Origin: an uncultured candidatus Porisulfidus sp.
GTDB lineage: Bacteria; Pseudomonadota; Gammaproteobacteria; Poriferisulfidales; Poriferisulfidaceae
DNA: 64,000 bases
Direction of reading: 5' to 3'
NCBI GenBank assembly: GCA_965199755.1
Contig: CBDASZ010000002.1
Span: 256,001 to 320,000 of the forward strand
Shown: positions 1-64,000 of the stretch, one piece after another
Layout: every line of letters begins with the position of its first letter
Position numbering within the stretch: the stretch's first letter is position 1
The notes under the pieces: generated by a model
Told to the model about the DNA's origin: nothing
What the model saw: the letters and a program-made list of their open reading frames with translations, nothing else
Database searches by the model: none
Translations under genes and position numbers: made by a program

Positions 1-752
1 AGCATGCCGCCGACGTGATCAATGCTGCCCTCGTATACCGGCATGCGCGTGTAGATCGGATGGTGCAGTTGATCAAGCACCTCGTTCCAGTCCTCGTTCA
101 GGTCAATGCCAACAATCTCGCTGCGCGGAATCATCACGTCGTTGACCGTGATCTTCTCCAGATCCAGAATGCCCAGCAGCATCTTCTGGTGATCCCCGGA
201 GAGCAGACCGCTTGATTCGCGCACTGCATTGCGCAACTCTTCGCCGGTCAAGGCATGACTGGCCTCTTCGCGCCACACTCCAGCCAGACGCAGCAGCCCG
301 TTGGCGAAGCGGTTGATCAGCCAGACCAAAGGCAGCGCCACCACCATTAGGAAACGATAGATGATCGCGGCCGGGTAGGCCACGCGCTCGGCGTGCATGG
401 ACGCCAGTGTCTTCGGTGCCAGTTCCGCGAACACCAGAATCGCAATGGTGAGAAAGCCGGTGACGATCGCCACGCCGATTTCCTGAAAGTACACATAGCC
501 CAGATAACTGGCTAACTGGGTGATCAGGATGTTGACCAGATTGTTGCCCAGCAGAATCAATCCGATCAGGCGGTCCGGGTGTTGCAGCAAGGCGCGGGCG
601 CAGCGCGCCCCGTAATGTCCCTGCTCGGCGCGGTGATTCAAACGGTAGTGATTCAGCGCCATCAACGCGGTCTCGGAGCCAGAGAAGAACGCCGACAGCA
701 CAAACAGCACACCCAGTACTACGAACAGCAACTCAACGGGAATCAGGCTCAT
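1..752 (-). CDS. HlyC/CorC (CNNM + CBS) family transporter, YfjD/CorB-like; runs off the left edge of the window
   Basis: Not in the ORF track because it has no stop in the window. Manual translation from ATG 752 gives [34 protein letters not shown]...[13 protein letters not shown]...[11 protein letters not shown]...[15 protein letters not shown], which carries CNNM and CBS motifs. Confidence 0.9.
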
Positions 753-820
753 TGCAACACGCGCGGCGAACGAACGCTGGACTGCCGCCTATAATTGAAA
801 CCATCCACAGTTCTTTCCTG

Positions 821-1312
821 ATGAACTCCAAAGCCCGCACAACGGCACCCGATCCGGTGATCGCCCGCAATCGGAAGGCGCGCCACAACTACGCCATTGA
901 CGAAGAGTTTGAGGCTGGACTGGTGCTGCATGGCTGGGAAGTCAAAAGTTTGCGGCTCGGCCGCGCCCAGATCAATGAGGGCTATGTCAGCGTCCGCAAC
1001 GGCGAAGTATGGCTGTTGAGTTGCCACATCACTCCCCTGCCGAACGCCGCGCATCTTGACACCGATGCGGCGCGCCCGCGTAAACTGCTGCTGCACGAAA
1101 GAGAAATCGCGCACCTGCGCGGCGCAGTGGAGCGCAAGGGCTACACGCTGGTTCCTCTGTCACTGTACTGGAAGCGGGGACGGGCCAAACTTAAGTTCGC
1201 TCTGGCGCACGGCAAGCAGGCGCGTGACCGGCGTCAGGACATCAAAAAACGCGACTGGACGCGCGAACGCGAGCGGCTGCTGCGCCATAGCAACAAGGGC
1301 CGCGAAGCCTGA
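821..1312 (+). CDS. smpB: SsrA-binding protein SmpB
   Basis: [39 protein letters not shown] motifs. ATG 821 preferred over the ORF-track start. TATAAT at 790-795. Confidence 0.97.
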
Positions 1313-1340
1313 GGCTCGCGGCCGCCTGCGTTCATATTCT

Positions 1341-1367
1341 GCGGCAGGGATTCGACCTTCCCGCCGC
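1341..1367. terminator. GC-rich hairpin between convergent genes, possible terminator
   Basis: GCGGC-A-GGGA / TCCC-GCCGC stem with an 8-nt loop between smpB and the convergent small ORF. No strong U-tract. Confidence 0.4.
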
Positions 1368-1374
1368 GAACCAA

Positions 1375-1623
1375 TTACTGGCTGCAGGAATACGGGGTCG
1401 TCACCACATCCACCTTTTCGCGGACGGCAGCGACACAATCGTCGTAACTGGCGTAATGACCCGCCGAATGTTTGTCGTCTCCCATGCCGACCATAGCCTC
1501 CCAGGCCCCACCGTCTGCAGACTCGCCGGTCGCGGTGTCTGGCATGGCGTCATCCTGTTGCGACAGCCAGTAGAAAAAACCAACAACAAGCACGATGATC
1601 ACTCCGGTAATTACTTTATCCAT
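1375..1623 (-). CDS. Small hypothetical membrane-anchored protein (82 aa)
   Basis: GGAGG RBS upstream of ATG 1623, N-terminal TM helix VITGVIIVLVVGFFYWL, two C-terminal Cys. Confidence 0.7.
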   Translation of the reverse strand: MDKVITGVIIVLVVGFFYWLSQQDDAMPDTATGESADGGAWEAMVGMGDDKHSAGHYASYDDCVAAVREKVDVVTTPYSCSQ

Positions 1624-1708
1624 TCCCAATAGTCCTCCAAAGACAGATAGATTGCTGCGCCGCAACACAGAGGCGAGGCACAAAATACGAGTTTAAGATT
1701 ATCAGAAT

Positions 1709-2395
1709 TTAAGCGCCTTTGCTAGCCGAGGTCATCTGCGCCATAAATTCCTCATGCGCACGCTGCTCCTCCGCGCTCGGCATCAGCACCGGAATTTCCA
1801 CTTCGCTGGTGTCAATGCGATGGCTTACCACCGCCTCACTCGGTAGCTCCAGCCCGATCTGTCCGCCGGTCATCCGCAAATACACTTGCGCCAGTAACTG
1901 CGCGTCGAGCAAGGCTCCATGCTTGTCCCGATGGCTGCGATTAATGCCGTACTGATCGCACAACTGATCGAGCCCGTTGCCGCCGGGGTGCATCTTCCGC
2001 GCCATCTCCAGCGTGTCGGTGATTTTTGAGCAGTACACCGCGAAGTCGTCCTTGTAGCCGGCCGTGTGCAATTCGCGGTTGAGAAATCCCAGATCAAAAC
2101 TGGCGTTGTGAATCAGGACCTCCGCGTCCACCACAAACTCCAGCAACTCTTCCACAATGTCGGCAAACTTCGGCTTGCCGCGCAACTCCTCGCGACTGAT
2201 GCCGTGCACTTCCTGCGCCTTGGGTTCAATGTCGCGTCCCGGATCAACGTAGTGCTGCAAGACCCGACCACTGAGTTCGCGCGCCATCAACTCCACACAA
2301 CCGACCTCAATGATCCGGTTCTCCTCGGTCATGCCGGTGGTCTCCAGGTCCAGCACCACCTGCCGACCCATATTCAGCGCCTCAGTCGCCGTCAT
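1709..2395 (-). CDS. dnaQ: DNA polymerase III epsilon subunit
   Basis: [22 protein letters not shown] exonuclease motifs. Adjacent to rnhA. Confidence 0.97.
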
Positions 2396-2832
2396 GTCTG
2401 CACCAACCGGTCAATGGCCTCATTCGCCAAAGCATCCGCGCGCTCATTGCCGGCGTCGCCAGTGTGTCCTCGCACCCAGGTCCAGTGCACCTGATGCCGG
2501 GCGGCCAGAGCGTCGAGCCGCTGCCACAAGTCCTGATTCTTGACCGGTTTGCCGTTCGCGGTCTTCCAGTTTTTCTTCTTCCAGTTGGGCATCCATGAAT
2601 TGAGCCCATCCATTAGATAGCGCGAGTCCGTCACCAGCTCGGCCTGACACGGTTCGCCCAATGCGCTCAGGGCTTCAATCGCCGCCAGCATCTCCATGCG
2701 ATTGTTGGTGGTCTGCGGATGCGCGCCCATCAATTCGCGCCGCTTGCCTTCCTCGACCAGCACCACTCCCCAGCCGCCAGGTCCCGGATTGCCGCGGCAC
2801 GCGCCGTCTGTGTAAATGGTGACCTGTTTCAT
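2392..2832 (-). CDS. rnhA: Ribonuclease HI
   Basis: [34 protein letters not shown] motifs. Confidence 0.98.
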
Positions 2833-2841
2833 GGCGCGAGA

Positions 2842-3576
2842 TTATATGCGCGTGGTCGGTTCGGCCCCTGCCAAGGCATCCGACAGCACCGTCGAGGGCC
2901 GATACCAAGGCTCTCGGGTCGGCGTCAATGGCAGGCGCAACTTGCGCGCACGAATGCAACACACCCCTCCGAAATGATTCCAGCGCCAGCGACTTTGATG
3001 CTCCAGCACCTGCAGACTGCGCTGTATCACTGCATTGTGAATGGGTGGGCGGAACACTGTGTAGGTGCAGGCTTCGGTCTCCAGATTCAACACGGACAGC
3101 CAGTCCCTTACGCGACCCGATCCATAAAAATGCTGGCTCCACGGAAACTTCCACGGCGCGAACAGGCGGCGCAACCCATAGCAACTCCACGGATTGAATC
3201 CGGCCAGCACGAGACGCCCGTTGGCCACCAGCACCCGCTCCGCTTCGCGCAGCACCCGATGCGGCTGCGCACTCAATTCCAGCGCATGCGCCAGCACCAG
3301 AAGGTCCACCGTGTTGGAGGCCACCGGCAGCGCATCCGGTGTTCCTCGAAACTGACCGCTGCGCGCATCCGGGTGCATCAGAAAAGAGCGGTGCACTTCG
3401 GTCGCTGATGTCAATTCTTCGTCACACAAGGCCGCGGGGCCGCAGTAAATTGCATGCTGACCCCACGAATCCTGCTGCAGCGTCTGCAACTGTCGACGCA
3501 CCAGTTCAGCCGACAGACGCCCTGCGCCGGTGGCGTACCACTGGTCGAGTTTGCTGTAGTTCTCGATTTGAGACAC
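2842..3576 (-). CDS. Class I SAM-dependent methyltransferase, YafS-like
   Basis: LPVASNTVDLLVLAHALE, PHRVLREAERVL, GFNPWS motifs. Conserved position upstream of rnhA. Confidence 0.88.
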   Translation of the reverse strand: MSQIENYSKLDQWYATGAGRLSAELVRRQLQTLQQDSWGQHAIYCGPAALCDEELTSATEVHRSFLMHPDARSGQFRGTPDALPVASNTVDLLVLAHALELSAQPHRVLREAERVLVANGRLVLAGFNPWSCYGLRRLFAPWKFPWSQHFYGSGRVRDWLSVLNLETEACTYTVFRPPIHNAVIQRSLQVLEHQSRWRWNHFGGVCCIRARKLRLPLTPTREPWYRPSTVLSDALAGAEPTTRI

Positions 3577-3582
3577 GGGTGC

Positions 3583-4200
3583 TCACGGCGACAGGCGATC
3601 CTGTTGCCACATCCCGTCATCGCCGAGACGAAAGCGAATGCGATCGTGCAGGCGGCAGGAGGCGTTCTGCCAAAACTCAATCGTATGTGGACTCAGGGCA
3701 TATCCACCCCAGAACTCCGGGCACGGAACATCCTGACCCTCAAAGCGCTGCGTGGCCTCCTCGAACTGACGCTGCAACTGGTTATGATCTCCCACCACTT
3801 GACTCTGATGCGAGGCATAAGCCCCCAGCTGACTGCTGCGCGGGCGCGTGCGGAAATACTGCTCGTTTTTCTCAGCCGATAGCTGTCGCACAGAGCCTTC
3901 CACCCGAACCTGCCGGCCGGGAGGCTCCCACCAAAAGGTCAGCGCCGCAAAACCACTGGCTTGCAATTCGCGAGACTTGGCGCTGTTGTAGTTGGTATAG
4001 AACACAAACTCCTCATCGTGCAGTTCCTTGAACAAGACCATGCGCGCACGCGGACGGCCTTGGGCATCCACGGTGGCAATATTCATGGCGTTCGGCAACG
4101 GCCGGCCGTCATCAGCCTCCTGAAACCATGTGGAGAACAGGGCGAACGGATCCGATCCGGCAGCCGCGCGGGTCAGGGGTGGGGGTGTAGTATCAATCAT
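3583..4200 (-). CDS. pdxH: Pyridoxine/pyridoxamine 5'-phosphate oxidase
   Basis: RMVLFK, FYTNYNSAK, RQVRVEG, RPRSSQ, WGGY, EFWQ..RLHDR motifs. Start could be 4200 or 4227. Confidence 0.96.
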   Translation of the reverse strand: MIDTTPPPLTRAAAGSDPFALFSTWFQEADDGRPLPNAMNIATVDAQGRPRARMVLFKELHDEEFVFYTNYNSAKSRELQASGFAALTFWWEPPGRQVRVEGSVRQLSAEKNEQYFRTRPRSSQLGAYASHQSQVVGDHNQLQRQFEEATQRFEGQDVPCPEFWGGYALSPHTIEFWQNASCRLHDRIRFRLGDDGMWQQDRLSP

Positions 4201-4247
4201 GCGGTATATTATGATGGACGCTTTCACACTACCGCCTACTCTTACTT

Positions 4248-4472
4248 ATGAGCGCAGAAACCATGATCAAGCGAGCCAGTGATGACGGTTTCATCATCGC
4301 CTGGAAATACAAATACAAGTTTGAAGTCGGCGTCCTCGACGGCGAAATGACCTACAGCGAAGCGCTGGAGAAATGCGCACAGTTGTGTGCCGAAGATCCG
4401 GAGAAGACCTTCTGGCCGCAGCGCACGGAAGCGACCAGCGACTCCTACGGAAAATTCCACAAGGCGCACTGA
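4248..4472 (+). CDS. Small hypothetical protein (74 aa)
   Basis: ATG start, host-like codon usage, divergent from pdxH, stop overlaps the next gene. Confidence 0.7.
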   Translation: MSAETMIKRASDDGFIIAWKYKYKFEVGVLDGEMTYSEALEKCAQLCAEDPEKTFWPQRTEATSDSYGKFHKAH

Positions 4473-5020
4473 AGACCTCGAAACGCACCTCAGGCGCTAC
4501 ATGGCGTCTGTTCTTCGCGCTGTTCCCGGACACCCCCACACGCGAACAACTGCTGCGTGTTCAGCAGCGCATTCAGTCTGAACGCGGGCGCGCCACGCGA
4601 GAGGAAAACCTGCACCTGACCTTACTGTTCCTCGGTGAGGTGGAAACACATCGCATATTCGATCTGCAAGAGATCGTCCCGCGTCTTGACCATCTGGATG
4701 CGGAGCTGGAACTCGACGCGTTCGGCAGCTTCGGACACGCCGGGAAACACAGCCTTTGGCTCGGTCCGTCACAGCCGCCTGAAACATTGCTGCAATGGCG
4801 CAAGCAACTGGTGCGGGAAGTGAGCCGGCTGGGTTTGCAGGTCCGGCGCGAAACCTGGCGTCCGCACATCACCTTGTATCGCGGAGCATCAGGGTTGCGG
4901 CACATGCCGGAGCGACTCGAAGAAGCGCTGGCGTGGCGGGTGGGATCCTGCACTCTGGTGCGCTCACATCTGACACCGCAAGGGCCTGTTTATAAGAGAC
5001 TGCCACCAAGGTTCGAGTAG
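4469..5020 (+). CDS. thpR: RNA 2',3'-cyclic phosphodiesterase (2H family, ThpR/LigT)
   Basis: RLFFAL N-terminus and two HxT motifs (NLHLTLLFLG, WRPHITLYR). Start codon uncertain; see findings. Confidence 0.9.
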   Translation: MKTSKRTSGATWRLFFALFPDTPTREQLLRVQQRIQSERGRATREENLHLTLLFLGEVETHRIFDLQEIVPRLDHLDAELELDAFGSFGHAGKHSLWLGPSQPPETLLQWRKQLVREVSRLGLQVRRETWRPHITLYRGASGLRHMPERLEEALAWRVGSCTLVRSHLTPQGPVYKRLPPRFE

Positions 5021-5066
5021 ATCTTGTAAACGAAAAGCATGGTTGAAAAGAGCAAATCACGCTAAT

Positions 5067-5180
5067 CTATTTATGTTCCTCCCAAGAGTCTTTGCGTACC
5101 TCAAACGTGCCGAAGTATCCCTCAATGACGTGGCGTGCATTTTCCCATCCTGATCGAGAAATTGCCTTGAGTGCATTCAT
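5067..5180 (-). CDS. Putative small protein (37 aa)
   Basis: GGAG RBS, then MNALKAISRSGWENARHVIEGYFGTFEVRKDSWEEHK*. Below the ORF-track size cutoff. Confidence 0.35.
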   Translation of the reverse strand: MNALKAISRSGWENARHVIEGYFGTFEVRKDSWEEHK

Positions 5181-5514
5181 TTTTGTCTCCATTTATTTAA
5201 AGCATGCTGCAATGAAACTTCCAATTTGCGCTGAAGGACAGGCATCTCGGTGCCAAAATATATTCAACGTTATTAAAATATGATAACGTCAGTCTTATGG
5301 ACATTTAGCAAGCTCTGACGCCAACCGGCACTGATTTCATACGTTATTCATGCGCCTGTTAGCATAAATGCACACCCGCCAGACACTTTTTTGAGAAAGT
5401 GCTTCCGCAACGGACAGGACGGCGCTAGAAAACCGGATCCGACACTTGCTTCATAGTTGGGACATGCCACCATGTAAAATGCCTACCCCAACCCATTTAT
5501 GAGGAAAGTTGATC

Positions 5515-5790
5515 ATGCCCAAATACATCATTGAACGCGATATCCCAGGTGCTGGCAACCTGTCGCCTGAGGAACTGCGTGACATCTCGCAAAAATCCTG
5601 CAGTGTGCTCCAAAGCATGGGCCCGCATATCCAGTGGCTTGAGAGCCATGTAACGGATGACAAAGTCTACTGCACCTATATCGCGCCGAATGAAGCAGCG
5701 ATTCGTGAGCATGCTGAACAAGGCGGATTCCCGGCCAACAATATTGCTGAAATCCGTACCACTATCGATCCGACCACTAGCGAAGGATGA
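5515..5790 (+). CDS. DUF4242 domain protein (SCO4226-like)
   Basis: MPKYIIERDIPGAG...QWLESHVTDDKVYCTYIAPNEAAIREHAEQGGFPAN..IDPTT is the typical family pattern. GAGG RBS. Confidence 0.9.
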   Translation: MPKYIIERDIPGAGNLSPEELRDISQKSCSVLQSMGPHIQWLESHVTDDKVYCTYIAPNEAAIREHAEQGGFPANNIAEIRTTIDPTTSEG

Positions 5791-6113
5791 GCGCTCTGGA
5801 CCGCATCCGCGAACAGGTCACCGGCAATCCGGTGGTACTGTACATGAAAGGCACGCCGCAAATGCCGCAGTGCGGGTTTTCAAGCCGCGCCGCGCAGGCG
5901 CTGATGGAGTGTGGCGAGGAATTCGCCTACGTCAATGTGCTGATGGACCCGGAGATCTTCCAGGACCTGCCGAAATATGCTGACTGGCCGACGTTTCCGC
6001 AGCTGTACATCGACGGCGAGTTGGTCGGCGGCTGCGACATCATGATGGAACTGCACCAAAGCGGTGAGTTGAAGAAAAAAGTCCAGGAAGTGCGCAGTGA
6101 CGACGCCTCCTAA
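5787..6113 (+). CDS. grxD: Monothiol glutaredoxin Grx4
   Basis: YMKGTPQMPQCGFS, WPTFPQLY, GGCD motifs. Confidence 0.97.
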   Translation: MSALDRIREQVTGNPVVLYMKGTPQMPQCGFSSRAAQALMECGEEFAYVNVLMDPEIFQDLPKYADWPTFPQLYIDGELVGGCDIMMELHQSGELKKKVQEVRSDDAS

Positions 6114-6120
6114 GGTCGCG

Positions 6121-6750
6121 TTACGGGGCCGGAGTCTCCGGTACCGTGTCGTGTCGCGGCCAATCGTTGATAATCTGACAGAAAATCCGCGCCGTCATGT
6201 GGGCGTCGTAGCCAGCACTGTGCGCCTGCTCGGTGTCCCACTCGAATCCCGCTTCTTCCGCAATGCGCGACAGTACGGTCTGGCCGTAGGCGGCCGCACC
6301 TAAACTCACGGTATCAAGTGTGCTGAACGGATGAAACGGATTGCGCTTGAGGCCGCAACGGGCGGCGGTAGCATACATCACCGCTAAATCAAACGCGGCA
6401 TTGTGGCCCAACAGAATCGCGCGCTGGCAGTGGTGCTCGCGAACCGCGGCACGCACCATCCGAAACACCTCTTCGAGCGCGACCTTCTCAAAGACGGCTT
6501 CACGCTTCGGGTCGTGCGGGTCAATCTTCAGCATCTCCAGCGAAACTGGATCCAGACGGGCACCTTCAAAGGGTCGCACCGCCAGTTGCAACGGCTCTTG
6601 CGGTGACAACCGACCTTGGGCATCCATCGTCAGCAACACTACCGCGACCTCCAGCAAGGCGTCGGTCTCAGGCACCAGACCTCCGGTCTCCACATCTATC
6701 GCTACCGGCAAAAACCCGCGAAAGCGGCTCTCCATGCTCACGCCTGTCAT
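6121..6750 (-). CDS. rnt: Ribonuclease T
   Basis: RFRGFLPVAIDVETGG, HNAAFD, KRNPFHPFS, AHSAGYD motifs. Confidence 0.97.
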   Translation of the reverse strand: MTGVSMESRFRGFLPVAIDVETGGLVPETDALLEVAVVLLTMDAQGRLSPQEPLQLAVRPFEGARLDPVSLEMLKIDPHDPKREAVFEKVALEEVFRMVRAAVREHHCQRAILLGHNAAFDLAVMYATAARCGLKRNPFHPFSTLDTVSLGAAAYGQTVLSRIAEEAGFEWDTEQAHSAGYDAHMTARIFCQIINDWPRHDTVPETPAP

Positions 6751-6810
6751 AACGTCACTTCCCTCCTCTCCCTATAATAATACGTCAATCGACTGTGCTG
6801 GCGCACTGCC

Positions 6811-8010
6811 ATGTCTCAATACCGCAAAATTGTGCTCGCCTATTCCGGCGGACTCGACACCTCTATCATCCTGAAGTGGCTACAGGAACAGTATGCCTGC
6901 GAGGTGGTTACGTTCACCGCTGATTTGGGTCAGCAGGAAGATCTGGAGCCGGCGCGCAAGCGCGCGGCTGACTTGGGCGTGGGCGATATTCGCGTGGTGG
7001 ATTTGCGCGTGCCATTCGTGCGGGATTATATTTTCCCGATGCTGCGGGCCAACCCGCTGTATGAGGGACAGTATTTGCTGGGCACCGCCATCGCGCGCCC
7101 GCTAATCGCGAATGCCATGGTGCAGGTGGCGCATGAATGCGGGGCGGACGCTATTGCGCATGGCGCGACCGGCAAAGGCAACGATCAAGTTCGTTTCGAG
7201 CTGGCAGCGCGGGCTCTGGCACCAGAGCTCGGCATCATCGCACCTTGGCGGGAGTGGAAGCTGAACTCTCGCAGCGCACTGCTGGAATACGCAGCGCAGC
7301 ACGACATTGAAGTCGAGACCGACGCCGAGGGCAAAAGTCTCTATTCCATGGACGCCAACATGCTGCACATCTCTTATGAGGGCGGCATTCTGGAAGACCC
7401 GGACGCGACAGCACCAGAAGATATGTGGCGCTGGACCTGCGGTCCAAGACACGCTCCTGACAAGCCGCAAGTGGTGCGGATCGGTTTTGAGGGCGGCGAC
7501 GCTGTATCAATCGACGGCGAAACGCTGGCTCCGGCTGCGCTGCTGGAATACCTCAACACGATTGCGGCGCAACACGGCGTTGGGCGGGTTGATCTGGTCG
7601 AAAACCGCTATCTGGGACTGAAATCGCGTGGCTGCTATGAAACACCCGGCGGCACTGTGCTGCTGGCCGCGCACCGGGCGATCGAGTCGCTGGTACTGGA
7701 TCGGGAGGTCGCGCATCTGAAAGAAGAATTAATGCCGCGCTACGCGACCTTGATCTACAACGGGTACTGGTTCAGCCCGGAACGGGAGGCCTTGCAAGCA
7801 TTCATTGATCACACGCAGCGCGGGGTCAGCGGCGAGGTGCGGCTGCGGCTGTACAAAGGCAGTGTGTTCGTGGAGGGACGCAGCAGTCCCAACAGCCGCT
7901 ACGATCCGACTCAGGCGACTTTTGAGGATGATCAGGGACAGTTTGATCAGAGTGATGCCACTGGTTTCATTCGGCTGTCCGGACTGCGCCTGCGCAAGCC
8001 TGGGAGTTGA
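6811..8010 (+). CDS. argG: Argininosuccinate synthase
   Basis: [33 protein letters not shown] motifs. Confidence 0.98.
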
Positions 8011-8097
8011 TTTTGTCGCGGTGTGCCGCAGTGCGAGTTTTGCGCTGTTAGGTTTTCGCTATAATGGGCTTTTACACCCTATGGGTGACACAAGATC

Positions 8098-8826
8098 ATG
8101 CAATACAGACGCATTTTGATTTCGCCGCTTTGCGCGGCTGTGGCCGCAGGCATTATGCTGGCGGCTATGCCAGGCATTGGCGTTGCGGCAGTCGCCCCCG
8201 ACCCGCGTGATCCGTGGGAAGGCTACAACCGCACCATGCACGCTTTCAACGACACAATTGACAATGCGATTGTCAAGCCCGTGTCCACTCTGTACAAGGC
8301 TGTCACGCCGAAACCGGTGGATCAGGGCGTGACGAATTTCTTCTCCAATCTGGGAGAGCTTCGGAACTTTCTGAACTCAATGCTACAAGGCAAACCGGAG
8401 CGCAGCTTCAATGCGCTGGCTCGGTTCGCGGTCAACAGCACCGTCGGTCTGCTTGGCGTCGTTGATGTCGCAACCAGCCTAGGGATTGAGAAAGCGCCGG
8501 AAGATTTCGGCCAGACGCTGGCTGTGTGGGGATCAGGGCCGGGGCCTTATTTCGTATTGCCCTTTTTCGGTCCGAGCACCGTGCGCGATGCGTTCGGCAA
8601 GCCGTTTGATATTGCCGCGAATCCGGTCACTTGGCACGATGAAGCAACGATTTTATACGGCGTTGATGTGGTGGATTATCGCGCCGACCTGTTCGAACTC
8701 GAAGAAAGTGTCGAAGGCATTACTGAGGATGAGTACGCGCTCATTCGCAACGCCTATCTTGACCAGCGCGAATACGCCATAAGCGACGGCGAAATGGATG
8801 CCGACGCTTACGATATTGGCGAATAG
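8098..8826 (+). CDS. mlaA: MlaA/VacJ family outer-membrane lipid asymmetry protein
   Basis: DPWEGYNR, NFFSNL, NSTVGLLG, EDFGQTL, GPYFVLPFFGPSTVRD motifs. Confidence 0.95.
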   Translation: MQYRRILISPLCAAVAAGIMLAAMPGIGVAAVAPDPRDPWEGYNRTMHAFNDTIDNAIVKPVSTLYKAVTPKPVDQGVTNFFSNLGELRNFLNSMLQGKPERSFNALARFAVNSTVGLLGVVDVATSLGIEKAPEDFGQTLAVWGSGPGPYFVLPFFGPSTVRDAFGKPFDIAANPVTWHDEATILYGVDVVDYRADLFELEESVEGITEDEYALIRNAYLDQREYAISDGEMDADAYDIGE

Positions 8827-8830
8827 GATT

Positions 8831-8859
8831 CAGTACCCGTCGGAATGACGGGATGACTG
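8831..8859. terminator. Hairpin between convergent genes, possible bidirectional terminator
   Basis: CAGT-A-CCCGTC GGAAT GACGGG-ATG-ACTG stem-loop. Confidence 0.45.
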
Positions 8860-8862
8860 GAT

Positions 8863-9063
8863 TCAGCCACCGAACAACTTCTTGATTGAGCCGATCAGTC
8901 GGCCCATGCCGCAGCTCGAAGATTCACTCGATGCGGACGGTGCCGGATCAGCAGCGGGTGACGCTTCGGCTGATGCAGCGGGCGCGGCACCGGAAGACCC
9001 GGATGAACCTGCGCTCGCCATCTGTTCGTAGTGTCGTCTGAGAACGGAATCAGTTGGAACCAT
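8863..9063 (-). CDS. Small hypothetical protein: PTDSVLRRH motif, Ala/Ser linker, C-terminal amphipathic helix
   Basis: GGAGG RBS upstream of ATG, 66 aa, ends GRLIGSIKKLFGG. Confidence 0.75.
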   Translation of the reverse strand: MVPTDSVLRRHYEQMASAGSSGSSGAAPAASAEASPAADPAPSASSESSSCGMGRLIGSIKKLFGG

Positions 9064-9167
9064 AATGGATTGCCCTCCAAAAATCAGCCCTCATTGTAGC
9101 GCACCGCTTACGCGAGAAATTTGGACCTTAGTATGCGCGGCCAGTGGCGCATATCGAAATGATGGTT

Positions 9168-9854
9168 TTATTGGGAGCCTGAACCGGCAGCCTCATCATC
9201 ATCCGGCTCCAGCCACGACACCATAAGCCCGGCGATGGCACCAATGACCCCAAGTGAGAGAATCTGCAGCCACAGTGTGATGAACCGACCAGTGGTCGTA
9301 ACCGGATAGTGCTCACCAAAGACCGCAGGCTCCGCTCCGAATATCGTGGACACACACCACCACATGGCGTCTTCCGCCGAATGAATGTTGGAGCCTTCCG
9401 CACCATATTCGACGCTCAACAAGAGGAAGGCAGAGAAGATCAGTGAAAGCGCAGTAACCGAGAAAACACTGGCAATAAGCGAAGCACGATAGTTGAGCCG
9501 GGTCGTCAGGACGTTTGTGAGGCGCATGATAGCCCGCAGCGCTCTGAACATCAGGAAGAACCGCAACACGCGTAGGGCTCGCAACTCTTCGATGTACGGC
9601 ACGGAAGCCAGAATGTCGATCCATCCCCGTGTAAACCAAGCACGCTTGTTTTCCGCCTGATAGATGTCCCAGATGACCTTGGAGATGAAGACAGCGCAGA
9701 TCAAGTAGTCGCTAATAACCCACAGGCGAAGATACTCTCCATCCAGATCTCCCGTGACGCGCAAACCCAGACCGACGACAGACACCAGCGCAAAAATCAT
9801 CAAGGTCGTCTCGATGATCAGTTCCGCAATGGATACCGGGCGATTGGGTTGCAT
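9168..9854 (-). CDS. 6-TM voltage-gated-type cation channel (ion transporter family) with non-canonical selectivity filter
   Basis: S3 WIDILASVP, S4 LRALRVLRFFLMFRALR, pore helix SAEDAMWWCVST, YPVTTTGR before S6. TVGYGD is absent. Confidence 0.85.
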   Translation of the reverse strand: MQPNRPVSIAELIIETTLMIFALVSVVGLGLRVTGDLDGEYLRLWVISDYLICAVFISKVIWDIYQAENKRAWFTRGWIDILASVPYIEELRALRVLRFFLMFRALRAIMRLTNVLTTRLNYRASLIASVFSVTALSLIFSAFLLLSVEYGAEGSNIHSAEDAMWWCVSTIFGAEPAVFGEHYPVTTTGRFITLWLQILSLGVIGAIAGLMVSWLEPDDDEAAGSGSQ

Positions 9855-10125
9855 GAGCGAGTTATTTCAGGGATGGTCCAGATAATTATATTAATCCTGA
9901 AATATTGTGCTTAAGATTCTGTCGGTTTGAATTCAAATTTGAGGTCTGGGAATGCCTTCTTCAAAGACTCTGCCGCTTCTAACGTTCCTGTACCCCACTG
10001 GTTACTAAACACATATGTCTTTTCGCCAATCAGAAAAACCTCTCCGTCGTTACAAAAATATGGGACTTACCAGCCTAATTAGCCAAGAAGGGCTTGATAT
10101 CCAGCGCGGGAATGGCTAAATTTAA

Positions 10126-11068
10126 TCAAGAACGGACAGGGGAATACATTTCAGGGTCGGTAGGTCCATAAATTCCTACGACAGAAGTTTGCACTGCTGC
10201 AGCCACGTGCAACAAACCCGAATCATTGGCTGCCCTACATCAGGCTATGGCAATGATGTCAACCACTTCTTCAAGAGAAGTTTTGCCACATAAATTAGCG
10301 ACTTCGCAACCATATTTCTGCGCTATCTTTTCACCCAGCCCCCCCCCCCCATTAAGACGATTTGATAGCCGTCAGCAATCAACATTCCTGCTAATTTATT
10401 GAAAGACTCCAAGAGCCACTTCTTCGCACTCCACCTTGACGCACCCGGTGCCAAAACAATTAGTTCTCGACCCATATCCAACTTAAACTTTTGCATTGTC
10501 TGGTCCATTCGTTCCGGGTAAACTACGAGATGTGGATTCGGGACAGGATTCGAATGCGGCATATCCGGTGGCAGTAGTCGAACAATTTTCTCTTGAAAAC
10601 TTCGTGATCGACGCACCCTTAAATCATTCACCAGCCAAGGCCGTACTTGCTGAACCCTGTGCGGCGAGCAATGCCGGCGAGAACAAGCAACATGCCGGCA
10701 TTTGTTGAGCGTGGAGTCAAAATGGATGCAGGATAGTTTTCACTACGAATTTGCTTTATTGTTCTGAACCATAAGCGAGACGGGAATCTGCCCTTGGTAG
10801 TGTTGATCTCAAAGTGATTGCGAACTTTTGGCATTCGCTTAATGAACCCTCGAAAATGTGATGGTGCCACGACGTCGATAATCATCGACAGGGCATGTTC
10901 TTTCAGTAAGCGAAGCAACGTCTGGTTCATCACCAGATCACCAACGGACGTATCCAATACCACCAACAAGTGGGAGTACGCAGTATCTTCAGAGGTCGCA
11001 ATATCGGTGGGTGATTCACTCATGGCAGGATGTTCTAAATTGACGAGATGTTCCTGAAACTGTGTCAT
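10126..11068 (-). pseudogene. GT9 LPS heptosyltransferase (WaaF-like) pseudogene
   Basis: VGDLVM, LAPGASRWSAKKW, NLCGKTSLEE and NDSGLLHVAAAV..GIYGPT motifs are split over three frames. Frameshift near 10635, G12 tract at 10339-10350, in-frame TGA at 10240-10242. Confidence 0.85.
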
Positions 11069-12660
11069 TATTTGATGTTTTCTCTGAGCTCCCAGTACAC
11101 ATCTATGTGCTGCCGTGCAATCAGTGCAGGATCGTATTGTTTTGCCCGTTCAATTCCTGCCTGGGCAAACTTTTGGCGCAATTCTGAAGATTGATACAGG
11201 CGAGTTATTTGCTGTGCTAGCGCATCCGCGTCATTAGGAGAAACCAGCACCCCACACTCATCAGTAACGACTTCCGGGATCCCCCCGACTCGACTGGCCA
11301 CAATGGGGATACCTGAGTGCATCACGTCCAATAGTATAGAGCCTAAAGACTCGATCAGTGAGGGAAATACGAATAAATCAAAAGTATCCACCCACGCCCA
11401 AGGCTCTTCTATCCACCCGGCAAAATGAATATTGCTCAGTCCCTTCGCTTGCTGGCGCAACTCTTCTTCCAAACGACCAGCACCCAGTAACAGAAACTTC
11501 ACATCTGGAAAATCCGCTGCTAACAATTGTGCAGCCCGGATCAGCACCGAATGTCCCTTCTCTGGTCCATCCATTGCAGCCACATGTCCGATCAAAAATT
11601 TGCCTGAAAACTTCTCGCGGATTTTGGCAGTACTTTCCGGGTCTGCGTCTCTGGGATTCCAGGCATCGGGGATGCTATAGGTAGAAATATACGGAAACCT
11701 CTGACGCACACCTTGCTCAACCGCATCTGTGAGTGTAATCACAGTTTCTGCATTTCGATAGATGGCAGAACTATACAGATTGTTGTTGATGGGTTTTGTC
11801 AGCCTCCGTGTGATCAAATACTTGCTACGCCAAATGAGCGACGCGGCATACGCCACTTGTGTGGCATGCGCCTCATGCGCGTGCAGTAAAGAAGACCCAC
11901 GACACGCAAACAACGCGGCGAGCCGACTTCGCGCCAAGTGGAGTTCAATGGTCTCGGTATTTTTAAGGCGCGATGCCAGCGGCCCATGCTTCAATACCAC
12001 AACCCGTTGTTCGGCGACTCCCTCTTTTTCGAGGGCCTGAATCAGAATTTCGGTTTGACGCTCCCCTCCTCTCAGCTTGGAGTCTCGCGCAAGATTGAGG
12101 TGGCATACCGAGGCAGCCTGCAAGCGCGATTTGCGGAATATCTTAAGCCTGTATTCGGGAAGTTGCGTTGCTTTTCTGCGTAGCAACCAAAGGGGTCCGA
12201 CCAGTGTGCGATAGCCCCGTGACGCAACCCATGTGGTCCTCCCTATGCCCCAAAACCAACACCATATCAGTCGAGTACTCCACGATAGCGGATCAACCAG
12301 TTGTGTTTCGATTTTGATTTCTACGATTGCCTTGCCGTTTAACTGAAGTTCATCTCTCAAACGGCACGCCGCGATCACTTCCACAAAGTGCAGTGCATGA
12401 CTGTTGCGTCGTGAAATAAGGCAGTGAATCCCGTTAATTTCAGCGTGCCAATAGTAAATGCGCCCTTCTTGAGGAATAGCCGTGTACTCTGGTTTGAACC
12501 GCACTGGCCGATCCAGAGCAACATTCAGTGAACCCGGATACGGAAGTGCCCCAAGCGCATCAGAAATCGGACTCGGTTCTATGTTCCACCGCGACGCAGT
12601 GCCATAACCGCTGACAACGCGGCCCCTTAGCACTGTCTGGTCGGACGCGGATTCCGGCAT
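11068..12660 (-). CDS. GT4 glycosyltransferase with N-terminal CTP-dependent riboflavin kinase-like (DUF120) domain
   Basis: C-terminal part: RGGERQT, EKGHSVLI, FVFPSLIESLGSILLD, ASRVGGIPE. N-terminal part: LRGRVVSGYG, LGALPYPGSLNV, VEVIAACRLRDEL. Confidence 0.85.
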   Translation of the reverse strand: MPESASDQTVLRGRVVSGYGTASRWNIEPSPISDALGALPYPGSLNVALDRPVRFKPEYTAIPQEGRIYYWHAEINGIHCLISRRNSHALHFVEVIAACRLRDELQLNGKAIVEIKIETQLVDPLSWSTRLIWCWFWGIGRTTWVASRGYRTLVGPLWLLRRKATQLPEYRLKIFRKSRLQAASVCHLNLARDSKLRGGERQTEILIQALEKEGVAEQRVVVLKHGPLASRLKNTETIELHLARSRLAALFACRGSSLLHAHEAHATQVAYAASLIWRSKYLITRRLTKPINNNLYSSAIYRNAETVITLTDAVEQGVRQRFPYISTYSIPDAWNPRDADPESTAKIREKFSGKFLIGHVAAMDGPEKGHSVLIRAAQLLAADFPDVKFLLLGAGRLEEELRQQAKGLSNIHFAGWIEEPWAWVDTFDLFVFPSLIESLGSILLDVMHSGIPIVASRVGGIPEVVTDECGVLVSPNDADALAQQITRLYQSSELRQKFAQAGIERAKQYDPALIARQHIDVYWELRENIK

Positions 12661-12793
12661 TCGGATCTAAAAGATAAAAATTAGATCAGCAATTATGCTG
12701 GTTTTCATCACCACATATGCACATTTCTCATAAAAGTGCTCTGCTTTTCCCGCATAATATGAATTCTGAGTGCTGATGAAAATCCCGGTTTTC

Positions 12794-13276
12794 ATGGCCT
12801 CACTCCCATCCTCAAGCCTTCCAATATCTGCAGTAATTCTGTTTAAGAACTCACTCGACACCTTGCCGAAAACACTGGACAGCCTGCAAGGGCTGGATGA
12901 GGTATTGATCTTTGATAACGGCCCGACACCGGAATTAAATCAGGCGTGCGCACCTTACTCTAACCTGCGGATCGTTACTGGAGAATTTGTCGGATTCGGC
13001 CCGATACGGAATCAAGCTGCGAAACTGGCACGAATCTGTACGATCTGTGAAACAAGAGCTAGAAAAAATCAATCGCTACACCGAACTTGCCACAAAGGAC
13101 TCGCGCAGACCTTCTTCCCTTTGGGGTGCTAGGTGCGAGCGACTTGGCAATTTTTCAACGCCTACGTGCTGGAGTTGGGAATGCTGGATGGCTGGCGCGG
13201 ATTACTATGCGCAGTGAACACAGCAAATACCGGTTTTTACAAGCACATTAAACGCGTGGCCGCTCGCGACGGCTAA
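12794..13276 (+). pseudogene. GT2 glycosyltransferase (WaaE/KdtX/LgtF-like) remnant
   Basis: ISAVILFKN..LDSL..LDEVLIFDNG..FVGFGPIRNQAA, then a jump to EKINRYTEL and to AYVLELGMLDGWRGL in other frames. The middle DxD region is missing. Confidence 0.75.
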
Positions 13277-13579
13277 ACTCATGGCTAGGCTCGCTCACCT
13301 GAATCATCGCTCATTTCCACGAACTAAAACGTCGGGACTCCTTGATGCGCCACCTTGTCTGCACAACAGTACTGATCGCCGCGATGGGTTTAGAGCATAA
13401 ATGAGTTTAGTTTTTTAGAATACGCGCCACCAACAAGAAAACAACGAAGCACGTTCATACCCATCCTTTCCCTAGAAGACAAACAGGCTTTGTTCGCCCA
13501 GCGCAGGTACAGGAGCCCTTTCAGCCTTCCAGTACGCTCTACCCGGGCCAGTTGCCTAGCTATATGGCGGCTGCTACAC

Positions 13580-14293
13580 TCGCATATTGAAGCATCTTCT
13601 CAACCTCTGCGTATATTGGATATAGGGTGTGGCTCCGGGGCTATGCTCCAGCATACTGCCTAGCATTGCCGCACAAAAAACTGGCCTGTCGAAGGAAATC
13701 TCCTTGGTTTGGATATTGATGAAGAAGCCTTTCAGGCAGAAGTCCCGTTCAAAAAAGCCGACCTAAACCTGCCACTAACCCAACAAGTGGAATCCTTCGA
13801 CATTATCATCGCCATGGAAGTACTGAAGCACTTGCGAACTCCATATCTGATGCTGGAAGATATTTACCAGACCCTGAATCCAGGTGGACATTTTCTGTTT
13901 TCAGTGCCGAATATTCACAACCTGCTTAGCCGGATCAAATTCTTGACCAAAGGCACAACCTACAAATACCACCTACCCAGTGCCGACTCATCAGATGCCC
14001 ATAGCACACACGGACATATCAGCCCGTTTTCAATCCAGTATTGGGATTATGGATTGCGCTATGCAGGGTTTTCGGATATTCACTATTCCACCGACCGATT
14101 CATCCGAGAAGCTTTAATTTGGGCTGCCCTCTTGTCGCCACTTCTATAGCTAGGAACCTGGTCGCTGCACCGTAGAGAGTAGCAGAGAAATCAGCGGATC
14201 TATGAACAAAACCACAGGGCAGCTCATGAAATCAATACGTTGCGGAATCTCGCTGGCAGTAACCTCATCGGAAAATGCGCCAAGCCCTTATAA
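13580..14293 (+). pseudogene. Class I SAM-dependent methyltransferase pseudogene
   Basis: LRILDIGCGSG near 13607-13640 is out of frame with ORF 13709-14149 (FDIIIAMEVLKHL, LNPGGHFLFSVPN). That frame continues through TAGs at 14147 and 14180 to TAA 14293. Confidence 0.75.
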
Positions 14294-14378
14294 CTGACTC
14301 TAATCACACGGCTACCTTTTCAGAAAGTTGTATGATCTCGCTCTCATTTCGCAATGCAAAGATTGAATCTGTAAGATT

Positions 14379-14947
14379 ATGAAAGCCCAGCAAATTGAAT
14401 TCCTAAAACTGCTCGAAGGCAGGGTTCAGGACATCATCCCGTACTGGCAACGCCGCTACTGTTGGGGGAAAGCCGACACCGAACGACTGATCGAAGATCT
14501 GATGGCAATCGCAGACGCAGATACAAATTCCAATCATTATGCGGGTAATCTTCTAACCTTCCCCAAACCAAAAACAGCCTGCACTAGTAAATCCAAAACT
14601 TTTCGTGTGGTCGATGGTCAGTAGCGACTGACAACCGTAAGCCTCTTACTCGCATGTATCGCCGAAAAACTAGAACACGAAGTAGGCAAAATTCCCTTAA
14701 ACTACATATCCGAAACCATAAGCAATCAGCTACTAACATCAGGAGGATGTGCCAGTTATCGCAGATCATACGATGTGAAATGGCAGACCAAAGTATTTCA
14801 GGGGATGTGGTGCAGGAAAGCAGGCAACGTAAAACCGTGCACGTTGAGCGCTCTTGGGAACGAGAAAACGACGATGAGTGGGAAGAGGCTTATGAGTGGA
14901 TTTATGAACAATACAAAAGACTAATCCTTTATATTAGAAAACGCTGA
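14379..14947 (+). pseudogene. DUF262 (GmrSD-type IV restriction) gene remnant with a DUF4268-like C-terminal fragment
   Basis: IPYWQRRYCW and VVDGQ*RLTTVSLLL, where TAG 14622-14624 replaces the second Q of DGQQRLT. It then joins, out of frame, to a short WERENDDEWEEAYEWI tail. Confidence 0.8.
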
Positions 14948-14980
14948 TTTTGAAGATGAGAAACATTGAGGTAGCTCCTA

Positions 14981-16783
14981 ATGAACACCAAAAATAGAAA
15001 CGAATTGATCGAAGATTTCCCTTGGATAGAACTTTACGAAAAAATTGCCGATCAATTACTACAATATCGCCATAACAGGAAACCACTTGTTGAACGCCTC
15101 CACGATATTGCTGCACGTGTTGAGCCTTTCATGAGCATGACAGATAAGGATGCGGAAGGCTCTTTGCCCTTAAGAGATATTGATCCTTTCACAACAATAG
15201 CCTCATTCAATCGCCGTACCAAATCCGAGAACAGAATACAGGTAGCCATCGAACTTGCTGAATTTCTTGGCGTCGACATGGATAAGCAACGTATTGAAGA
15301 AGCTATTTACGTACTGGGCGATCGTAGAAGTGTCCCAGAAGTGTATCCCGGAGCAACTTGGTTCTTTGCATTCGCTAAAAATCGCGAAGCAAATGATATT
15401 GATACTCTTTGGAATTTTTTTGAAAGAGCACTTGAGTTTGCGGATTCTGCCACAGATGAAAGCAGGAAAGCTTTTACAGAAACCTATGACGAGGCTTTGA
15501 AATGCAAGCAGATCGGAGACACTAAGTTGAGCATGGGGCTGTACTGGATTCGTCCAAGGTCTTTCCAAAATCTGGACAACTGTACCTGCCCATACATAGA
15601 AAATGTACTCGACATACCAATACAAAGTAGCGGCCCAAAAGGACGTAACGCAGATGATTATCTGGCACTACTCAGCGAACTCGAAACCAGATTTAAAGAA
15701 GACGCTTTCCCAGTACACTCATTTCCTGAATTAAGTTGGACTGCTTGGTGGCGGAATGAAACCGTACCCAAACCAATACCTGGCAATGACACCATATTCC
15801 CACCATATCCCCTCAATACGATTCTCTATGGTCCGCCTGGGACGGGGAAAACATACGCCACTGTCCGGCGTTGTGTCGAAATTTGCGAAGGTAAAGAAGT
15901 CCCAGATTCAGACAACAGTAATGACATTCGTGCCCGCTATGACGAACTGGTAGAGAAAGGGCGCATTGAATTCATCACTTTCCACCAATCATACGGCTAT
16001 GAAGAGTTCGTAGAAGGACTGCGGCCTGAAACTAGTGGAACAGACACTGGCTTTCGTCTTGAATACAAGGATGGCGTACTCAAGGAAATTGCTAAACGCT
16101 CAAGGAATAAAAACGAGCCTTATGTTCTCGTCATTGACGAAATCAACCGAGCCAATGTCTCAAAAGTGCTCGGTGAACTTGTCACGCTGCTGGAAGAAGA
16201 CAAACGCCAAAGAGCAGAAAATGAGATCTCCGCGACCCTGCCTCATTCTGGTGAGAAATTTTCTCTCCCAGCTAACCTTTTCATCCTTGGCACTATGAAC
16301 ACGGCTGACCGATCTATCGCACTGCTGGACACAGCACTGCGCCGCCGGTTCCATTTTGAGGAACTGCCCCCTAACCCTCAAATGCTAGAGAATGCTAAGG
16401 CTGCGACGGGAATTGACCTGCCCCGAGTGCTGCGCTCCATCAATGAACGTATTGAGTGGCTCTACGACAGAGACCATCTAATCGGTCATGCTTGGCTAAT
16501 GAATGCCAAAACACGAGAAGGTATAGACGAGATTATGCGATGCAAAATCATTCCCCTCCTGGCTGAATATTTCTATGAAGACTGGCAGAAAGTTCAGGCC
16601 ATTCTCGGAGGCACTGATGACTTCGTGCGGAAAGAAAAACTCAACCCACCGCCAGGCCTCGAAAACGAAGGTGACAAACGCTACCGGTGGACAATCAGAG
16701 AACGCTTTGGAGACGATGCCTACACCCGATTAATCAAAGGTAACCCAGATCAGAAACCCACGAAGGATGATGTCGCAGACTAA
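14981..16783 (+). CDS. mcrB: McrB family AAA+ GTPase (type IV restriction)
   Basis: GPPGTGKT, FHQSYGYEEFVEG, DEINRAN, GTMNTAD, ALRRRF, IGH motifs. Followed by McrC. Confidence 0.93.
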   Translation: MNTKNRNELIEDFPWIELYEKIADQLLQYRHNRKPLVERLHDIAARVEPFMSMTDKDAEGSLPLRDIDPFTTIASFNRRTKSENRIQVAIELAEFLGVDMDKQRIEEAIYVLGDRRSVPEVYPGATWFFAFAKNREANDIDTLWNFFERALEFADSATDESRKAFTETYDEALKCKQIGDTKLSMGLYWIRPRSFQNLDNCTCPYIENVLDIPIQSSGPKGRNADDYLALLSELETRFKEDAFPVHSFPELSWTAWWRNETVPKPIPGNDTIFPPYPLNTILYGPPGTGKTYATVRRCVEICEGKEVPDSDNSNDIRARYDELVEKGRIEFITFHQSYGYEEFVEGLRPETSGTDTGFRLEYKDGVLKEIAKRSRNKNEPYVLVIDEINRANVSKVLGELVTLLEEDKRQRAENEISATLPHSGEKFSLPANLFILGTMNTADRSIALLDTALRRRFHFEELPPNPQMLENAKAATGIDLPRVLRSINERIEWLYDRDHLIGHAWLMNAKTREGIDEIMRCKIIPLLAEYFYEDWQKVQAILGGTDDFVRKEKLNPPPGLENEGDKRYRWTIRERFGDDAYTRLIKGNPDQKPTKDDVAD

Positions 16784-18047
16784 TCACTTCACTTGCCATG
16801 AGTGGGAGGAATTGCACATCAAGGAAAATAACTTGTCAGAAAAGCAGGTTGAACAACTCCATACTTACGCCGAGCGTGCCAAGCAGCATCTGAAAAAAGC
16901 CACTGTCTTAACTCGCACGCCAGGTGGTCTGAAAGCCGACCAAGTAGTTGGTATTTTACAGACTCCGAGTGCCACTTTAGAAATTCTCCCCAAGATAGAC
17001 GGCGAAGATGATACTGTGCGAAAAGCCCTCGTTCACATGCTTGCTGAAACTTGGGATCTGGGCGTGACACATGGCGAACTCGCTTCCTTAAGTGCCCAGT
17101 CCGATAACCTGCTGGAGTATTTCATTCGGCTATTTTCAGAACGGCTTCTCGCCGCTATTCGCCGAGGACTACCCCGACGCTATCTCGTCCACAATGACGA
17201 TCTCCCTGTGTTGCGAGGAAAACTGAACGTCGTGCGTCAGTTGACGCACCTATCCGTTCGACCAGACCGCCTTGCTTGCCGCTTTGATGAACTGTCAGAA
17301 AATACTCCCTTGAATCGCGTCCTGAAAGCAGCCGTCATACGACTCTCACGCATCACTCGATCAGCAGTCAATGCACAGAAGCTGGCCGAACTTTCTTCCC
17401 GCTTTGAGGCCGTAGGCGATACCCAGACACCACTTCGCGAGCCTGTGCGGATAGACCGTACCAACACGGCTTTTCATGTTTTATACCGACTAGCGCGATT
17501 TTTCCTGTCGGGAGACTGGCAGAGCACCTCAGGCGGAAAGGCTGTAACGGGATTTTCCCTGCTATTCCGAATGAACGACTTGTTCGAAGAGTACACCGGG
17601 AGAATCCTGAAACGCATACTGATTGATTACACCGTGAATCTCCAGCACCGAGGAGAACACGCACTGATCAGCGAATATGGTACTCGCATATTTGCCTTGC
17701 GCCCTGACATTGTGATTCAAGATAATGGCGGCCCCATCATTCTTGACACGAAATGGAAGCACCTTAAACCTGAAAAATCGAGACTGGACGTTTCTCAGTC
17801 CGATGTCTACCAGATGCTTGCATACGCCCATGCCTACAAAGCACAGCGTCTCACGCTTATCTACCCGTGGCACGCGAAAATAAACAAGCCTCCCGGGTTG
17901 TGCCAAAGTTGGAGAGTTCCAAAAACCGACTGCCCCTTCGACATAGTGACAGTCAATGTCGGTGGTCCAGATTCCGTATCAGGCACCCTGCGAGATTACA
18001 CTGACCAATTTCTCAACGATACTAACCCTATGAAAGACGCTGCCTAG
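16770..18047 (+). CDS. mcrC: McrC family PD-(D/E)xK nuclease subunit
   Basis: LEILPKI, GL.RRY, LRGKL, FRMNDLFEEY, LRPDIV..ILDTKWK, DVYQMLAY motifs. Overlaps the end of mcrB. Confidence 0.93.
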   Translation: MSQTNHFTCHEWEELHIKENNLSEKQVEQLHTYAERAKQHLKKATVLTRTPGGLKADQVVGILQTPSATLEILPKIDGEDDTVRKALVHMLAETWDLGVTHGELASLSAQSDNLLEYFIRLFSERLLAAIRRGLPRRYLVHNDDLPVLRGKLNVVRQLTHLSVRPDRLACRFDELSENTPLNRVLKAAVIRLSRITRSAVNAQKLAELSSRFEAVGDTQTPLREPVRIDRTNTAFHVLYRLARFFLSGDWQSTSGGKAVTGFSLLFRMNDLFEEYTGRILKRILIDYTVNLQHRGEHALISEYGTRIFALRPDIVIQDNGGPIILDTKWKHLKPEKSRLDVSQSDVYQMLAYAHAYKAQRLTLIYPWHAKINKPPGLCQSWRVPKTDCPFDIVTVNVGGPDSVSGTLRDYTDQFLNDTNPMKDAA

Positions 18048-18099
18048 CTTCTCTCATTTTCACAAAACCTCCACTACCAACGAATACGAAAACCCCGCT

Positions 18100-18717
18100 C
18101 TAGTGCGGTGGCCCCAACACTCGGTCCAGCCCCACTTCCAGTCGCTCCAGATCATCACGCAGGTTATCCACTTCGTGCATGAAGGCGTCGACCTCCTCCT
18201 GGTGCGGCGTCACGTCTGATTCTTCGCGCAAGTAATCTCGTACATTGTCGGCCACAGCATCCCCAAAGGTCTGCGCCGCCAGAATCACATCTTCCAGCGT
18301 TCGCCCAATCACCCGTGCGGAAGTGTCGCCTAAGACATGCGACAGACGCTCCTCCAGATCCAGATCCAGTTTTGAAAAGAAGTTGCTCAAGTCCTGCGCA
18401 ATATCCACCTCACCCTGAAATTGAATGTCTTCACGCTGCTCGGCCATCGCATAGCGCACGAAGGCGGCCACATGTCCAGTTATGGCGAGGTCATAGTCAT
18501 TCGGCTCTATACCAAAGTTCAACTCTCCCTTGCGAATATACAGCCCGAATGCGGGGAATGGCTCCAGTTCCATTCTGACGGTCTGCTCTCCCATAGCGCG
18601 CAAGCGCAACTGAGCCTGAGGGTCGACCTGCAGAACCTCATTCAGCCCGGAATTCAGAAGAGCAAAAAAAGTAGGAGGCAACACGGCTATATCACGCGGT
18701 GAAAGAATGGGATGCAA
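18100..18717 (-). CDS. ubiJ: Ubiquinone biosynthesis accessory factor UbiJ (SCP2 domain)
   Basis: SCP2-like N-terminus, LDLEERLSHVLGD, DYLREE, EVDNLRDDLERLE motifs. Confidence 0.88.
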   Translation of the reverse strand: MHPILSPRDIAVLPPTFFALLNSGLNEVLQVDPQAQLRLRAMGEQTVRMELEPFPAFGLYIRKGELNFGIEPNDYDLAITGHVAAFVRYAMAEQREDIQFQGEVDIAQDLSNFFSKLDLDLEERLSHVLGDTSARVIGRTLEDVILAAQTFGDAVADNVRDYLREESDVTPHQEEVDAFMHEVDNLRDDLERLEVGLDRVLGPPH

Positions 18718-18843
18718 ATTATACAGGCAACCCTCAAATTCCCTGCTTGCCCATCTTGCTTTAATATGTAATATAATCTGAAACGAAGCGGGGATAACTC
18801 TTAACTTTTATATATATAAGAATATATTATCAGAAGCCGAGGT

Positions 18844-20730
18844 ATGATCACCATGAAACAGTATCCATTGCTGGAACGCATCAACACTCCTTCCGATTTG
18901 CGCGAATTAAATGAATCGGAGTTGCAGGGCGTTGTCGACGAATTACGCGAATATTTGATTCACAGCGTCGCACACTGCGGCGGACATTTCGGAGCCGGAT
19001 TGGGGGCTGTCGAATTGACGGTGGCGCTGCACTATGTGTTCAACACCCCGCACGACAATCTGGTCTGGGATGTCGGACACCAAAGTTACGGACACAAGGT
19101 ACTGACCGGACGACGTGACAAGTTGAGAACCATCCGGCGCTGGGAAGGCCTCGCACCCTTCCCCGACCGTGACGAAAGTATCTACGACAGCTTCGGCGTC
19201 GGACACTCCAGCACCTCGATCAGCGCGGCTCTCGGCATGGCGTTAGCCAGTCGCAACGCCGATGAGGATCGCGAAGCGGTCGCCATCATTGGCGACGGTG
19301 GCCTGACCGCGGGACTGGCATACGAAGGCCTCTGCCATCTTGGCGATACCGGTGCCAATGTGCTCGTCGTGCTGAACGACAACCGGATGTCCATCTCTCC
19401 AAACGTCGGTGCCATGACCAAGTACCTAACCCGTATTCTGGCCGGTAGCAGTTATGCCTCGATGGTCAAGGGCAGTGAGTGGATACTCAACAGCATCCCC
19501 GGCGGGATTCGTAACCTCGCCGCAAAAATGGAGAAGCAGGTCAAGGGCATGTTTGTGCCCGGCAGCCTGTTCGAGGAACTGGGACTGAGTTACTACGGTC
19601 CGGTGGACGGACACGATTTGCCGGAACTTCTGAAAATCATGACGCAGGTGAAACAGCACAGCGGCCCTCGCCTTCTACACGTGGTCACCTGCAAAGGCAA
19701 AGGCTACCAGCCGGCAGAAGAAGATCAGGTGGGGTATCACGCGGTGCCCAGCGGCTTCGACCCGGAGATCGGCGTGGTGAAAGCCCCCAAGAATCCGAAT
19801 GCGGCCAAAACCTATACCCAGATCTTCAGCGACTGGCTGTGCGATCAGGCGTCGGAAGACACCCGACTGCTGGCGGTCACCCCAGCCATGCGAGAAGGCA
19901 GTGGGCTGGTTCGCTTTGAGAAGGAATATCCCGACCGTTACTTTGATGTGGCGATCGCCGAGCAGCATGCTGTCTGCGTCGGTGCCGGCATGGCATGCGG
20001 CGGCGCGAAACCGGTCGTCGCCATTTATTCCACCTTCCTGCAGCGCGGCTACGATCAGTTAGTCCACGACATTGTCGTGCAGCAACTGGATGTGCTGCTG
20101 GCGGTTGACCGGGCCGGCATGGTTGGTGCTGACGGCAAGACGCATGTCGGCTCTTTTGATCTGTCGTACATGCGCTGCCTGCCTAATCTGGTGATCATGG
20201 CTCCCTCCGATGAGGATGAGTGTCGCAAATTGCTGACCACCGGCTATCAGCATCGAGGCCCGGCGGCCGTGCGCTATCCGCGCGGAACGGGACCCGGTGC
20301 CACTGTTGACCCGGCACTGGAAGCAGTGGAAATCGGCAAGGCCCGCCCGGTGCGCGAAGGTAGCAATGTCGCGTTTCTGGTATTTGGCAGTTTGCTGGAC
20401 CAGGTACTGCCCATCGCTGAGGATTTGGATGCCACTTTGATTGACATGCGTTTTGTCAAGCCTTTGGATGTCGAGTGCATCAAACAGGCCGCGGACACGC
20501 ATGACATGCTGATCACCGTCGAGGACAACGTACTGGCCGGAGGAGCCGGCAGTGCCGTCGCCGAGACGTTCGGCCCGGATGAGTCGGTGCGCTTGTTGCG
20601 CCTTGGTTTGCCGGACCACTACATCCCGCACGGCACACGCGAAGAGCAACTTTCGAGCGTAGGCATGGATACCGCAGGAATGCGGGCAACCATAGAGCAA
20701 GCCGGAATCCCCCGCGGAAGCAAACGTTGA
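18844..20730 (+). CDS. dxs: 1-deoxy-D-xylulose-5-phosphate synthase
   Basis: GGHFGAGLG, WDVGHQ, GHSSTSISA, IAEQH, YSTFLQR, DRAG, RYPRG motifs. Confidence 0.98.
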   Translation: MITMKQYPLLERINTPSDLRELNESELQGVVDELREYLIHSVAHCGGHFGAGLGAVELTVALHYVFNTPHDNLVWDVGHQSYGHKVLTGRRDKLRTIRRWEGLAPFPDRDESIYDSFGVGHSSTSISAALGMALASRNADEDREAVAIIGDGGLTAGLAYEGLCHLGDTGANVLVVLNDNRMSISPNVGAMTKYLTRILAGSSYASMVKGSEWILNSIPGGIRNLAAKMEKQVKGMFVPGSLFEELGLSYYGPVDGHDLPELLKIMTQVKQHSGPRLLHVVTCKGKGYQPAEEDQVGYHAVPSGFDPEIGVVKAPKNPNAAKTYTQIFSDWLCDQASEDTRLLAVTPAMREGSGLVRFEKEYPDRYFDVAIAEQHAVCVGAGMACGGAKPVVAIYSTFLQRGYDQLVHDIVVQQLDVLLAVDRAGMVGADGKTHVGSFDLSYMRCLPNLVIMAPSDEDECRKLLTTGYQHRGPAAVRYPRGTGPGATVDPALEAVEIGKARPVREGSNVAFLVFGSLLDQVLPIAEDLDATLIDMRFVKPLDVECIKQAADTHDMLITVEDNVLAGGAGSAVAETFGPDESVRLLRLGLPDHYIPHGTREEQLSSVGMDTAGMRATIEQAGIPRGSKR

Positions 20731-20754
20731 CCGCCAAGTAACCAACTCAGTCTC

Positions 20755-20795
20755 CCCGCATGGAGTGGCACACTGTGTGCTACTCCTTACGCGGG
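20755..20795. other. Long intergenic hairpin/palindrome
   Basis: GGAGTGGCACA-CTG-TGTGCTACTCC core (20762-20786), extended by CCCGC/GCGGG. Confidence 0.5.
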
Positions 20796-20865
20796 TGCTA
20801 AAATTCGCCACCGAGCCTGACCGACAGAGCTTTCTGTTTAGGGTTCCACCGCACAACACGTATTC

Positions 20866-21360
20866 ATGAATTTTTTGCCCGAGCATACTGTTCAAGCCAA
20901 CAAGGTGGTGGAGTTCACTTACCGCATTCTGGACCAACACGGAAAGGTTCTGGAGCAGATCGACGTGCCCGTCTCCTACGTGCACGGCAGTGAACACGGC
21001 CTGTGGCACCGCGTTGAAGCGGCGATCGAAAATCGCCGCGCCGGAGACACCGTCGAAGTCTTAGTGCGCCCAAAAGATGCCTTTGGTGATTCAGATCCGG
21101 ACTTGCTGATCACACAGAATCTGGAGCATGTGCCGCCGCAGTTTCGGCATATCGGTGCGGAAGCGGATTTCCAGAATGAGGAAGGCGACATACATCGTTT
21201 TCGGGTGACCGCGATCGAAGGTGACACGCTGGTGCTGGACGGCAACCACCCGCTCGCCGGCAAAACCCTGAAGTTCTTTGTCAACATCCTGAACGTGCGT
21301 GACGCCACTGAAGAAGAAGTACGCAATCCCGACAGTCTCAGCACCCCCATCGTCCACTGA
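20866..21360 (+). CDS. slyD: FKBP-type peptidyl-prolyl isomerase, SlyD-like without the His-rich tail
   Basis: YVHG, P.DAFG, LDGNHPLAGKTLKFFV..VRDATEEE motifs. Confidence 0.88.
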   Translation: MNFLPEHTVQANKVVEFTYRILDQHGKVLEQIDVPVSYVHGSEHGLWHRVEAAIENRRAGDTVEVLVRPKDAFGDSDPDLLITQNLEHVPPQFRHIGAEADFQNEEGDIHRFRVTAIEGDTLVLDGNHPLAGKTLKFFVNILNVRDATEEEVRNPDSLSTPIVH

Positions 21361-21371
21361 TTCTCCGTGCT

Positions 21372-23714
21372 GTGAAGATCATTGGCGGCGTTCTTGCCTT
21401 GGTGCCGCTTTTCATATTCCTGCTCTACACCAGTCGCCCGCAACTCACCGGCGACATTGCACTATCCGCACTCGGTGACACCGTCGTGGTGCGTCGCGAC
21501 GCCCTCGGCCACACCACCATTGAGGCGAGTTCTCGACTGGACCTCGCACGCGCCACCGGTTTCGTTCACGCTCAGGAACGCTTTCTGTCGATGGACCTGC
21601 GCCGCCGCCTCACCGCAGGCGATCTGGCCTCCCTGCTCGGCCCGTTGTCGCTGGATTTTGATCGCAACATCCGAATCCACGGGTTTCGCGAACAATCCCG
21701 ACGCATGATCACCGAACTGCCGCCGCAAGAGCGGCAGATATTGGAGGCCTACACCGACGGCGTCAATCAAGGTCTCGCCACGCTGGGGATATGGCCGTTT
21801 CCGTATTCTCTGGTCGCGCAAAAACCGCGCGCATGGCTGCCGGAAGACAGTCTGCTGACGCTGTTCGCCATGCACCTGGTGCTGCAGGGCAGCCGCTGGC
21901 AGTACGATGCCACCGTCACCGCTCTGACCGAAGCTCTGGGGCCTGAGGCAGCTGATTTTCTGGCTCCGACTGATTCGCATCACAACGCCGCGCTGGATGG
22001 CTCCGCACCTTCGTGGCAGACCCCGCACATCCCACCGCCTGAAGCAGTTGATTTTCGCGAACTGCCGCTGGAACTCGACGCGCTCAGTGAAGTGCGGGCG
22101 CACTGGGAACGCGAACGCAGCAAGGAAAATTCCGGCAGCAGCGCCGCCGCAGTACAGGGCGTGTTAACCGAACACGGAGGTGGCTTGCTGGCGAATGACA
22201 TGCACCTGGTGTTGCAGGTGCCGAACATCTGGTACCGGGTGCACTGGAAATGGCAGGACGGAGACACCCCGCGCATGGCGAGCGGCCTCAGCCTCCCCGG
22301 CATGCCCTGGTTGGTGGCGGGCAGCAACGGACAGATCGCTTGGGGATTCACCAACAGCAACGTCGACAGTCAAGATCTGATCACTCTGGATTCGAGCGAG
22401 CCTCCACTAGAAGAAGTGACGGAAACCTACGAAGTCGCTTTTTATCCCGACCCTGAACCCGAATTGCGCCTGCAATCGCGCTGGGGACCGGTGGTGCAGG
22501 CGTCCCGTGACGAATCTGCCGAGGACTCTCCCGTATTCGCCTTGCGCTGGGCCTCGCACTGGCTGCACGGGCGACACATCAATTTCAGTAGTATTGAAGC
22601 CGCATCCACAGTGGACGCGGCCATGACCCTGTTTCAGCGTTCGGCCATCCCCGCGCAAAACATTCTGATCGCGGACTGCCACGGCAATGCCGGCTGGACG
22701 GTTGCCGGACAACTCTTTCACCGTAACGGATTCCGCGGCCGCACCGCCGTCTCAAGTGCGCAGTTAGCGCAGCCGCAACCCCAGTGGCTCACCCCTGATG
22801 AGTATCCGCGCGTGTTACAACCACGCCTGTGGTCCGGGAACCAGCGACATATTGGCGGAGAAGCTTTCGCACGGCTCGGTGACGGACGCTACACAGCCTC
22901 AATGCGCGCCCGCCAGATCAAAACACGCATGCTGGAGCGGGACCAGTTTGATGAAGCCGCCATGTTCGCGCTGCAAGTTGACGCGCGAGCGGATTATCTG
23001 GTCGAATGGCACAAACGCATGGAGCGAATTCTCGACCACCCCACCGTCGCCGATCTGGCCTCACAGCACGCGGTGCGAGAGATCCTCAATAACTGGGACG
23101 GCTACGCAAACATCGAAAGCGTCGGCTACGGACTGGTACGCAACTTCAGAAAACGCACCCATGAACTGTTCCTGCGCGTCTTGCTAACACGCATGGAGGC
23201 CTACCCACACTTCCACGCCAACACCTTGCGCTGGCAACTGGACGGACCGCTCACACGTTTAATTGAGGCCGACACCCAACACTTTCTGCCGCAAGGCTAT
23301 GCGCACTGGGATGATCTGATGGCGCAAGCCCTGCACATCACTTTGGAAGAACTCACGCAAGAAGACACCGCTTTGGATACCATCGTCTGGGGAGAAGTCA
23401 ACCGCTCGGAAATCCAACACCCCTTGTCACTCGCCTTGCCGGCTTTGAGTCCGCTGCTGGATCCCCCCGCGTACCCGCAGGCCGGTGACCTCAACATCCC
23501 GCGCGTGGCCCGACCCCGATTCGGTGCCTCACAGAGAATGGTGGTCGCACCCTGCCGTGAAGAACACGGCATCATGCACATGCCCGGTGGACAATCCGGC
23601 CATCCCTTGTCGCCGTTCTATCTCGCCGGCCACGAAGACTGGGCGCTTGATCGACCAAGCCCGTTTCTGCCCGGACCGGACTATGCCGTGATGACCTTAA
23701 GTCCCGCTCCTTAG
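21372..23714 (+). CDS. Penicillin acylase / AHL acylase family Ntn-hydrolase (peptidase S45)
   Basis: GFVHAQER..MDLRRR, LEAYTDGVN, LLANDMHL..PNIWY, AWGFTN, GASQR, PGGQSGHPLSPFY motifs. N-terminal anchor. Confidence 0.92.
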   Translation: MKIIGGVLALVPLFIFLLYTSRPQLTGDIALSALGDTVVVRRDALGHTTIEASSRLDLARATGFVHAQERFLSMDLRRRLTAGDLASLLGPLSLDFDRNIRIHGFREQSRRMITELPPQERQILEAYTDGVNQGLATLGIWPFPYSLVAQKPRAWLPEDSLLTLFAMHLVLQGSRWQYDATVTALTEALGPEAADFLAPTDSHHNAALDGSAPSWQTPHIPPPEAVDFRELPLELDALSEVRAHWERERSKENSGSSAAAVQGVLTEHGGGLLANDMHLVLQVPNIWYRVHWKWQDGDTPRMASGLSLPGMPWLVAGSNGQIAWGFTNSNVDSQDLITLDSSEPPLEEVTETYEVAFYPDPEPELRLQSRWGPVVQASRDESAEDSPVFALRWASHWLHGRHINFSSIEAASTVDAAMTLFQRSAIPAQNILIADCHGNAGWTVAGQLFHRNGFRGRTAVSSAQLAQPQPQWLTPDEYPRVLQPRLWSGNQRHIGGEAFARLGDGRYTASMRARQIKTRMLERDQFDEAAMFALQVDARADYLVEWHKRMERILDHPTVADLASQHAVREILNNWDGYANIESVGYGLVRNFRKRTHELFLRVLLTRMEAYPHFHANTLRWQLDGPLTRLIEADTQHFLPQGYAHWDDLMAQALHITLEELTQEDTALDTIVWGEVNRSEIQHPLSLALPALSPLLDPPAYPQAGDLNIPRVARPRFGASQRMVVAPCREEHGIMHMPGGQSGHPLSPFYLAGHEDWALDRPSPFLPGPDYAVMTLSPAP

Positions 23715-23733
23715 AAAACACACGCCGGTGCAT

Positions 23734-23982
23734 TCAATCGGCTTCCAGCCAGCGCACCAGATAATACAGAAATTGCCCTTCTGAGGACTTTGACGGCCCC
23801 AGCACCTCGGCTGCGTGCCGTTGGGTATCCGAATGCGCCAAGCGCAATGCTTCTTGTGGATCCGCCGCCAGCGTCACCAGACCTGCCGGAAAGCGCCGAC
23901 GCCGACGATGCGGACTATGGATGACCGCGAAATGTGTTTGCGACACTGCCGTCTCGGGATCCGGCGGCACCACTCCGCGCAT
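23734..23982 (-). CDS. Hypothetical protein (82 aa)
   Basis: Start overlaps the accC stop. Ends GPSKSSEGQFLYYLVRWL. Confidence 0.75.
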   Translation of the reverse strand: MRGVVPPDPETAVSQTHFAVIHSPHRRRRRFPAGLVTLAADPQEALRLAHSDTQRHAAEVLGPSKSSEGQFLYYLVRWLEAD

Positions 23983-25331
23983 TATTCAGACTCGGCGTTG
24001 CTGCGATTTTCCAGCCAGTGAATATTCACGCCGCCGGCCTGAAATTCCTCATCCTCAATTAACTCCTGATGCAACGGGGCATTCGTGCGAATGCCGTCGA
24101 CCACCAGTTCGGTCAGCGCCCGGTGCATTCGCCGCAGCGCCACTGTGCGATCGCGCGCATGCGCCACCACCTTGCCAATCATTGAGTCATAGTTGGGCGG
24201 AACTTCATAACCGGTGTATAAATGCGTGTCCATGCGCACACCGGGGCCACCCGGACTGTGAAAATGCACCACCCGCCCCGGCTGCGGCAAGAAGGTTTCG
24301 GGGTCTTCCGCATTGATGCGGCACTCCACTGCATGCCCGCGCATCTGCACTTCAGACTGCTTGATGCTCAGGCGTTCGCCCTGTGCGATCAGCAACTGAT
24401 GCCGCACCAGATCCACACCCGTGACCATCTCCGTCACCGGATGCTCGACCTGAATGCGCGTGTTCATTTCAATGAAGTAGAACTCGCCGTCCTGATACAG
24501 AAACTCAAAGGTGCCCAGACCGCGGTATTCCATTTTCTGGCAGGCTTGCGCCAGACGCTCGCCCAACTGCTGGCGCTGCTCAGGCGTAATCCCCGGTGCC
24601 GGCGACTCCTCGATTACCTTCTGGTGCCTTCGCTGCACCGAACAATCACGCTCGCCCAAATGAATCGCATTGCCGTACGTATCCGCCAGCACCTGAAATT
24701 CAATATGTCTGGGTCGTTCCAGAAATTTCTCCAGATACACCTCGCTGTTGCCAAAAGCGGCCTGAGCCTCGGTGCGCGTCAATTCCAGTGCCTCCTCCAT
24801 ATCCTCTTCCGCATGCACCACGCGCATGCCGCGACCGCCACCGCCCGCGCTCGCTTTGATCATCACCGGATAGCCGATGTCGCGCGCCAGCGCCCGACAT
24901 TCGCCGGCATCCTCCGGCAGTGCGCCGTCGCTGCCTGGCACACAGGGAATATCCACCGACATGGCCGCCTTGCGCGCCGCCACCTTGTCGCCCATCTCCC
25001 GGATGTTTTGCGCCTTCGGGCCAATAAAGACGAAACCGCTGGATTCCACGCGCTCGGCGAAATCGGCGTTCTCGGACAGAAAACCGTAACCCGGATGAAT
25101 CGCCGCGGCGTTGGTGACTTCAGCCGCCGAGATGATGGCCGGGATGTTCAGATAACTTTGCTGCGAATCCGCAGGCCCGATGCACACAGATTCATCCGCC
25201 AGACGAACATGCAGCAAGTTCCGGTCCACTTCAGAGTGCACCGCCACCGTGCGAATGTCCATATCGCGGCAGGCGCGCAGGATGCGCAAACCGATTTCAC
25301 CACGATTGGCGATCAGTACCTTGTCCAGCAT
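23982..25331 (-). CDS. accC: Acetyl-CoA carboxylase biotin carboxylase
   Basis: [34 protein letters not shown] motifs. Confidence 0.98.
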
Positions 25332-25337
25332 GGGAGC

Positions 25338-25796
25338 TCAGCCAATGATCACCAGCGCCTGACCATACTCGACCGGCGTGGCGTTTTCCACCAGAACCGC
25401 TTTCACCGTACCCGCGACATCCGCTTCAATCTGATTGAGCATCTTCATCGCCTCGACAATGCACAAGGTGTCGCCCACATCAACCTGATCGCCGACCTTG
25501 ACGAACGGATTGGCACCTGGAGAAGGCGAGGTGTAGAACGTCCCCACCATCGGTGATGCCACCACATGCCCTTCAGGCAGACCCTCTCCCTCCGCCGACG
25601 CTTCCGCAACCACCCCTGTCGGACTTGGCGCAGCCGCAGCGGCGGCGACCGGAGCCATCATCGGCGCGGGAGCCGGCACAGGCACGGATGAGGCCCGGCT
25701 GATGCGGACCGTGGCATCTCCTTCTGAAATTTCGATTTCCGCGACGTCTGATTCCTCCAGCAACTGGATCAGACTTTTGATTTTGCGCAAGTCCAT
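25338..25796 (-). CDS. accB: Biotin carboxyl carrier protein
   Basis: [20 protein letters not shown] motifs. Confidence 0.98.
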
Positions 25797-25810
25797 CGTG
25801 CGCCCCTCAA

Positions 25811-26251
25811 TCAGGCGTTCAGCCGCTCGACCGCCGCCCGCAGCGCCAGCTCATAACCGAGCGCGCCAAAACCGCTCACCACCCCGACGGCGATATCGGA
25901 CAAGTAGGAGACCTGACGAAACTCCTCGCGCGCGTACACATTCGACAGATGCACCTCAATGAACGGGATCGCGACGCCAAGCAAGGCATCACGCAACGCG
26001 ATGCTGGTGTGCGTGTACGCACCCGGATTGAACAAAATAAATTCCACATGATCGGTTCGCGCCTCGTGAATGCGATCAATCAGCGCGCCTTCCGAATTGG
26101 ATTGCAGCGTCTCAATGGTACAGCCAAGATCTGCGGCCGCCGTCCCGACATCAATCATAATGTCTTCGAGCGTGTCGGTGCCATAGACTTCCGGCTCGCG
26201 CGTACCGAGCAGGTTCAGATTGGGGCCATTGAGAATGAGGATGCGCGACAC
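25811..26251 (-). CDS. aroQ: Type II 3-dehydroquinate dehydratase
   Basis: [33 protein letters not shown] motifs. Confidence 0.98.
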
Positions 26252-26360
26252 GAGCAGAAAAGGTAGCAGCAGACGCGATCAGTATAGCACAAAAAAAGAA
26301 GATAAGCGGAGTTAGGCTAATTTTGGCGGGAAATAGCGTCAGATAACTGGTAAATAAGCC

Positions 26361-28148
26361 TTATTGCGCAAATTCCAGCACTTCATTAAGTTGTTCGGCG
26401 AAGTCGTCTGCCGATATATAACTGACGGTTCGATACGCGCGCAGTTCCTCACCGTCCGCAGTATAAAACAGGATTGCCGGAGGACCAAACAGATCGAGCG
26501 ATGCCAACAGTTCCTGATCCGCCGCGTCATTGTCCGTAACATCCACCTGCAACCGTATGAAATGCTGCATGCGCTGCTGCACAAGCGGGTCGGGGAAAGT
26601 AAAGGTCTTCAGCTCCTGACAGGTCACGCACCAGTCCGCATAAAAATCCACCAGCACCGGTTGCGTCGCGGCGGCGAGTTCCTGCTGCAGATCTTCAACC
26701 GTCTTGATCGGGCGGTACGCCAGCAGTTCCTGTTCCGGCGCGGCGCTGTCCATCAGAGGTGCCAAGGGCCGCAACACACTGGTGCCACCACTGATCCCGC
26801 CGACCAGAAACACCGCGCCATAAACCAACAGCACCACGCCCACGGCCTTACCTAGCCGCAACGCACGATCGGCTTGCCGGTCCAGCGTATCCAGTGCCCG
26901 CATATAGACGCCGGTGAAAATCAGCAGCAAGCCCGCGGCAGCCAGAGTGAGTTGGCCCGGCCACACCCGGTCCAGCATCCAGATCGACAGCGCCAGCAAC
27001 AAAATGCCAAAGAAACTGCGCACGCGCGTCATCCAGGCTCCCGCGCGCGGCAGGAATCGACCCTCAAAGACACCGAACAACAACAGCGGAATGCCAAGCC
27101 CCAGCCCCATGGAGAACAAACTGACCGCGCCGCGCACGGCACCGCCCTCATGCGCGATGTGAAGCAACGCACCGACCAGAGGCGGTGAGACACAGGGACT
27201 GGCGATCAGTGCGCCGAGCGCGCCCATGATGACCGCGCCGACATAATTGCCGCCGCCGACACGCTGACTGAGTTCGTGCACGCGAGTATTCAGCACGCTG
27301 ATGAAGCGCATCTCGTAGACGCCAAACATCGACAACGCCATGGCGATCAGAATCACAACAAAGGCAGCAATAATCCACGGGTCTTGCATGTACGCCTGCA
27401 GATTGGCCCCGGTGAGTCCGATGGCCACACCCAGCACCGCGTAAGTGGAGGCCATCGCCAGCACATAAGAAAGTGACAGGCGAAACGCGCGCCCAGTACT
27501 GGTAGCACCGGCAATCACTCCGGCCAGAATCGGAATCATCGGCAGCACACAAGGCGTCAGCGCCAGCAACAAGCCAAAACCCAAAAACGCGAGGAAACTC
27601 CACCACAAGGTCGTCTGCGACAAGTCCGCGGCAATTTGATCCGAACGCGACAGCAACATGTCCGGCGACACTGAGGAAGAATCCGATACGCTCAGCAAAA
27701 CCTCTTCCGCGGACACCCACTGCAGCGCCACCGTCTTGACCTGCGGCGGGTAACACACCCCGCGCTCCGCGCAGCCCTGATAATGCGCCTGCAGCGTCAT
27801 GGTCTCGCCCGCGCCCGCAGGCAACTGCAAATCCACCGACAGACCGCCCGAATACGTGGCCACCTGACCGAACAGCGGATCATCCTTGATGGCCCCGTCC
27901 GGCAGTTCGTAATCGATTTCGCCCGCCGGATCAGTGGCGACAAACCGCATCTTGTCGCGATACAGATAGTAGCCTTCGGCGATCTGGAAGCGTGCCTGCG
28001 CACGCTGCGGCCCGCTCGCGCTCATCACCAGCACGAAGGCTTCATCCGGGTGCAGAAACTCCGACTCGTCCTCGCCAAACAAATCCACCGCCGCCGACCA
28101 TGTCGGCCACGATGCCAGCAATGCGATCAGACCGAGCCGCTTAACCAT
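26361..28148 (-). CDS. dsbD: Thiol:disulfide interchange protein DsbD
   Basis: QGC..GVCYPP, LTPCVLPMIP, SPCVSPP, FYADWCVTC motifs. Confidence 0.96.
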   Translation of the reverse strand: MVKRLGLIALLASWPTWSAAVDLFGEDESEFLHPDEAFVLVMSASGPQRAQARFQIAEGYYLYRDKMRFVATDPAGEIDYELPDGAIKDDPLFGQVATYSGGLSVDLQLPAGAGETMTLQAHYQGCAERGVCYPPQVKTVALQWVSAEEVLLSVSDSSSVSPDMLLSRSDQIAADLSQTTLWWSFLAFLGFGLLLALTPCVLPMIPILAGVIAGATSTGRAFRLSLSYVLAMASTYAVLGVAIGLTGANLQAYMQDPWIIAAFVVILIAMALSMFGVYEMRFISVLNTRVHELSQRVGGGNYVGAVIMGALGALIASPCVSPPLVGALLHIAHEGGAVRGAVSLFSMGLGLGIPLLLFGVFEGRFLPRAGAWMTRVRSFFGILLLALSIWMLDRVWPGQLTLAAAGLLLIFTGVYMRALDTLDRQADRALRLGKAVGVVLLVYGAVFLVGGISGGTSVLRPLAPLMDSAAPEQELLAYRPIKTVEDLQQELAAATQPVLVDFYADWCVTCQELKTFTFPDPLVQQRMQHFIRLQVDVTDNDAADQELLASLDLFGPPAILFYTADGEELRAYRTVSYISADDFAEQLNEVLEFAQ

Positions 28149-28453
28149 TGCAGATAGTCCGGTGCGCCATCCACGACCGGCAGCACAATCAACTCTGGTA
28201 GCTCATACGGATGCTGTTCGGGGAGCGCCTCATGCAAGCGCACGTACGCCTCGCGGGTAGTCTTGATTAACAACAGAATCTCTGGTGTATCCTCCAGTTG
28301 ATTCTCCCAAAAATAAGTGGATCGTGCTTTCATGCGGGTGACGCAGGCGGCGAATTTATGCTCCACCATCCAGGTGGATAACTGCCGCGCGCTCTCCTCG
28401 TCCGCGACGGTCGTCATCGCAACCACAGGGTCAGAATCGACAGAACTCATCAC
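28127..28453 (-). CDS. cutA: Divalent-cation tolerance protein CutA
   Basis: AACV, STYFWE, LLIKT, HPYELPE motifs. Confidence 0.94.
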   Translation of the reverse strand: MMSSVDSDPVVAMTTVADEESARQLSTWMVEHKFAACVTRMKARSTYFWENQLEDTPEILLLIKTTREAYVRLHEALPEQHPYELPELIVLPVVDGAPDYLQWLSGSV

Positions 28454-28465
28454 GGCACTCCAGCG

Positions 28466-29923
28466 TCAGGGGACCACTATTTTGACGACCGCTCCAGCCG
28501 CAGGTTCCCCATTCGGGTAATCCGCATTGTACAACCGCAACATCGCCTCGGCATGCGTATCCCACTGTGCGCCCGCCGCATAATCGCTATAAGTGTCGCC
28601 CGCAACCGCCTGAATAATTTTTATACGACGCGGGCGCGCCAGCGCGCGCTCCTCATCGCGTAGAGGACGCACACTTAAAAGGCTCTCCTCAATGGCCCGC
28701 TGATGCAGGTTTCGACCCGTGCGCGATGCGCGCACCACCGTCAACAGCATTACCCCCTGCGATTGCTCCATTACAGTCAGATTCACATAGCCTTCCTCGC
28801 TCTGCACCCAGCCCTGACAAATTCGGTAGCCACCGGGATGCTGCGCCTCGCGCAAGGGCCGGCGATGCTCAAAATGTTGCCGGATAAAATCGCAGGCCGA
28901 CTGCCCCAGCAGACGCTGGTACAACATCAAACCAATCTCGGCGGTACCGTCCGGCGCACGCGCGACCAGTTGATGCACGCCGTTGTCAATGCCCCAGCCC
29001 GCCGGAAACGACATCATGTGATCGTACGGGCCGTGGTAGAAATGCCGACCGCGCACGATGCCCTGCGCCGCACTGGACCCGATCACCAGACCATCGATTT
29101 GCTGTAAGTATCGCTCCCGTTGTATTTCTTTGGCTGTGGAGGCAGCCCGGCCCGCATGTAGCGCGGCGTTCCTCATACGCTCCTCAGTATCCGGGTGCGA
29201 CGCGAACAAGTGATACAAGAAAGGCTTGTCTCTCCCGGTGCGCTGCTTTTCGACCGTTTCGTAATCCTGCATGGCGCGAAAAAAATCCAGCGCAGCCTGC
29301 GGATCGTAGCCGGCTTGCGCCATGTATTGCACCCCCAACTTGTCGGCTTCTCTCTCCGCATCCCGACTGTACCTGCTCAGGTGCATCGCAGTCAGTACAT
29401 TGCCGGCCTCTCGAACCAGTTTGCTTTCCGATGTCTTGAGAACAATGTAGCGGGCCAACTCGGCCAGTTGCTGCCGCCCTATCTGCTGCGCGATGTGCCG
29501 CGCCGTGATATGCGCGAGTTCGTGTCCGAGCACCGCGGCCAGTTCTGCCTCTGAATTGAACAGCGCCAGTATGCCGCGCGTGACATAGACGTAGCCCGGT
29601 ATGGCGAACGCATTGACGATTTCATGGTCCAGCACCGTGAACTGATAATCCAGATCCGGGCGGTGCGTGTGCGGCACGATCGACTCGCCCACCCAGGTCA
29701 CATAACGCTGCAAATCCTGATCGGGATACACCCCGAACTCGGCAATCAGCTGCTGGTGTGCCTGACGCCCTAGTTCTAGTTCCTGCTCTTCATCCACCGC
29801 CAGCCAGTCAGTCTCACCGGTGACCGGATTGACTGTGCCGCCCATGCAGGCGCACAGCGCCAGACAAGGCGTCAGCGGAAGGAGTCGGGAAAAGAAGGAG
29901 CGGCGGCCGCGATCAGCTGCCAT
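28466..29923 (-). CDS. M48 family Zn metalloprotease lipoprotein with LysM-like C-terminus
   Basis: Lipobox LCAC, NAFAIPG, GHELAH, EREAD, SHP motifs. Confidence 0.9.
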
Positions 29924-30113
29924 AGCGCTTGCGGTACTTGTCTACCTGACGCGCGGTCTCCAGAATTTTTTGCTTGCCGGTATAGAACGGATGGCAGTTC
30001 GAGCAGATCTCCACATGCAACTCGTCCCCTTCCATGGTGGAACGGGTCTCGAAATGATTGCCACAGGCACAGGTAACCGTAACTGTGTGATAGTCGTATT
30101 GGTTGGCACGCAT
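29913..30113 (-). CDS. rpmE: 50S ribosomal protein L31 (Zn-binding type)
   Basis: [22 protein letters not shown] motifs. Confidence 0.96.
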
Positions 30114-30202
30114 GATCGGCATCGACAGGAAAAACCAGTTTTCTGGGGGCGCTATTGTAGCAAATGAGCACACCGTTCTCGAATCTGTGCGCTGTCTGCT
30201 AT

Positions 30203-30241
30203 AAGTTTACAAAAAATTATTATAATTGTCGCTGTAAACTT
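30203..30241 (+). promoter_or_regulatory. Palindromic operator-like site enclosing a TATAAT box
   Basis: AAGTTTACA (30203-30211) and TGTAAACTT (30233-30241) form a perfect 9-bp inverted repeat around TATAAT (30221-30226), 13 nt before the XRE start. Confidence 0.6.
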
Positions 30242-30254
30242 TGGGAAATCCATT

Positions 30255-31343
30255 ATGCTCGGCGACAAATTAAGATTGGCCCGCAAAAAAATGGGCTTAT
30301 CATTGCGAGGCCTGTCAAAAAAACTGAAAGAAGAGGCCCGAGTATCTGCTCAGGCAATCGGGAAATACGAGCGGGGTGAAATGGTGCCAAGTTCCACCGT
30401 GCTCATTGCCCTGTCGCAAGCACTGGCAGAACCTGTTGATTATTTTATGAGCCCTATGGACGCCAAATTGCGTGATGTGGATTTTCGCAAGAAATCAGGC
30501 ATATCAGCGCGCGATCAAGCGCGCGTGAGATCTGCCGTTCTTGATCATGCTGAACGATATTTGGTTATTGAAAATATTTTGGAATTGAACAGTGCGACAT
30601 GGAATGCCCCATGCAAACCGGTGGCCTTGGGGAACATTGAGGATGCTGAAGTATTGGCTCAGAAGGTGCGCAGGAAATGGGACCTTGGCGGTGGTCCCAT
30701 CCCTGATATGACAGAGTTACTGGAGGAACAGGGACTCAAGGTTTTGGCTATCGGGCTCCCCGAAAAGGTTGCCGGCTTGACTTGTCTGGTCGAGCACATG
30801 GACAGCAGCATCCCAGTTCCGATGATTGCCGTGAATGCAACGCATGGTGTCGAACGACGACGTATGACGCTGGCCCACGAACTGGCTCATCGAGTCATTG
30901 ACCCTGCATCCTCAGTCAATCTGGGAAAAGCGGCAACACGCTTCGCAGGAGCATTTCTGATCCCTGCTGCACATTTGAAAAGAGAAGTTGGGAAAGACCG
31001 GCATTCTGTCAAAGGCAATGAAATAATGGCGCTGAAGCATCGCTATCGTGTAAGTGCTGTTTCGCTCCTCGTTCGCATGGAACAGGTTGGCATCATCAGA
31101 TCCTCAAAGTTGGCTTATATGATGCAAACGGAAGGCCGCGGATGGCGTACGCAAGAACCGCAGCCGATTAAAGACGATGTGACTGAAAAGGCAACACGCT
31201 TTAAACGCTTATGCTTTCGAGCACTGAATGAGGGTGAGATATCCCTTCCTAAAACCTCCGAGCTCCTGAGAACACCTGTGGTGGAAATTTGGCAGGAAAG
31301 AATGCAAAAGGGAGCTTCGGCAAGTGCGGTCTATTGTCCTTGA
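30255..31343 (+). CDS. XRE-family HTH fused to an ImmA/IrrE (M78) Zn metallopeptidase domain
   Basis: LRLARKKMGLSLRGL..VSAQAIGKYERG HTH, VDFRK, RRRMTLAHELAH (HExxH), ATRFAGAFLIP motifs. Confidence 0.93.
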   Translation: MLGDKLRLARKKMGLSLRGLSKKLKEEARVSAQAIGKYERGEMVPSSTVLIALSQALAEPVDYFMSPMDAKLRDVDFRKKSGISARDQARVRSAVLDHAERYLVIENILELNSATWNAPCKPVALGNIEDAEVLAQKVRRKWDLGGGPIPDMTELLEEQGLKVLAIGLPEKVAGLTCLVEHMDSSIPVPMIAVNATHGVERRRMTLAHELAHRVIDPASSVNLGKAATRFAGAFLIPAAHLKREVGKDRHSVKGNEIMALKHRYRVSAVSLLVRMEQVGIIRSSKLAYMMQTEGRGWRTQEPQPIKDDVTEKATRFKRLCFRALNEGEISLPKTSELLRTPVVEIWQERMQKGASASAVYCP

Positions 31344-31764
31344 CACTTCCATTCTTATTGATCTGGAGAAAACCGGGTCTTTAGAGAACATCTTCGGCCT
31401 GCCCTACGACTTCACCGCTGCTGATGTAATGTTTCGTAATGAATTACTGTATATGAAGGGCTATAGGAAGGACAGTCTTCTGGCACTAGGATTGCGATTG
31501 GTCAGGCTGGACAGCCACGAAGCCAAAGCGGCAATATTGGGACACGTAAAAATCTACCGGCAACTCACCTCTAACGATGCCTATGCCTCAGAGTTTGCAA
31601 GAACTTACAACTGCATACTACTCACGGGAGACAAAAAACTCCGGCAGGCAGCAAATGAAGAAGGCGTTGAGGTACACGGCCATTTCTGGCTTGTAGAAGA
31701 TCTGGAAGAGCGGATTCAAAAACTTGAGCGCAATCTGCTCGAACCATATCCCATGGGAATGTAA
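31324..31764 (+). CDS. PIN domain protein (DUF3368-like ribonuclease)
   Basis: IVLDTSILID, E, LTSND, LLTGDKKLR..VEVHG acidic PIN pattern. Overlaps the XRE gene by 20 nt. Confidence 0.88.
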   Translation: MRSIVLDTSILIDLEKTGSLENIFGLPYDFTAADVMFRNELLYMKGYRKDSLLALGLRLVRLDSHEAKAAILGHVKIYRQLTSNDAYASEFARTYNCILLTGDKKLRQAANEEGVEVHGHFWLVEDLEERIQKLERNLLEPYPMGM

Positions 31765-31794
31765 CTCTAATAAATGCAACTCTAAAGCCTGTGA

Positions 31795-32961
31795 CTAAAC
31801 GGAATGCGCATGCTCCTGAAGTGACTCGGTAGGCAGAAACATCTCACATAAATCATTGAGGTGCCGCCATCCCAACTCACTGGCGCGCAACCCGTACCCC
31901 TCCTCTAAGATCAGACCCGCTACCCGCGCATGCTCCAGCGCCGATTCGGCCATCTCCTTTGATTGCCCGGTGCGCTCCTCGAACAAGTCCCAGGTCGCCC
32001 CTTCTTTCAGGCGCAACGCCCCCAGCATGAACTCAAACACCCGCTCCGAAGCAGAGCAAATCGTCCGCTCCGCCGTTGCATCGCCACACTCCACCGCATC
32101 CATCCAAGCCTCCGGGCGTCTCACCTGCACTGTGCGCGATACCTCACCGGAAGAATCGGTCCATTTGCCGTGCGCCCCCGCGCCCAATCCCAGATAGTCG
32201 CCATATTCCCAATAGTTGCGGTTATGGCGGCAAGCGAAACCCTCGCGGCTCCATGCGGAGACCTCATACTGAACATAACCTGCGCTGCGCAACAAAGCCG
32301 CGCCTTGCTCAAACATTTCGCTCAACCGATCTGAGTCAGGAACGGGCGGCGGGCGTTTCGCAAACGGCGTGCCCGGCTCCAGCGTCAACTGATACCACGA
32401 CACATGTTCAGGTGCATGTGCAATCGCACGTTTGAGATCTGACTCTGCCTGCTGCAGCGTCTGGTTCGGCAAGCCGAACATCACATCCAGATTGAGGTTC
32501 GCAAAACCCGCCTGACGCGCCGCCGCCACTGCCGCCTCCGCATCCTGACAGTCATGCGCCCGACCCAACGCGCGCAAAGCATCATCTTGAAAACTCTGCA
32601 CCCCAATCGACAAGCGGCTGACACTCGCCTCTCGATAGCCGGAAAAGCGCGCGCAATCGGCTGATTGCGGATTCGCTTCCAGCGTCACTTCCATCTCCTC
32701 AGCGCACACAAAACCCGCCCGCACTTCTTCCAGAATCGTGCCAATCGCCTCTGCGGAAAATCGGCTCGGCGTCCCGCCGCCGAAGAACACACTCTCAAGC
32801 GGCCGCTCTGTCACGCGGGCCGCATGTCTGCGCAATTCGTGACACACAGCATCGGTGTAGCGGTTCTCATCAAACGTCGCCGCGGCATGCGCGTTGAAAT
32901 CGCAGTACGGACAACGTGACACACACCACGGAAGGTGCACGTACAGCGCCAGCGGGATCAT
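31795..32961 (-). CDS. hemW: Radical SAM heme chaperone HemW
   Basis: LYVHLPWCVSRCPYCDFN, FFGGGTPS, HNRNYW motifs. Follows rdgB. Confidence 0.95.
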   Translation of the reverse strand: MIPLALYVHLPWCVSRCPYCDFNAHAAATFDENRYTDAVCHELRRHAARVTERPLESVFFGGGTPSRFSAEAIGTILEEVRAGFVCAEEMEVTLEANPQSADCARFSGYREASVSRLSIGVQSFQDDALRALGRAHDCQDAEAAVAAARQAGFANLNLDVMFGLPNQTLQQAESDLKRAIAHAPEHVSWYQLTLEPGTPFAKRPPPVPDSDRLSEMFEQGAALLRSAGYVQYEVSAWSREGFACRHNRNYWEYGDYLGLGAGAHGKWTDSSGEVSRTVQVRRPEAWMDAVECGDATAERTICSASERVFEFMLGALRLKEGATWDLFEERTGQSKEMAESALEHARVAGLILEEGYGLRASELGWRHLNDLCEMFLPTESLQEHAHSV

Positions 32962-33551
32962 GTGTCTTCGCGCAAGCGGGCCACCAGCGCGCGTAGCGCC
33001 GCGCCCCGATGACTGAGTTGATTCTTTACTTCCGGCTCCAGTTCAGCAGAACTGCACTCATGCGTCGGTACATAAAACAGCGGGTCGTAGCCAAACCCAT
33101 TAGCGCCGCGCGGAGTCTCCAGAATGCGCCCCTCCCAACTCCCCTCGACCAGAACCGGGTCCGAATCATCTGACGCACGCACATATGCGATCACACAGCG
33201 ATATCGAGCGGTGCGGTGCGCCTCTGGCACATTACGCAATTCCTCCAGCATCAGGAGATTGTTGGCCTGATCATCGCAAGGCTCGCCCGCGTAGCGCGCC
33301 GAGTACACACCGGGACGGCCCCCCAGCGCATCGACTTCAATACCGGAATCATCAGCCAGTGCCGGCAGACCGGTCACGGTCGCCGCATGATGCGCCTTCA
33401 GCAACGCATTCTCCTCGAAAGTCTTCCCCGTCTCCTCAATTTCCTCAACTCCCAGCTCACCTTGTGTCACCAGTGCCCAGCCCAACGGGCGCAATAAGGC
33501 GTCCAGTTCCCGCAACTTGCCGGGATTGTTGCTCGCCAATACGCGCTTCAC
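32958..33551 (-). CDS. rdgB: dITP/XTP pyrophosphatase
   Basis: [28 protein letters not shown] motifs. Confidence 0.97.
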
Positions 33552-34270
33552 GAAGTTCGGGCCTGTCGCTGCAATTCCATAATGTCACTGATGCCTGCCG
33601 CGGCCATGTCGAGCAAGCGGTTCAGTTCATCACGGCGAAACGCATGACCTTCCGCGGTGCCCTGCACTTCCACCAGCGCCCCCGCATCATTCATCACCAC
33701 GTTGATGTCCGCCTCAGCGGTGGAATCTTCCGCGTAATCCAGATCAAGCAGCAACTCGCCGCCGACAATACCAACAGAAATAGCCGCGATCTGTCCGTGA
33801 ATGGGCTGGGTGCGCAGGGTGCCCGCCTCAAGCAGACTATCCACCGCGCCCTGCATGGCCAAAAATGCGCCATTGATCGCCGCCGTGCGCGTACCGCCAT
33901 CAGCCTGCAACACATCGCAGTCCAGCGTCAGCGTATTCTCGCCGAGCGCCTTCAAATCAACGCAGGCGCGCAAAGCGCGCCCGATCAGACGCTGAATCTC
34001 CAGAGTGCGACCGCCCTGCTTGCCACTGCTGGCCTCACGGCGCATGCGCGTCCCGGTCGCGCGCGGCAGCATGCCGTATTCAGCCGTAACCCAGCCGCTT
34101 TGCTGACCGCGCAGCCAGCGCGGCACACTCTCCTCCCATGATGCGGTGCACAACACGCGGGTGTCCCCATGCTCGCACAACACGGAGCCTTCAGCATGGC
34201 GCGCATAGTCGCACTGGTAGCGTATCGGGCGCAGCTCGTCGGGCGAGCGACCACTGGGACGTTTGGGCAT
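33548..34270 (-). CDS. rph: Ribonuclease PH
   Basis: [42 protein letters not shown] motifs. True start is ATG 34270, not 34489. Confidence 0.97.
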
Positions 34271-34457
34271 GGTGAGCTTGGGTGGGATTTTGCGAAATAC
34301 AGAATACCAGAACTGGGATGCCGCCGCCATGTCATCGGCGACAGACGCCCGCCCTTTATAATCTGTCTGCGCCGACTGCCCACAATCTCTTCCAACACCG
34401 ACGCCGCATTGCGCACTGCTCTTATCACCCTTCGCCCTGTCTTGCCCTAGGGCCGCC

Positions 34458-35414
34458 ATGTCCCCGATATTTTTGTATGCCGCCGCCATTCTGGGAGGTT
34501 TTATCGCCTTGGCTTGGAGCGCGGATCATCTGGTCAAGGGCTCTTGCGAACTGGCGCAATTGTGGAACGTGCCGCACTTCGCCATTGGCGTCGTGATTCT
34601 TGGATTTGGCACCTCGCTTCCCGAACTGCTGGTGTCCGCCATCGCCGCAGCCCAGAACAGTGGCGGCATCGCCATCGGCAACGCGGTCGGCTCCAACATC
34701 GCCAACATCGCGCTGATCCTGGGCGTCTCCGCGCTGCTCGCGCCCCTGACGGCAGACCGGCTGGTGGTGCGGCGCGACCTGCCGCTGATCCTGTTCGCCT
34801 CCGCCGCCGTGTTTCTGGCCTTGTCGGATCTCGCGCTAAGCCGTCTGGAAGGTGGCCTCTTGCTGCTGGCGCTGCTCGGCGTCATTGGCTGGATCGTGCG
34901 CAGCGGTCAGGCCAGTGCGCCAATCATCAGCAGTTCGCAAACCAGCTCCATGCCGCATGCCGTCTTGTGGACACTGCTGAGTCTGCTGCTGTTGCTGGGC
35001 AGTGCCTGGGTGTTGGTCTGGGGCAGCACTGGCTTGGCGCGCAGTTTTGGCATCAGCGAGCTGGTCATTGGCCTGACGCTGATCGCTATCGGCACCTCAC
35101 TGCCTGAACTGGCCGCGTCCGTCGCCTCACTGCGCCATCCCGCCGGCAGCAGTCTCATTCTCGGCAACGTGATCGGCTCGAATCTGTTCAACACGCTGGG
35201 CGTGGTAGGCTTGCCGGCCGTCATCCGGCCCTTCTCTGTGGACAGCATGCTGTTTCAGGACGCCCTTTTCATGCTGCTTCTGACGGCGGGTCTGGGCGGC
35301 TTGCTGCTGTACCGAAGCCATCTGCGTCTGCACCGCGGCGGTGCGATAATTCTGCTGCTGTGCTATATAGGATATATGGGATGGAACGCCGAACGGATGG
35401 TGGGGCTGACATGA
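34458..35414 (+). CDS. yrbG: Calcium/sodium antiporter YrbG
   Basis: Two GTSLPE alpha-repeats and GN.(V/I)GSN motifs. Upstream of kdsD. Confidence 0.93.
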
Positions 35415-36391
35415 CCGGGAAAACTCAGGATATAGATATTCTGGAATCCGCGCACGAAGTATTGGCGCTGGAATCTGAAACCTTGCGCCATCAGGCCGAG
35501 CGGCTGGATGCGTCTTTCGCCGATTGCTGCCGACTGCTGGCCAGCTGCAGCGGGCGCATTATTGTCATCGGCATGGGCAAGTCCGGGCATATCGGCCAGA
35601 AGATCGCCGCCACCTTCGCCAGCACCGGCTCGCCGGCCTTTTTCGTGCATCCTGCCGAAGCCAGTCACGGCGATCTGGGCATGATCCTGCCCAACGATGT
35701 CGCGCTGGCCTTGTCTCATTCCGGCGAAACCCCGGAGCTGCTGAGTCTGATACCGCGTCTGCATCAACTGGGCGTGGCGCTGATCGCCATGACCGGATCT
35801 CACCAGTCCACGCTCGCACGCAGCGCCACCTTGAGTCTAGAGTTGTCGATTGAACGCGAGGCCTGTCCGCTCAACCTGGCCCCGACCTCCAGCACCACTG
35901 CGGCGCTGGCAATGGGTGACGCGCTGGCGATCACCTTGATGCGTCTGCGCGGCTTCAAGGAAGAAGATTTCGCAGTCACGCATCCGGGCGGCAACCTCGG
36001 CAAGCGTCTGCTGACTACGGTCGGTGACCTGATGCGCCAGGACGATCAGATCCCGCGGGTTCTGGCGAGCGCCCTGTTGCGCGACGCGCTGCCTGAAATT
36101 TCCAGCAAAGGCCTCGGCATGACCACCGTGCTGGACGAAAACGAACAACTGGTCGGCGTGTTCACCGACGGCGACCTGCGTCGCAGTCTGGCGGACGCGG
36201 TGGACATTCATGCGGTGACCGTGGCCGAAGTGATGACGCGCGAGTTTCAGCACGCCGAGCCTTCAGAACTCGCGGTTGACGCCTTGCACCGCATGCGCGA
36301 TCATCACATCAATGCCATGCCGGTATTGCGCGACGACCAACTGGTCGGGGCCTTCAACATGCACGATCTCCTCACCGCCGGCATCCGATGA
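35411..36391 (+). CDS. kdsD: D-arabinose 5-phosphate isomerase (SIS + CBS)
   Basis: GMGKSGHIG, HPAEASHGDLG, LAPTSST, HPGG motifs and a CBS pair. Confidence 0.96.
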   Translation: MTGKTQDIDILESAHEVLALESETLRHQAERLDASFADCCRLLASCSGRIIVIGMGKSGHIGQKIAATFASTGSPAFFVHPAEASHGDLGMILPNDVALALSHSGETPELLSLIPRLHQLGVALIAMTGSHQSTLARSATLSLELSIEREACPLNLAPTSSTTAALAMGDALAITLMRLRGFKEEDFAVTHPGGNLGKRLLTTVGDLMRQDDQIPRVLASALLRDALPEISSKGLGMTTVLDENEQLVGVFTDGDLRRSLADAVDIHAVTVAEVMTREFQHAEPSELAVDALHRMRDHHINAMPVLRDDQLVGAFNMHDLLTAGIR

Positions 36392-36858
36392 AACCTGAAC
36401 AGGCCCGACTGCTGCTGCTGGACGTAGATGGCGTGCTCACGGACGGACACCTGTGGCTGCATCCTGATGGCACTGAGACCAAATGCTTTCACGTGCACGA
36501 CGGTCTGGGACTGGTCCAGGTGCTGCGCGCCGGCCTATCCGTGGTCGTCATCAGTGCGCGCGCAAGCGCCATTGTGGAGGAGCGCATGCGCGAACTCGGC
36601 GTCACCGAAGTGCATCTGGGTGTGGAGGACAAATACGCTTGCGCCTGCGGTGTGCTGGAACGGTTGGGCTGTTCCTGGGACACAGTGGTGTGCGTGGGAG
36701 ACGATCTGGTGGACCTGCCGATGATGGAAGCCGCCGGCGTCGCCGTGGCAGTGGCGGACGCGCGCGTGCAGGCCCAACACGCTGCGGACTGGGTGACACC
36801 AAACCGGGGCGGGCGCGGCGCAGTACGCGATGTCTGCGACTGGCTGCTACAGACATGA
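36388..36858 (+). CDS. kdsC: KDO 8-phosphate phosphatase
   Basis: DVDGVLTDG, GDDLVD, GGRGAVRD motifs. Confidence 0.95.
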   Translation: MKPEQARLLLLDVDGVLTDGHLWLHPDGTETKCFHVHDGLGLVQVLRAGLSVVVISARASAIVEERMRELGVTEVHLGVEDKYACACGVLERLGCSWDTVVCVGDDLVDLPMMEAAGVAVAVADARVQAQHAADWVTPNRGGRGAVRDVCDWLLQT

Positions 36859-37904
36859 ATTGGCACGCCCTCCGCCCGTCACTGCTGCTGGGTGTGCTTC
36901 TCGCCAGCAGCGCGGTGCTGCTGTGGTCCCTGCGCGACGCTGCGCCGCCACCGCCGCAGCTGGGCGATGCCGCGGCCGACAACAGCTTCTCTCAGGTGTC
37001 CTATCAAATGCGCGACGCGCAGGGCCTTCCGGTCTACCGCATCTTTGCGGAGCAACTCGACCAGTTCTCCGAGTCTCAACAGGTGCTGCTACAGCAACCG
37101 CATTTGGCGTGGCTCAGTCACGGCTATGAGAACTCCTGGGGCAAAGCCGAGCGCGGCGTCATCCGGCAATCGACACTGGAATTGCGCGAAGCAGTCACCC
37201 TGATGGTGGAACGCCCGAACGGCTCGCCCGCCTTGCTGCAAGGGGCCTCACTGGTGCTGGAGCCGGATGAGGATCGCATTCACAGCACGCAAGAGGTCAT
37301 TCTCAGCAGTCCGCAAACCACCATGCGCGGCACAGGGCTGGAATACTGGATGGCGCGCGGCGGCGGGCGGCTGCATAAGGATGTGTTGACCCGGCATTTC
37401 TCAACTTTGCTCGACAGTCCGAGTTACCCGTTGCTGCGCCAGATTGCCGAAGCCGGCTTCTCGGCCGCGCACGCCGCCGATGACACCGGTGATCTGGAGG
37501 TCAGCGCCGATCAGATTGAGTGGGACATTAACAAGAAGATTTATGTCTACCGCGGCAACGTGCGCGCCATGCGCGACACGCTGGTGCTGGCGGCCGACAC
37601 GCTGTCGGTGTTCTCAGAGGACGGCAAGGTGCAGCGCCTGCTTGCCGAAGGCGACGCGACCTGGACGCAGCGGCTCGACTCCGGGGATCCCATGCACGCA
37701 ACGGCCGAGCAAATTTCATACGAAATCAGCCACCGCAAGGTGGTACTCAAACAGCAGGTCGAACTGCGCTCCGGGGATGTTGAGTTTGCCGGCGACAAGG
37801 TCATCTGGCTGCTCGACGAAAACCGCATCGCCGCCGGAGCGACTCCCGGCGACCAAGGGAAGCAAAAGCGCCAGCGCGTGCGCATTCGCCTGAATACAGA
37901 CTAG
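36855..37904 (+). CDS. Fused LptC-LptA LPS export protein (349 aa)
   Basis: N-terminal TM helix plus an LptC-like jellyroll, then an LptA-like jellyroll (LEVSADQ, YRGNV, LAADTL, AEG, FAGDKV) in one frame. Lies between kdsC and lptB. Confidence 0.82.
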
Positions 37905-37906
37905 GC

Positions 37907-38692
37907 ATGGCCAGCGACACCCCGAACCGCCAACCGCCCCCGCTGGAGGAATCCATGAGCGCCACCGCCCTCATTGAGTTGTGCGTGTTGCGGCTCAGCA
38001 AGTTTTATCGCCAACGCGAGGTGGTCGCGGACGTCTCGCTACGCGCCCGTAATCACGAGATCATCGGCTTGCTCGGTCCCAACGGTGCCGGCAAGACCAC
38101 CTGTTTCTACATGATTGCAGGCCTGGTGCCCTGCGACGATGGTTCAATCTGGCTTGACGGCGACAACATCACTAACATCTCCATGAGCGCGCGTGCGCAG
38201 CGCGGCATTGGCTACCTGCCGCAGGAGGCATCCATCTTCCGCCGTCTGACGGTCGCCGAGAACATTCTCGGCGTGCTGCAACAACTGCCGCTATCGGCGG
38301 ACGAACAGTGCACACGGCTGGAGACGCTGCTTGATGAGTTTTCCATCACGGAGATTCGCGACAGTTACGGCTACACGCTGTCCGGCGGCGAGCGCCGCCG
38401 GGTGGAGATCGCACGCACGCTGGCGACGGAGCCTTCGTTCATTCTGCTGGACGAACCTTTCGCCGGCATCGACCCCCTGCACATCGCCGATCTCAGGGAC
38501 ATGATTTTACAGTTGCGTGAGAAGGACATCGGCATCATCATCACCGACCACAATGTCCGTGAAACCCTCAGCATCTGCGACCGCGCGTATATTCTGGCCT
38601 CAAGCCGCGTCATTGCTGAAGGCACGCCGGAGGAAATCCTGCAAAACGAGCAGGTGCGCGAAACCTATCTGGGCGAGGACTTTGTGCTGTAG
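37907..38692 (+). CDS. lptB: LPS export ABC transporter ATPase
   Basis: [46 protein letters not shown] motifs. Confidence 0.97.
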
Positions 38693-38778
38693 ATCGGCAG
38701 TCCAAAACCGGAGCCGACGGCGGGGATGTGAACTGTATAATGGAAGCACTTGCATTTGACGGATTCGCGGAGCACTTT

Positions 38779-39099
38779 ATGAACCTTAAGTTGACCGGAC
38801 ATCATCTCGACATTACCGACCCGCTTCGCGAGCATATCAACACCAAATTCAAACGCCTCACCCGACATTTTGACGATGTCCTCGACAGTCAGTTGACCCT
38901 GTCCGTCGAACACGACACTCATCGCGCCGAAGCGACCTTGCATGTTCGCCAGCACCACGTCCACGCGCGTGCCGAAGACTCTGACATGTACAGCGCCATC
39001 GACACCCTGACGGGAAAGTTGGATCGGCAGCTACTGAAATACAAGGAGAAACATAAGGATCATCACCAGAGCCAAGTCACGCATCACCAAATTAACTGA
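38779..39099 (+). CDS. hpf: Ribosome hibernation promoting factor
   Basis: MNLKLTGHHLDIT, DMYSAID, LDRQLLKYKEK motifs. TATAAT at 38736-38741. Confidence 0.95.
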   Translation: MNLKLTGHHLDITDPLREHINTKFKRLTRHFDDVLDSQLTLSVEHDTHRAEATLHVRQHHVHARAEDSDMYSAIDTLTGKLDRQLLKYKEKHKDHHQSQVTHHQIN

Positions 39100-39107
39100 G
39101 GAGCGCC

Positions 39108-39560
39108 ATGTATGGCATTCTGGAGTTGCTGCAGCCTGGCAGGATATTGTTGCAGCAGCGCTTAAAAAGCCGCAAGCGCACCTTGGAGACTCTAGGTGCC
39201 TTACTGAGTCACGATATGCCGCAAACTGAACCCCGCATGCTAAGCGACCTGCTGATGGAGCGCGAACGTCTCGGCAGCACCGGCTGGGGCAATGGCATCG
39301 CCATCCCGCACTGCCGCATTCCGGCGTCGGAGCGTTTCTCCTGCGCCGTGCTGACGCTGGAGCAAGGTATCGACTTCGAGGCCGCGGACAACCAGCCGGT
39401 CGATGTGTTTCTCGGCATTGGCGCGCCGGAACAGAAAACCGACACGCATCTGGAGTACCTCAAGCAGGCCGCCGAGTTGCTGAGCGACCCGGAAAAACTC
39501 GAACTGCTACGCAGCAGTCATGACCCGCAGCGCCTGCTGGACGCCTTGCGCCAGAGTTAA
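39108..39560 (+). CDS. ptsN: PTS EIIA-Ntr
   Basis: RERLGSTG.GNGIAIPHCR, D.QPVD motifs. Conserved position. Confidence 0.92.
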   Translation: MYGILELLQPGRILLQQRLKSRKRTLETLGALLSHDMPQTEPRMLSDLLMERERLGSTGWGNGIAIPHCRIPASERFSCAVLTLEQGIDFEAADNQPVDVFLGIGAPEQKTDTHLEYLKQAAELLSDPEKLELLRSSHDPQRLLDALRQS

Positions 39561-39564
39561 CCCC

Positions 39565-40434
39565 ATGCACTTCTTCATCATCAGCGGTTTGTCCGGTTCC
39601 GGCAAATCCGTCGCCCTGGGGACGCTTGAGGACCACGGCGCACATTGCGTCGACAACCTGCCGCCGAGCTTGCTGCTGGAATACGCGCGCGGGCTGATGC
39701 GCGAGGATTCCCCCTACCCGAAGCAGGCCGCGATCGGAATGGATGCGCGCAGTCTGCCGGAAGTGCAAGCCCTGCCTGAGGTGCTACGACAGCTGCGCGA
39801 CATGGCCTGCGCCGTCACCGTGGTCTTTCTGGATGCCGACAACGATGTTCTGATCCGGCGCTATAACGATACCCGCCGCCGCCATCCGCTGGCCGAGCAA
39901 GCGCCCACGCTACGGGACGCTGTGCAACAGGAACGTGACTGTCTGGCGGAACTTGCGGAGATCGCCGACTGGCGGCTGGATACCTCGCACACCAACATCC
40001 ATGAATTGCGCGCGATGCTGCGCAAGCGTCTGAACCTGGATGGCGCGCCGGTCTCAGTGCTGTTACAATCATTCGCCTACCGCCGTGGTGTGCCGAGCGA
40101 CTCGGACTTTGTGTTTGACTCGCGCTGCCTTCCCAACCCACATTGGGTGCCGGAACTGCGCGCACGCAACGGTACCGAACAAGAAGTGCACGCCTACCTT
40201 AGCGCGCAAACTCCGGTGACGGAAATGCTGGAAGGAATTTACAGATTTTTACAGTGTTGGCTCCCTGCGTTTCTGGAGGCCAGCCGCCACTACCTCAACA
40301 TCTCCATCGGCTGTACCGGCGGGCAGCACCGCTCGGTGTATCTGGTCGAACAGCTGGCGCAGCGCTTTAGTGATGATACGCGCCTGCATCTGACTGTGCG
40401 CCACCGGGATCTGAAAGCAGAGGTACTCTCGTGA
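39565..40434 (+). CDS. rapZ: RNase adapter RapZ
   Basis: GLSGSGKS, DNLP, TRRRHP, FD.RCLPNPHW, GCTGGQHRS motifs. Confidence 0.96.
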   Translation: MHFFIISGLSGSGKSVALGTLEDHGAHCVDNLPPSLLLEYARGLMREDSPYPKQAAIGMDARSLPEVQALPEVLRQLRDMACAVTVVFLDADNDVLIRRYNDTRRRHPLAEQAPTLRDAVQQERDCLAELAEIADWRLDTSHTNIHELRAMLRKRLNLDGAPVSVLLQSFAYRRGVPSDSDFVFDSRCLPNPHWVPELRARNGTEQEVHAYLSAQTPVTEMLEGIYRFLQCWLPAFLEASRHYLNISIGCTGGQHRSVYLVEQLAQRFSDDTRLHLTVRHRDLKAEVLS

Positions 40435-40835
40435 ATCTCGGCATTCTGCTCGTCACACATCGCGACATTGGCAAGCACATGCTCGACATCGCGTCGATTA
40501 TCTTCGCGAAGAAACTTGACAACTGTGAGGCCCACAGCATCATTGAAGACACCCCACCCGATGAGATACTCGACTCCCTGCGAAGACTACGCGACCAGAT
40601 GGATTGCAGTCAGGGAATGCTAATTCTGACGGACCTATGCGGCGCGACACCCTACAATGTAGCACGCAGACTTATGTTGGAAACACCCGGTGCCATTTTA
40701 ATTTCAGGCATTAACCTGCCGATGGTCGTCAAACTTTTTAACCTGCAACAACAAAATCGATCTCAACTCGCTGAGAGCTTGGCGTCCAATAGCCGGATGG
40801 GCATTCTGATCGAAGCGGAGGATGGAAATGATTGA
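40431..40835 (+). CDS. PTS EIIA, mannose/fructose family
   Basis: GILLVTH, LTDLCGATPYN, SGINLPM motifs. Confidence 0.9.
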   Translation: MNLGILLVTHRDIGKHMLDIASIIFAKKLDNCEAHSIIEDTPPDEILDSLRRLRDQMDCSQGMLILTDLCGATPYNVARRLMLETPGAILISGINLPMVVKLFNLQQQNRSQLAESLASNSRMGILIEAEDGND

Positions 40836-41109
40836 AAAAGATGCCATCGTTAGCAACAAGCTCGGGTTGCACGCCCGCGCCGCTGCGCAACTGGTGCAGG
40901 TCTGCAGTTCCTACTCTTCCCAGTTGGAAATTGAAAAGTCTGGCAAACGGGCCAATGCCAAAAGTATCATGAGTGTAATGATGTTGGCCGCGACCCACTG
41001 CACCCCAGTACGCTTATACGCAAGCGGGAGCGATGAAGAAGAAGCGATGAACGCCATGATGGCGTTGTTCGAAAGCGGATTTGGAGAAGGCGCTGAACCA
41101 TGCCCATGA
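40828..41109 (+). CDS. ptsH: HPr/NPr phosphocarrier
   Basis: NKLGLHARAAA, AKSIMSVM motifs. Confidence 0.93.
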   Translation: MIEKDAIVSNKLGLHARAAAQLVQVCSSYSSQLEIEKSGKRANAKSIMSVMMLAATHCTPVRLYASGSDEEEAMNAMMALFESGFGEGAEPCP

Positions 41110-42836
41110 TCATTAATGGCATTGGCGTCTCTCGGGGCGTCAGCCAGGGTCGCGCCTACATGCTGGATCGCAACCTCAAAGGAATCAAACGGCACAAAAT
41201 CACGGAAGCAGAAGTAGAACAGGAAATCGAGCGCATCCGGGTGGCGCGCGAGAAGGCCAAGGAACAATTAAAGGAAGCGCACAGTCTGGTGCCGGACGCG
41301 CTGGTCAGCGATCTCGGCAGTTTTATCGACACGCATCTGATGATGCTTGACGATGCCATGCTGACCGACCAGCCGCCAGAAATTATCCGCAACGAACTGT
41401 GCAACGCGGAATGGGCGCTGCAAGAAACAATGCAGCAAGTCATCACCGTGTTCGACAGCATGGACGATCCGTATCTGCGCACCCGCAAGGACGATGTCGA
41501 ACACGTCATCAAGAAGATTCAGGAAAACCTCGCCGAAGGCGCTGATGAGAAACTGCTGGAGCGCAACCGAGACCTGACCGGCTGCATCGTCATCGCCGAC
41601 GATCTGACGCCGGCAGACACCGTTTTCATTCAGCACCAGAATGTCGCCGGCTTCATCACCGCCGTCGGCAGCACTATGTCCCATACCGCCATTCTGGCCC
41701 GAAGCCTGCAGATTCCGGCGATTGTCGGCATCCATGACGCCAAGTACCTGCTCGACAATGGCGAAACCCTGCTGGTGGACGGCTCCGGCGGCACCATCAT
41801 GTCGGCAGCCTCGGACCTGTTGATCAATCAGTACCGCATCTACCAGCGCACCGAACAGGAACGCCACGAGCGCCTGATGGAACTTCGGGACAAGCCGGCG
41901 CTTACGCGAGACCACCAGCATATCTCACTGAAGTGCAACATCGATCTGGTGCAGGAAGTGGATGCCGTGCATGAAGTTGGCGCGGCCGGCGTCGGTCTGT
42001 ACCGCACCGAGTTTTTCTACATTAATCGGGACACCGAAGCCACCTGCGACGAACAATATGAGATCTATCGCGAAATGGTGCACGCGCTCGACGGCAAGCC
42101 GTTGACGATCCGCACGCTGGATCTCGGCGCGGACAAGGAGTTTGATCCGACCTATCGCGGTGTCGTGGCACCAAACCCGGCGCTCGGACTGCGCGCAATT
42201 CGCCGCTCATTGCAAAACACCAGCATGTTCCTCAATCAGTTGCGCGCCATCCTGCGCGCCTCCGCGCACGGCCCGGTGAAGATCATGCTGCCCATGCTGA
42301 CCAACGCCTTCGAGTTGACGGAAAGTCTGAAACTGCTGGAAAAATGCAAACAGGGCATGGAAGACGACAATGTCGCCTACGACTCCGAAGTGCAAATCGG
42401 CGCGATGATCGAAGTCCCGGCCGCGGCGCTGTCCGCCGCGACCTTCGCACGCCGACTCGACTTCCTCTCGATTGGCACCAACGACCTGATCCAGTACACG
42501 CTGGCCATCGACCGCGTGGACGACCAGGTGCATTATCTGTTCGATCCTCTGCACCCGGCGGTGCTGCAGTTGATCCATCACACCATCATGGCAGCGGTGC
42601 GCGTGCAAAAGCCGGTCGGCATGTGCGGTGAAATGGCCGGCAACCCGAAAATGACCCGGTTGCTGGTCGGTCTGGGACTGCGCGAGTTCAGCACCAACCC
42701 TTCCCTGCTGCCCGAAATCAAGCAGATCATTCGAGACATATCCTTTGGTGACGTGCGCGAGAAAGCAGAAGCCATCATGAATTCCGAACAGCCTGAACAA
42801 ATCAACGAGATGGTCCACTCCCTGAATAGCATGTAA
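41100..42836 (+). CDS. ptsI: PEP-protein phosphotransferase Enzyme I (no GAF domain)
   Basis: SHTAILARS, GLYRTEF, NPALGLR, SIGTNDLIQY, CGEMAG motifs. Confidence 0.96.
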   Translation: MPMIINGIGVSRGVSQGRAYMLDRNLKGIKRHKITEAEVEQEIERIRVAREKAKEQLKEAHSLVPDALVSDLGSFIDTHLMMLDDAMLTDQPPEIIRNELCNAEWALQETMQQVITVFDSMDDPYLRTRKDDVEHVIKKIQENLAEGADEKLLERNRDLTGCIVIADDLTPADTVFIQHQNVAGFITAVGSTMSHTAILARSLQIPAIVGIHDAKYLLDNGETLLVDGSGGTIMSAASDLLINQYRIYQRTEQERHERLMELRDKPALTRDHQHISLKCNIDLVQEVDAVHEVGAAGVGLYRTEFFYINRDTEATCDEQYEIYREMVHALDGKPLTIRTLDLGADKEFDPTYRGVVAPNPALGLRAIRRSLQNTSMFLNQLRAILRASAHGPVKIMLPMLTNAFELTESLKLLEKCKQGMEDDNVAYDSEVQIGAMIEVPAAALSAATFARRLDFLSIGTNDLIQYTLAIDRVDDQVHYLFDPLHPAVLQLIHHTIMAAVRVQKPVGMCGEMAGNPKMTRLLVGLGLREFSTNPSLLPEIKQIIRDISFGDVREKAEAIMNSEQPEQINEMVHSLNSM

Positions 42837-42866
42837 TCGCCGTGTCCGGCGCACACGGCTCCCGCC

Positions 42867-44225
42867 ATGACTACCCTGCCTCCCGTACAAGCGCCTTCCG
42901 CCCAATTCGAGGCCCTCACCGAAGCGCTCAACAGCGGTGCCATGCAGCAAGTGCGGCGGATGATGCGCGCACTGCACCCGGCGGAAATCGCACAACTACT
43001 TGAATCCTTGCCGCGCGCGCAGCGCTTTATTGTCTGGGGCATGCTGGAACGCGAGCACCACGGCGAGGTGCTGCTAGAAGTCGGCGATGACGTGCGCGCG
43101 TCGCTGCTGGACGAAATGGATGAGAATGCCATGGTGCGGGCCGCGGAAGGTCTGGCCATCGACGATCTGGTCGACCTGCTGGCCAATCTTCCTGACACCG
43201 TCAGCAGCCGGGTCCTCAACGACATGGACCAGCAGTACCGCAGCCGGCTACAAACCGTGATGAACTACGACGAGGACACCGCCGGTGGTCTGATGGACAC
43301 CGACGTCATCACGGTGCGCTCGGACGTAACGCTGGAAGTTGTGCTGCGCTATCTGCGCCGCTTGGGCGATATCCCCAGCCATACCAACGTGCTGATGGTG
43401 GTGGATCGCTTCGAGCATTATCTGGGCATCTTGCGCCTGCGCGCACTACTGCTCGGCGATCCCGACGCACTGGTCAAGGACGTAATGGAATACGCGCCGC
43501 CACCGATTGCCGCCGACATGCAGGATTCGGCTGTGGCGGCGATCTTTGAGGACCGCGATTTGATTTCCGCCGCCGTGGTCAATGAAGACAATCGCCTGCT
43601 GGGACGTATTACGGTCGATGACGTGGTTGACGTCATTCGCGACGAAGGCGTAGAAGCCCTGCACCGCCATGTTGGCCTGAGCGAGGATGAGGATCTGTTC
43701 GACTCGGTGGGCGCGGCCGCGAAACGGCGCGCCGTCTGGCTCGGTGCCAATCTGGTCACGGCCTTTATCGCCGCCGCCAGCATTGGCCTGTTTCAGGAAA
43801 CGCTTGAGCGTGTGGTGGCGCTGGCCGTGCTGATGCCGATTGTCGCCAGCATGGGCGGCATCGCCGGTAGCCAAACTCTGGTGCTGGTGGTGCGCGGCAT
43901 CGCGCTCGGTCAGGTCAGCGGACAGAATATTCGCGCGCTGCTGCTGAAGGAATTCGGCGTCATTCTGCTCAACAGCTTGTTGTGGTGCGCGCTGGTCGCG
44001 CTGGTTGCCGGCGGGTGGTTCGGTGACTGGCTGCTGGCTGGCATCATCGCGTTCGCGCTGGTCGCCAACATGGTGTTCGCGGTGGCCGTCGGCGTCATGC
44101 TGCCGCCGACTTTGCAGCGCATGCACATTGATCCGGCGCTGGCTGGAAGCGTGATTCTGACCACCTTTACTGATGTAGTGGGATTTGTGGTGTTTTTGGG
44201 TCTGGGAACGCTGCTGCTGCTCTAG
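42867..44225 (+). CDS. mgtE: Magnesium transporter MgtE
   Basis: TAGGLM, CBS pair with ITVDDV, MGGIAGSQT, DPA, TTFTD motifs. Confidence 0.96.
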   Translation: MTTLPPVQAPSAQFEALTEALNSGAMQQVRRMMRALHPAEIAQLLESLPRAQRFIVWGMLEREHHGEVLLEVGDDVRASLLDEMDENAMVRAAEGLAIDDLVDLLANLPDTVSSRVLNDMDQQYRSRLQTVMNYDEDTAGGLMDTDVITVRSDVTLEVVLRYLRRLGDIPSHTNVLMVVDRFEHYLGILRLRALLLGDPDALVKDVMEYAPPPIAADMQDSAVAAIFEDRDLISAAVVNEDNRLLGRITVDDVVDVIRDEGVEALHRHVGLSEDEDLFDSVGAAAKRRAVWLGANLVTAFIAAASIGLFQETLERVVALAVLMPIVASMGGIAGSQTLVLVVRGIALGQVSGQNIRALLLKEFGVILLNSLLWCALVALVAGGWFGDWLLAGIIAFALVANMVFAVAVGVMLPPTLQRMHIDPALAGSVILTTFTDVVGFVVFLGLGTLLLL

Positions 44226-44447
44226 CATCCCTCCCAAAAGTACTAGGCCCTTGCCTTATGCTGTAGAACATTATTTAGTTATAATTGGGATTCATGAACC
44301 CCCTGAGCGCAATGCTCATCCATATTGAAGGGGGGCAAGGCCCCGCTACACTCTTTCTAGCCTTTCTGGCGGCTTAGCCTCTGCGCTAAGCTGTGGGTTC
44401 CGCCGTCCGGCGGGATCTGTTGTTTCTTGTCCTTTGAATGCTTTCCG

Positions 44448-44870
44448 ATGCATGGTGCGGTCTGGGCGGCACTGCTTGTGCTGACAGCTTTCGCGTTTGC
44501 TGCAACACCGGCGACAGGTGCGGTGCTGGTCTCGAGCAAGGATCAAACTCGCGGTACCGATAGTAACGTCTACTTAGCGCAGAGTTTCGCAACCGATTCA
44601 GAGAGTGCCACGCTCACCAACATTCAGGTCGTTAGAGGACGTCATGTAACGACAAATACAACTTTAGCAATCGAGATCCGTAGTAACGACAGCAGCGACA
44701 GCGCGTCCCGCACTTCACTGTTCACGGCACTGGAAATGGAACTCGCCTACGGCATGGCGGCGAGCCGCTTCGGCAACGGCACACTCAACGATCTGATCAA
44801 GCCCTACCTCGGCATGACCTGTCGCGAAGATGGTAGCGGTGCGCGGATCAATCTGAATCTGCAGTGGTAG
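44448..44870 (+). pseudogene. Collapsed remnant of a large secreted/autotransporter-like surface protein
   Basis: Signal peptide, then AVLVSS.DQ..LAQSFAT..TLTNI, joined to a barrel-like end LEMELAYG..PYLG..INLNLQW with a terminal Trp. Confidence 0.5.
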
Positions 44871-45036
44871 ATGGTCTGATAAGTCGTTCTGCGATTCGGC
44901 GTATGTGCCTTTGATCTGCGCCGAACAGACAAACTCTGACCAGCACAAAACTTCACAAACCAGCCATGGTCCTCTCCGATGCTTCTCGCGCAGTCGGCGG
45001 CATCGCATAAGATAAACGCGCCACTAAAACGCGCTT

Positions 45037-46866
45037 ATGCCTACTTCCCTTTCCTTTGACGCGCTGGTGATCGGCGGCGGCCATGCCGGCGTCGAAGCCA
45101 CCCTTGCCTGCGTGCGGCGCGGCGCACGCACCGCGCTGTTGACGCACCGTGCCGAAACCATCGGCCGCATGAGTTGCAACCCGGCCATTGGCGGCATTGG
45201 CAAAAGTCATCTGGTGCGCGAAATTGACGCGCTCGGCGGCGTTATGGCCGTGGCGGCCGACCGCGCCGCCATTCATGTCCGTGTGCTCAACCGCAGCAAA
45301 GGCCCCGCCGTGCACGCGACCCGTGCGCAAACCGACCGCGAGCTGTACCGCGATGCCATTCAGGACTTCATCCGCCAGCAAGACGGGCTTACCGTGGTGG
45401 AAGCGGCAGTGGGAGACCTACTCGTGCGCGACGGCGTGGTGTGCGGGATTCGCACCGAACAGGGCGACGAGATACAGGCGCGCGCCGTGGTGCTCGCCAC
45501 TGGCACCTTTCTCGGCGGCATCATGCACGTCGGCGACGAACAAACTGCTGGCGGCCGTCTGGGCGATCCCGCCAGCGTACACCTCGCGCAGCGACTGCGT
45601 GAACTGATGCCGCGAAGCGGCAGACTAAAGACCGGGACACCGCCGCGCATTGACCGAAACAGCGTCACGTGGTCACGCACCGAAGCCCAGCCCGGCGATA
45701 GTCCGCCGCCCCGACTGTCGCGACAAAACCCCACCGAAGTGCGCGCACAACAGCTGCCGTGCCATGTCACCCGCACTACGCCGCAAACACATGACATCAT
45801 TCGCGCGCACTTGCATCTGTCCCCTCTGCACAGCGGCGCTATTGACAGCCGCGGGCCGCGCTATTGTCCGTCCATTGAAGACAAGATCGAGCGCTTCGCA
45901 GAGCGCGATTCGCATCAGATCTTCATTGAGCCGGAAGGCTTAAACAGTGACTGGATCTATCCCAATGGCATTTCCACCAGCCTACCGCGCGATGTACAGG
46001 AGCAGTTTGTGCGCACCATTCCGGGATTTGAGCGTGCGGATCTGGTGCAACACGGCTACGCCATCGAATACGACTTTTTTGACCCGTGCCAACTGGAACC
46101 CACACTGCAATGCAAGGATCTGCCGGGCTTGTATCTGGCCGGACAGATCAATGGAACCACCGGCTATGAAGAAGCGGCCGCACAGGGCCTGCTAGCCGGC
46201 ATCAATGCCGCAGCGCACGTATTGGAGCAGGAGACCTGGTGGCCTCGGCGCAATGAAGCCTACCTCGGCGTGCTGCTTGACGATCTCATCACCCGCGGCG
46301 TGGATGAACCCTACCGCATGTTCACCAGCCGCGCTGAATACCGACTGCGGCTACGCGAAGACAATGCCGATCTTCGCCTCACAGAAACCGGTCGACGCCT
46401 CCAACTGGTCGCTGACGCGCAATGGGCAGCGTTCAGCGCACGCCGCGAACAACTTGCGGAAGAGCTGGAACGACTGCAACGCACACGCATCGGCGAGCAT
46501 ACACTGGCTGAACTGCTGCGCCGACCTGATGCGCAATACGCCGACGTGGTCGGACAAATCACCGACTATCCGCAAGTTTCAGAAGAAATAGGTCGTCAGG
46601 CGCAAATTGAATTGCGCTATGACGGTTACATCCAACGTGGCGATCGTGAGATCGAAAAAATGCGCCATGACGAGAATCGCCGCCTGCCACGTGAACTGGA
46701 CTACCGCGCCATGACCGCCCTGTCGCACGAGGCGCGCGAAAAGCTCAGCCAGTGTCGCCCCGCCACTTTGGGCATGGCGGCACGCATTCCCGGCATCACG
46801 CCAGCCGCCATTGATATTCTTCGGGTCCACCTCAAGACCCGCGAGGCCCCGCGCCAAGCGTGTTGA
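45037..46866 (+). CDS. mnmG: tRNA uridine-5-carboxymethylaminomethyl modification enzyme MnmG
   Basis: GGGHAG, MSCNPAIGG, KTGTPPR, GPRYCPSIEDK, GQINGTTGYEEA motifs. Confidence 0.98.
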   Translation: MPTSLSFDALVIGGGHAGVEATLACVRRGARTALLTHRAETIGRMSCNPAIGGIGKSHLVREIDALGGVMAVAADRAAIHVRVLNRSKGPAVHATRAQTDRELYRDAIQDFIRQQDGLTVVEAAVGDLLVRDGVVCGIRTEQGDEIQARAVVLATGTFLGGIMHVGDEQTAGGRLGDPASVHLAQRLRELMPRSGRLKTGTPPRIDRNSVTWSRTEAQPGDSPPPRLSRQNPTEVRAQQLPCHVTRTTPQTHDIIRAHLHLSPLHSGAIDSRGPRYCPSIEDKIERFAERDSHQIFIEPEGLNSDWIYPNGISTSLPRDVQEQFVRTIPGFERADLVQHGYAIEYDFFDPCQLEPTLQCKDLPGLYLAGQINGTTGYEEAAAQGLLAGINAAAHVLEQETWWPRRNEAYLGVLLDDLITRGVDEPYRMFTSRAEYRLRLREDNADLRLTETGRRLQLVADAQWAAFSARREQLAEELERLQRTRIGEHTLAELLRRPDAQYADVVGQITDYPQVSEEIGRQAQIELRYDGYIQRGDREIEKMRHDENRRLPRELDYRAMTALSHEAREKLSQCRPATLGMAARIPGITPAAIDILRVHLKTREAPRQAC

Positions 46867-47537
46867 TGATGGCGCACGCACAACCGAAACGGGTTACGCA
46901 ATCGCGTCGCGCCAGTCGCGCCGCCCCTCTTCCGCGCGCCACCTTGCGCCGACAACTCGAAACCCAAATCGACGCGCAGGCCGCAGAGCAACTCGATGCA
47001 CTGGTCCAGTACGGTTTGATGCTGGCGCGCTGGAATCGCGCCTACAGCCTGATCAGTCCACACACCGTGGAGCACATCGGCACAAAGCATATCCTTGATG
47101 CCCTTCTGCTCACACACTGGCTGCCAAACTCGCCCGCCCGCATACTAGATGTCGGCACGGGAGGCGGCCTGCCCGGCCTACCGCTGGCCATCACGCATCC
47201 GCAACTGCAATTCACGCTGCTGGATCGCAGCCACAAGAAAATCCGCTTTGTGCGTCAGGTCGCACTGGAACTGGAACTGTCCAATGTCACCGTGGTCACA
47301 GAAGATCTCGCACACTATCAGGATGATCTATTTGACTGCATCATGGCGCGGGCCGTAGCGCCCGTGGCTGAACTCGCGCACGCTTGCGCGCAACTCTGCG
47401 CTGCTAACGGGCGGTTGCTGCTGCCCCAGGGACCCAAGACGGATAACCAAGCTCCTGATGGCTGGGAGGGACGTTGCGAGCGCCGAAGCGGGCGACGGGT
47501 TTGGGTGCTGCAACGCGGTGAGGCTACAGTCGCATGA
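46866..47537 (+). CDS. rsmG: 16S rRNA m7G527 methyltransferase
   Basis: WN..YSL, HILD, LDVGTGGGLPG, RA motifs. Follows mnmG. Start approximate. Confidence 0.93.
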   Translation: MMAHAQPKRVTQSRRASRAAPLPRATLRRQLETQIDAQAAEQLDALVQYGLMLARWNRAYSLISPHTVEHIGTKHILDALLLTHWLPNSPARILDVGTGGGLPGLPLAITHPQLQFTLLDRSHKKIRFVRQVALELELSNVTVVTEDLAHYQDDLFDCIMARAVAPVAELAHACAQLCAANGRLLLPQGPKTDNQAPDGWEGRCERRSGRRVWVLQRGEATVA

Positions 47538-48310
47538 CGCAAATCTTCGCCATCTGCAACCAGAAAGGCGGGGTGGGCAAAACCACCACCGCGGTCAATC
47601 TGGCCGCATCCCTAGCGGCAACGCACCAAAAAGTACTGCTGGCAGACCTTGACCCGCAGAGCAATGCCACCACCGGCTGCGGTCTGGACAAGAACGCGCT
47701 GGAGGCTAGCTCCGCTGATGTTCTGCTTGGCCAAAGCACTCTGGATGAGGCGATATGCCGGGACCGCTTCGGCTTTGATGTGCTTCCGGGAGACGCCGCG
47801 CTCACGCACGCGGAGGTGACTCTGATGTCCGAAGATCAGCGCGAGTATCGCCTGCATGAAGCCTTGCAGGGTTGCGCGTATGATTACGTGCTGTTGGATT
47901 GCCCGCCCGCTTTGAACATCCTGAGCGTGAACGGCCTGATCGCCGCGACTCAGGTCATCGTGCCGATTCAATGCGAGTTTTACGCGCTGGAAGGACTTGA
48001 CGCGCTGCTGGATACCATCTCGCGACTCGGCCAGCGCACCGACTCACAGTTGACGCTGGCGGGTATTTTGCGCACGATGTATGACCCACGCAACAATCTG
48101 ACACACGATGTATCTTCCACATTGCTGGAACATTTTGGGAATCAGGTCTATCGCACCGTGATCCCGCGCAATGTGGACCTGGCAGAAGCGCCGGGTTTTG
48201 GCAAGCCGGCGCTGCATTATCAGCGCAACAGTCCGGGCGCGACCGCCTATCTGATGCTGGCCGGCGAGATCCTGCGCCGCCACGACGACGCCGCGCAGGA
48301 GGACGCATGA
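47534..48310 (+). CDS. parA: Chromosome partitioning ATPase ParA/Soj
   Basis: NQKGGVGKTTT, DLDPQ.NAT, DCPP, QCEFYALEG, IPRNV.LAEAP motifs. Confidence 0.96.
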   Translation: MTQIFAICNQKGGVGKTTTAVNLAASLAATHQKVLLADLDPQSNATTGCGLDKNALEASSADVLLGQSTLDEAICRDRFGFDVLPGDAALTHAEVTLMSEDQREYRLHEALQGCAYDYVLLDCPPALNILSVNGLIAATQVIVPIQCEFYALEGLDALLDTISRLGQRTDSQLTLAGILRTMYDPRNNLTHDVSSTLLEHFGNQVYRTVIPRNVDLAEAPGFGKPALHYQRNSPGATAYLMLAGEILRRHDDAAQEDA

Positions 48311-49158
48311 GCCGCAGTCGACGCCTGGGCCCCGGCGTGGATGTGCTACTGAGCCGCCCGACCGATAAAAGCGCCGCTGCCGAAGACGGCGAATTGCGCA
48401 ACATCCCGCTGCGGCAACTACGCCCAAGCCCTTATCAGCCACGCACGCAATTTGATGAGGAGGCTCTGAACGCGCTGGCTGAGTCCCTGAAAAGCCGCGG
48501 CACCATTCAACCGATCGTGGTACGCCGCGTCGGCAATCAATATGAACTGGTGGCCGGAGAACGACGCCTGCGCGCCGCGCAGAAAGCGGAACTCGACAGT
48601 CTGCCGGCGATGGTGCGCGATCTGTCCGATAACGAAGCGGCGACCATCACCCTGATCGAAAATCTGCAGCGCGAAGATCTCAACCCGATTGATGAGGCGA
48701 AAGCGCTCAACCGACTGACAGAGCAGTTGCAGTGCACACATGAGGAAATCGCCGATCGGGTCGGACGCGCCCGCGCCACGGTCACGAATCTGCTGCGGCT
48801 GTTGCGGCTGCATGCGGACGTACAGAAAATGCTCGCCGACGGGAAACTGAGCATGGGCCATGCGCGTGTGCTGGTGCCGCTGACGGCCAGCAAACAGCAA
48901 ACCTTGGCGAAACAGATTGTGCGCGACGATCTGTCAGTGCGCGACGCCGAGCGACTGGCGAAGAATAAAGATCGCGACACCGGTAAGAAACCGGAAGATC
49001 CCGATATATTGCGTCTGCAACAGCGGCTGTCGGATCTGATCGGATGCCCGGTTCGGGTGCGCCCACGCAAAAATGGCGGCGGACAAATGGTGATCCGCTA
49101 CAGCACTGTGCAGTCGCTGCAGCAAGTGCTCGACAAACTGGGCTATCGGGAAGACTGA
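48307..49158 (+). CDS. parB: Chromosome partitioning protein ParB
   Basis: YQPR, QPIVVR, AGERRLRA, ENLQREDL, HTH, GHAR motifs. Confidence 0.96.
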   Translation: MSRSRRLGPGVDVLLSRPTDKSAAAEDGELRNIPLRQLRPSPYQPRTQFDEEALNALAESLKSRGTIQPIVVRRVGNQYELVAGERRLRAAQKAELDSLPAMVRDLSDNEAATITLIENLQREDLNPIDEAKALNRLTEQLQCTHEEIADRVGRARATVTNLLRLLRLHADVQKMLADGKLSMGHARVLVPLTASKQQTLAKQIVRDDLSVRDAERLAKNKDRDTGKKPEDPDILRLQQRLSDLIGCPVRVRPRKNGGGQMVIRYSTVQSLQQVLDKLGYRED

Positions 49159-50090
49159 TCAAGCGTCCCGACCAGTTCTGATACCTGCGCCATGTCGTGG
49201 CGCGCCAAATAGTCCCGAATCTCCGCATTGATACTGCGACACAACAGCGGATCGTAGAACAACCCGGTGCCCACTCCGACCGCGCTGGCACCCGCAATCA
49301 GAAACTCCAGCACGTCCGTAGCCGTCACCACGCCGCCTTGGCCGATGATCGGCACCGAGCGGCCCATCTCCTGAACTTCCTGGTAGACCTGATGCACCCG
49401 CAGCAGCGCAATCGGCTTGATGGCCGGGCCGGAAAGGCCGCCTTGAAGTGCGCCGAGCACCGGGGTGCGACTTTCGGCATCAATCGCCATCCCGGACACC
49501 GTGTTGATCACGGCCAGCGCATCCGCACCGGCTTCAATGCAGGCCCGTGCGTTCGCCCGAATGTCAGTCTGGTTCGGAGAGAGTTTGACGATCAGAGGCC
49601 GAGACGTCACCGCCCGACAAGCCGCCACCACTTCCGCGGACATCTGTGGATGGTTGCCAAATTCCATGCCGCCGGCACGCACATTGGGACAGGAGATATT
49701 GATCTCCATGCCGTCAATCGGTGAGTCATCGAAGCGGCGGGTGATTTCGACATACTCTTCAACGGTGGCACCGGAGACATTCGCGATATACCGGGTCTCG
49801 GTGAAATCCAGACTCGGCAAAATCTTCTCCACCACATGATCCACGCCGGGGTTCTGCAAACCGATTGAATTGAGCATCCCCTCCGGCGTCTCCGCCAGAC
49901 GATGCAGCGCGTTGCCCAGCCGCGGTTCCAGCGTAGTGCCCTTGAGACAGACCGCGCCGATCTCATCGAAGGAAAACTCTTCCACTCGCGTGTACTCTTC
50001 GCCAAAGCCCACGCAGCCCGACAGCAGCACCAACGGCGTGCGCATCGAGATGCCGGCAAGAGTGACTTGCAAGGCTGAGTCTTCAGCCAT
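49143..50090 (-). CDS. pyrD: Dihydroorotate dehydrogenase, family 1 catalytic subunit
   Basis: KG.T, NSIGLQNPG, EINISCPN, VKLSPN, INT, GGLSGPAIKP motifs. Start ATG 50090. Confidence 0.93.
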   Translation of the reverse strand: MAEDSALQVTLAGISMRTPLVLLSGCVGFGEEYTRVEEFSFDEIGAVCLKGTTLEPRLGNALHRLAETPEGMLNSIGLQNPGVDHVVEKILPSLDFTETRYIANVSGATVEEYVEITRRFDDSPIDGMEINISCPNVRAGGMEFGNHPQMSAEVVAACRAVTSRPLIVKLSPNQTDIRANARACIEAGADALAVINTVSGMAIDAESRTPVLGALQGGLSGPAIKPIALLRVHQVYQEVQEMGRSVPIIGQGGVVTATDVLEFLIAGASAVGVGTGLFYDPLLCRSINAEIRDYLARHDMAQVSELVGTLDQSSR

Positions 50091-51081
50091 CGACAAACTC
50101 CGCTCGGGCCGGACGCGCCAGCAGTCCAGCGACCGCTTCAGCGGCCCCAAGGCTGCCCTCAAGCACGCGGTCCACCTGTACGCAAATGGGCAATTCCAGT
50201 TCTTGCGCTTCGCCCAGCCGACAAATCGCTCGCGCCGCATGCTGTCCTTCGGTCACGTGCTGGATGCGCTGATGCGCCTGCTCCAGCATGTGTCCTTCGC
50301 CAAGCAACTGACCCAAGTGGAAATTGCGCGAGTGTGCGCTCGCACACGACAAGGCGATATCGCCCAAACCTGAAAGGCCCGCCAGCGTCTCCGCACGTGC
50401 ACCCAGAGCCTCGCCCAGAACCATCAACTCGCGAATACCGCGCGTAATGAGCGCCGCGCGGGCGCTGTCGCCCAGCTTCAAGCCGCAGGCAATGCCGGCG
50501 GCGATGGCCAGAACATTCTTAACCGCCCCGCCCAACTGCACCCCTGCAATGTCGGTGCTTTCATAAAGGCGAAAGGCACCGTGATGAAACACTGAAGCCG
50601 CTTCACGCGCCTGCTGCGCGTCGCGCGCGGCCATCACCGCAGCCATCGGAGCGCCGCGGGCCAGATCATCTGCGAAAGTCGGCCCGGACAACAACGCGCC
50701 GCTGAAATCTGTCCCCCACACCCGCTCCAGAATCTCGGAAGGAAACGCGCCTGCATCCGGGTCCATGCCCTTGCAACTGAGAATCACACTGCCATCGGGA
50801 GGGCCGCCCAGGGCTTGCGCAAGTTCGGCGACTGCCGAGACCGGCGCAGCCCAGACACTCCAGTCACAGCCGGCCACACAGGACTCCAGATCCGCGATTA
50901 ACTGCACGGAATCCGGCACGCTGATGTCTGGTAGAGCGGTGTCGTTGCACCGGGTGTCGGCAATCTGCGCGAGGCGCTGCGGGTCGCGGCCCCACCAGCG
51001 CACTTCGTGCGCCTGCGTGCGCGCAATATGGGCGGTCAGCGCGGTTCCCCATGCGCCTTGTCCTAGAATCGAGATGATCAT
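50083..51081 (-). CDS. gpsA: NAD(P)H-dependent glycerol-3-phosphate dehydrogenase
   Basis: GQGAWGTAL, SGPTFA, GGAVKNV, GLGD, SRN motifs. Confidence 0.96.
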   Translation of the reverse strand: MIISILGQGAWGTALTAHIARTQAHEVRWWGRDPQRLAQIADTRCNDTALPDISVPDSVQLIADLESCVAGCDWSVWAAPVSAVAELAQALGGPPDGSVILSCKGMDPDAGAFPSEILERVWGTDFSGALLSGPTFADDLARGAPMAAVMAARDAQQAREAASVFHHGAFRLYESTDIAGVQLGGAVKNVLAIAAGIACGLKLGDSARAALITRGIRELMVLGEALGARAETLAGLSGLGDIALSCASAHSRNFHLGQLLGEGHMLEQAHQRIQHVTEGQHAARAICRLGEAQELELPICVQVDRVLEGSLGAAEAVAGLLARPARAEFVDG

Positions 51082-51091
51082 GCCGCGGGCG

Positions 51092-51562
51092 TCAGTGGCG
51101 AACCACTTTGTCCTGAATACTGTCCCACAGTTTCTTTTCGCGCTGCTCGGTGTGATACAGCGCGCCAAAATTGAGCGGCACCATCTGCAGGTTGTGAAAT
51201 CCCGCCATCACAGCCAGTTGTGAAATGGTCGCGCTCACATAAGGATACAGGGAATCGAGACAGCGGGTCATCAGCAATTCGTGCCCACGCTCATCGGACA
51301 GCCCCTGAATCAGAAACACGCCGATGTAGCACACTTCACATTCGAACAATTCATGCTCGCCATGCAGTCGCTTGATATTGACGGTCAGCGACACTGCGTG
51401 GCGGTCATTGCCGAGCGGCGTGGTTTTGTTGCTGATATGCGCCTTGGTTTCAACCTGACCGTTTTCCTTCGTCCCGAGCTCCGGCGACGTGCTGAACTCG
51501 GCGGAATTGAGGCGGATGCTGTCAATCGAGAAATTGACTGTCTCGTGATGCTCCCCAACCAT
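51092..51562 (-). CDS. secB: Protein export chaperone SecB (divergent)
   Basis: FECEV..GVF, C...LYPY, P.NF.ALY motifs. Lies between grxC and gpsA. Confidence 0.85.
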   Translation of the reverse strand: MVGEHHETVNFSIDSIRLNSAEFSTSPELGTKENGQVETKAHISNKTTPLGNDRHAVSLTVNIKRLHGEHELFECEVCYIGVFLIQGLSDERGHELLMTRCLDSLYPYVSATISQLAVMAGFHNLQMVPLNFGALYHTEQREKKLWDSIQDKVVRH

Positions 51563-51591
51563 CAGCCTGCATCTCCTTGCATACCCGGTCC

Positions 51592-51858
51592 TTAGGCGGC
51601 CGCCAGCAAATCGTCCAGTTTGCCGTCCATACTGAGTTCCGCCAGATCATCAAAGCCGCCCACGTGATAATCGCCAATAAAAATCTGCGGCACGCTGCGG
51701 CGGCCTTGCGCGCGCTCCACCATGACAGCCAACTGCTCGGTGTCCTGATCCACTCGAATCTCCTGATAGTCCGCGCCCTTGCGCTTGAGCAACTGCTTAG
51801 CCCGATCGCAATACGGGCAGATACCGGTCGTGTAGATGATGACTTCTCCCCCGCCCAT
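51592..51858 (-). CDS. grxC: Glutaredoxin 3
   Basis: CPYC, SVPQIFI, GGFDDL motifs. Confidence 0.96.
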   Translation of the reverse strand: MGGGEVIIYTTGICPYCDRAKQLLKRKGADYQEIRVDQDTEQLAVMVERAQGRRSVPQIFIGDYHVGGFDDLAELSMDGKLDDLLAAA

Positions 51859-52280
51859 CAGTCCGTCTCCAGAGGCATTCCCGCATGCCGCCACGCGCCC
51901 AGCCCCCCTTTCAGCACATAGACCTCTTCAAAGTCCTCGCGGGCCAACAGCCGACACGCTCGCTGTGATTGAATGCCATTGCCACAATAGACGATCACCG
52001 GCCCGCTCATGTCTTTCAACTCATCCATGCGCTCCGGCAACTGGGTCAGGGCAATGCGACGCGAATGCGGAATGCGCGCGCTGTGCGCGTCAGTGTCTTC
52101 CCGCACATCCAGCACCCAGGCCGAATCCCGATTGATCAAATGCACCGCCTGCGCCACGCGCGCTTCCTTGTAGCGACGGGTCACATGGCGGACTTCCCAA
52201 AACAGGATCATGGCGACCACCGCCGACACAGCCCCCATCAGAAACGGGTGGCGAGCCGCGAAATCCAGATATTCCTGCAT
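51858..52280 (-). CDS. Rhodanese-like membrane protein (YibN-like)
   Basis: N-terminal TM helix, LDVRE, VYCGNG, LKGGLGAW motifs. Confidence 0.92.
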   Translation of the reverse strand: MQEYLDFAARHPFLMGAVSAVVAMILFWEVRHVTRRYKEARVAQAVHLINRDSAWVLDVREDTDAHSARIPHSRRIALTQLPERMDELKDMSGPVIVYCGNGIQSQRACRLLAREDFEEVYVLKGGLGAWRHAGMPLETD

Positions 52281-52289
52281 GGCGAGGTC

Positions 52290-52616
52290 CTAATGATGCG
52301 CGCGGGAACAAAACATCATGCGCATCAGGTCCATTAACTGGATCATGCGCGGGTCGCGAATGCGATAGTAGATAGTATGCGCCTCGCGGCGCGTGGTGAG
52401 AATCCCGCTCTGGCGCAGAATGCTCAAATGCGAGGAAATGTTGGCCTGCGAGGTGCTGCATTCGCGGGCCAGATCCGACACCGACATCTCGCCGCTGCCG
52501 AGAATACACAGCACTTTCAGGCGAATAGGATGCGCCAGCCCCTTGATCGATTGGCAGGCTTGTTCGATGTCTTCATCCTGCGCGTGCAGGGAATCCGTTG
52601 CAGGCAGATTATCCAT
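52290..52616 (-). CDS. ArsR/SmtB family transcriptional regulator
   Basis: LAHPIRLKVLC, TSQANISSHL, IYYRI motifs and a C-terminal FC (BigR/SqrR-like Cys pattern). Confidence 0.92.
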   Translation of the reverse strand: MDNLPATDSLHAQDEDIEQACQSIKGLAHPIRLKVLCILGSGEMSVSDLARECSTSQANISSHLSILRQSGILTTRREAHTIYYRIRDPRMIQLMDLMRMMFCSRAHH

Positions 52617-52773
52617 GAGAGTGAATTTTACACCCTTGCTACTGCGCACAGGCGCAGCGAGCACTGCATGGCGGCATCGTTCCCGGCTCAAGAGCCCACC
52701 CCTCCTGTAGTAAACTCAACCTCAAAGCTTCCCGCCATTCGCAACACCCCTCACTGACGGACACTCTCCGATC

Positions 52774-53544
52774 ATGCCCGTCTCCATCAAGTCCCCTGAA
52801 GAAATCGAGAAAATGCGCGTCGCCGGGCGGCTGGCCGCGGAGGTGCTGGAAATGATCGCCGAACACGTCACCGTCGGCGTGACCACTGACCACCTCAATG
52901 ACATTTGCCACCGCTACATCACCGAAGAACAAGACGCTATTCCAGCGCCGCTGAACTATCTCGGCTTCCCTAAATCCATTTGCACTACCCTGAATCATCA
53001 GGTCTGCCACGGCATCCCCGGACCGCGACCCCTGCAACGCGGCGATATTCTCAACATTGACGTCACCGTCATCAAGGACGGCTATCACGGCGACACCAGC
53101 CGCATGTTCTTCCTCGACAAGCCCTCGGTGCAGGCGCGCCGTCTGGTTGACGCCACTTATGACGCCATGCACCAGGCGATTTGCGCTGTGCGCCCCGGCC
53201 TGAAGCTTGGCGATCTCGGCCACTCCATTCAGCATTTCGCCGAGACCCGGCACTACTCCGTGGTGCGCGAATATTGCGGCCACGGCATCGGGCGCGAATT
53301 TCACGAGGAACCGCAAATCCTGCACTACGGCGATCCCGGCACCGGACTCGCCCTGAAGACCGGCATGACATTCACCATCGAACCGATGATCAATGTCGGG
53401 GCCCGGCACGTCAAACTGATGCCGGATCAGTGGACCGTGGTGACGGCGGATCGTAGTTTATCAGCGCAGTGGGAGCACACCATTTTGGTCACCGAAGACG
53501 GCTTCGAGGTGCTGACCGCGCGCTCCGGCGAGAGTTTCCCGTGA
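52774..53544 (+). CDS. map: Methionine aminopeptidase type I
   Basis: VCHGIP, DVTV, GDTS, GHGIG..FHE, EPM, SAQWEHT motifs. Confidence 0.98.
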   Translation: MPVSIKSPEEIEKMRVAGRLAAEVLEMIAEHVTVGVTTDHLNDICHRYITEEQDAIPAPLNYLGFPKSICTTLNHQVCHGIPGPRPLQRGDILNIDVTVIKDGYHGDTSRMFFLDKPSVQARRLVDATYDAMHQAICAVRPGLKLGDLGHSIQHFAETRHYSVVREYCGHGIGREFHEEPQILHYGDPGTGLALKTGMTFTIEPMINVGARHVKLMPDQWTVVTADRSLSAQWEHTILVTEDGFEVLTARSGESFP

Positions 53545-56213
53545 ACGCCTCATTGAGCAGGGACTTGCTGCAGCGGTATCCGCCCCCTTCCGGTGTCGAA
53601 CCCGGAGCCTGGAAGGTCTGGCTGAACGCCCTGCATGAGGATCTGTCCGGGCAGTTCGACACACAGGATATCGCGACTCTGATCACCGCGCGCGCCGAAC
53701 TTATCGATCATGCGCTGCAACAGTTGTGGCAGGCGCACCAGTTGCATGACACCAACCGTCTGGCGTTGCTGGCGGTGGGCGGTTACGGCCGCGGTGAACT
53801 GCACCCCTACTCTGACATCGACATTCTGGCCGTGCATGACGGACACATTGATCTGGAGGTGCTGACGCCGTTTTTCCAGACGCTGTGGGACAGCGGGCTG
53901 AAACTCTCGCAAAGCGTACGTACCCCGCAGCAATGCCGCGCCGACGCACGAGATGATATCGGCCTGATGACCAGCTGGATGGAACGGCGTTTCCTGTGCG
54001 GTTCGACGGCATTGAACGACGACGTGAATCGCAAACTGACCCACCATGGCGGAGCCTTTCGCGCCGCCTTGTGGGAGCCGAAGAAATTTTTCTACGGCAA
54101 GGTCGAGGAACGTGAGCAGCGGCACGCGCAATTCGGCGGCGGCGCGTATCTGCTGGAACCCAACCTGAAAGAAGGCCCCGGCGGCTTGCGCGACATTCAA
54201 ACGGTGCACTGGATCTTGCAGCGCCACGACCACATCACTGATGCCGCGGCCTTTTGCGACGCGCAGGAGTTGGCCGTGCTGAATGACGGGCGCGAGTTCC
54301 TGTGGCGCACGCGCTTTGCACTGCATGACCTCAGCGGACACGCCGAGGAACGCTTGCATTTCGGCAACCAGCATCAGGTCGCCCAGCGACTTGGCTACAA
54401 CGGCACCAATGTCAATGAGACCATCGAGGCCTTCATGCAGGATTACTACCGCACCACCAGCGAGGTAGACCGTCTGAGCGAAGTGCTGGTGCAGCAATAT
54501 CGAGAGCAGTTGCAGCCGGCCACGCGCTACGCGCCGCAGCCCTTCAATGACTGCTTTCAGATTCTGGACGGCTATCTGGAGACGCGCGCTGAGGATTCCT
54601 TCGAGCGCCACCCGGAAGGACTGCTGGAGTTGTTTTTGATCCTGCAGCAGGCCCCCCATATTCAAGGCGTGCGCGCCCACACCATCCGCGCTGTTCGCGC
54701 GCACCTGTCATTGATTGACGATGCGTTTCGCAGTGCGCCGCGACACCGACAGATATTTCTTGAGATTTTGCGCCAGAAGCAGCACGTCGCCCGCGAGATG
54801 CGGCGGATGCACCGCTACGGCGTGCTGGCCGCCTACTGGCCGGACTTCGCTCGCATCACCGGCAAGGTGCAGCACGATCTGTTCCACATCTATCCGGTCG
54901 ATGAGCACATCCTGCAGGTGCTGACGGAAATGCGCCGCATCGCGCGCTCAGGCGACCCTCAATACGCCCTGTTCGAGCAACTGTTTCTGCAATTCCCCAA
55001 ACCGGAACTGCTGTATCTCGCCGCGCTGTTTCACGACATTGGCAAGGGCCGCGGTGGCGATCATTCCACGCTGGGAGCCGAAGACGCGCAGACCTTCTGC
55101 CTTGAACACGGACTCAGCGAATACGACGCCGGCATCGTGCGCTGGCTGGTACAGCACCACCTGTTGATGTCGATGACCGCGCAAAAGCGTGATACCAGCG
55201 ACCCTGAAGTGATTCGAGAGTTCGCCGATCAGGTTGGCAACGGCGTGCGTCTGCGCGGATTGTTCTTGCTGACGGTGGCGGACTTGCGCGGCACCAACCC
55301 AAGCCTCTGGACACCGTGGCGTGAATCTCTGCTGTACCAGTTGTATCGCGCCACCAACCGCCAGTTGCAGCGCGGCAGTGAGCAGATCGCCAACAGCGAA
55401 CAGCGACTGAACGAACTCAAGGCCTCGGCCATGAAACGTCTGCCGCAACATAGTGCCGAGGCGGCGAAACTTTTGTGGGACACCATGCCCACACACAATT
55501 TGCTGCACTACACGGACAACGAACTGGCGTGGCAGACCGAGTGCATCCTGAGCTGCGCCCCCGACAGTGAAACCCAGGTGTTCGTGCGCCATCAGGGCTC
55601 GCATCACTGCACTGAGATTCTGGTGTACGACCAACACCACGGCGACTTGTTCGTGCCGATCACGGCTACTTTGGCGCGACTGGCGGCCAACGTCCTGTAC
55701 GCGCGCATCACCGAAACCCGACAACAGCACATCCTGCACACCTTTTTGGTCACCGACCCCGAAGGCTTGCCGATCAGTGAAGGTGCGGCTCTGACAGAAC
55801 TTCGCGAACGACTGCAGCGCGCCGTGCGCGCACCATCAGACTCCCGACGCCCGGTGCGGTTGCGCCCGAGATTGCAGACCGAACACTTCCAGGTTCCGAC
55901 TGAAGTCGAGTTCGTGCAGCAGGAACAGCCACCTGAGACGCGCTTGCATTTGAGCACCACGGATCACCCCGGCCTGCTGTGGACCATCAGTTGCGCGCTG
56001 GAGGAATGCGGCGTGCATATTCAACAGGCGCGCATCACCACGCTCGGCGCACAGGCACAAGACGCCTTCGTCATCACCGACGCCTCATCCCAGCAGCCAA
56101 TCACGCACGCGCAAACGCTCAACAAGATTGAAGATAGTTTGCAGGCACGCATCAGGCAGTTGCAAGACAGCCACAATGCCACGGCACCGGAAACTGAGCC
56201 GGAAGCCGCCTGA
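53541..56213 (+). CDS. glnD: [Protein-PII] uridylyltransferase
   Basis: AVGGYGRGELHPYSDID, EPNLKEGPGGLRD, HD domain (HDIGKG), two ACT domains. GTG start overlaps the map stop. Confidence 0.96.
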   Translation: MNASLSRDLLQRYPPPSGVEPGAWKVWLNALHEDLSGQFDTQDIATLITARAELIDHALQQLWQAHQLHDTNRLALLAVGGYGRGELHPYSDIDILAVHDGHIDLEVLTPFFQTLWDSGLKLSQSVRTPQQCRADARDDIGLMTSWMERRFLCGSTALNDDVNRKLTHHGGAFRAALWEPKKFFYGKVEEREQRHAQFGGGAYLLEPNLKEGPGGLRDIQTVHWILQRHDHITDAAAFCDAQELAVLNDGREFLWRTRFALHDLSGHAEERLHFGNQHQVAQRLGYNGTNVNETIEAFMQDYYRTTSEVDRLSEVLVQQYREQLQPATRYAPQPFNDCFQILDGYLETRAEDSFERHPEGLLELFLILQQAPHIQGVRAHTIRAVRAHLSLIDDAFRSAPRHRQIFLEILRQKQHVAREMRRMHRYGVLAAYWPDFARITGKVQHDLFHIYPVDEHILQVLTEMRRIARSGDPQYALFEQLFLQFPKPELLYLAALFHDIGKGRGGDHSTLGAEDAQTFCLEHGLSEYDAGIVRWLVQHHLLMSMTAQKRDTSDPEVIREFADQVGNGVRLRGLFLLTVADLRGTNPSLWTPWRESLLYQLYRATNRQLQRGSEQIANSEQRLNELKASAMKRLPQHSAEAAKLLWDTMPTHNLLHYTDNELAWQTECILSCAPDSETQVFVRHQGSHHCTEILVYDQHHGDLFVPITATLARLAANVLYARITETRQQHILHTFLVTDPEGLPISEGAALTELRERLQRAVRAPSDSRRPVRLRPRLQTEHFQVPTEVEFVQQEQPPETRLHLSTTDHPGLLWTISCALEECGVHIQQARITTLGAQAQDAFVITDASSQQPITHAQTLNKIEDSLQARIRQLQDSHNATAPETEPEAA

Positions 56214-56255
56214 CGCCACATTAGAATAAAGGTCAATGAAAATCGGTTGCCTCTG

Positions 56256-58850
56256 ATGCCCTCATCCCAACCCCAGCATACCCCGGTCATGCGGCGCTAT
56301 CTGGAGTTGAAAGCACAACACCCGGAGCATTTGCTGCTCTACCGCATGGGGGATTTCTATGAGCTGTTCTATGAGGACGCGCAGGAAGCCGCGCAACTGC
56401 TCGACATCGCGCTGACCGAACGCGGACGCTCCGCCAACAAGCCGATTCCGATGGCCGGCGTGCCGGTGGGCGCCGTCGACACCTATCTCGCCAAACTCAC
56501 CCGCCTCGGCAAGTCCGCCGTGGTCTGCGAACAGGTCGGTGAAAGCCCGGATGGCCGCGGCCCGATGGAGCGCGAGGTGGCGCGCATCATCACACCCGGC
56601 ACCCTGATTGAAGAAGAACTGCTAGAGGCCGGACAGGATACGCTGTTGGCGGCACTGTGGCTGCAGGAACCATTCGGATGCGCCACGCTGAACCTCAGTT
56701 CCGGCAGGCTGCGCACCATGCAACTGGAGAGCCGTGAGGATCTGTACGCGGAACTGGAGCGCTTGCGCCCGGCCGAGATCCTCTATCCGGAGACCGCCAC
56801 GCCGCTGGACTTCAGCGCCACACACTGGCAGCCGCTAAGCGACTGGCATTTTGATGCGGAGGCGGCGACCCGCCTGCTGTGTGAGCAGTTCGAAGTGCGC
56901 GATCTGTCGGGCTTCGATTGTGATGACGCCCCCGCCGCCATCAGCGCGGCAGGCGCTCTGATCTATTACGCGCAGGAAACCCAGCGCGCCGCGCTGCCAC
57001 ACATCAACAGCATGCAGCGCGAGCGCCGTGAACGCTATATCACTCTGGACGCGGCGACACGCCGCAACCTGGAACTGGAACGTAGTTCCTCCGGTCAAAC
57101 CAAACACAGCCTGATCGGGGCACTGGACCAAACCGTCACTGCCATGGGCCGGCGCTGTCTGGGCCGCTGGGTCAACACCCCCTTGCGCGACCGCGAGGCC
57201 CTGATCGCGCGCCATCGCATCGTGTCCGAATTGCGCGACAGTCCGCAACTGAACTCCCTGCGCGAACAGTTGCGCAAAAGTTTTGATATCGAGCGCGTGA
57301 TCGCGCGCATCGCGCTGCGCTCCGCGTCGCCCCGGGATTTGCACGGACTCGGCGAGACGCTGGCGCAACTGCCGACACTGCGGACGCTGCTGCAATCACT
57401 GGAAAGCCCGGAATGGGAGCCGTATCACATGGCGCTGCAGCATGACGCAGCGATTGAAGAGTATCTGCGCCGTGCGTTAAACCCACCGCCGCTGCCACCA
57501 TCGATTCGCGACGGCGGGGCCATCGCAGCCGGATTCGATGCTGAACTCGACGAGTTGCGCGTGTTGGCGTCCGGCTCTGAAGAGCAACTGCTGCGTATGG
57601 AAGAGCAAGAGCGTGAGAGCAGTGGCATCGCGCAGTTGAAAATCTCTTACAACCGCGTGCACGGCTACTATATTGAGTTGCCGCGTCACTGCGCTGATCG
57701 TGCGCCAGAGCATTATCGCCGCCGCCAGACACTGAAAAATGTAGAGCGCTATCTCACGCCGGAACTCAAGGAGTTCGAAGATCGCATCCTGAGTGCGCAA
57801 AGCAAGATGCTGGAGCGGGAAAAGCAGTTGTATCAGGAATTGCTGGCGTACCTGATGCCGCATCTCGACGCCTTTAGAAGGCACGCCGAAGCGCTGGCGG
57901 AACTGGATGTGCTGGCCTGCTTCGCCGAGGGCGCGAGACGCCATCAGTACTGCACGCCGGAGCTGGTCGAAGAGCCGGGCATCCACATTGAGGCCGGGCG
58001 TCATCCCGTGCTCGAACAGATTCTTGACGAACCCTTTGTGCCAAATGATGCGCTGTTGTCCGAACAGCGGCGGCTGCTGCTCATCACCGGGCCCAACATG
58101 GGCGGCAAATCCACCTACATGCGCCAGATCGCCTTGATTGTGCTGATGGCTTGCATTGGCAGCCATGTGCCGGCGCAGGTTGCGCGAATTGGTCCGATCG
58201 ACCGTATCTTCACCCGCATCGGCGCGGCCGATGACCTGGCATCCGGGCGTTCCACATTCATGGTGGAAATGACCGAAGCGGCCAGCATTTTGCATCACGC
58301 CACCGATTCCAGTCTGGTGTTAATGGACGAGATCGGCCGCGGCACCAGCACCTTTGACGGCTTGGCGCTGGCGTTGAGTTGCGCGGAGCACCTTGCGGCC
58401 AAAAACCGCGCATTGTGTCTGTTCGCGACGCATTATTTTGAACTGACGCAACTGGCGGATTGTCACAACGGCATCGTCAACCTGCATCTCGACGCCAGTT
58501 TGCACGGGCAGCAAATTGCGTTCCTGCACAGCGTGCGGGAAGGCCCGGCCAGCCAGAGTTACGGCCTGCAAGTCGCGCAACTGGCCGGCATTCCGGTGCC
58601 GGTAGTGGAACGGGCGCGCGAGTACTTGCGCGAGCTGGAAGATGACAGCACCGGGCGCTGGTCGAGGGACGCCACGCAAACCGATATGTTCGCCCGATCA
58701 AAGAAGACCGCCACTCCGACCACGACTGCGACCGAGACCGAGCGGCGCCTGCGTGCCCTCAAACCGGATCAGTTGTCGCCCAAGGAAGCGCTGGATCTAC
58801 TGTACGAACTCAAGGAACTTCAGGTCCGCAAGTCAGACAAGGACGCATGA
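56256..58850 (+). CDS. mutS: DNA mismatch repair protein MutS
   Basis: [39 protein letters not shown] motifs. Confidence 0.98.
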
Positions 58851-61084
58851 GTGATCCCAGCATTGGACGCCGCATTCTGAGGCAGTTGACGGCTCCGGCG
58901 CGACAGTTGTACCGCAATTTGCAGCAAGGCCCAGCGCGGCTGCCGGAAGAACTGATAGAACAAGGCCCGCGGGTGCGGGCCAGCGCGCAATTCGGTGGCA
59001 TGGGGGAGCGCGAATTGCAGTTGCGCATGGAGCAGATCGTCGAGCGCATCCTGTCGTCGCGCCACAGCGTCATGGAGCCCGCGAAACAACTGGCAGCCTT
59101 CAATCATGTGGAACAGCAGCGCTTTCTGAAGTCGGCACAAACGCTGTGCGAATCCAACGCCGAACTGGCCTATCAGTTTTTTCACTTCGGCGTCCCGTCC
59201 CTGCGCGACATTGATGAGCAGTATTGGGAAGGCTGGGAAGGTCATCTGTGTGAGTGCTTCGATCGCCAAGGCGTTCAGGGTGCCATTGAGGCCATGCAGC
59301 AGGTGGAGAGCTACTTGCAACGCATTTTGGGCACCCCGCAGACTGTGCGACTCGAAGATATCGAATCACTGATTGAATCGCTATTGATTGGTTTTGGCGG
59401 GCGGGCGCTCAAGGTCGATGTGGCACAGGCGGGCATACCGTGGACCGATACCGAGTGCGTGTATCTCCCGGAACGCATCGAATGCGCCACCACCCGCGAG
59501 GAGAACTTCGATTTGTTCAAGGCAGCCACCGCCCATCTGTGGGCGCAAGCCCGCTACGGCACCTATCGCATTCCCGCACAATCCTGGTCGGCATACGACA
59601 GTCCCAGACACGCGCGGACACTGTACTGCGCTTTGGAGACCCTGCGTCTTGATGCCCGCCTGCAGCGGGATCTGCCAGGTATTGGGCGCATTCTGGCGCA
59701 GCACAATCCGCACGCCGCATGGAGCAATCTCTCCGAACCGTGGGCGCGCGCAGTGCGCGAACTGCGCAACCCGAAAGCGCGCGCGGAAGATTCCATGCGT
59801 CTGCTTCAGTCGGTGTACGTGGAATCTGCGAAACTTCCAGACGTCGCCTACCGAAGCGTCCTGCAGCCGGAACTGGCGGCCAACGTCATGGCCACACGCA
59901 TTGGGGATGAGCGCCAGCAACTGGCCGCGGCCCTGATGGAGTTAAGCAAGGAACTTGAGGCCCGGCGCGACTCAGAAGAAGAGACCCGCTTCACCATGCG
60001 CCCGCGCGACGGCTACATGGCAGATGAGTTCGCCTTCACGCTGGAGGTCGACGGCGAGGCCGTCACCCCGACCCCTGACGTACAACAGTTGCTGGAATCA
60101 ATCCTGCAGGATCTCGGCGAGATCCCTGATGAGTATCTTGAGCCTGCCGGTGCCGGTGCCTACGATGCCGAGACGGATGCCGCCGAAGCCGAGGCCGCGG
60201 GCGGACACGGGACCCCGGATTATGTCTACCCTGAATGGGATCATTCCCGGCAGAAATACCGCCCGGACTGGTGCCACATCTACGAACGCCCCATCACCGG
60301 CAGCAGTGAAGCATTTGTGCAGCAGGTTCAAGAGCGCCATCACCGCTTGCTCGACGGATTGCGGCGCACGTTTGAAGCCCTGCGCGACGAGGAAAAATGG
60401 ATGCGGCATGAACCCCATGGCGACGAGCTGGACCTCAACAGTTTCGTGTCCGCCTACATTGACGCGCAACGTGGTGAGGAAATGGACGAGCGCCTATTCG
60501 CGCGGCGCAAGAAAATGGATCGCGACATCGCGGTGATGTTTCTGGTCGATATGAGCGGCTCCACTTCAGGCTGGATTAATGATCTGGTGCGCGAGTCTTT
60601 GGTGCTGCTGTGCAGCGCGCTTGAGACGCTGGGGGATCGTTATGCGATTTACGGATTTTCCGGGCGCACGCACCGCAACTGTGAGTTGTATCCGATCAAG
60701 ACCCTGCGGGAGCCTTACAACGCCGACGTGCGCCAGCGCATCAGCGGCATCACGCCGCGTGACTACACGCGCATGGGCGTGATGATTCGGCACTTGACGC
60801 AGTTGCTGAAGGAGGCCGAGGCACGCACCCGGCTACTGATTACGCTGTCCGACGGCAAGCCGGATGATCAGGACGGCTATCGCGGCCGCTACGGCATTGA
60901 AGACACCCGCCAAGCGCTCAATGAAGCGCGCAATTTGGGCATTCGCTCATACTGCGTTACGATAGACGAGGCAGGCATGGAGTATCTGCCGCATATGTAC
61001 GGAGCCTCCAACTTCGCAGTGGTCAACCAGATCGCGAAACTGCCCCTTAAAGTCTCGGATATCTACCGCCGCCTGACCTTATGA
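58847..61084 (+). CDS. NorD/CbbO-type VWA domain protein
   Basis: [49 protein letters not shown] motifs. Confidence 0.9.
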
Positions 61085-61797
61085 CTGGACCGGCCCAGAC
61101 CTTGCCGATGCTGGCACTCATCGCCCTCCTAGCGACAGCCTGCGGTGCCCAGAACGTCCCCGCGGGCATCAAGGGATTCGCCAAAAGCGACGTCGATTAC
61201 CTGCTTGACAAGCATCTGCACAACACCGAAGACAATTTGCTGCTGCTGATGGAGGAGTTGTACCGGCTGAACCCGGAACAACTGGCCAAAACTCCTGATG
61301 CGACCGTCGCCAAGCGCACAGCGTTGCTGCTACCGAACCGTTCCTACGACGAATTGCGTTTCGATGAGATCAACGGACACCGCGGCCGTGGCGCGATCCG
61401 ACTGGCGTTCCACCCCCGTTTCAAAGGCGACCGGGTCTTCACCTTGATGATCGGACTGGTCAGCCAAATGCGCATTGCCTACAACGATCAGCTGGAATTT
61501 TTCATGTTTGATCAGGTGCACGCGAAGAATCTGAGCGTGTTTCGCACCAATCTGGAAGTGGTCGGCCTGAGCCTGCAGCGCCAAACCGGAAAGGACGGTG
61601 CTCCGTTGCTGCGCTTCAAGCCGCAGCGCACCACCGCCGACGCCAAGCAGTTGCAGCCGCCCGGCGTCCTGCAGATTCTCGAGCGCACGGTCGGCCAGTT
61701 GCAGGTGCTGATTGACATCGGAGACGACGAACGGCGCACCACCGCCGGTGCGACTCGCACCGCCACCATGCTGTTGCTACCCCTGCCCATCCCATAA
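61081..61797 (+). CDS. Hypothetical lipoprotein
   Basis: Hydrophobic signal with ATAC lipobox. Start overlaps the VWA gene stop. Confidence 0.75.
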   Translation: MTGPAQTLPMLALIALLATACGAQNVPAGIKGFAKSDVDYLLDKHLHNTEDNLLLLMEELYRLNPEQLAKTPDATVAKRTALLLPNRSYDELRFDEINGHRGRGAIRLAFHPRFKGDRVFTLMIGLVSQMRIAYNDQLEFFMFDQVHAKNLSVFRTNLEVVGLSLQRQTGKDGAPLLRFKPQRTTADAKQLQPPGVLQILERTVGQLQVLIDIGDDERRTTAGATRTATMLLLPLPIP

Positions 61798-61810
61798 GGA
61801 ACCGATAAAA

Positions 61811-63709
<1,899 letters not shown>

Positions 63710-63747
63710 AGTTCACGCGCCTCCGTCATTGCGCTGCGCCTTGGAAA

Positions 63748-63825
63748 TGGCTGGGCCGGCAGGATTCGAACCTGCGAATGCGGGGATCAAAACCCCGTGC
63801 CTTAACCTGACTTGGCGACGGCCCA
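63748..63825 (-). tRNA. tRNA-Gln (anticodon UUG)
   Basis: Minus strand reads TGGGCCGTCGCCAAGTCAGGTTAAGGCACGGGGTTTTGATCCCCGCATTCGCAGGTTCGAATCCTGCCGGCCCAGCCA: full cloverleaf with encoded CCA, in the classic ispE-tRNA-Gln-prs position. Confidence 0.96.
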
Positions 63826-63832
63826 ACATTCA

Positions 63833-64000
63833 TCATGTTCCCACCAGACCGAGCACCGGAGCGCGCGAAAGACCCTTCGCCACACGGGCATCCCAGTCTT
63901 CGGGACATTGCGCCGCAAGCTGTTCGGCCTGCGCCTGATCGGCGCACCAGGCGAACACCGAGCCGCCGGAGCCAGTCACTCCAGCCGGCGCGGACTCGCG
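63833..64000 (-). CDS. ispE: 4-diphosphocytidyl-2-C-methyl-D-erythritol kinase, C-terminal part
   Basis: VTGSGGSVFA GHMP motif and VAKGL. Syntenic with tRNA-Gln and prs. Start lies beyond the window. Confidence 0.88.
   Translation of the reverse strand, partial: RESAPAGVTGSGGSVFAWCADQAQAEQLAAQCPEDWDARVAKGLSRAPVLGLVGT

Follow-up and report, generated by a model that had tools for sequence, protein, structure and literature searches.

The channel gene and its genomic setting

The window, a stretch of 64,000 nucleotides from an uncultured candidatus Porisulfidus sp., encodes on its minus strand (9168..9854) a six-transmembrane (6TM), Kv-like channel protein of 228 residues (P0001), whose reading frame ends in a stop codon and is open and intact on translation, without internal stop or frameshift. 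The protein matches the Pfam Ion_trans profile (PF00520) over residues 13-213 with an E-value of 4e-10 and 39.8 bits, against a curated cut-off of 25 bits, and Ion_trans is the only domain recovered in the Pfam scan. In the AF2 model the helices spanning residues 9-33, 39-66, 70-84, 94-119, 122-149, 160-172 (pore helix) and 187-215 correspond to S1-S6 and a P-loop. P0001 thus belongs to the Ion_trans superfamily by its profile score, its S1-S6 layout with a re-entrant pore helix and its charged S4. The S4 gating-charge stretch (R92-R111; 9522..9581, minus strand) carries six arginines, R92, R95, R98, R104, R107 and R111, and the conserved S4 arginines, together with residues of S2 and S3, probably serve as gating charges. 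The pore helix P1 (A160-F172; 9339..9377, minus strand) contains the family-invariant residues A160, A163 and W166, and the S6 inner helix (T187-L215; 9210..9296, minus strand) the family-invariant W195, L196, G202, G205, A208, G209 and W214; only about 13 residues follow S6. In its pore-module blocks the model reaches pLDDT values of 81-90. The intact 6TM gene with an Arg-rich S4 that had been described from the sequence alone is thus borne out. Kv channels are the best folds for the model in Foldseek searches (KvAP, TM 0.51; AKT1, TM 0.68), the best PDB sequence matches in HMMER searches are KvAP (E 2e-9) and KcsA, and KvAP is the nearest solved relative. Matches in the ESM Atlas were restricted to generic ion-transporter clusters.

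The gene lies on a variable island of about 12 kb (8827..20865), which extends from mlaA to the orthologues of window genes 20866-21360 and 21372-23714. The flanks of this island are about 0.4 kb apart in a same-genus genome (G009), and the island is strain-specific, being absent from same-genus genomes; from about 9800 onward its G+C content is lower, at 44-50%. The same island carries a McrB-like AAA_5 gene (14981-16783, plus strand) and a McrC gene (16767-18047, plus strand; PF10117, E 1.2e-75), and among the neighbours the genes for a glycosyltransferase, a methyltransferase and GmrSD are fragmentary. The genome as a whole is reduced, to 1.39 Mb. Just downstream of the channel gene, on the same strand, is a low-complexity ORF of 66 aa (8863..9063, minus strand), which matched no family. 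Contigs from RNA libraries cover this ORF, and in three of the four runs of one study such contigs are identical to parts of the 5' half of the channel gene and its upstream region, leaving the 3' half, including the filter loop, uncovered; as DNA carry-over is possible, they are only a weak hint of expression. A scan for promoters and terminators gave nothing above its shuffled controls. An alternative neighbour (c5) gave a weak PDDEXK_4 lead in the ESM Atlas, shared by 10% of one cluster's members (score 0.91).

The rewritten filter loop and the variant subfamily

The filter loop spans T170-P184 (9303..9347, minus strand; codons checked by hand) and was delimited with HMMER, MAFFT and the AF2 model. 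The pore-helix string and the YPVT motif of the preliminary description are found at D162-T170 and Y183-T186, respectively. Its location of the loop holds for 9303-9347, but the range it gave, 9303-9363, reaches back to M164. Both the HMMER alignment to KvAP and the MAFFT alignment to the nearest canonical relatives place a three-residue insertion in the loop, and in both the T-x-G-Y-G signature is absent from P0001, in agreement with the earlier reading of a loop three residues longer that lacks TTVGYG. In the subfamily as a whole F-G-A-E-P-x-x-F-G-D stands in place of T-T-V-G-Y-G-D. Relative to the canonical filter, the threonine, both filter-site residues and the first glycine are lost, and an acidic side chain and three residues are inserted mid-filter, while F-G-[DE] occupies the position of Y-G-D and the pore helix and H-Y-P-V-T flank remain canonical. 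The K+-pore model Ion_trans_2 (PF07885) is sub-threshold in P0001, at 19.2 against a cut-off of 22.5 bits; in precomputed Pfam annotations it is assigned to one variant cluster above 300 bits (P0202), as against every listed Pfam-annotated canonical cluster. In the AF2 model the turn G173-E175 lies between the P1 helix (160-172) and a predicted one-turn helix, P176-F179 (9318-9329, minus strand), with pLDDT values of 84-88 across these blocks; the codon of E175 is at 9330-9332 on the same strand.

This loop defines a subfamily of 66 aligned full-length sequences with the consensus T-L-F-G-A-E-P-x-x-F-G-D-H-Y-P-V-T, P0001 lacks the K+ signature T-x-G-[YF]-G, and none of the 66 members has it in the aligned columns. 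P0001 is placed in it by the motif T-h-F-G-A-[ED]-P-x-x-F-G-[DE]-H, by W195 and L196 and by its position in the clade. Profile searches recovered about 65 full-length clusters at 90% identity, scoring 300-368 bits, whereas canonical channels reached at most 136 bits. In a tree rooted on the 12 nearest canonical K+ channel sequences the variant clade (41 rows) is monophyletic on a single branch with an SH-aLRT of 99; P0001 and P0002, which is 76% identical to it and has the same variant loop, are sister to the other 39 rows, and the branch leading to P0001 is long (1.39). The closest relatives found for the subfamily are, by sequence, canonical K+ channels, and, leaving the query aside, 134 of the 149 best representatives show the canonical signature [TS][VILT]G[YF]G. 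The homologue search proposed in the preliminary description therefore found the loop in P0002 and in 66 aligned members, not TVGYGD in all close relatives; as the loop is common to a whole conserved subfamily, we reject an assembly error or private mutation as its origin. The suggestion of an undescribed subfamily is likewise upheld, since the 66-member clade is apparently both unnamed and undescribed. Three members (P0221-P0223) have canonical-length loops, having lost three loop residues; as they are nested inside a Gemmatimonadota subclade of the tree, these represent secondary deletions and were rejected as evolutionary intermediates. Four database members (P0023, L037, L064 and L066) are truncated or frameshifted.

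The subfamily is under strong constraint. Twenty-nine columns are invariant in the 66 sequences, including R92, R95, R98, R104, F56, D80, W166, W195, G202, G205 and G209. Within the voltage sensor the S2 Phe (F56) and S3 Asp (D80) are invariant along with R92, R95, R98 and R104 (66/66 each), and R107 (64/66) and the two S2 acids, D49 (65/66) and D63 (64/66), are nearly so. In the loop G173 and F179 are each retained in 65 and T170 in 62 of the 66, and position 175 is always acidic (Glu in 59, Asp in 7). All 22 pairs for which dN/dS was estimated, drawn from outside the window's own lineage (P0001 versus P0002), gave values of 0.04-0.20, including pairs in which the exonuclease discussed below is deleted. 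P0001 itself retains every one of the 29 invariant columns and differs from the consensus at 30 of 79 highly conserved columns, including the near-invariant S108-T109-T110; the majority of its lineage-specific changes are common to P0002, and the identity between the two is 85% at family-conserved, 75% at intermediate and 68% at variable columns.

Association with an exonuclease gene and phyletic distribution

The related loci were gathered with the family alignment as query, P0001 alone returning no relative. Among 30 such loci, 18 have a full-length gene for a DEDDh exonuclease-BRCT protein directly upstream of the channel gene and on the same strand, and in nine of these 18 the exonuclease stop and the channel start overlap. 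Seven loci beyond the 18 carry a broken, remnant or split exonuclease; outside the 18 it is split in one locus, and remnants of 25-39 aa are left in four. Three further loci have exonuclease and BRCT modules as separate genes around the channel. Conversely, in a sample from one order the channel gene follows all nine full-length exonuclease genes. The genes flanking these cassettes are mostly housekeeping genes that differ between loci. All 16 exonucleases scanned match the PADLOC candidate PDC-S48 (best E 7e-99), and the upstream partner covers two PDC-S48 models nearly full length (E 1e-95 and 1.5e-54); neither of two channel proteins matched a PADLOC model at E-values up to 0.01. PDC-S48 is listed in PADLOC as a single gene, whose models do not include the linked channel gene, and it is a candidate label only, with a putative role in phage defence; our literature search on PDC-S48, or on DEDDh, BRCT and TerB in phage defence, returned nothing relevant. 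Fusions of exonuclease and channel were absent among six representatives at E <= 1e-30 and, as weak evidence, among candidates of 502-2000 aa. The predicted complex of exonuclease (A4) and channel (A5), folded without controls, had an ipSAE of 0.00 in both runs, a value that counts in neither direction on the question of binding.

The window copy differs from these cassettes in that no DEDDh-BRCT gene was found upstream of the channel; the window contains only dnaQ (1709-2395), 29-32% identical to the partner, and a genome-wide search for the exonuclease gave a single match, again dnaQ (E 8e-9). Together with P0002 the window copy is a long-branch orphan lineage without an exonuclease partner. 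Members of the family occur in metagenome-assembled genomes from three phyla (Gemmatimonadota, Gammaproteobacteria and Acidobacteriota), yet within the window's order only one genome in 53 has a member, and within its class one in 401 sampled. This rare and patchy distribution across phyla points to horizontal spread. Neither a variant channel nor a full-length exonuclease partner turned up when 72,556 plasmids were searched with tblastn; the search returned only a canonical K+ channel (27.5% identical) and a dnaQ-like gene (34.9% identical). The linkage to the exonuclease-BRCT gene, the multi-phylum distribution and the orphan status of the window copy on a strain-specific island were all absent from the preliminary description.

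Comparison with known channels and predicted function

The variant proteins are short (about 225-285 aa), KvAP-like 6TM channels, and are probably non-domain-swapped; the short S4-S5 junction of the P0001 model resembles that of the non-swapped KvAP and AKT1. With KvAP and other short prokaryotic Kv K+ channels they share the 6TM layout, an S4 with arginine at every third position, S2/S3 counter-charges, the W-W pore helix, the H-Y-P-V-T flank and the S6 glycines. They differ from KvAP-type channels, which have T-T-V-G-Y-G-D, in the three-residue-longer acidic loop, and also in S6, where position 200 has Ser or Ala instead of the hinge glycine and an invariant Trp occupies position 195. The filter of NaK reads T-V-G-D-G and that of CNG channels T-I-G-E-T-P, the latter channels also carrying a CNBD. 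Judged by these motifs, NaK and CNG channels resemble the variant family in having a filter related to that of K+ channels, an acidic residue after the filter glycine and a loss of K+ selectivity, but motif and length differ, NaK has two transmembrane helices and P0001 lacks a CNBD. Membership of either group was rejected, P0001 having a different loop and no domain beyond Ion_trans. A published account gives the NaK filter as TVGDGN (PMC9822992).

The closest functional precedent is NirBac, described as a KirBac scaffold with foreign P-loops that forms tetramers and conducts monovalent cations non-selectively (PMC4607889). It resembles the variant family in combining a K+-channel scaffold with an unrelated P-loop. 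Its scaffold, however, is of the 2TM Kir/KirBac type, has a cytoplasmic domain and lacks a voltage sensor, and its P-loops vary even among close relatives (PMC4607889), whereas the variant loop is conserved family-wide. As a 6TM protein with a tail of about 13 residues and no Kir domain, P0001 is not a NirBac member, and the likeness is one of analogy. The homotetrameric, voltage-gated 6TM channels BacNaV and CavMr owe their selectivity to a ring of acidic residues between P1 and P2 helices (PMC7041947), and the AF2 model suggests a similar P1-acid-P2 arrangement in P0001. The T-L-E-S/G-W motif of these channels is absent from P0001. BacNaV membership was rejected on the lack of T-L-[ED]-[SG]-W and on kinship in the PDB, where, of 101 matches, each of the best 60 bears the name of a K+ channel and none that of a sodium or calcium channel; the likeness to BacNaV/CavMr would be convergent.

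With some reserve, we favour the reading of P0001 as a functional, tetrameric, voltage-gated cation pore without K+ selectivity that would contain a ring of four glutamates. Four subunits would form the pore; as the threonine hydroxyl and the first glycine are lost, the four K+ sites of the canonical filter would be gone, and permeation would instead be governed by the four E175 carboxylates between the long pore helix and the one-turn second helix, E175 being assumed to face the pore axis in a model that is a monomer. This would amount to a CNG/NaK- or BacNaV-like solution on a K+-channel scaffold, with a predicted pore that is non-selective or prefers Na+/Ca2+. In most relatives the channel gene comes second in a compact two-gene cassette that moves horizontally, behind a gene for a DEDDh exonuclease-(TerB-like)-BRCT protein of the PDC-S48 type. 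From this second-gene position, the channel is probably the membrane arm of a nuclease module, plausibly one aimed at phages or other mobile DNA. The window copy belongs to a divergent lineage without the partner and resides on a strain-specific island beside McrBC.

An alternative that we regard as rather unlikely is that the loop plugs or collapses the pore, and that the protein is a non-conducting voltage sensor which senses potential or acts as an anchor and thereby regulates a partner, namely the exonuclease in the relatives, somewhat like VSD-only proteins. The voltage-sensor charges are indeed the most strictly conserved features, close operon linkage with a soluble enzyme would fit, and the replacement of the first glycine of GYG is classically at odds with a K+ filter. 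However, the pore residues G173, E/D175, F179, W195, G202, G205 and G209 are conserved equally, which is hard to reconcile with a dead pore, and orphan copies without the partner are under purifying selection. Moreover, foreign P-loops can conduct, as reported for NirBac (PMC4607889). The idea that the protein is still essentially a K+ channel with an unconventional filter appears improbable: K+ channels free of the signature have been reported, such as TbIRK (PMC5429665), all nearest relatives are K+ channels, and F-G-[DE] and the canonical pore helix and flank point the same way, but the replacement of the Thr, both filter-site residues and the first Gly, the inserted acid and three residues, and the sub-threshold Ion_trans_2 score argue against it.

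We give little credence to the window copy being a decaying orphan of a lost cassette that drifts without present function. Its lack of the exonuclease partner, its long branch with 30 of 79 conserved columns changed and its fragmentary island neighbours would agree with decay; on the other side stand the full-length frame, the retention of all 29 invariant residues, the sharing of most changes with P0002, the concentration of P0001-P0002 identity at family-conserved columns and, as a weak hint given possible DNA carry-over, the RNA-library contigs. Nor does it seem probable that this is an ordinary physiological cation channel which lies next to the exonuclease because of co-transfer or DNA-repair physiology and not of defence, so that channel and nuclease would not act together. 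The mostly housekeeping flanks of the cassettes, the candidate status of PDC-S48 and the persistence of orphan channels under selection are in line with such an origin, but the stop/start overlap, which indicates translational coupling, the retention of the linkage across three phyla, even in rearranged split-gene form, and the channel gene following every full-length exonuclease gene of the sampled order speak against it.

Extending the favoured reading of a carboxylate-ring cation pore, we advance as an unlikely but specific proposal that exonuclease and channel together make up an immune module of two genes that responds to membrane potential. Entry of a phage genome or another depolarising insult would move the voltage sensor and open the Glu-ring pore, and the resulting regenerative depolarisation and/or influx of divalent cations would be read by the TerB-like/BRCT exonuclease, which would destroy the invading DNA, or the cell would shut down; the window orphan would be a stand-alone offshoot. 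If true, a voltage-gated channel would for the first time be seen to serve prokaryotic immunity, and the family would be a natural case of a K+-channel scaffold converted to a carboxylate-ring (Na+/Ca2+-type) pore. To our knowledge, natural families with a K+ scaffold and a different conserved filter are few, namely NaK, CNG/HCN and NirBac. The operon-level coupling to a nuclease in three phyla suggests an undescribed use of bacterial voltage sensing, our literature search having returned nothing on such a use. Through its small size (about 228 aa), bacterial origin, probable homotetrameric assembly, intact voltage sensor and novel Glu-centred loop, the variant protein may offer a tractable system for understanding how K+-type pores become carboxylate-ring pores.

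The rewritten pore loop and its conservation

The channel is encoded on the minus strand of the window by an uninterrupted open reading frame of 228 codons (9168..9854). Its product, P0001, whose residue numbering is used throughout, matches the Pfam Ion_trans model over residues 13-213 (E 4e-10, 39.8 bits, cut-off 25), and scores 19.2 bits with the K+-pore model Ion_trans_2, under the cut-off of 22.5 for that model. Among solved structures, KvAP (6uwm, 1orq; E about 2e-9) and KcsA are closest in sequence, and each of the best 60 of 101 PDB matches carries a K+-channel name. The family alignment of 66 sequences was used to build an AlphaFold2 model (mean pLDDT 75.8; pore module 81-90), which has helices at residues 9-33, 39-66, 70-84, 94-119, 122-149, 160-172 and 187-215, with a one-turn helix at 176-179. 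Foldseek searches with this model recover Kv channels, the top superpositions being with KvAP (TM 0.51) and AKT1 (TM 0.62-0.68); both structures are non-domain-swapped, consistent with the very short S4-S5 junction of P0001.

The preliminary description reported a rewritten selectivity filter in an otherwise intact voltage-gated-type channel, and its account of the loop (T170-P184; window 9303-9347, minus strand) is correct. Alignment to KvAP with HMMER and to the closest canonical relatives with MAFFT alike requires a 3-residue insertion, the T-x-G-Y-G signature is absent from the loop in both alignments, and the codons for T170-E175 were checked by hand. Nor is the loop a private mutation. 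A word-indexed search recovered a single close relative, P0002 (76% identical, 229 aa), whose loop differs only by conservative changes, and the loop is conserved across the subfamily of 66 sequences. When 1.84 billion representatives were searched exhaustively, 2879 matched at E <= 1e-3, six of them at E <= 1e-30. Among the 149 non-query matches listed, 134 carry [TS][VILT]G[YF]G, five carry the variant loop (P0013, P0014, P0023, P0089, P0118), three are N-terminal fragments aligning with variant members (P0102, P0107, P0147), and seven deviate from the canonical filter in other ways. A profile of the variant members retrieved about 65 full-length clusters at 90% identity, scoring 300-368 bits, with a sharp gap to the next canonical channels (<=136 bits).

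In the 66-sequence alignment 29 columns are invariant. These include, in the voltage sensor, R92, R95, R98 and R104 (S4), F56 (S2) and D80 (S3), and, in the pore, A160, A163 and W166 of the pore helix and W195, L196, G202, G205, A208, G209 and W214 of S6; D49, K59, D63 and R107 are kept in 64-65 sequences. The loop column counts (T170 62, F172 56, G173 65, A174 57, E175 59 plus D175 7, P176 46, F179 65, G180 56, D181 42 plus E181 4, H182 50, V185 65, T186 59) yield the family consensus T-L-F-G-A-E-P-x-x-F-G-D-H-Y-P-V-T. S6 is altered along with the loop: the invariant Trp at position 195 is Gly in the nearest canonical relative (P0015) and Leu or Phe in the three others aligned, and position 200, the canonical hinge Gly, is Ser in 58 members and Ala in 8. 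One sub-variant reads F-G-I-E-P-D-N-F-D-G-L-R-V-V (P0014, P0213-P0220, and the public locus L023). Another, 3 residues shorter and comprising three clusters (P0221-P0223), nests in a Gemmatimonadota subclade of the tree and is therefore a secondary deletion. In this tree, a quick IQ-TREE search rooted on the 12 nearest canonical sequences, whose long branches were flagged, the variant clade (41 rows) forms a single branch (SH-aLRT 99). Channel-gene pairs from public loci give dN/dS values of 0.04-0.20 in 22 of 22 cases (Nei-Gojobori).

Other short Kv-like proteins among the exhaustive-search representatives (P0076, P0092, P0099, P0117 and P0143) bear the filters T-V-G-F-N-D, T-T-G-G-S-E-N, S-T-C-G-N-T-E, A-G-G-G-Y-G-N and T-T-A-G-G-G-D, indicating that the filter has been rewritten several times in this channel group. 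In P0023 (155 aa) S1 is joined straight to S5-P-S6, without S2-S4; the L037 channel (6001-6653) is frameshifted, and those of L064 and L066 are truncated or broken. These damaged members, like the split exonuclease of L014 described below, may represent sequencing errors in long-read MAGs.

The family is phyletically sporadic around the window: it occurs in one of 53 genomes of the order and one of 401 in an even sample of the class, in each case the window's own. Same-genus genomes possessing a channel have a canonical T-T-V-G-Y-G-D (T-I-G-Y-G-D in one) protein that is only 26-29% identical to P0001. Scanning the species representatives of GTDB by pattern recovered 30 variant-channel loci, all in MAGs. 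By record titles the majority belong to Longimicrobiales/Gemmatimonadota, with further representatives in Gammaproteobacteria (Ca. Foliamicus, Ca. Rariloculus, Halieaceae, Pseudomonadales) and Acidobacteriota (Ca. Marinacidobacterium, Bryobacterales and one unclassified). Phylum labels cluster on the tree but need 4 changes (minimum 2), and a Bryobacterales sequence is placed inside a gammaproteobacterial group. Three genomes have two copies (L010/L032, L011/L031, L020/L026). The record titles give no habitat, and the literature searched has nothing under the genus names; some isolate labels of these MAGs resemble those of marine-invertebrate symbiont surveys, a tentative lead.

Association with a DEDDh exonuclease

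Clustering of ORFs across the 30 loci revealed one recurrent neighbor of the channel. This protein, about 390 aa long, carries a DEDDh exonuclease domain at its N-terminus (Pfam RNase_T, E 1e-23 to 4e-27), followed by a TerB-like middle region and a C-terminal BRCT domain, both weak. Its match to the PADLOC candidate PDC-S48 spans almost the entire model (E 1.1e-95), and each of the 16 partners scanned matches that candidate (best E 7e-99). The PDC entries are untested 'phage defence candidates' of PADLOC (PMC11514479); PDC-S48 itself was not found in the literature searched.

In a tblastn survey, 18 of the 30 loci have the full-length partner as the same-strand gene immediately preceding the channel; its stop overlaps a channel start codon in nine of these intact cassettes, and a gap of 7-15 nt separates the genes in three more. 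L014 has the partner in two pieces (5051-5903) with the middle missing, L017 and L020 lack it, and L035 is cut by the contig end and was not classified. In four loci (L024, L025, L029, L030) only the first 25-39 codons remain, directly upstream of the channel, indicating that the partner was deleted and the channel retained; purifying selection still acts on the channel genes of these loci (dN/dS 0.10-0.14). In four others (L011, L021, L026, L028) the partner is replaced by an unrelated gene, 'c5', of about 450 aa (446-504 aa; at about 4.0-5.9 kb in each locus), an alternative upstream neighbor. It has no Pfam, NCBIfam or PADLOC match; its sequence contains P-D-G ... E-A-K, a pattern resembling that of PD-(D/E)xK nucleases, and the ESM Atlas gives it a weak PDDEXK_4 lead only.

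In L020, L021 and L026 a protein of 215-237 aa follows the channel on the opposite strand (about 6735-7450, minus strand), its C-terminus passing the Pfam BRCT cut-off in L026 (23.0 vs 21.3 bits), and L020 (4130-4633) and L021 (7430-7954) have a stand-alone RNase_T (DEDDh) exonuclease of 167-174 aa no more than about 1.3 kb away. Thus, the partner modules recur around the channel as separate genes.

Seen from the side of the partner, in five genomes checked the sole full-length PDC-S48 match adjoins the channel. One Gemmatimonadota host was taken further by sampling 151 genomes of its order: 10 match PDC-S48 at E <= 1e-50, nine over the full length, and a channel gene is next in all nine (seven whole; the two in L064 and L066 damaged); this sample shares some loci with the 30-locus scan, so that the two counts are not independent. 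The cassette flanks vary by locus and are mostly housekeeping genes (AhpC, Mur ligase, ParA-like ATPase, HlyD, sulfatase, AIR synthase-related protein, Na/sulfate symporter), one being a Schlafen/AlbA_2-type gene, and the exonuclease-channel pair thus behaves like a self-contained mobile unit.

The window copy and its orphan lineage

The partner is absent from the window and its 1.39-Mb genome, where the only match is an ordinary dnaQ (1709-2395). The gene order rnt-argG-mlaA is conserved in four same-genus genomes. In one of these, G009, about 0.4 kb separates mlaA from the orthologues of window genes 20866-21360 and 21372-23714, as against about 12 kb in the window, which delimits a strain-specific island (8827-20865). 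Besides the channel, the island holds fragments of GT9 (10323-10631), GT2 (12770-13132), methyltransferase (13709-14149) and GmrSD (N-terminal, 81 aa; 14379-14624) genes, a GT1 gene, and a McrB-like AAA_5 gene with McrC (PF10117, E 1e-75). The gene fragments and Mcr pair suggest that this variable region, part of a reduced genome, is decaying. Just upstream of the channel the G+C content drops from 55-61% to 44-50%. Just downstream of the channel, also within the island, is a 66-aa ORF (8863-9063, minus strand) with a low-complexity, Ser/Ala/Pro-rich middle. Neither Pfam nor PADLOC matches this ORF, and tblastn did not find it in the stretches examined downstream of mlaA in the four same-genus genomes.

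P0001 and P0002 share a long branch (1.39), and the 39 other variant rows together are its sister group. Of the 79 columns that are >=90% conserved, 30 are those at which P0001 departs from the consensus of the 64 remaining sequences, most departures being common to P0002; P0001 keeps 29 of 29 family-invariant residues. Identity between the two is 85%, 75% and 68% across three conservation classes, highest where the family is most conserved. From these sequence comparisons we read the lineage as a diverged but still constrained orphan. The shared departures include S108-T109-T110 (window 9525-9533), just after S4 at its cytoplasmic end; this motif is kept in 64, 64 and 59 of 66 sequences and is missing in exactly this partner-less lineage. 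To tie it to the BRCT-bearing partner would be purely speculative.

Four metatranscriptome runs, all from one study, contain contigs that match parts of the region at 100% identity and a depth of about 3-5 (9447-9606, 9596-9868, 9824-10012, and 8800-9072, the last covering the 66-aa ORF). As RNA libraries may carry over DNA, they give only a weak hint that the region is transcribed.

Predicted pore properties and functional coupling

P0001 belongs to a known superfamily; the limited literature collection searched contains no report of the subfamily, its filter or its link to the nuclease, all of which appear to be undescribed. In this family an intact voltage-sensor signature goes with a pore scaffold and a new loop that are both conserved, and purifying selection acts on all of these. 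The four K+ sites of canonical channels need the Thr hydroxyl and the backbone geometry permitted by the first Gly of G-Y-G; as both features are lost here, the four sites are probably lost as well. What the family keeps is G173-A174-[ED]175; Pro and a short helix come next, and F-G-D after them. If four subunits assemble, the carboxylates at position 175 would lie near the axis, between the long and the short pore helix, an arrangement on the principle used by the filters of CNG and NaK and by those of BacNaV and CavMr. Given this predicted carboxylate-ring layout, we favor a voltage-gated, non-K+-selective cation pore, the selectivity being predicted from sequence logic and the monomer model; such a pore might be permeable to, or blocked by, divalent cations. 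NirBac channels offer a precedent for such loop replacement: built on a K+ scaffold, they assemble as tetramers and conduct non-selectively (PMC4607889).

The operon coupling suggests that the pore works together with the nuclease. Depolarization or cation entry might be the signal to the nuclease, or depolarization might itself be the effector. Taken together, the candidate label of PDC-S48 and the gene order are the basis on which we propose a candidate role in defense for the exonuclease-channel pair.
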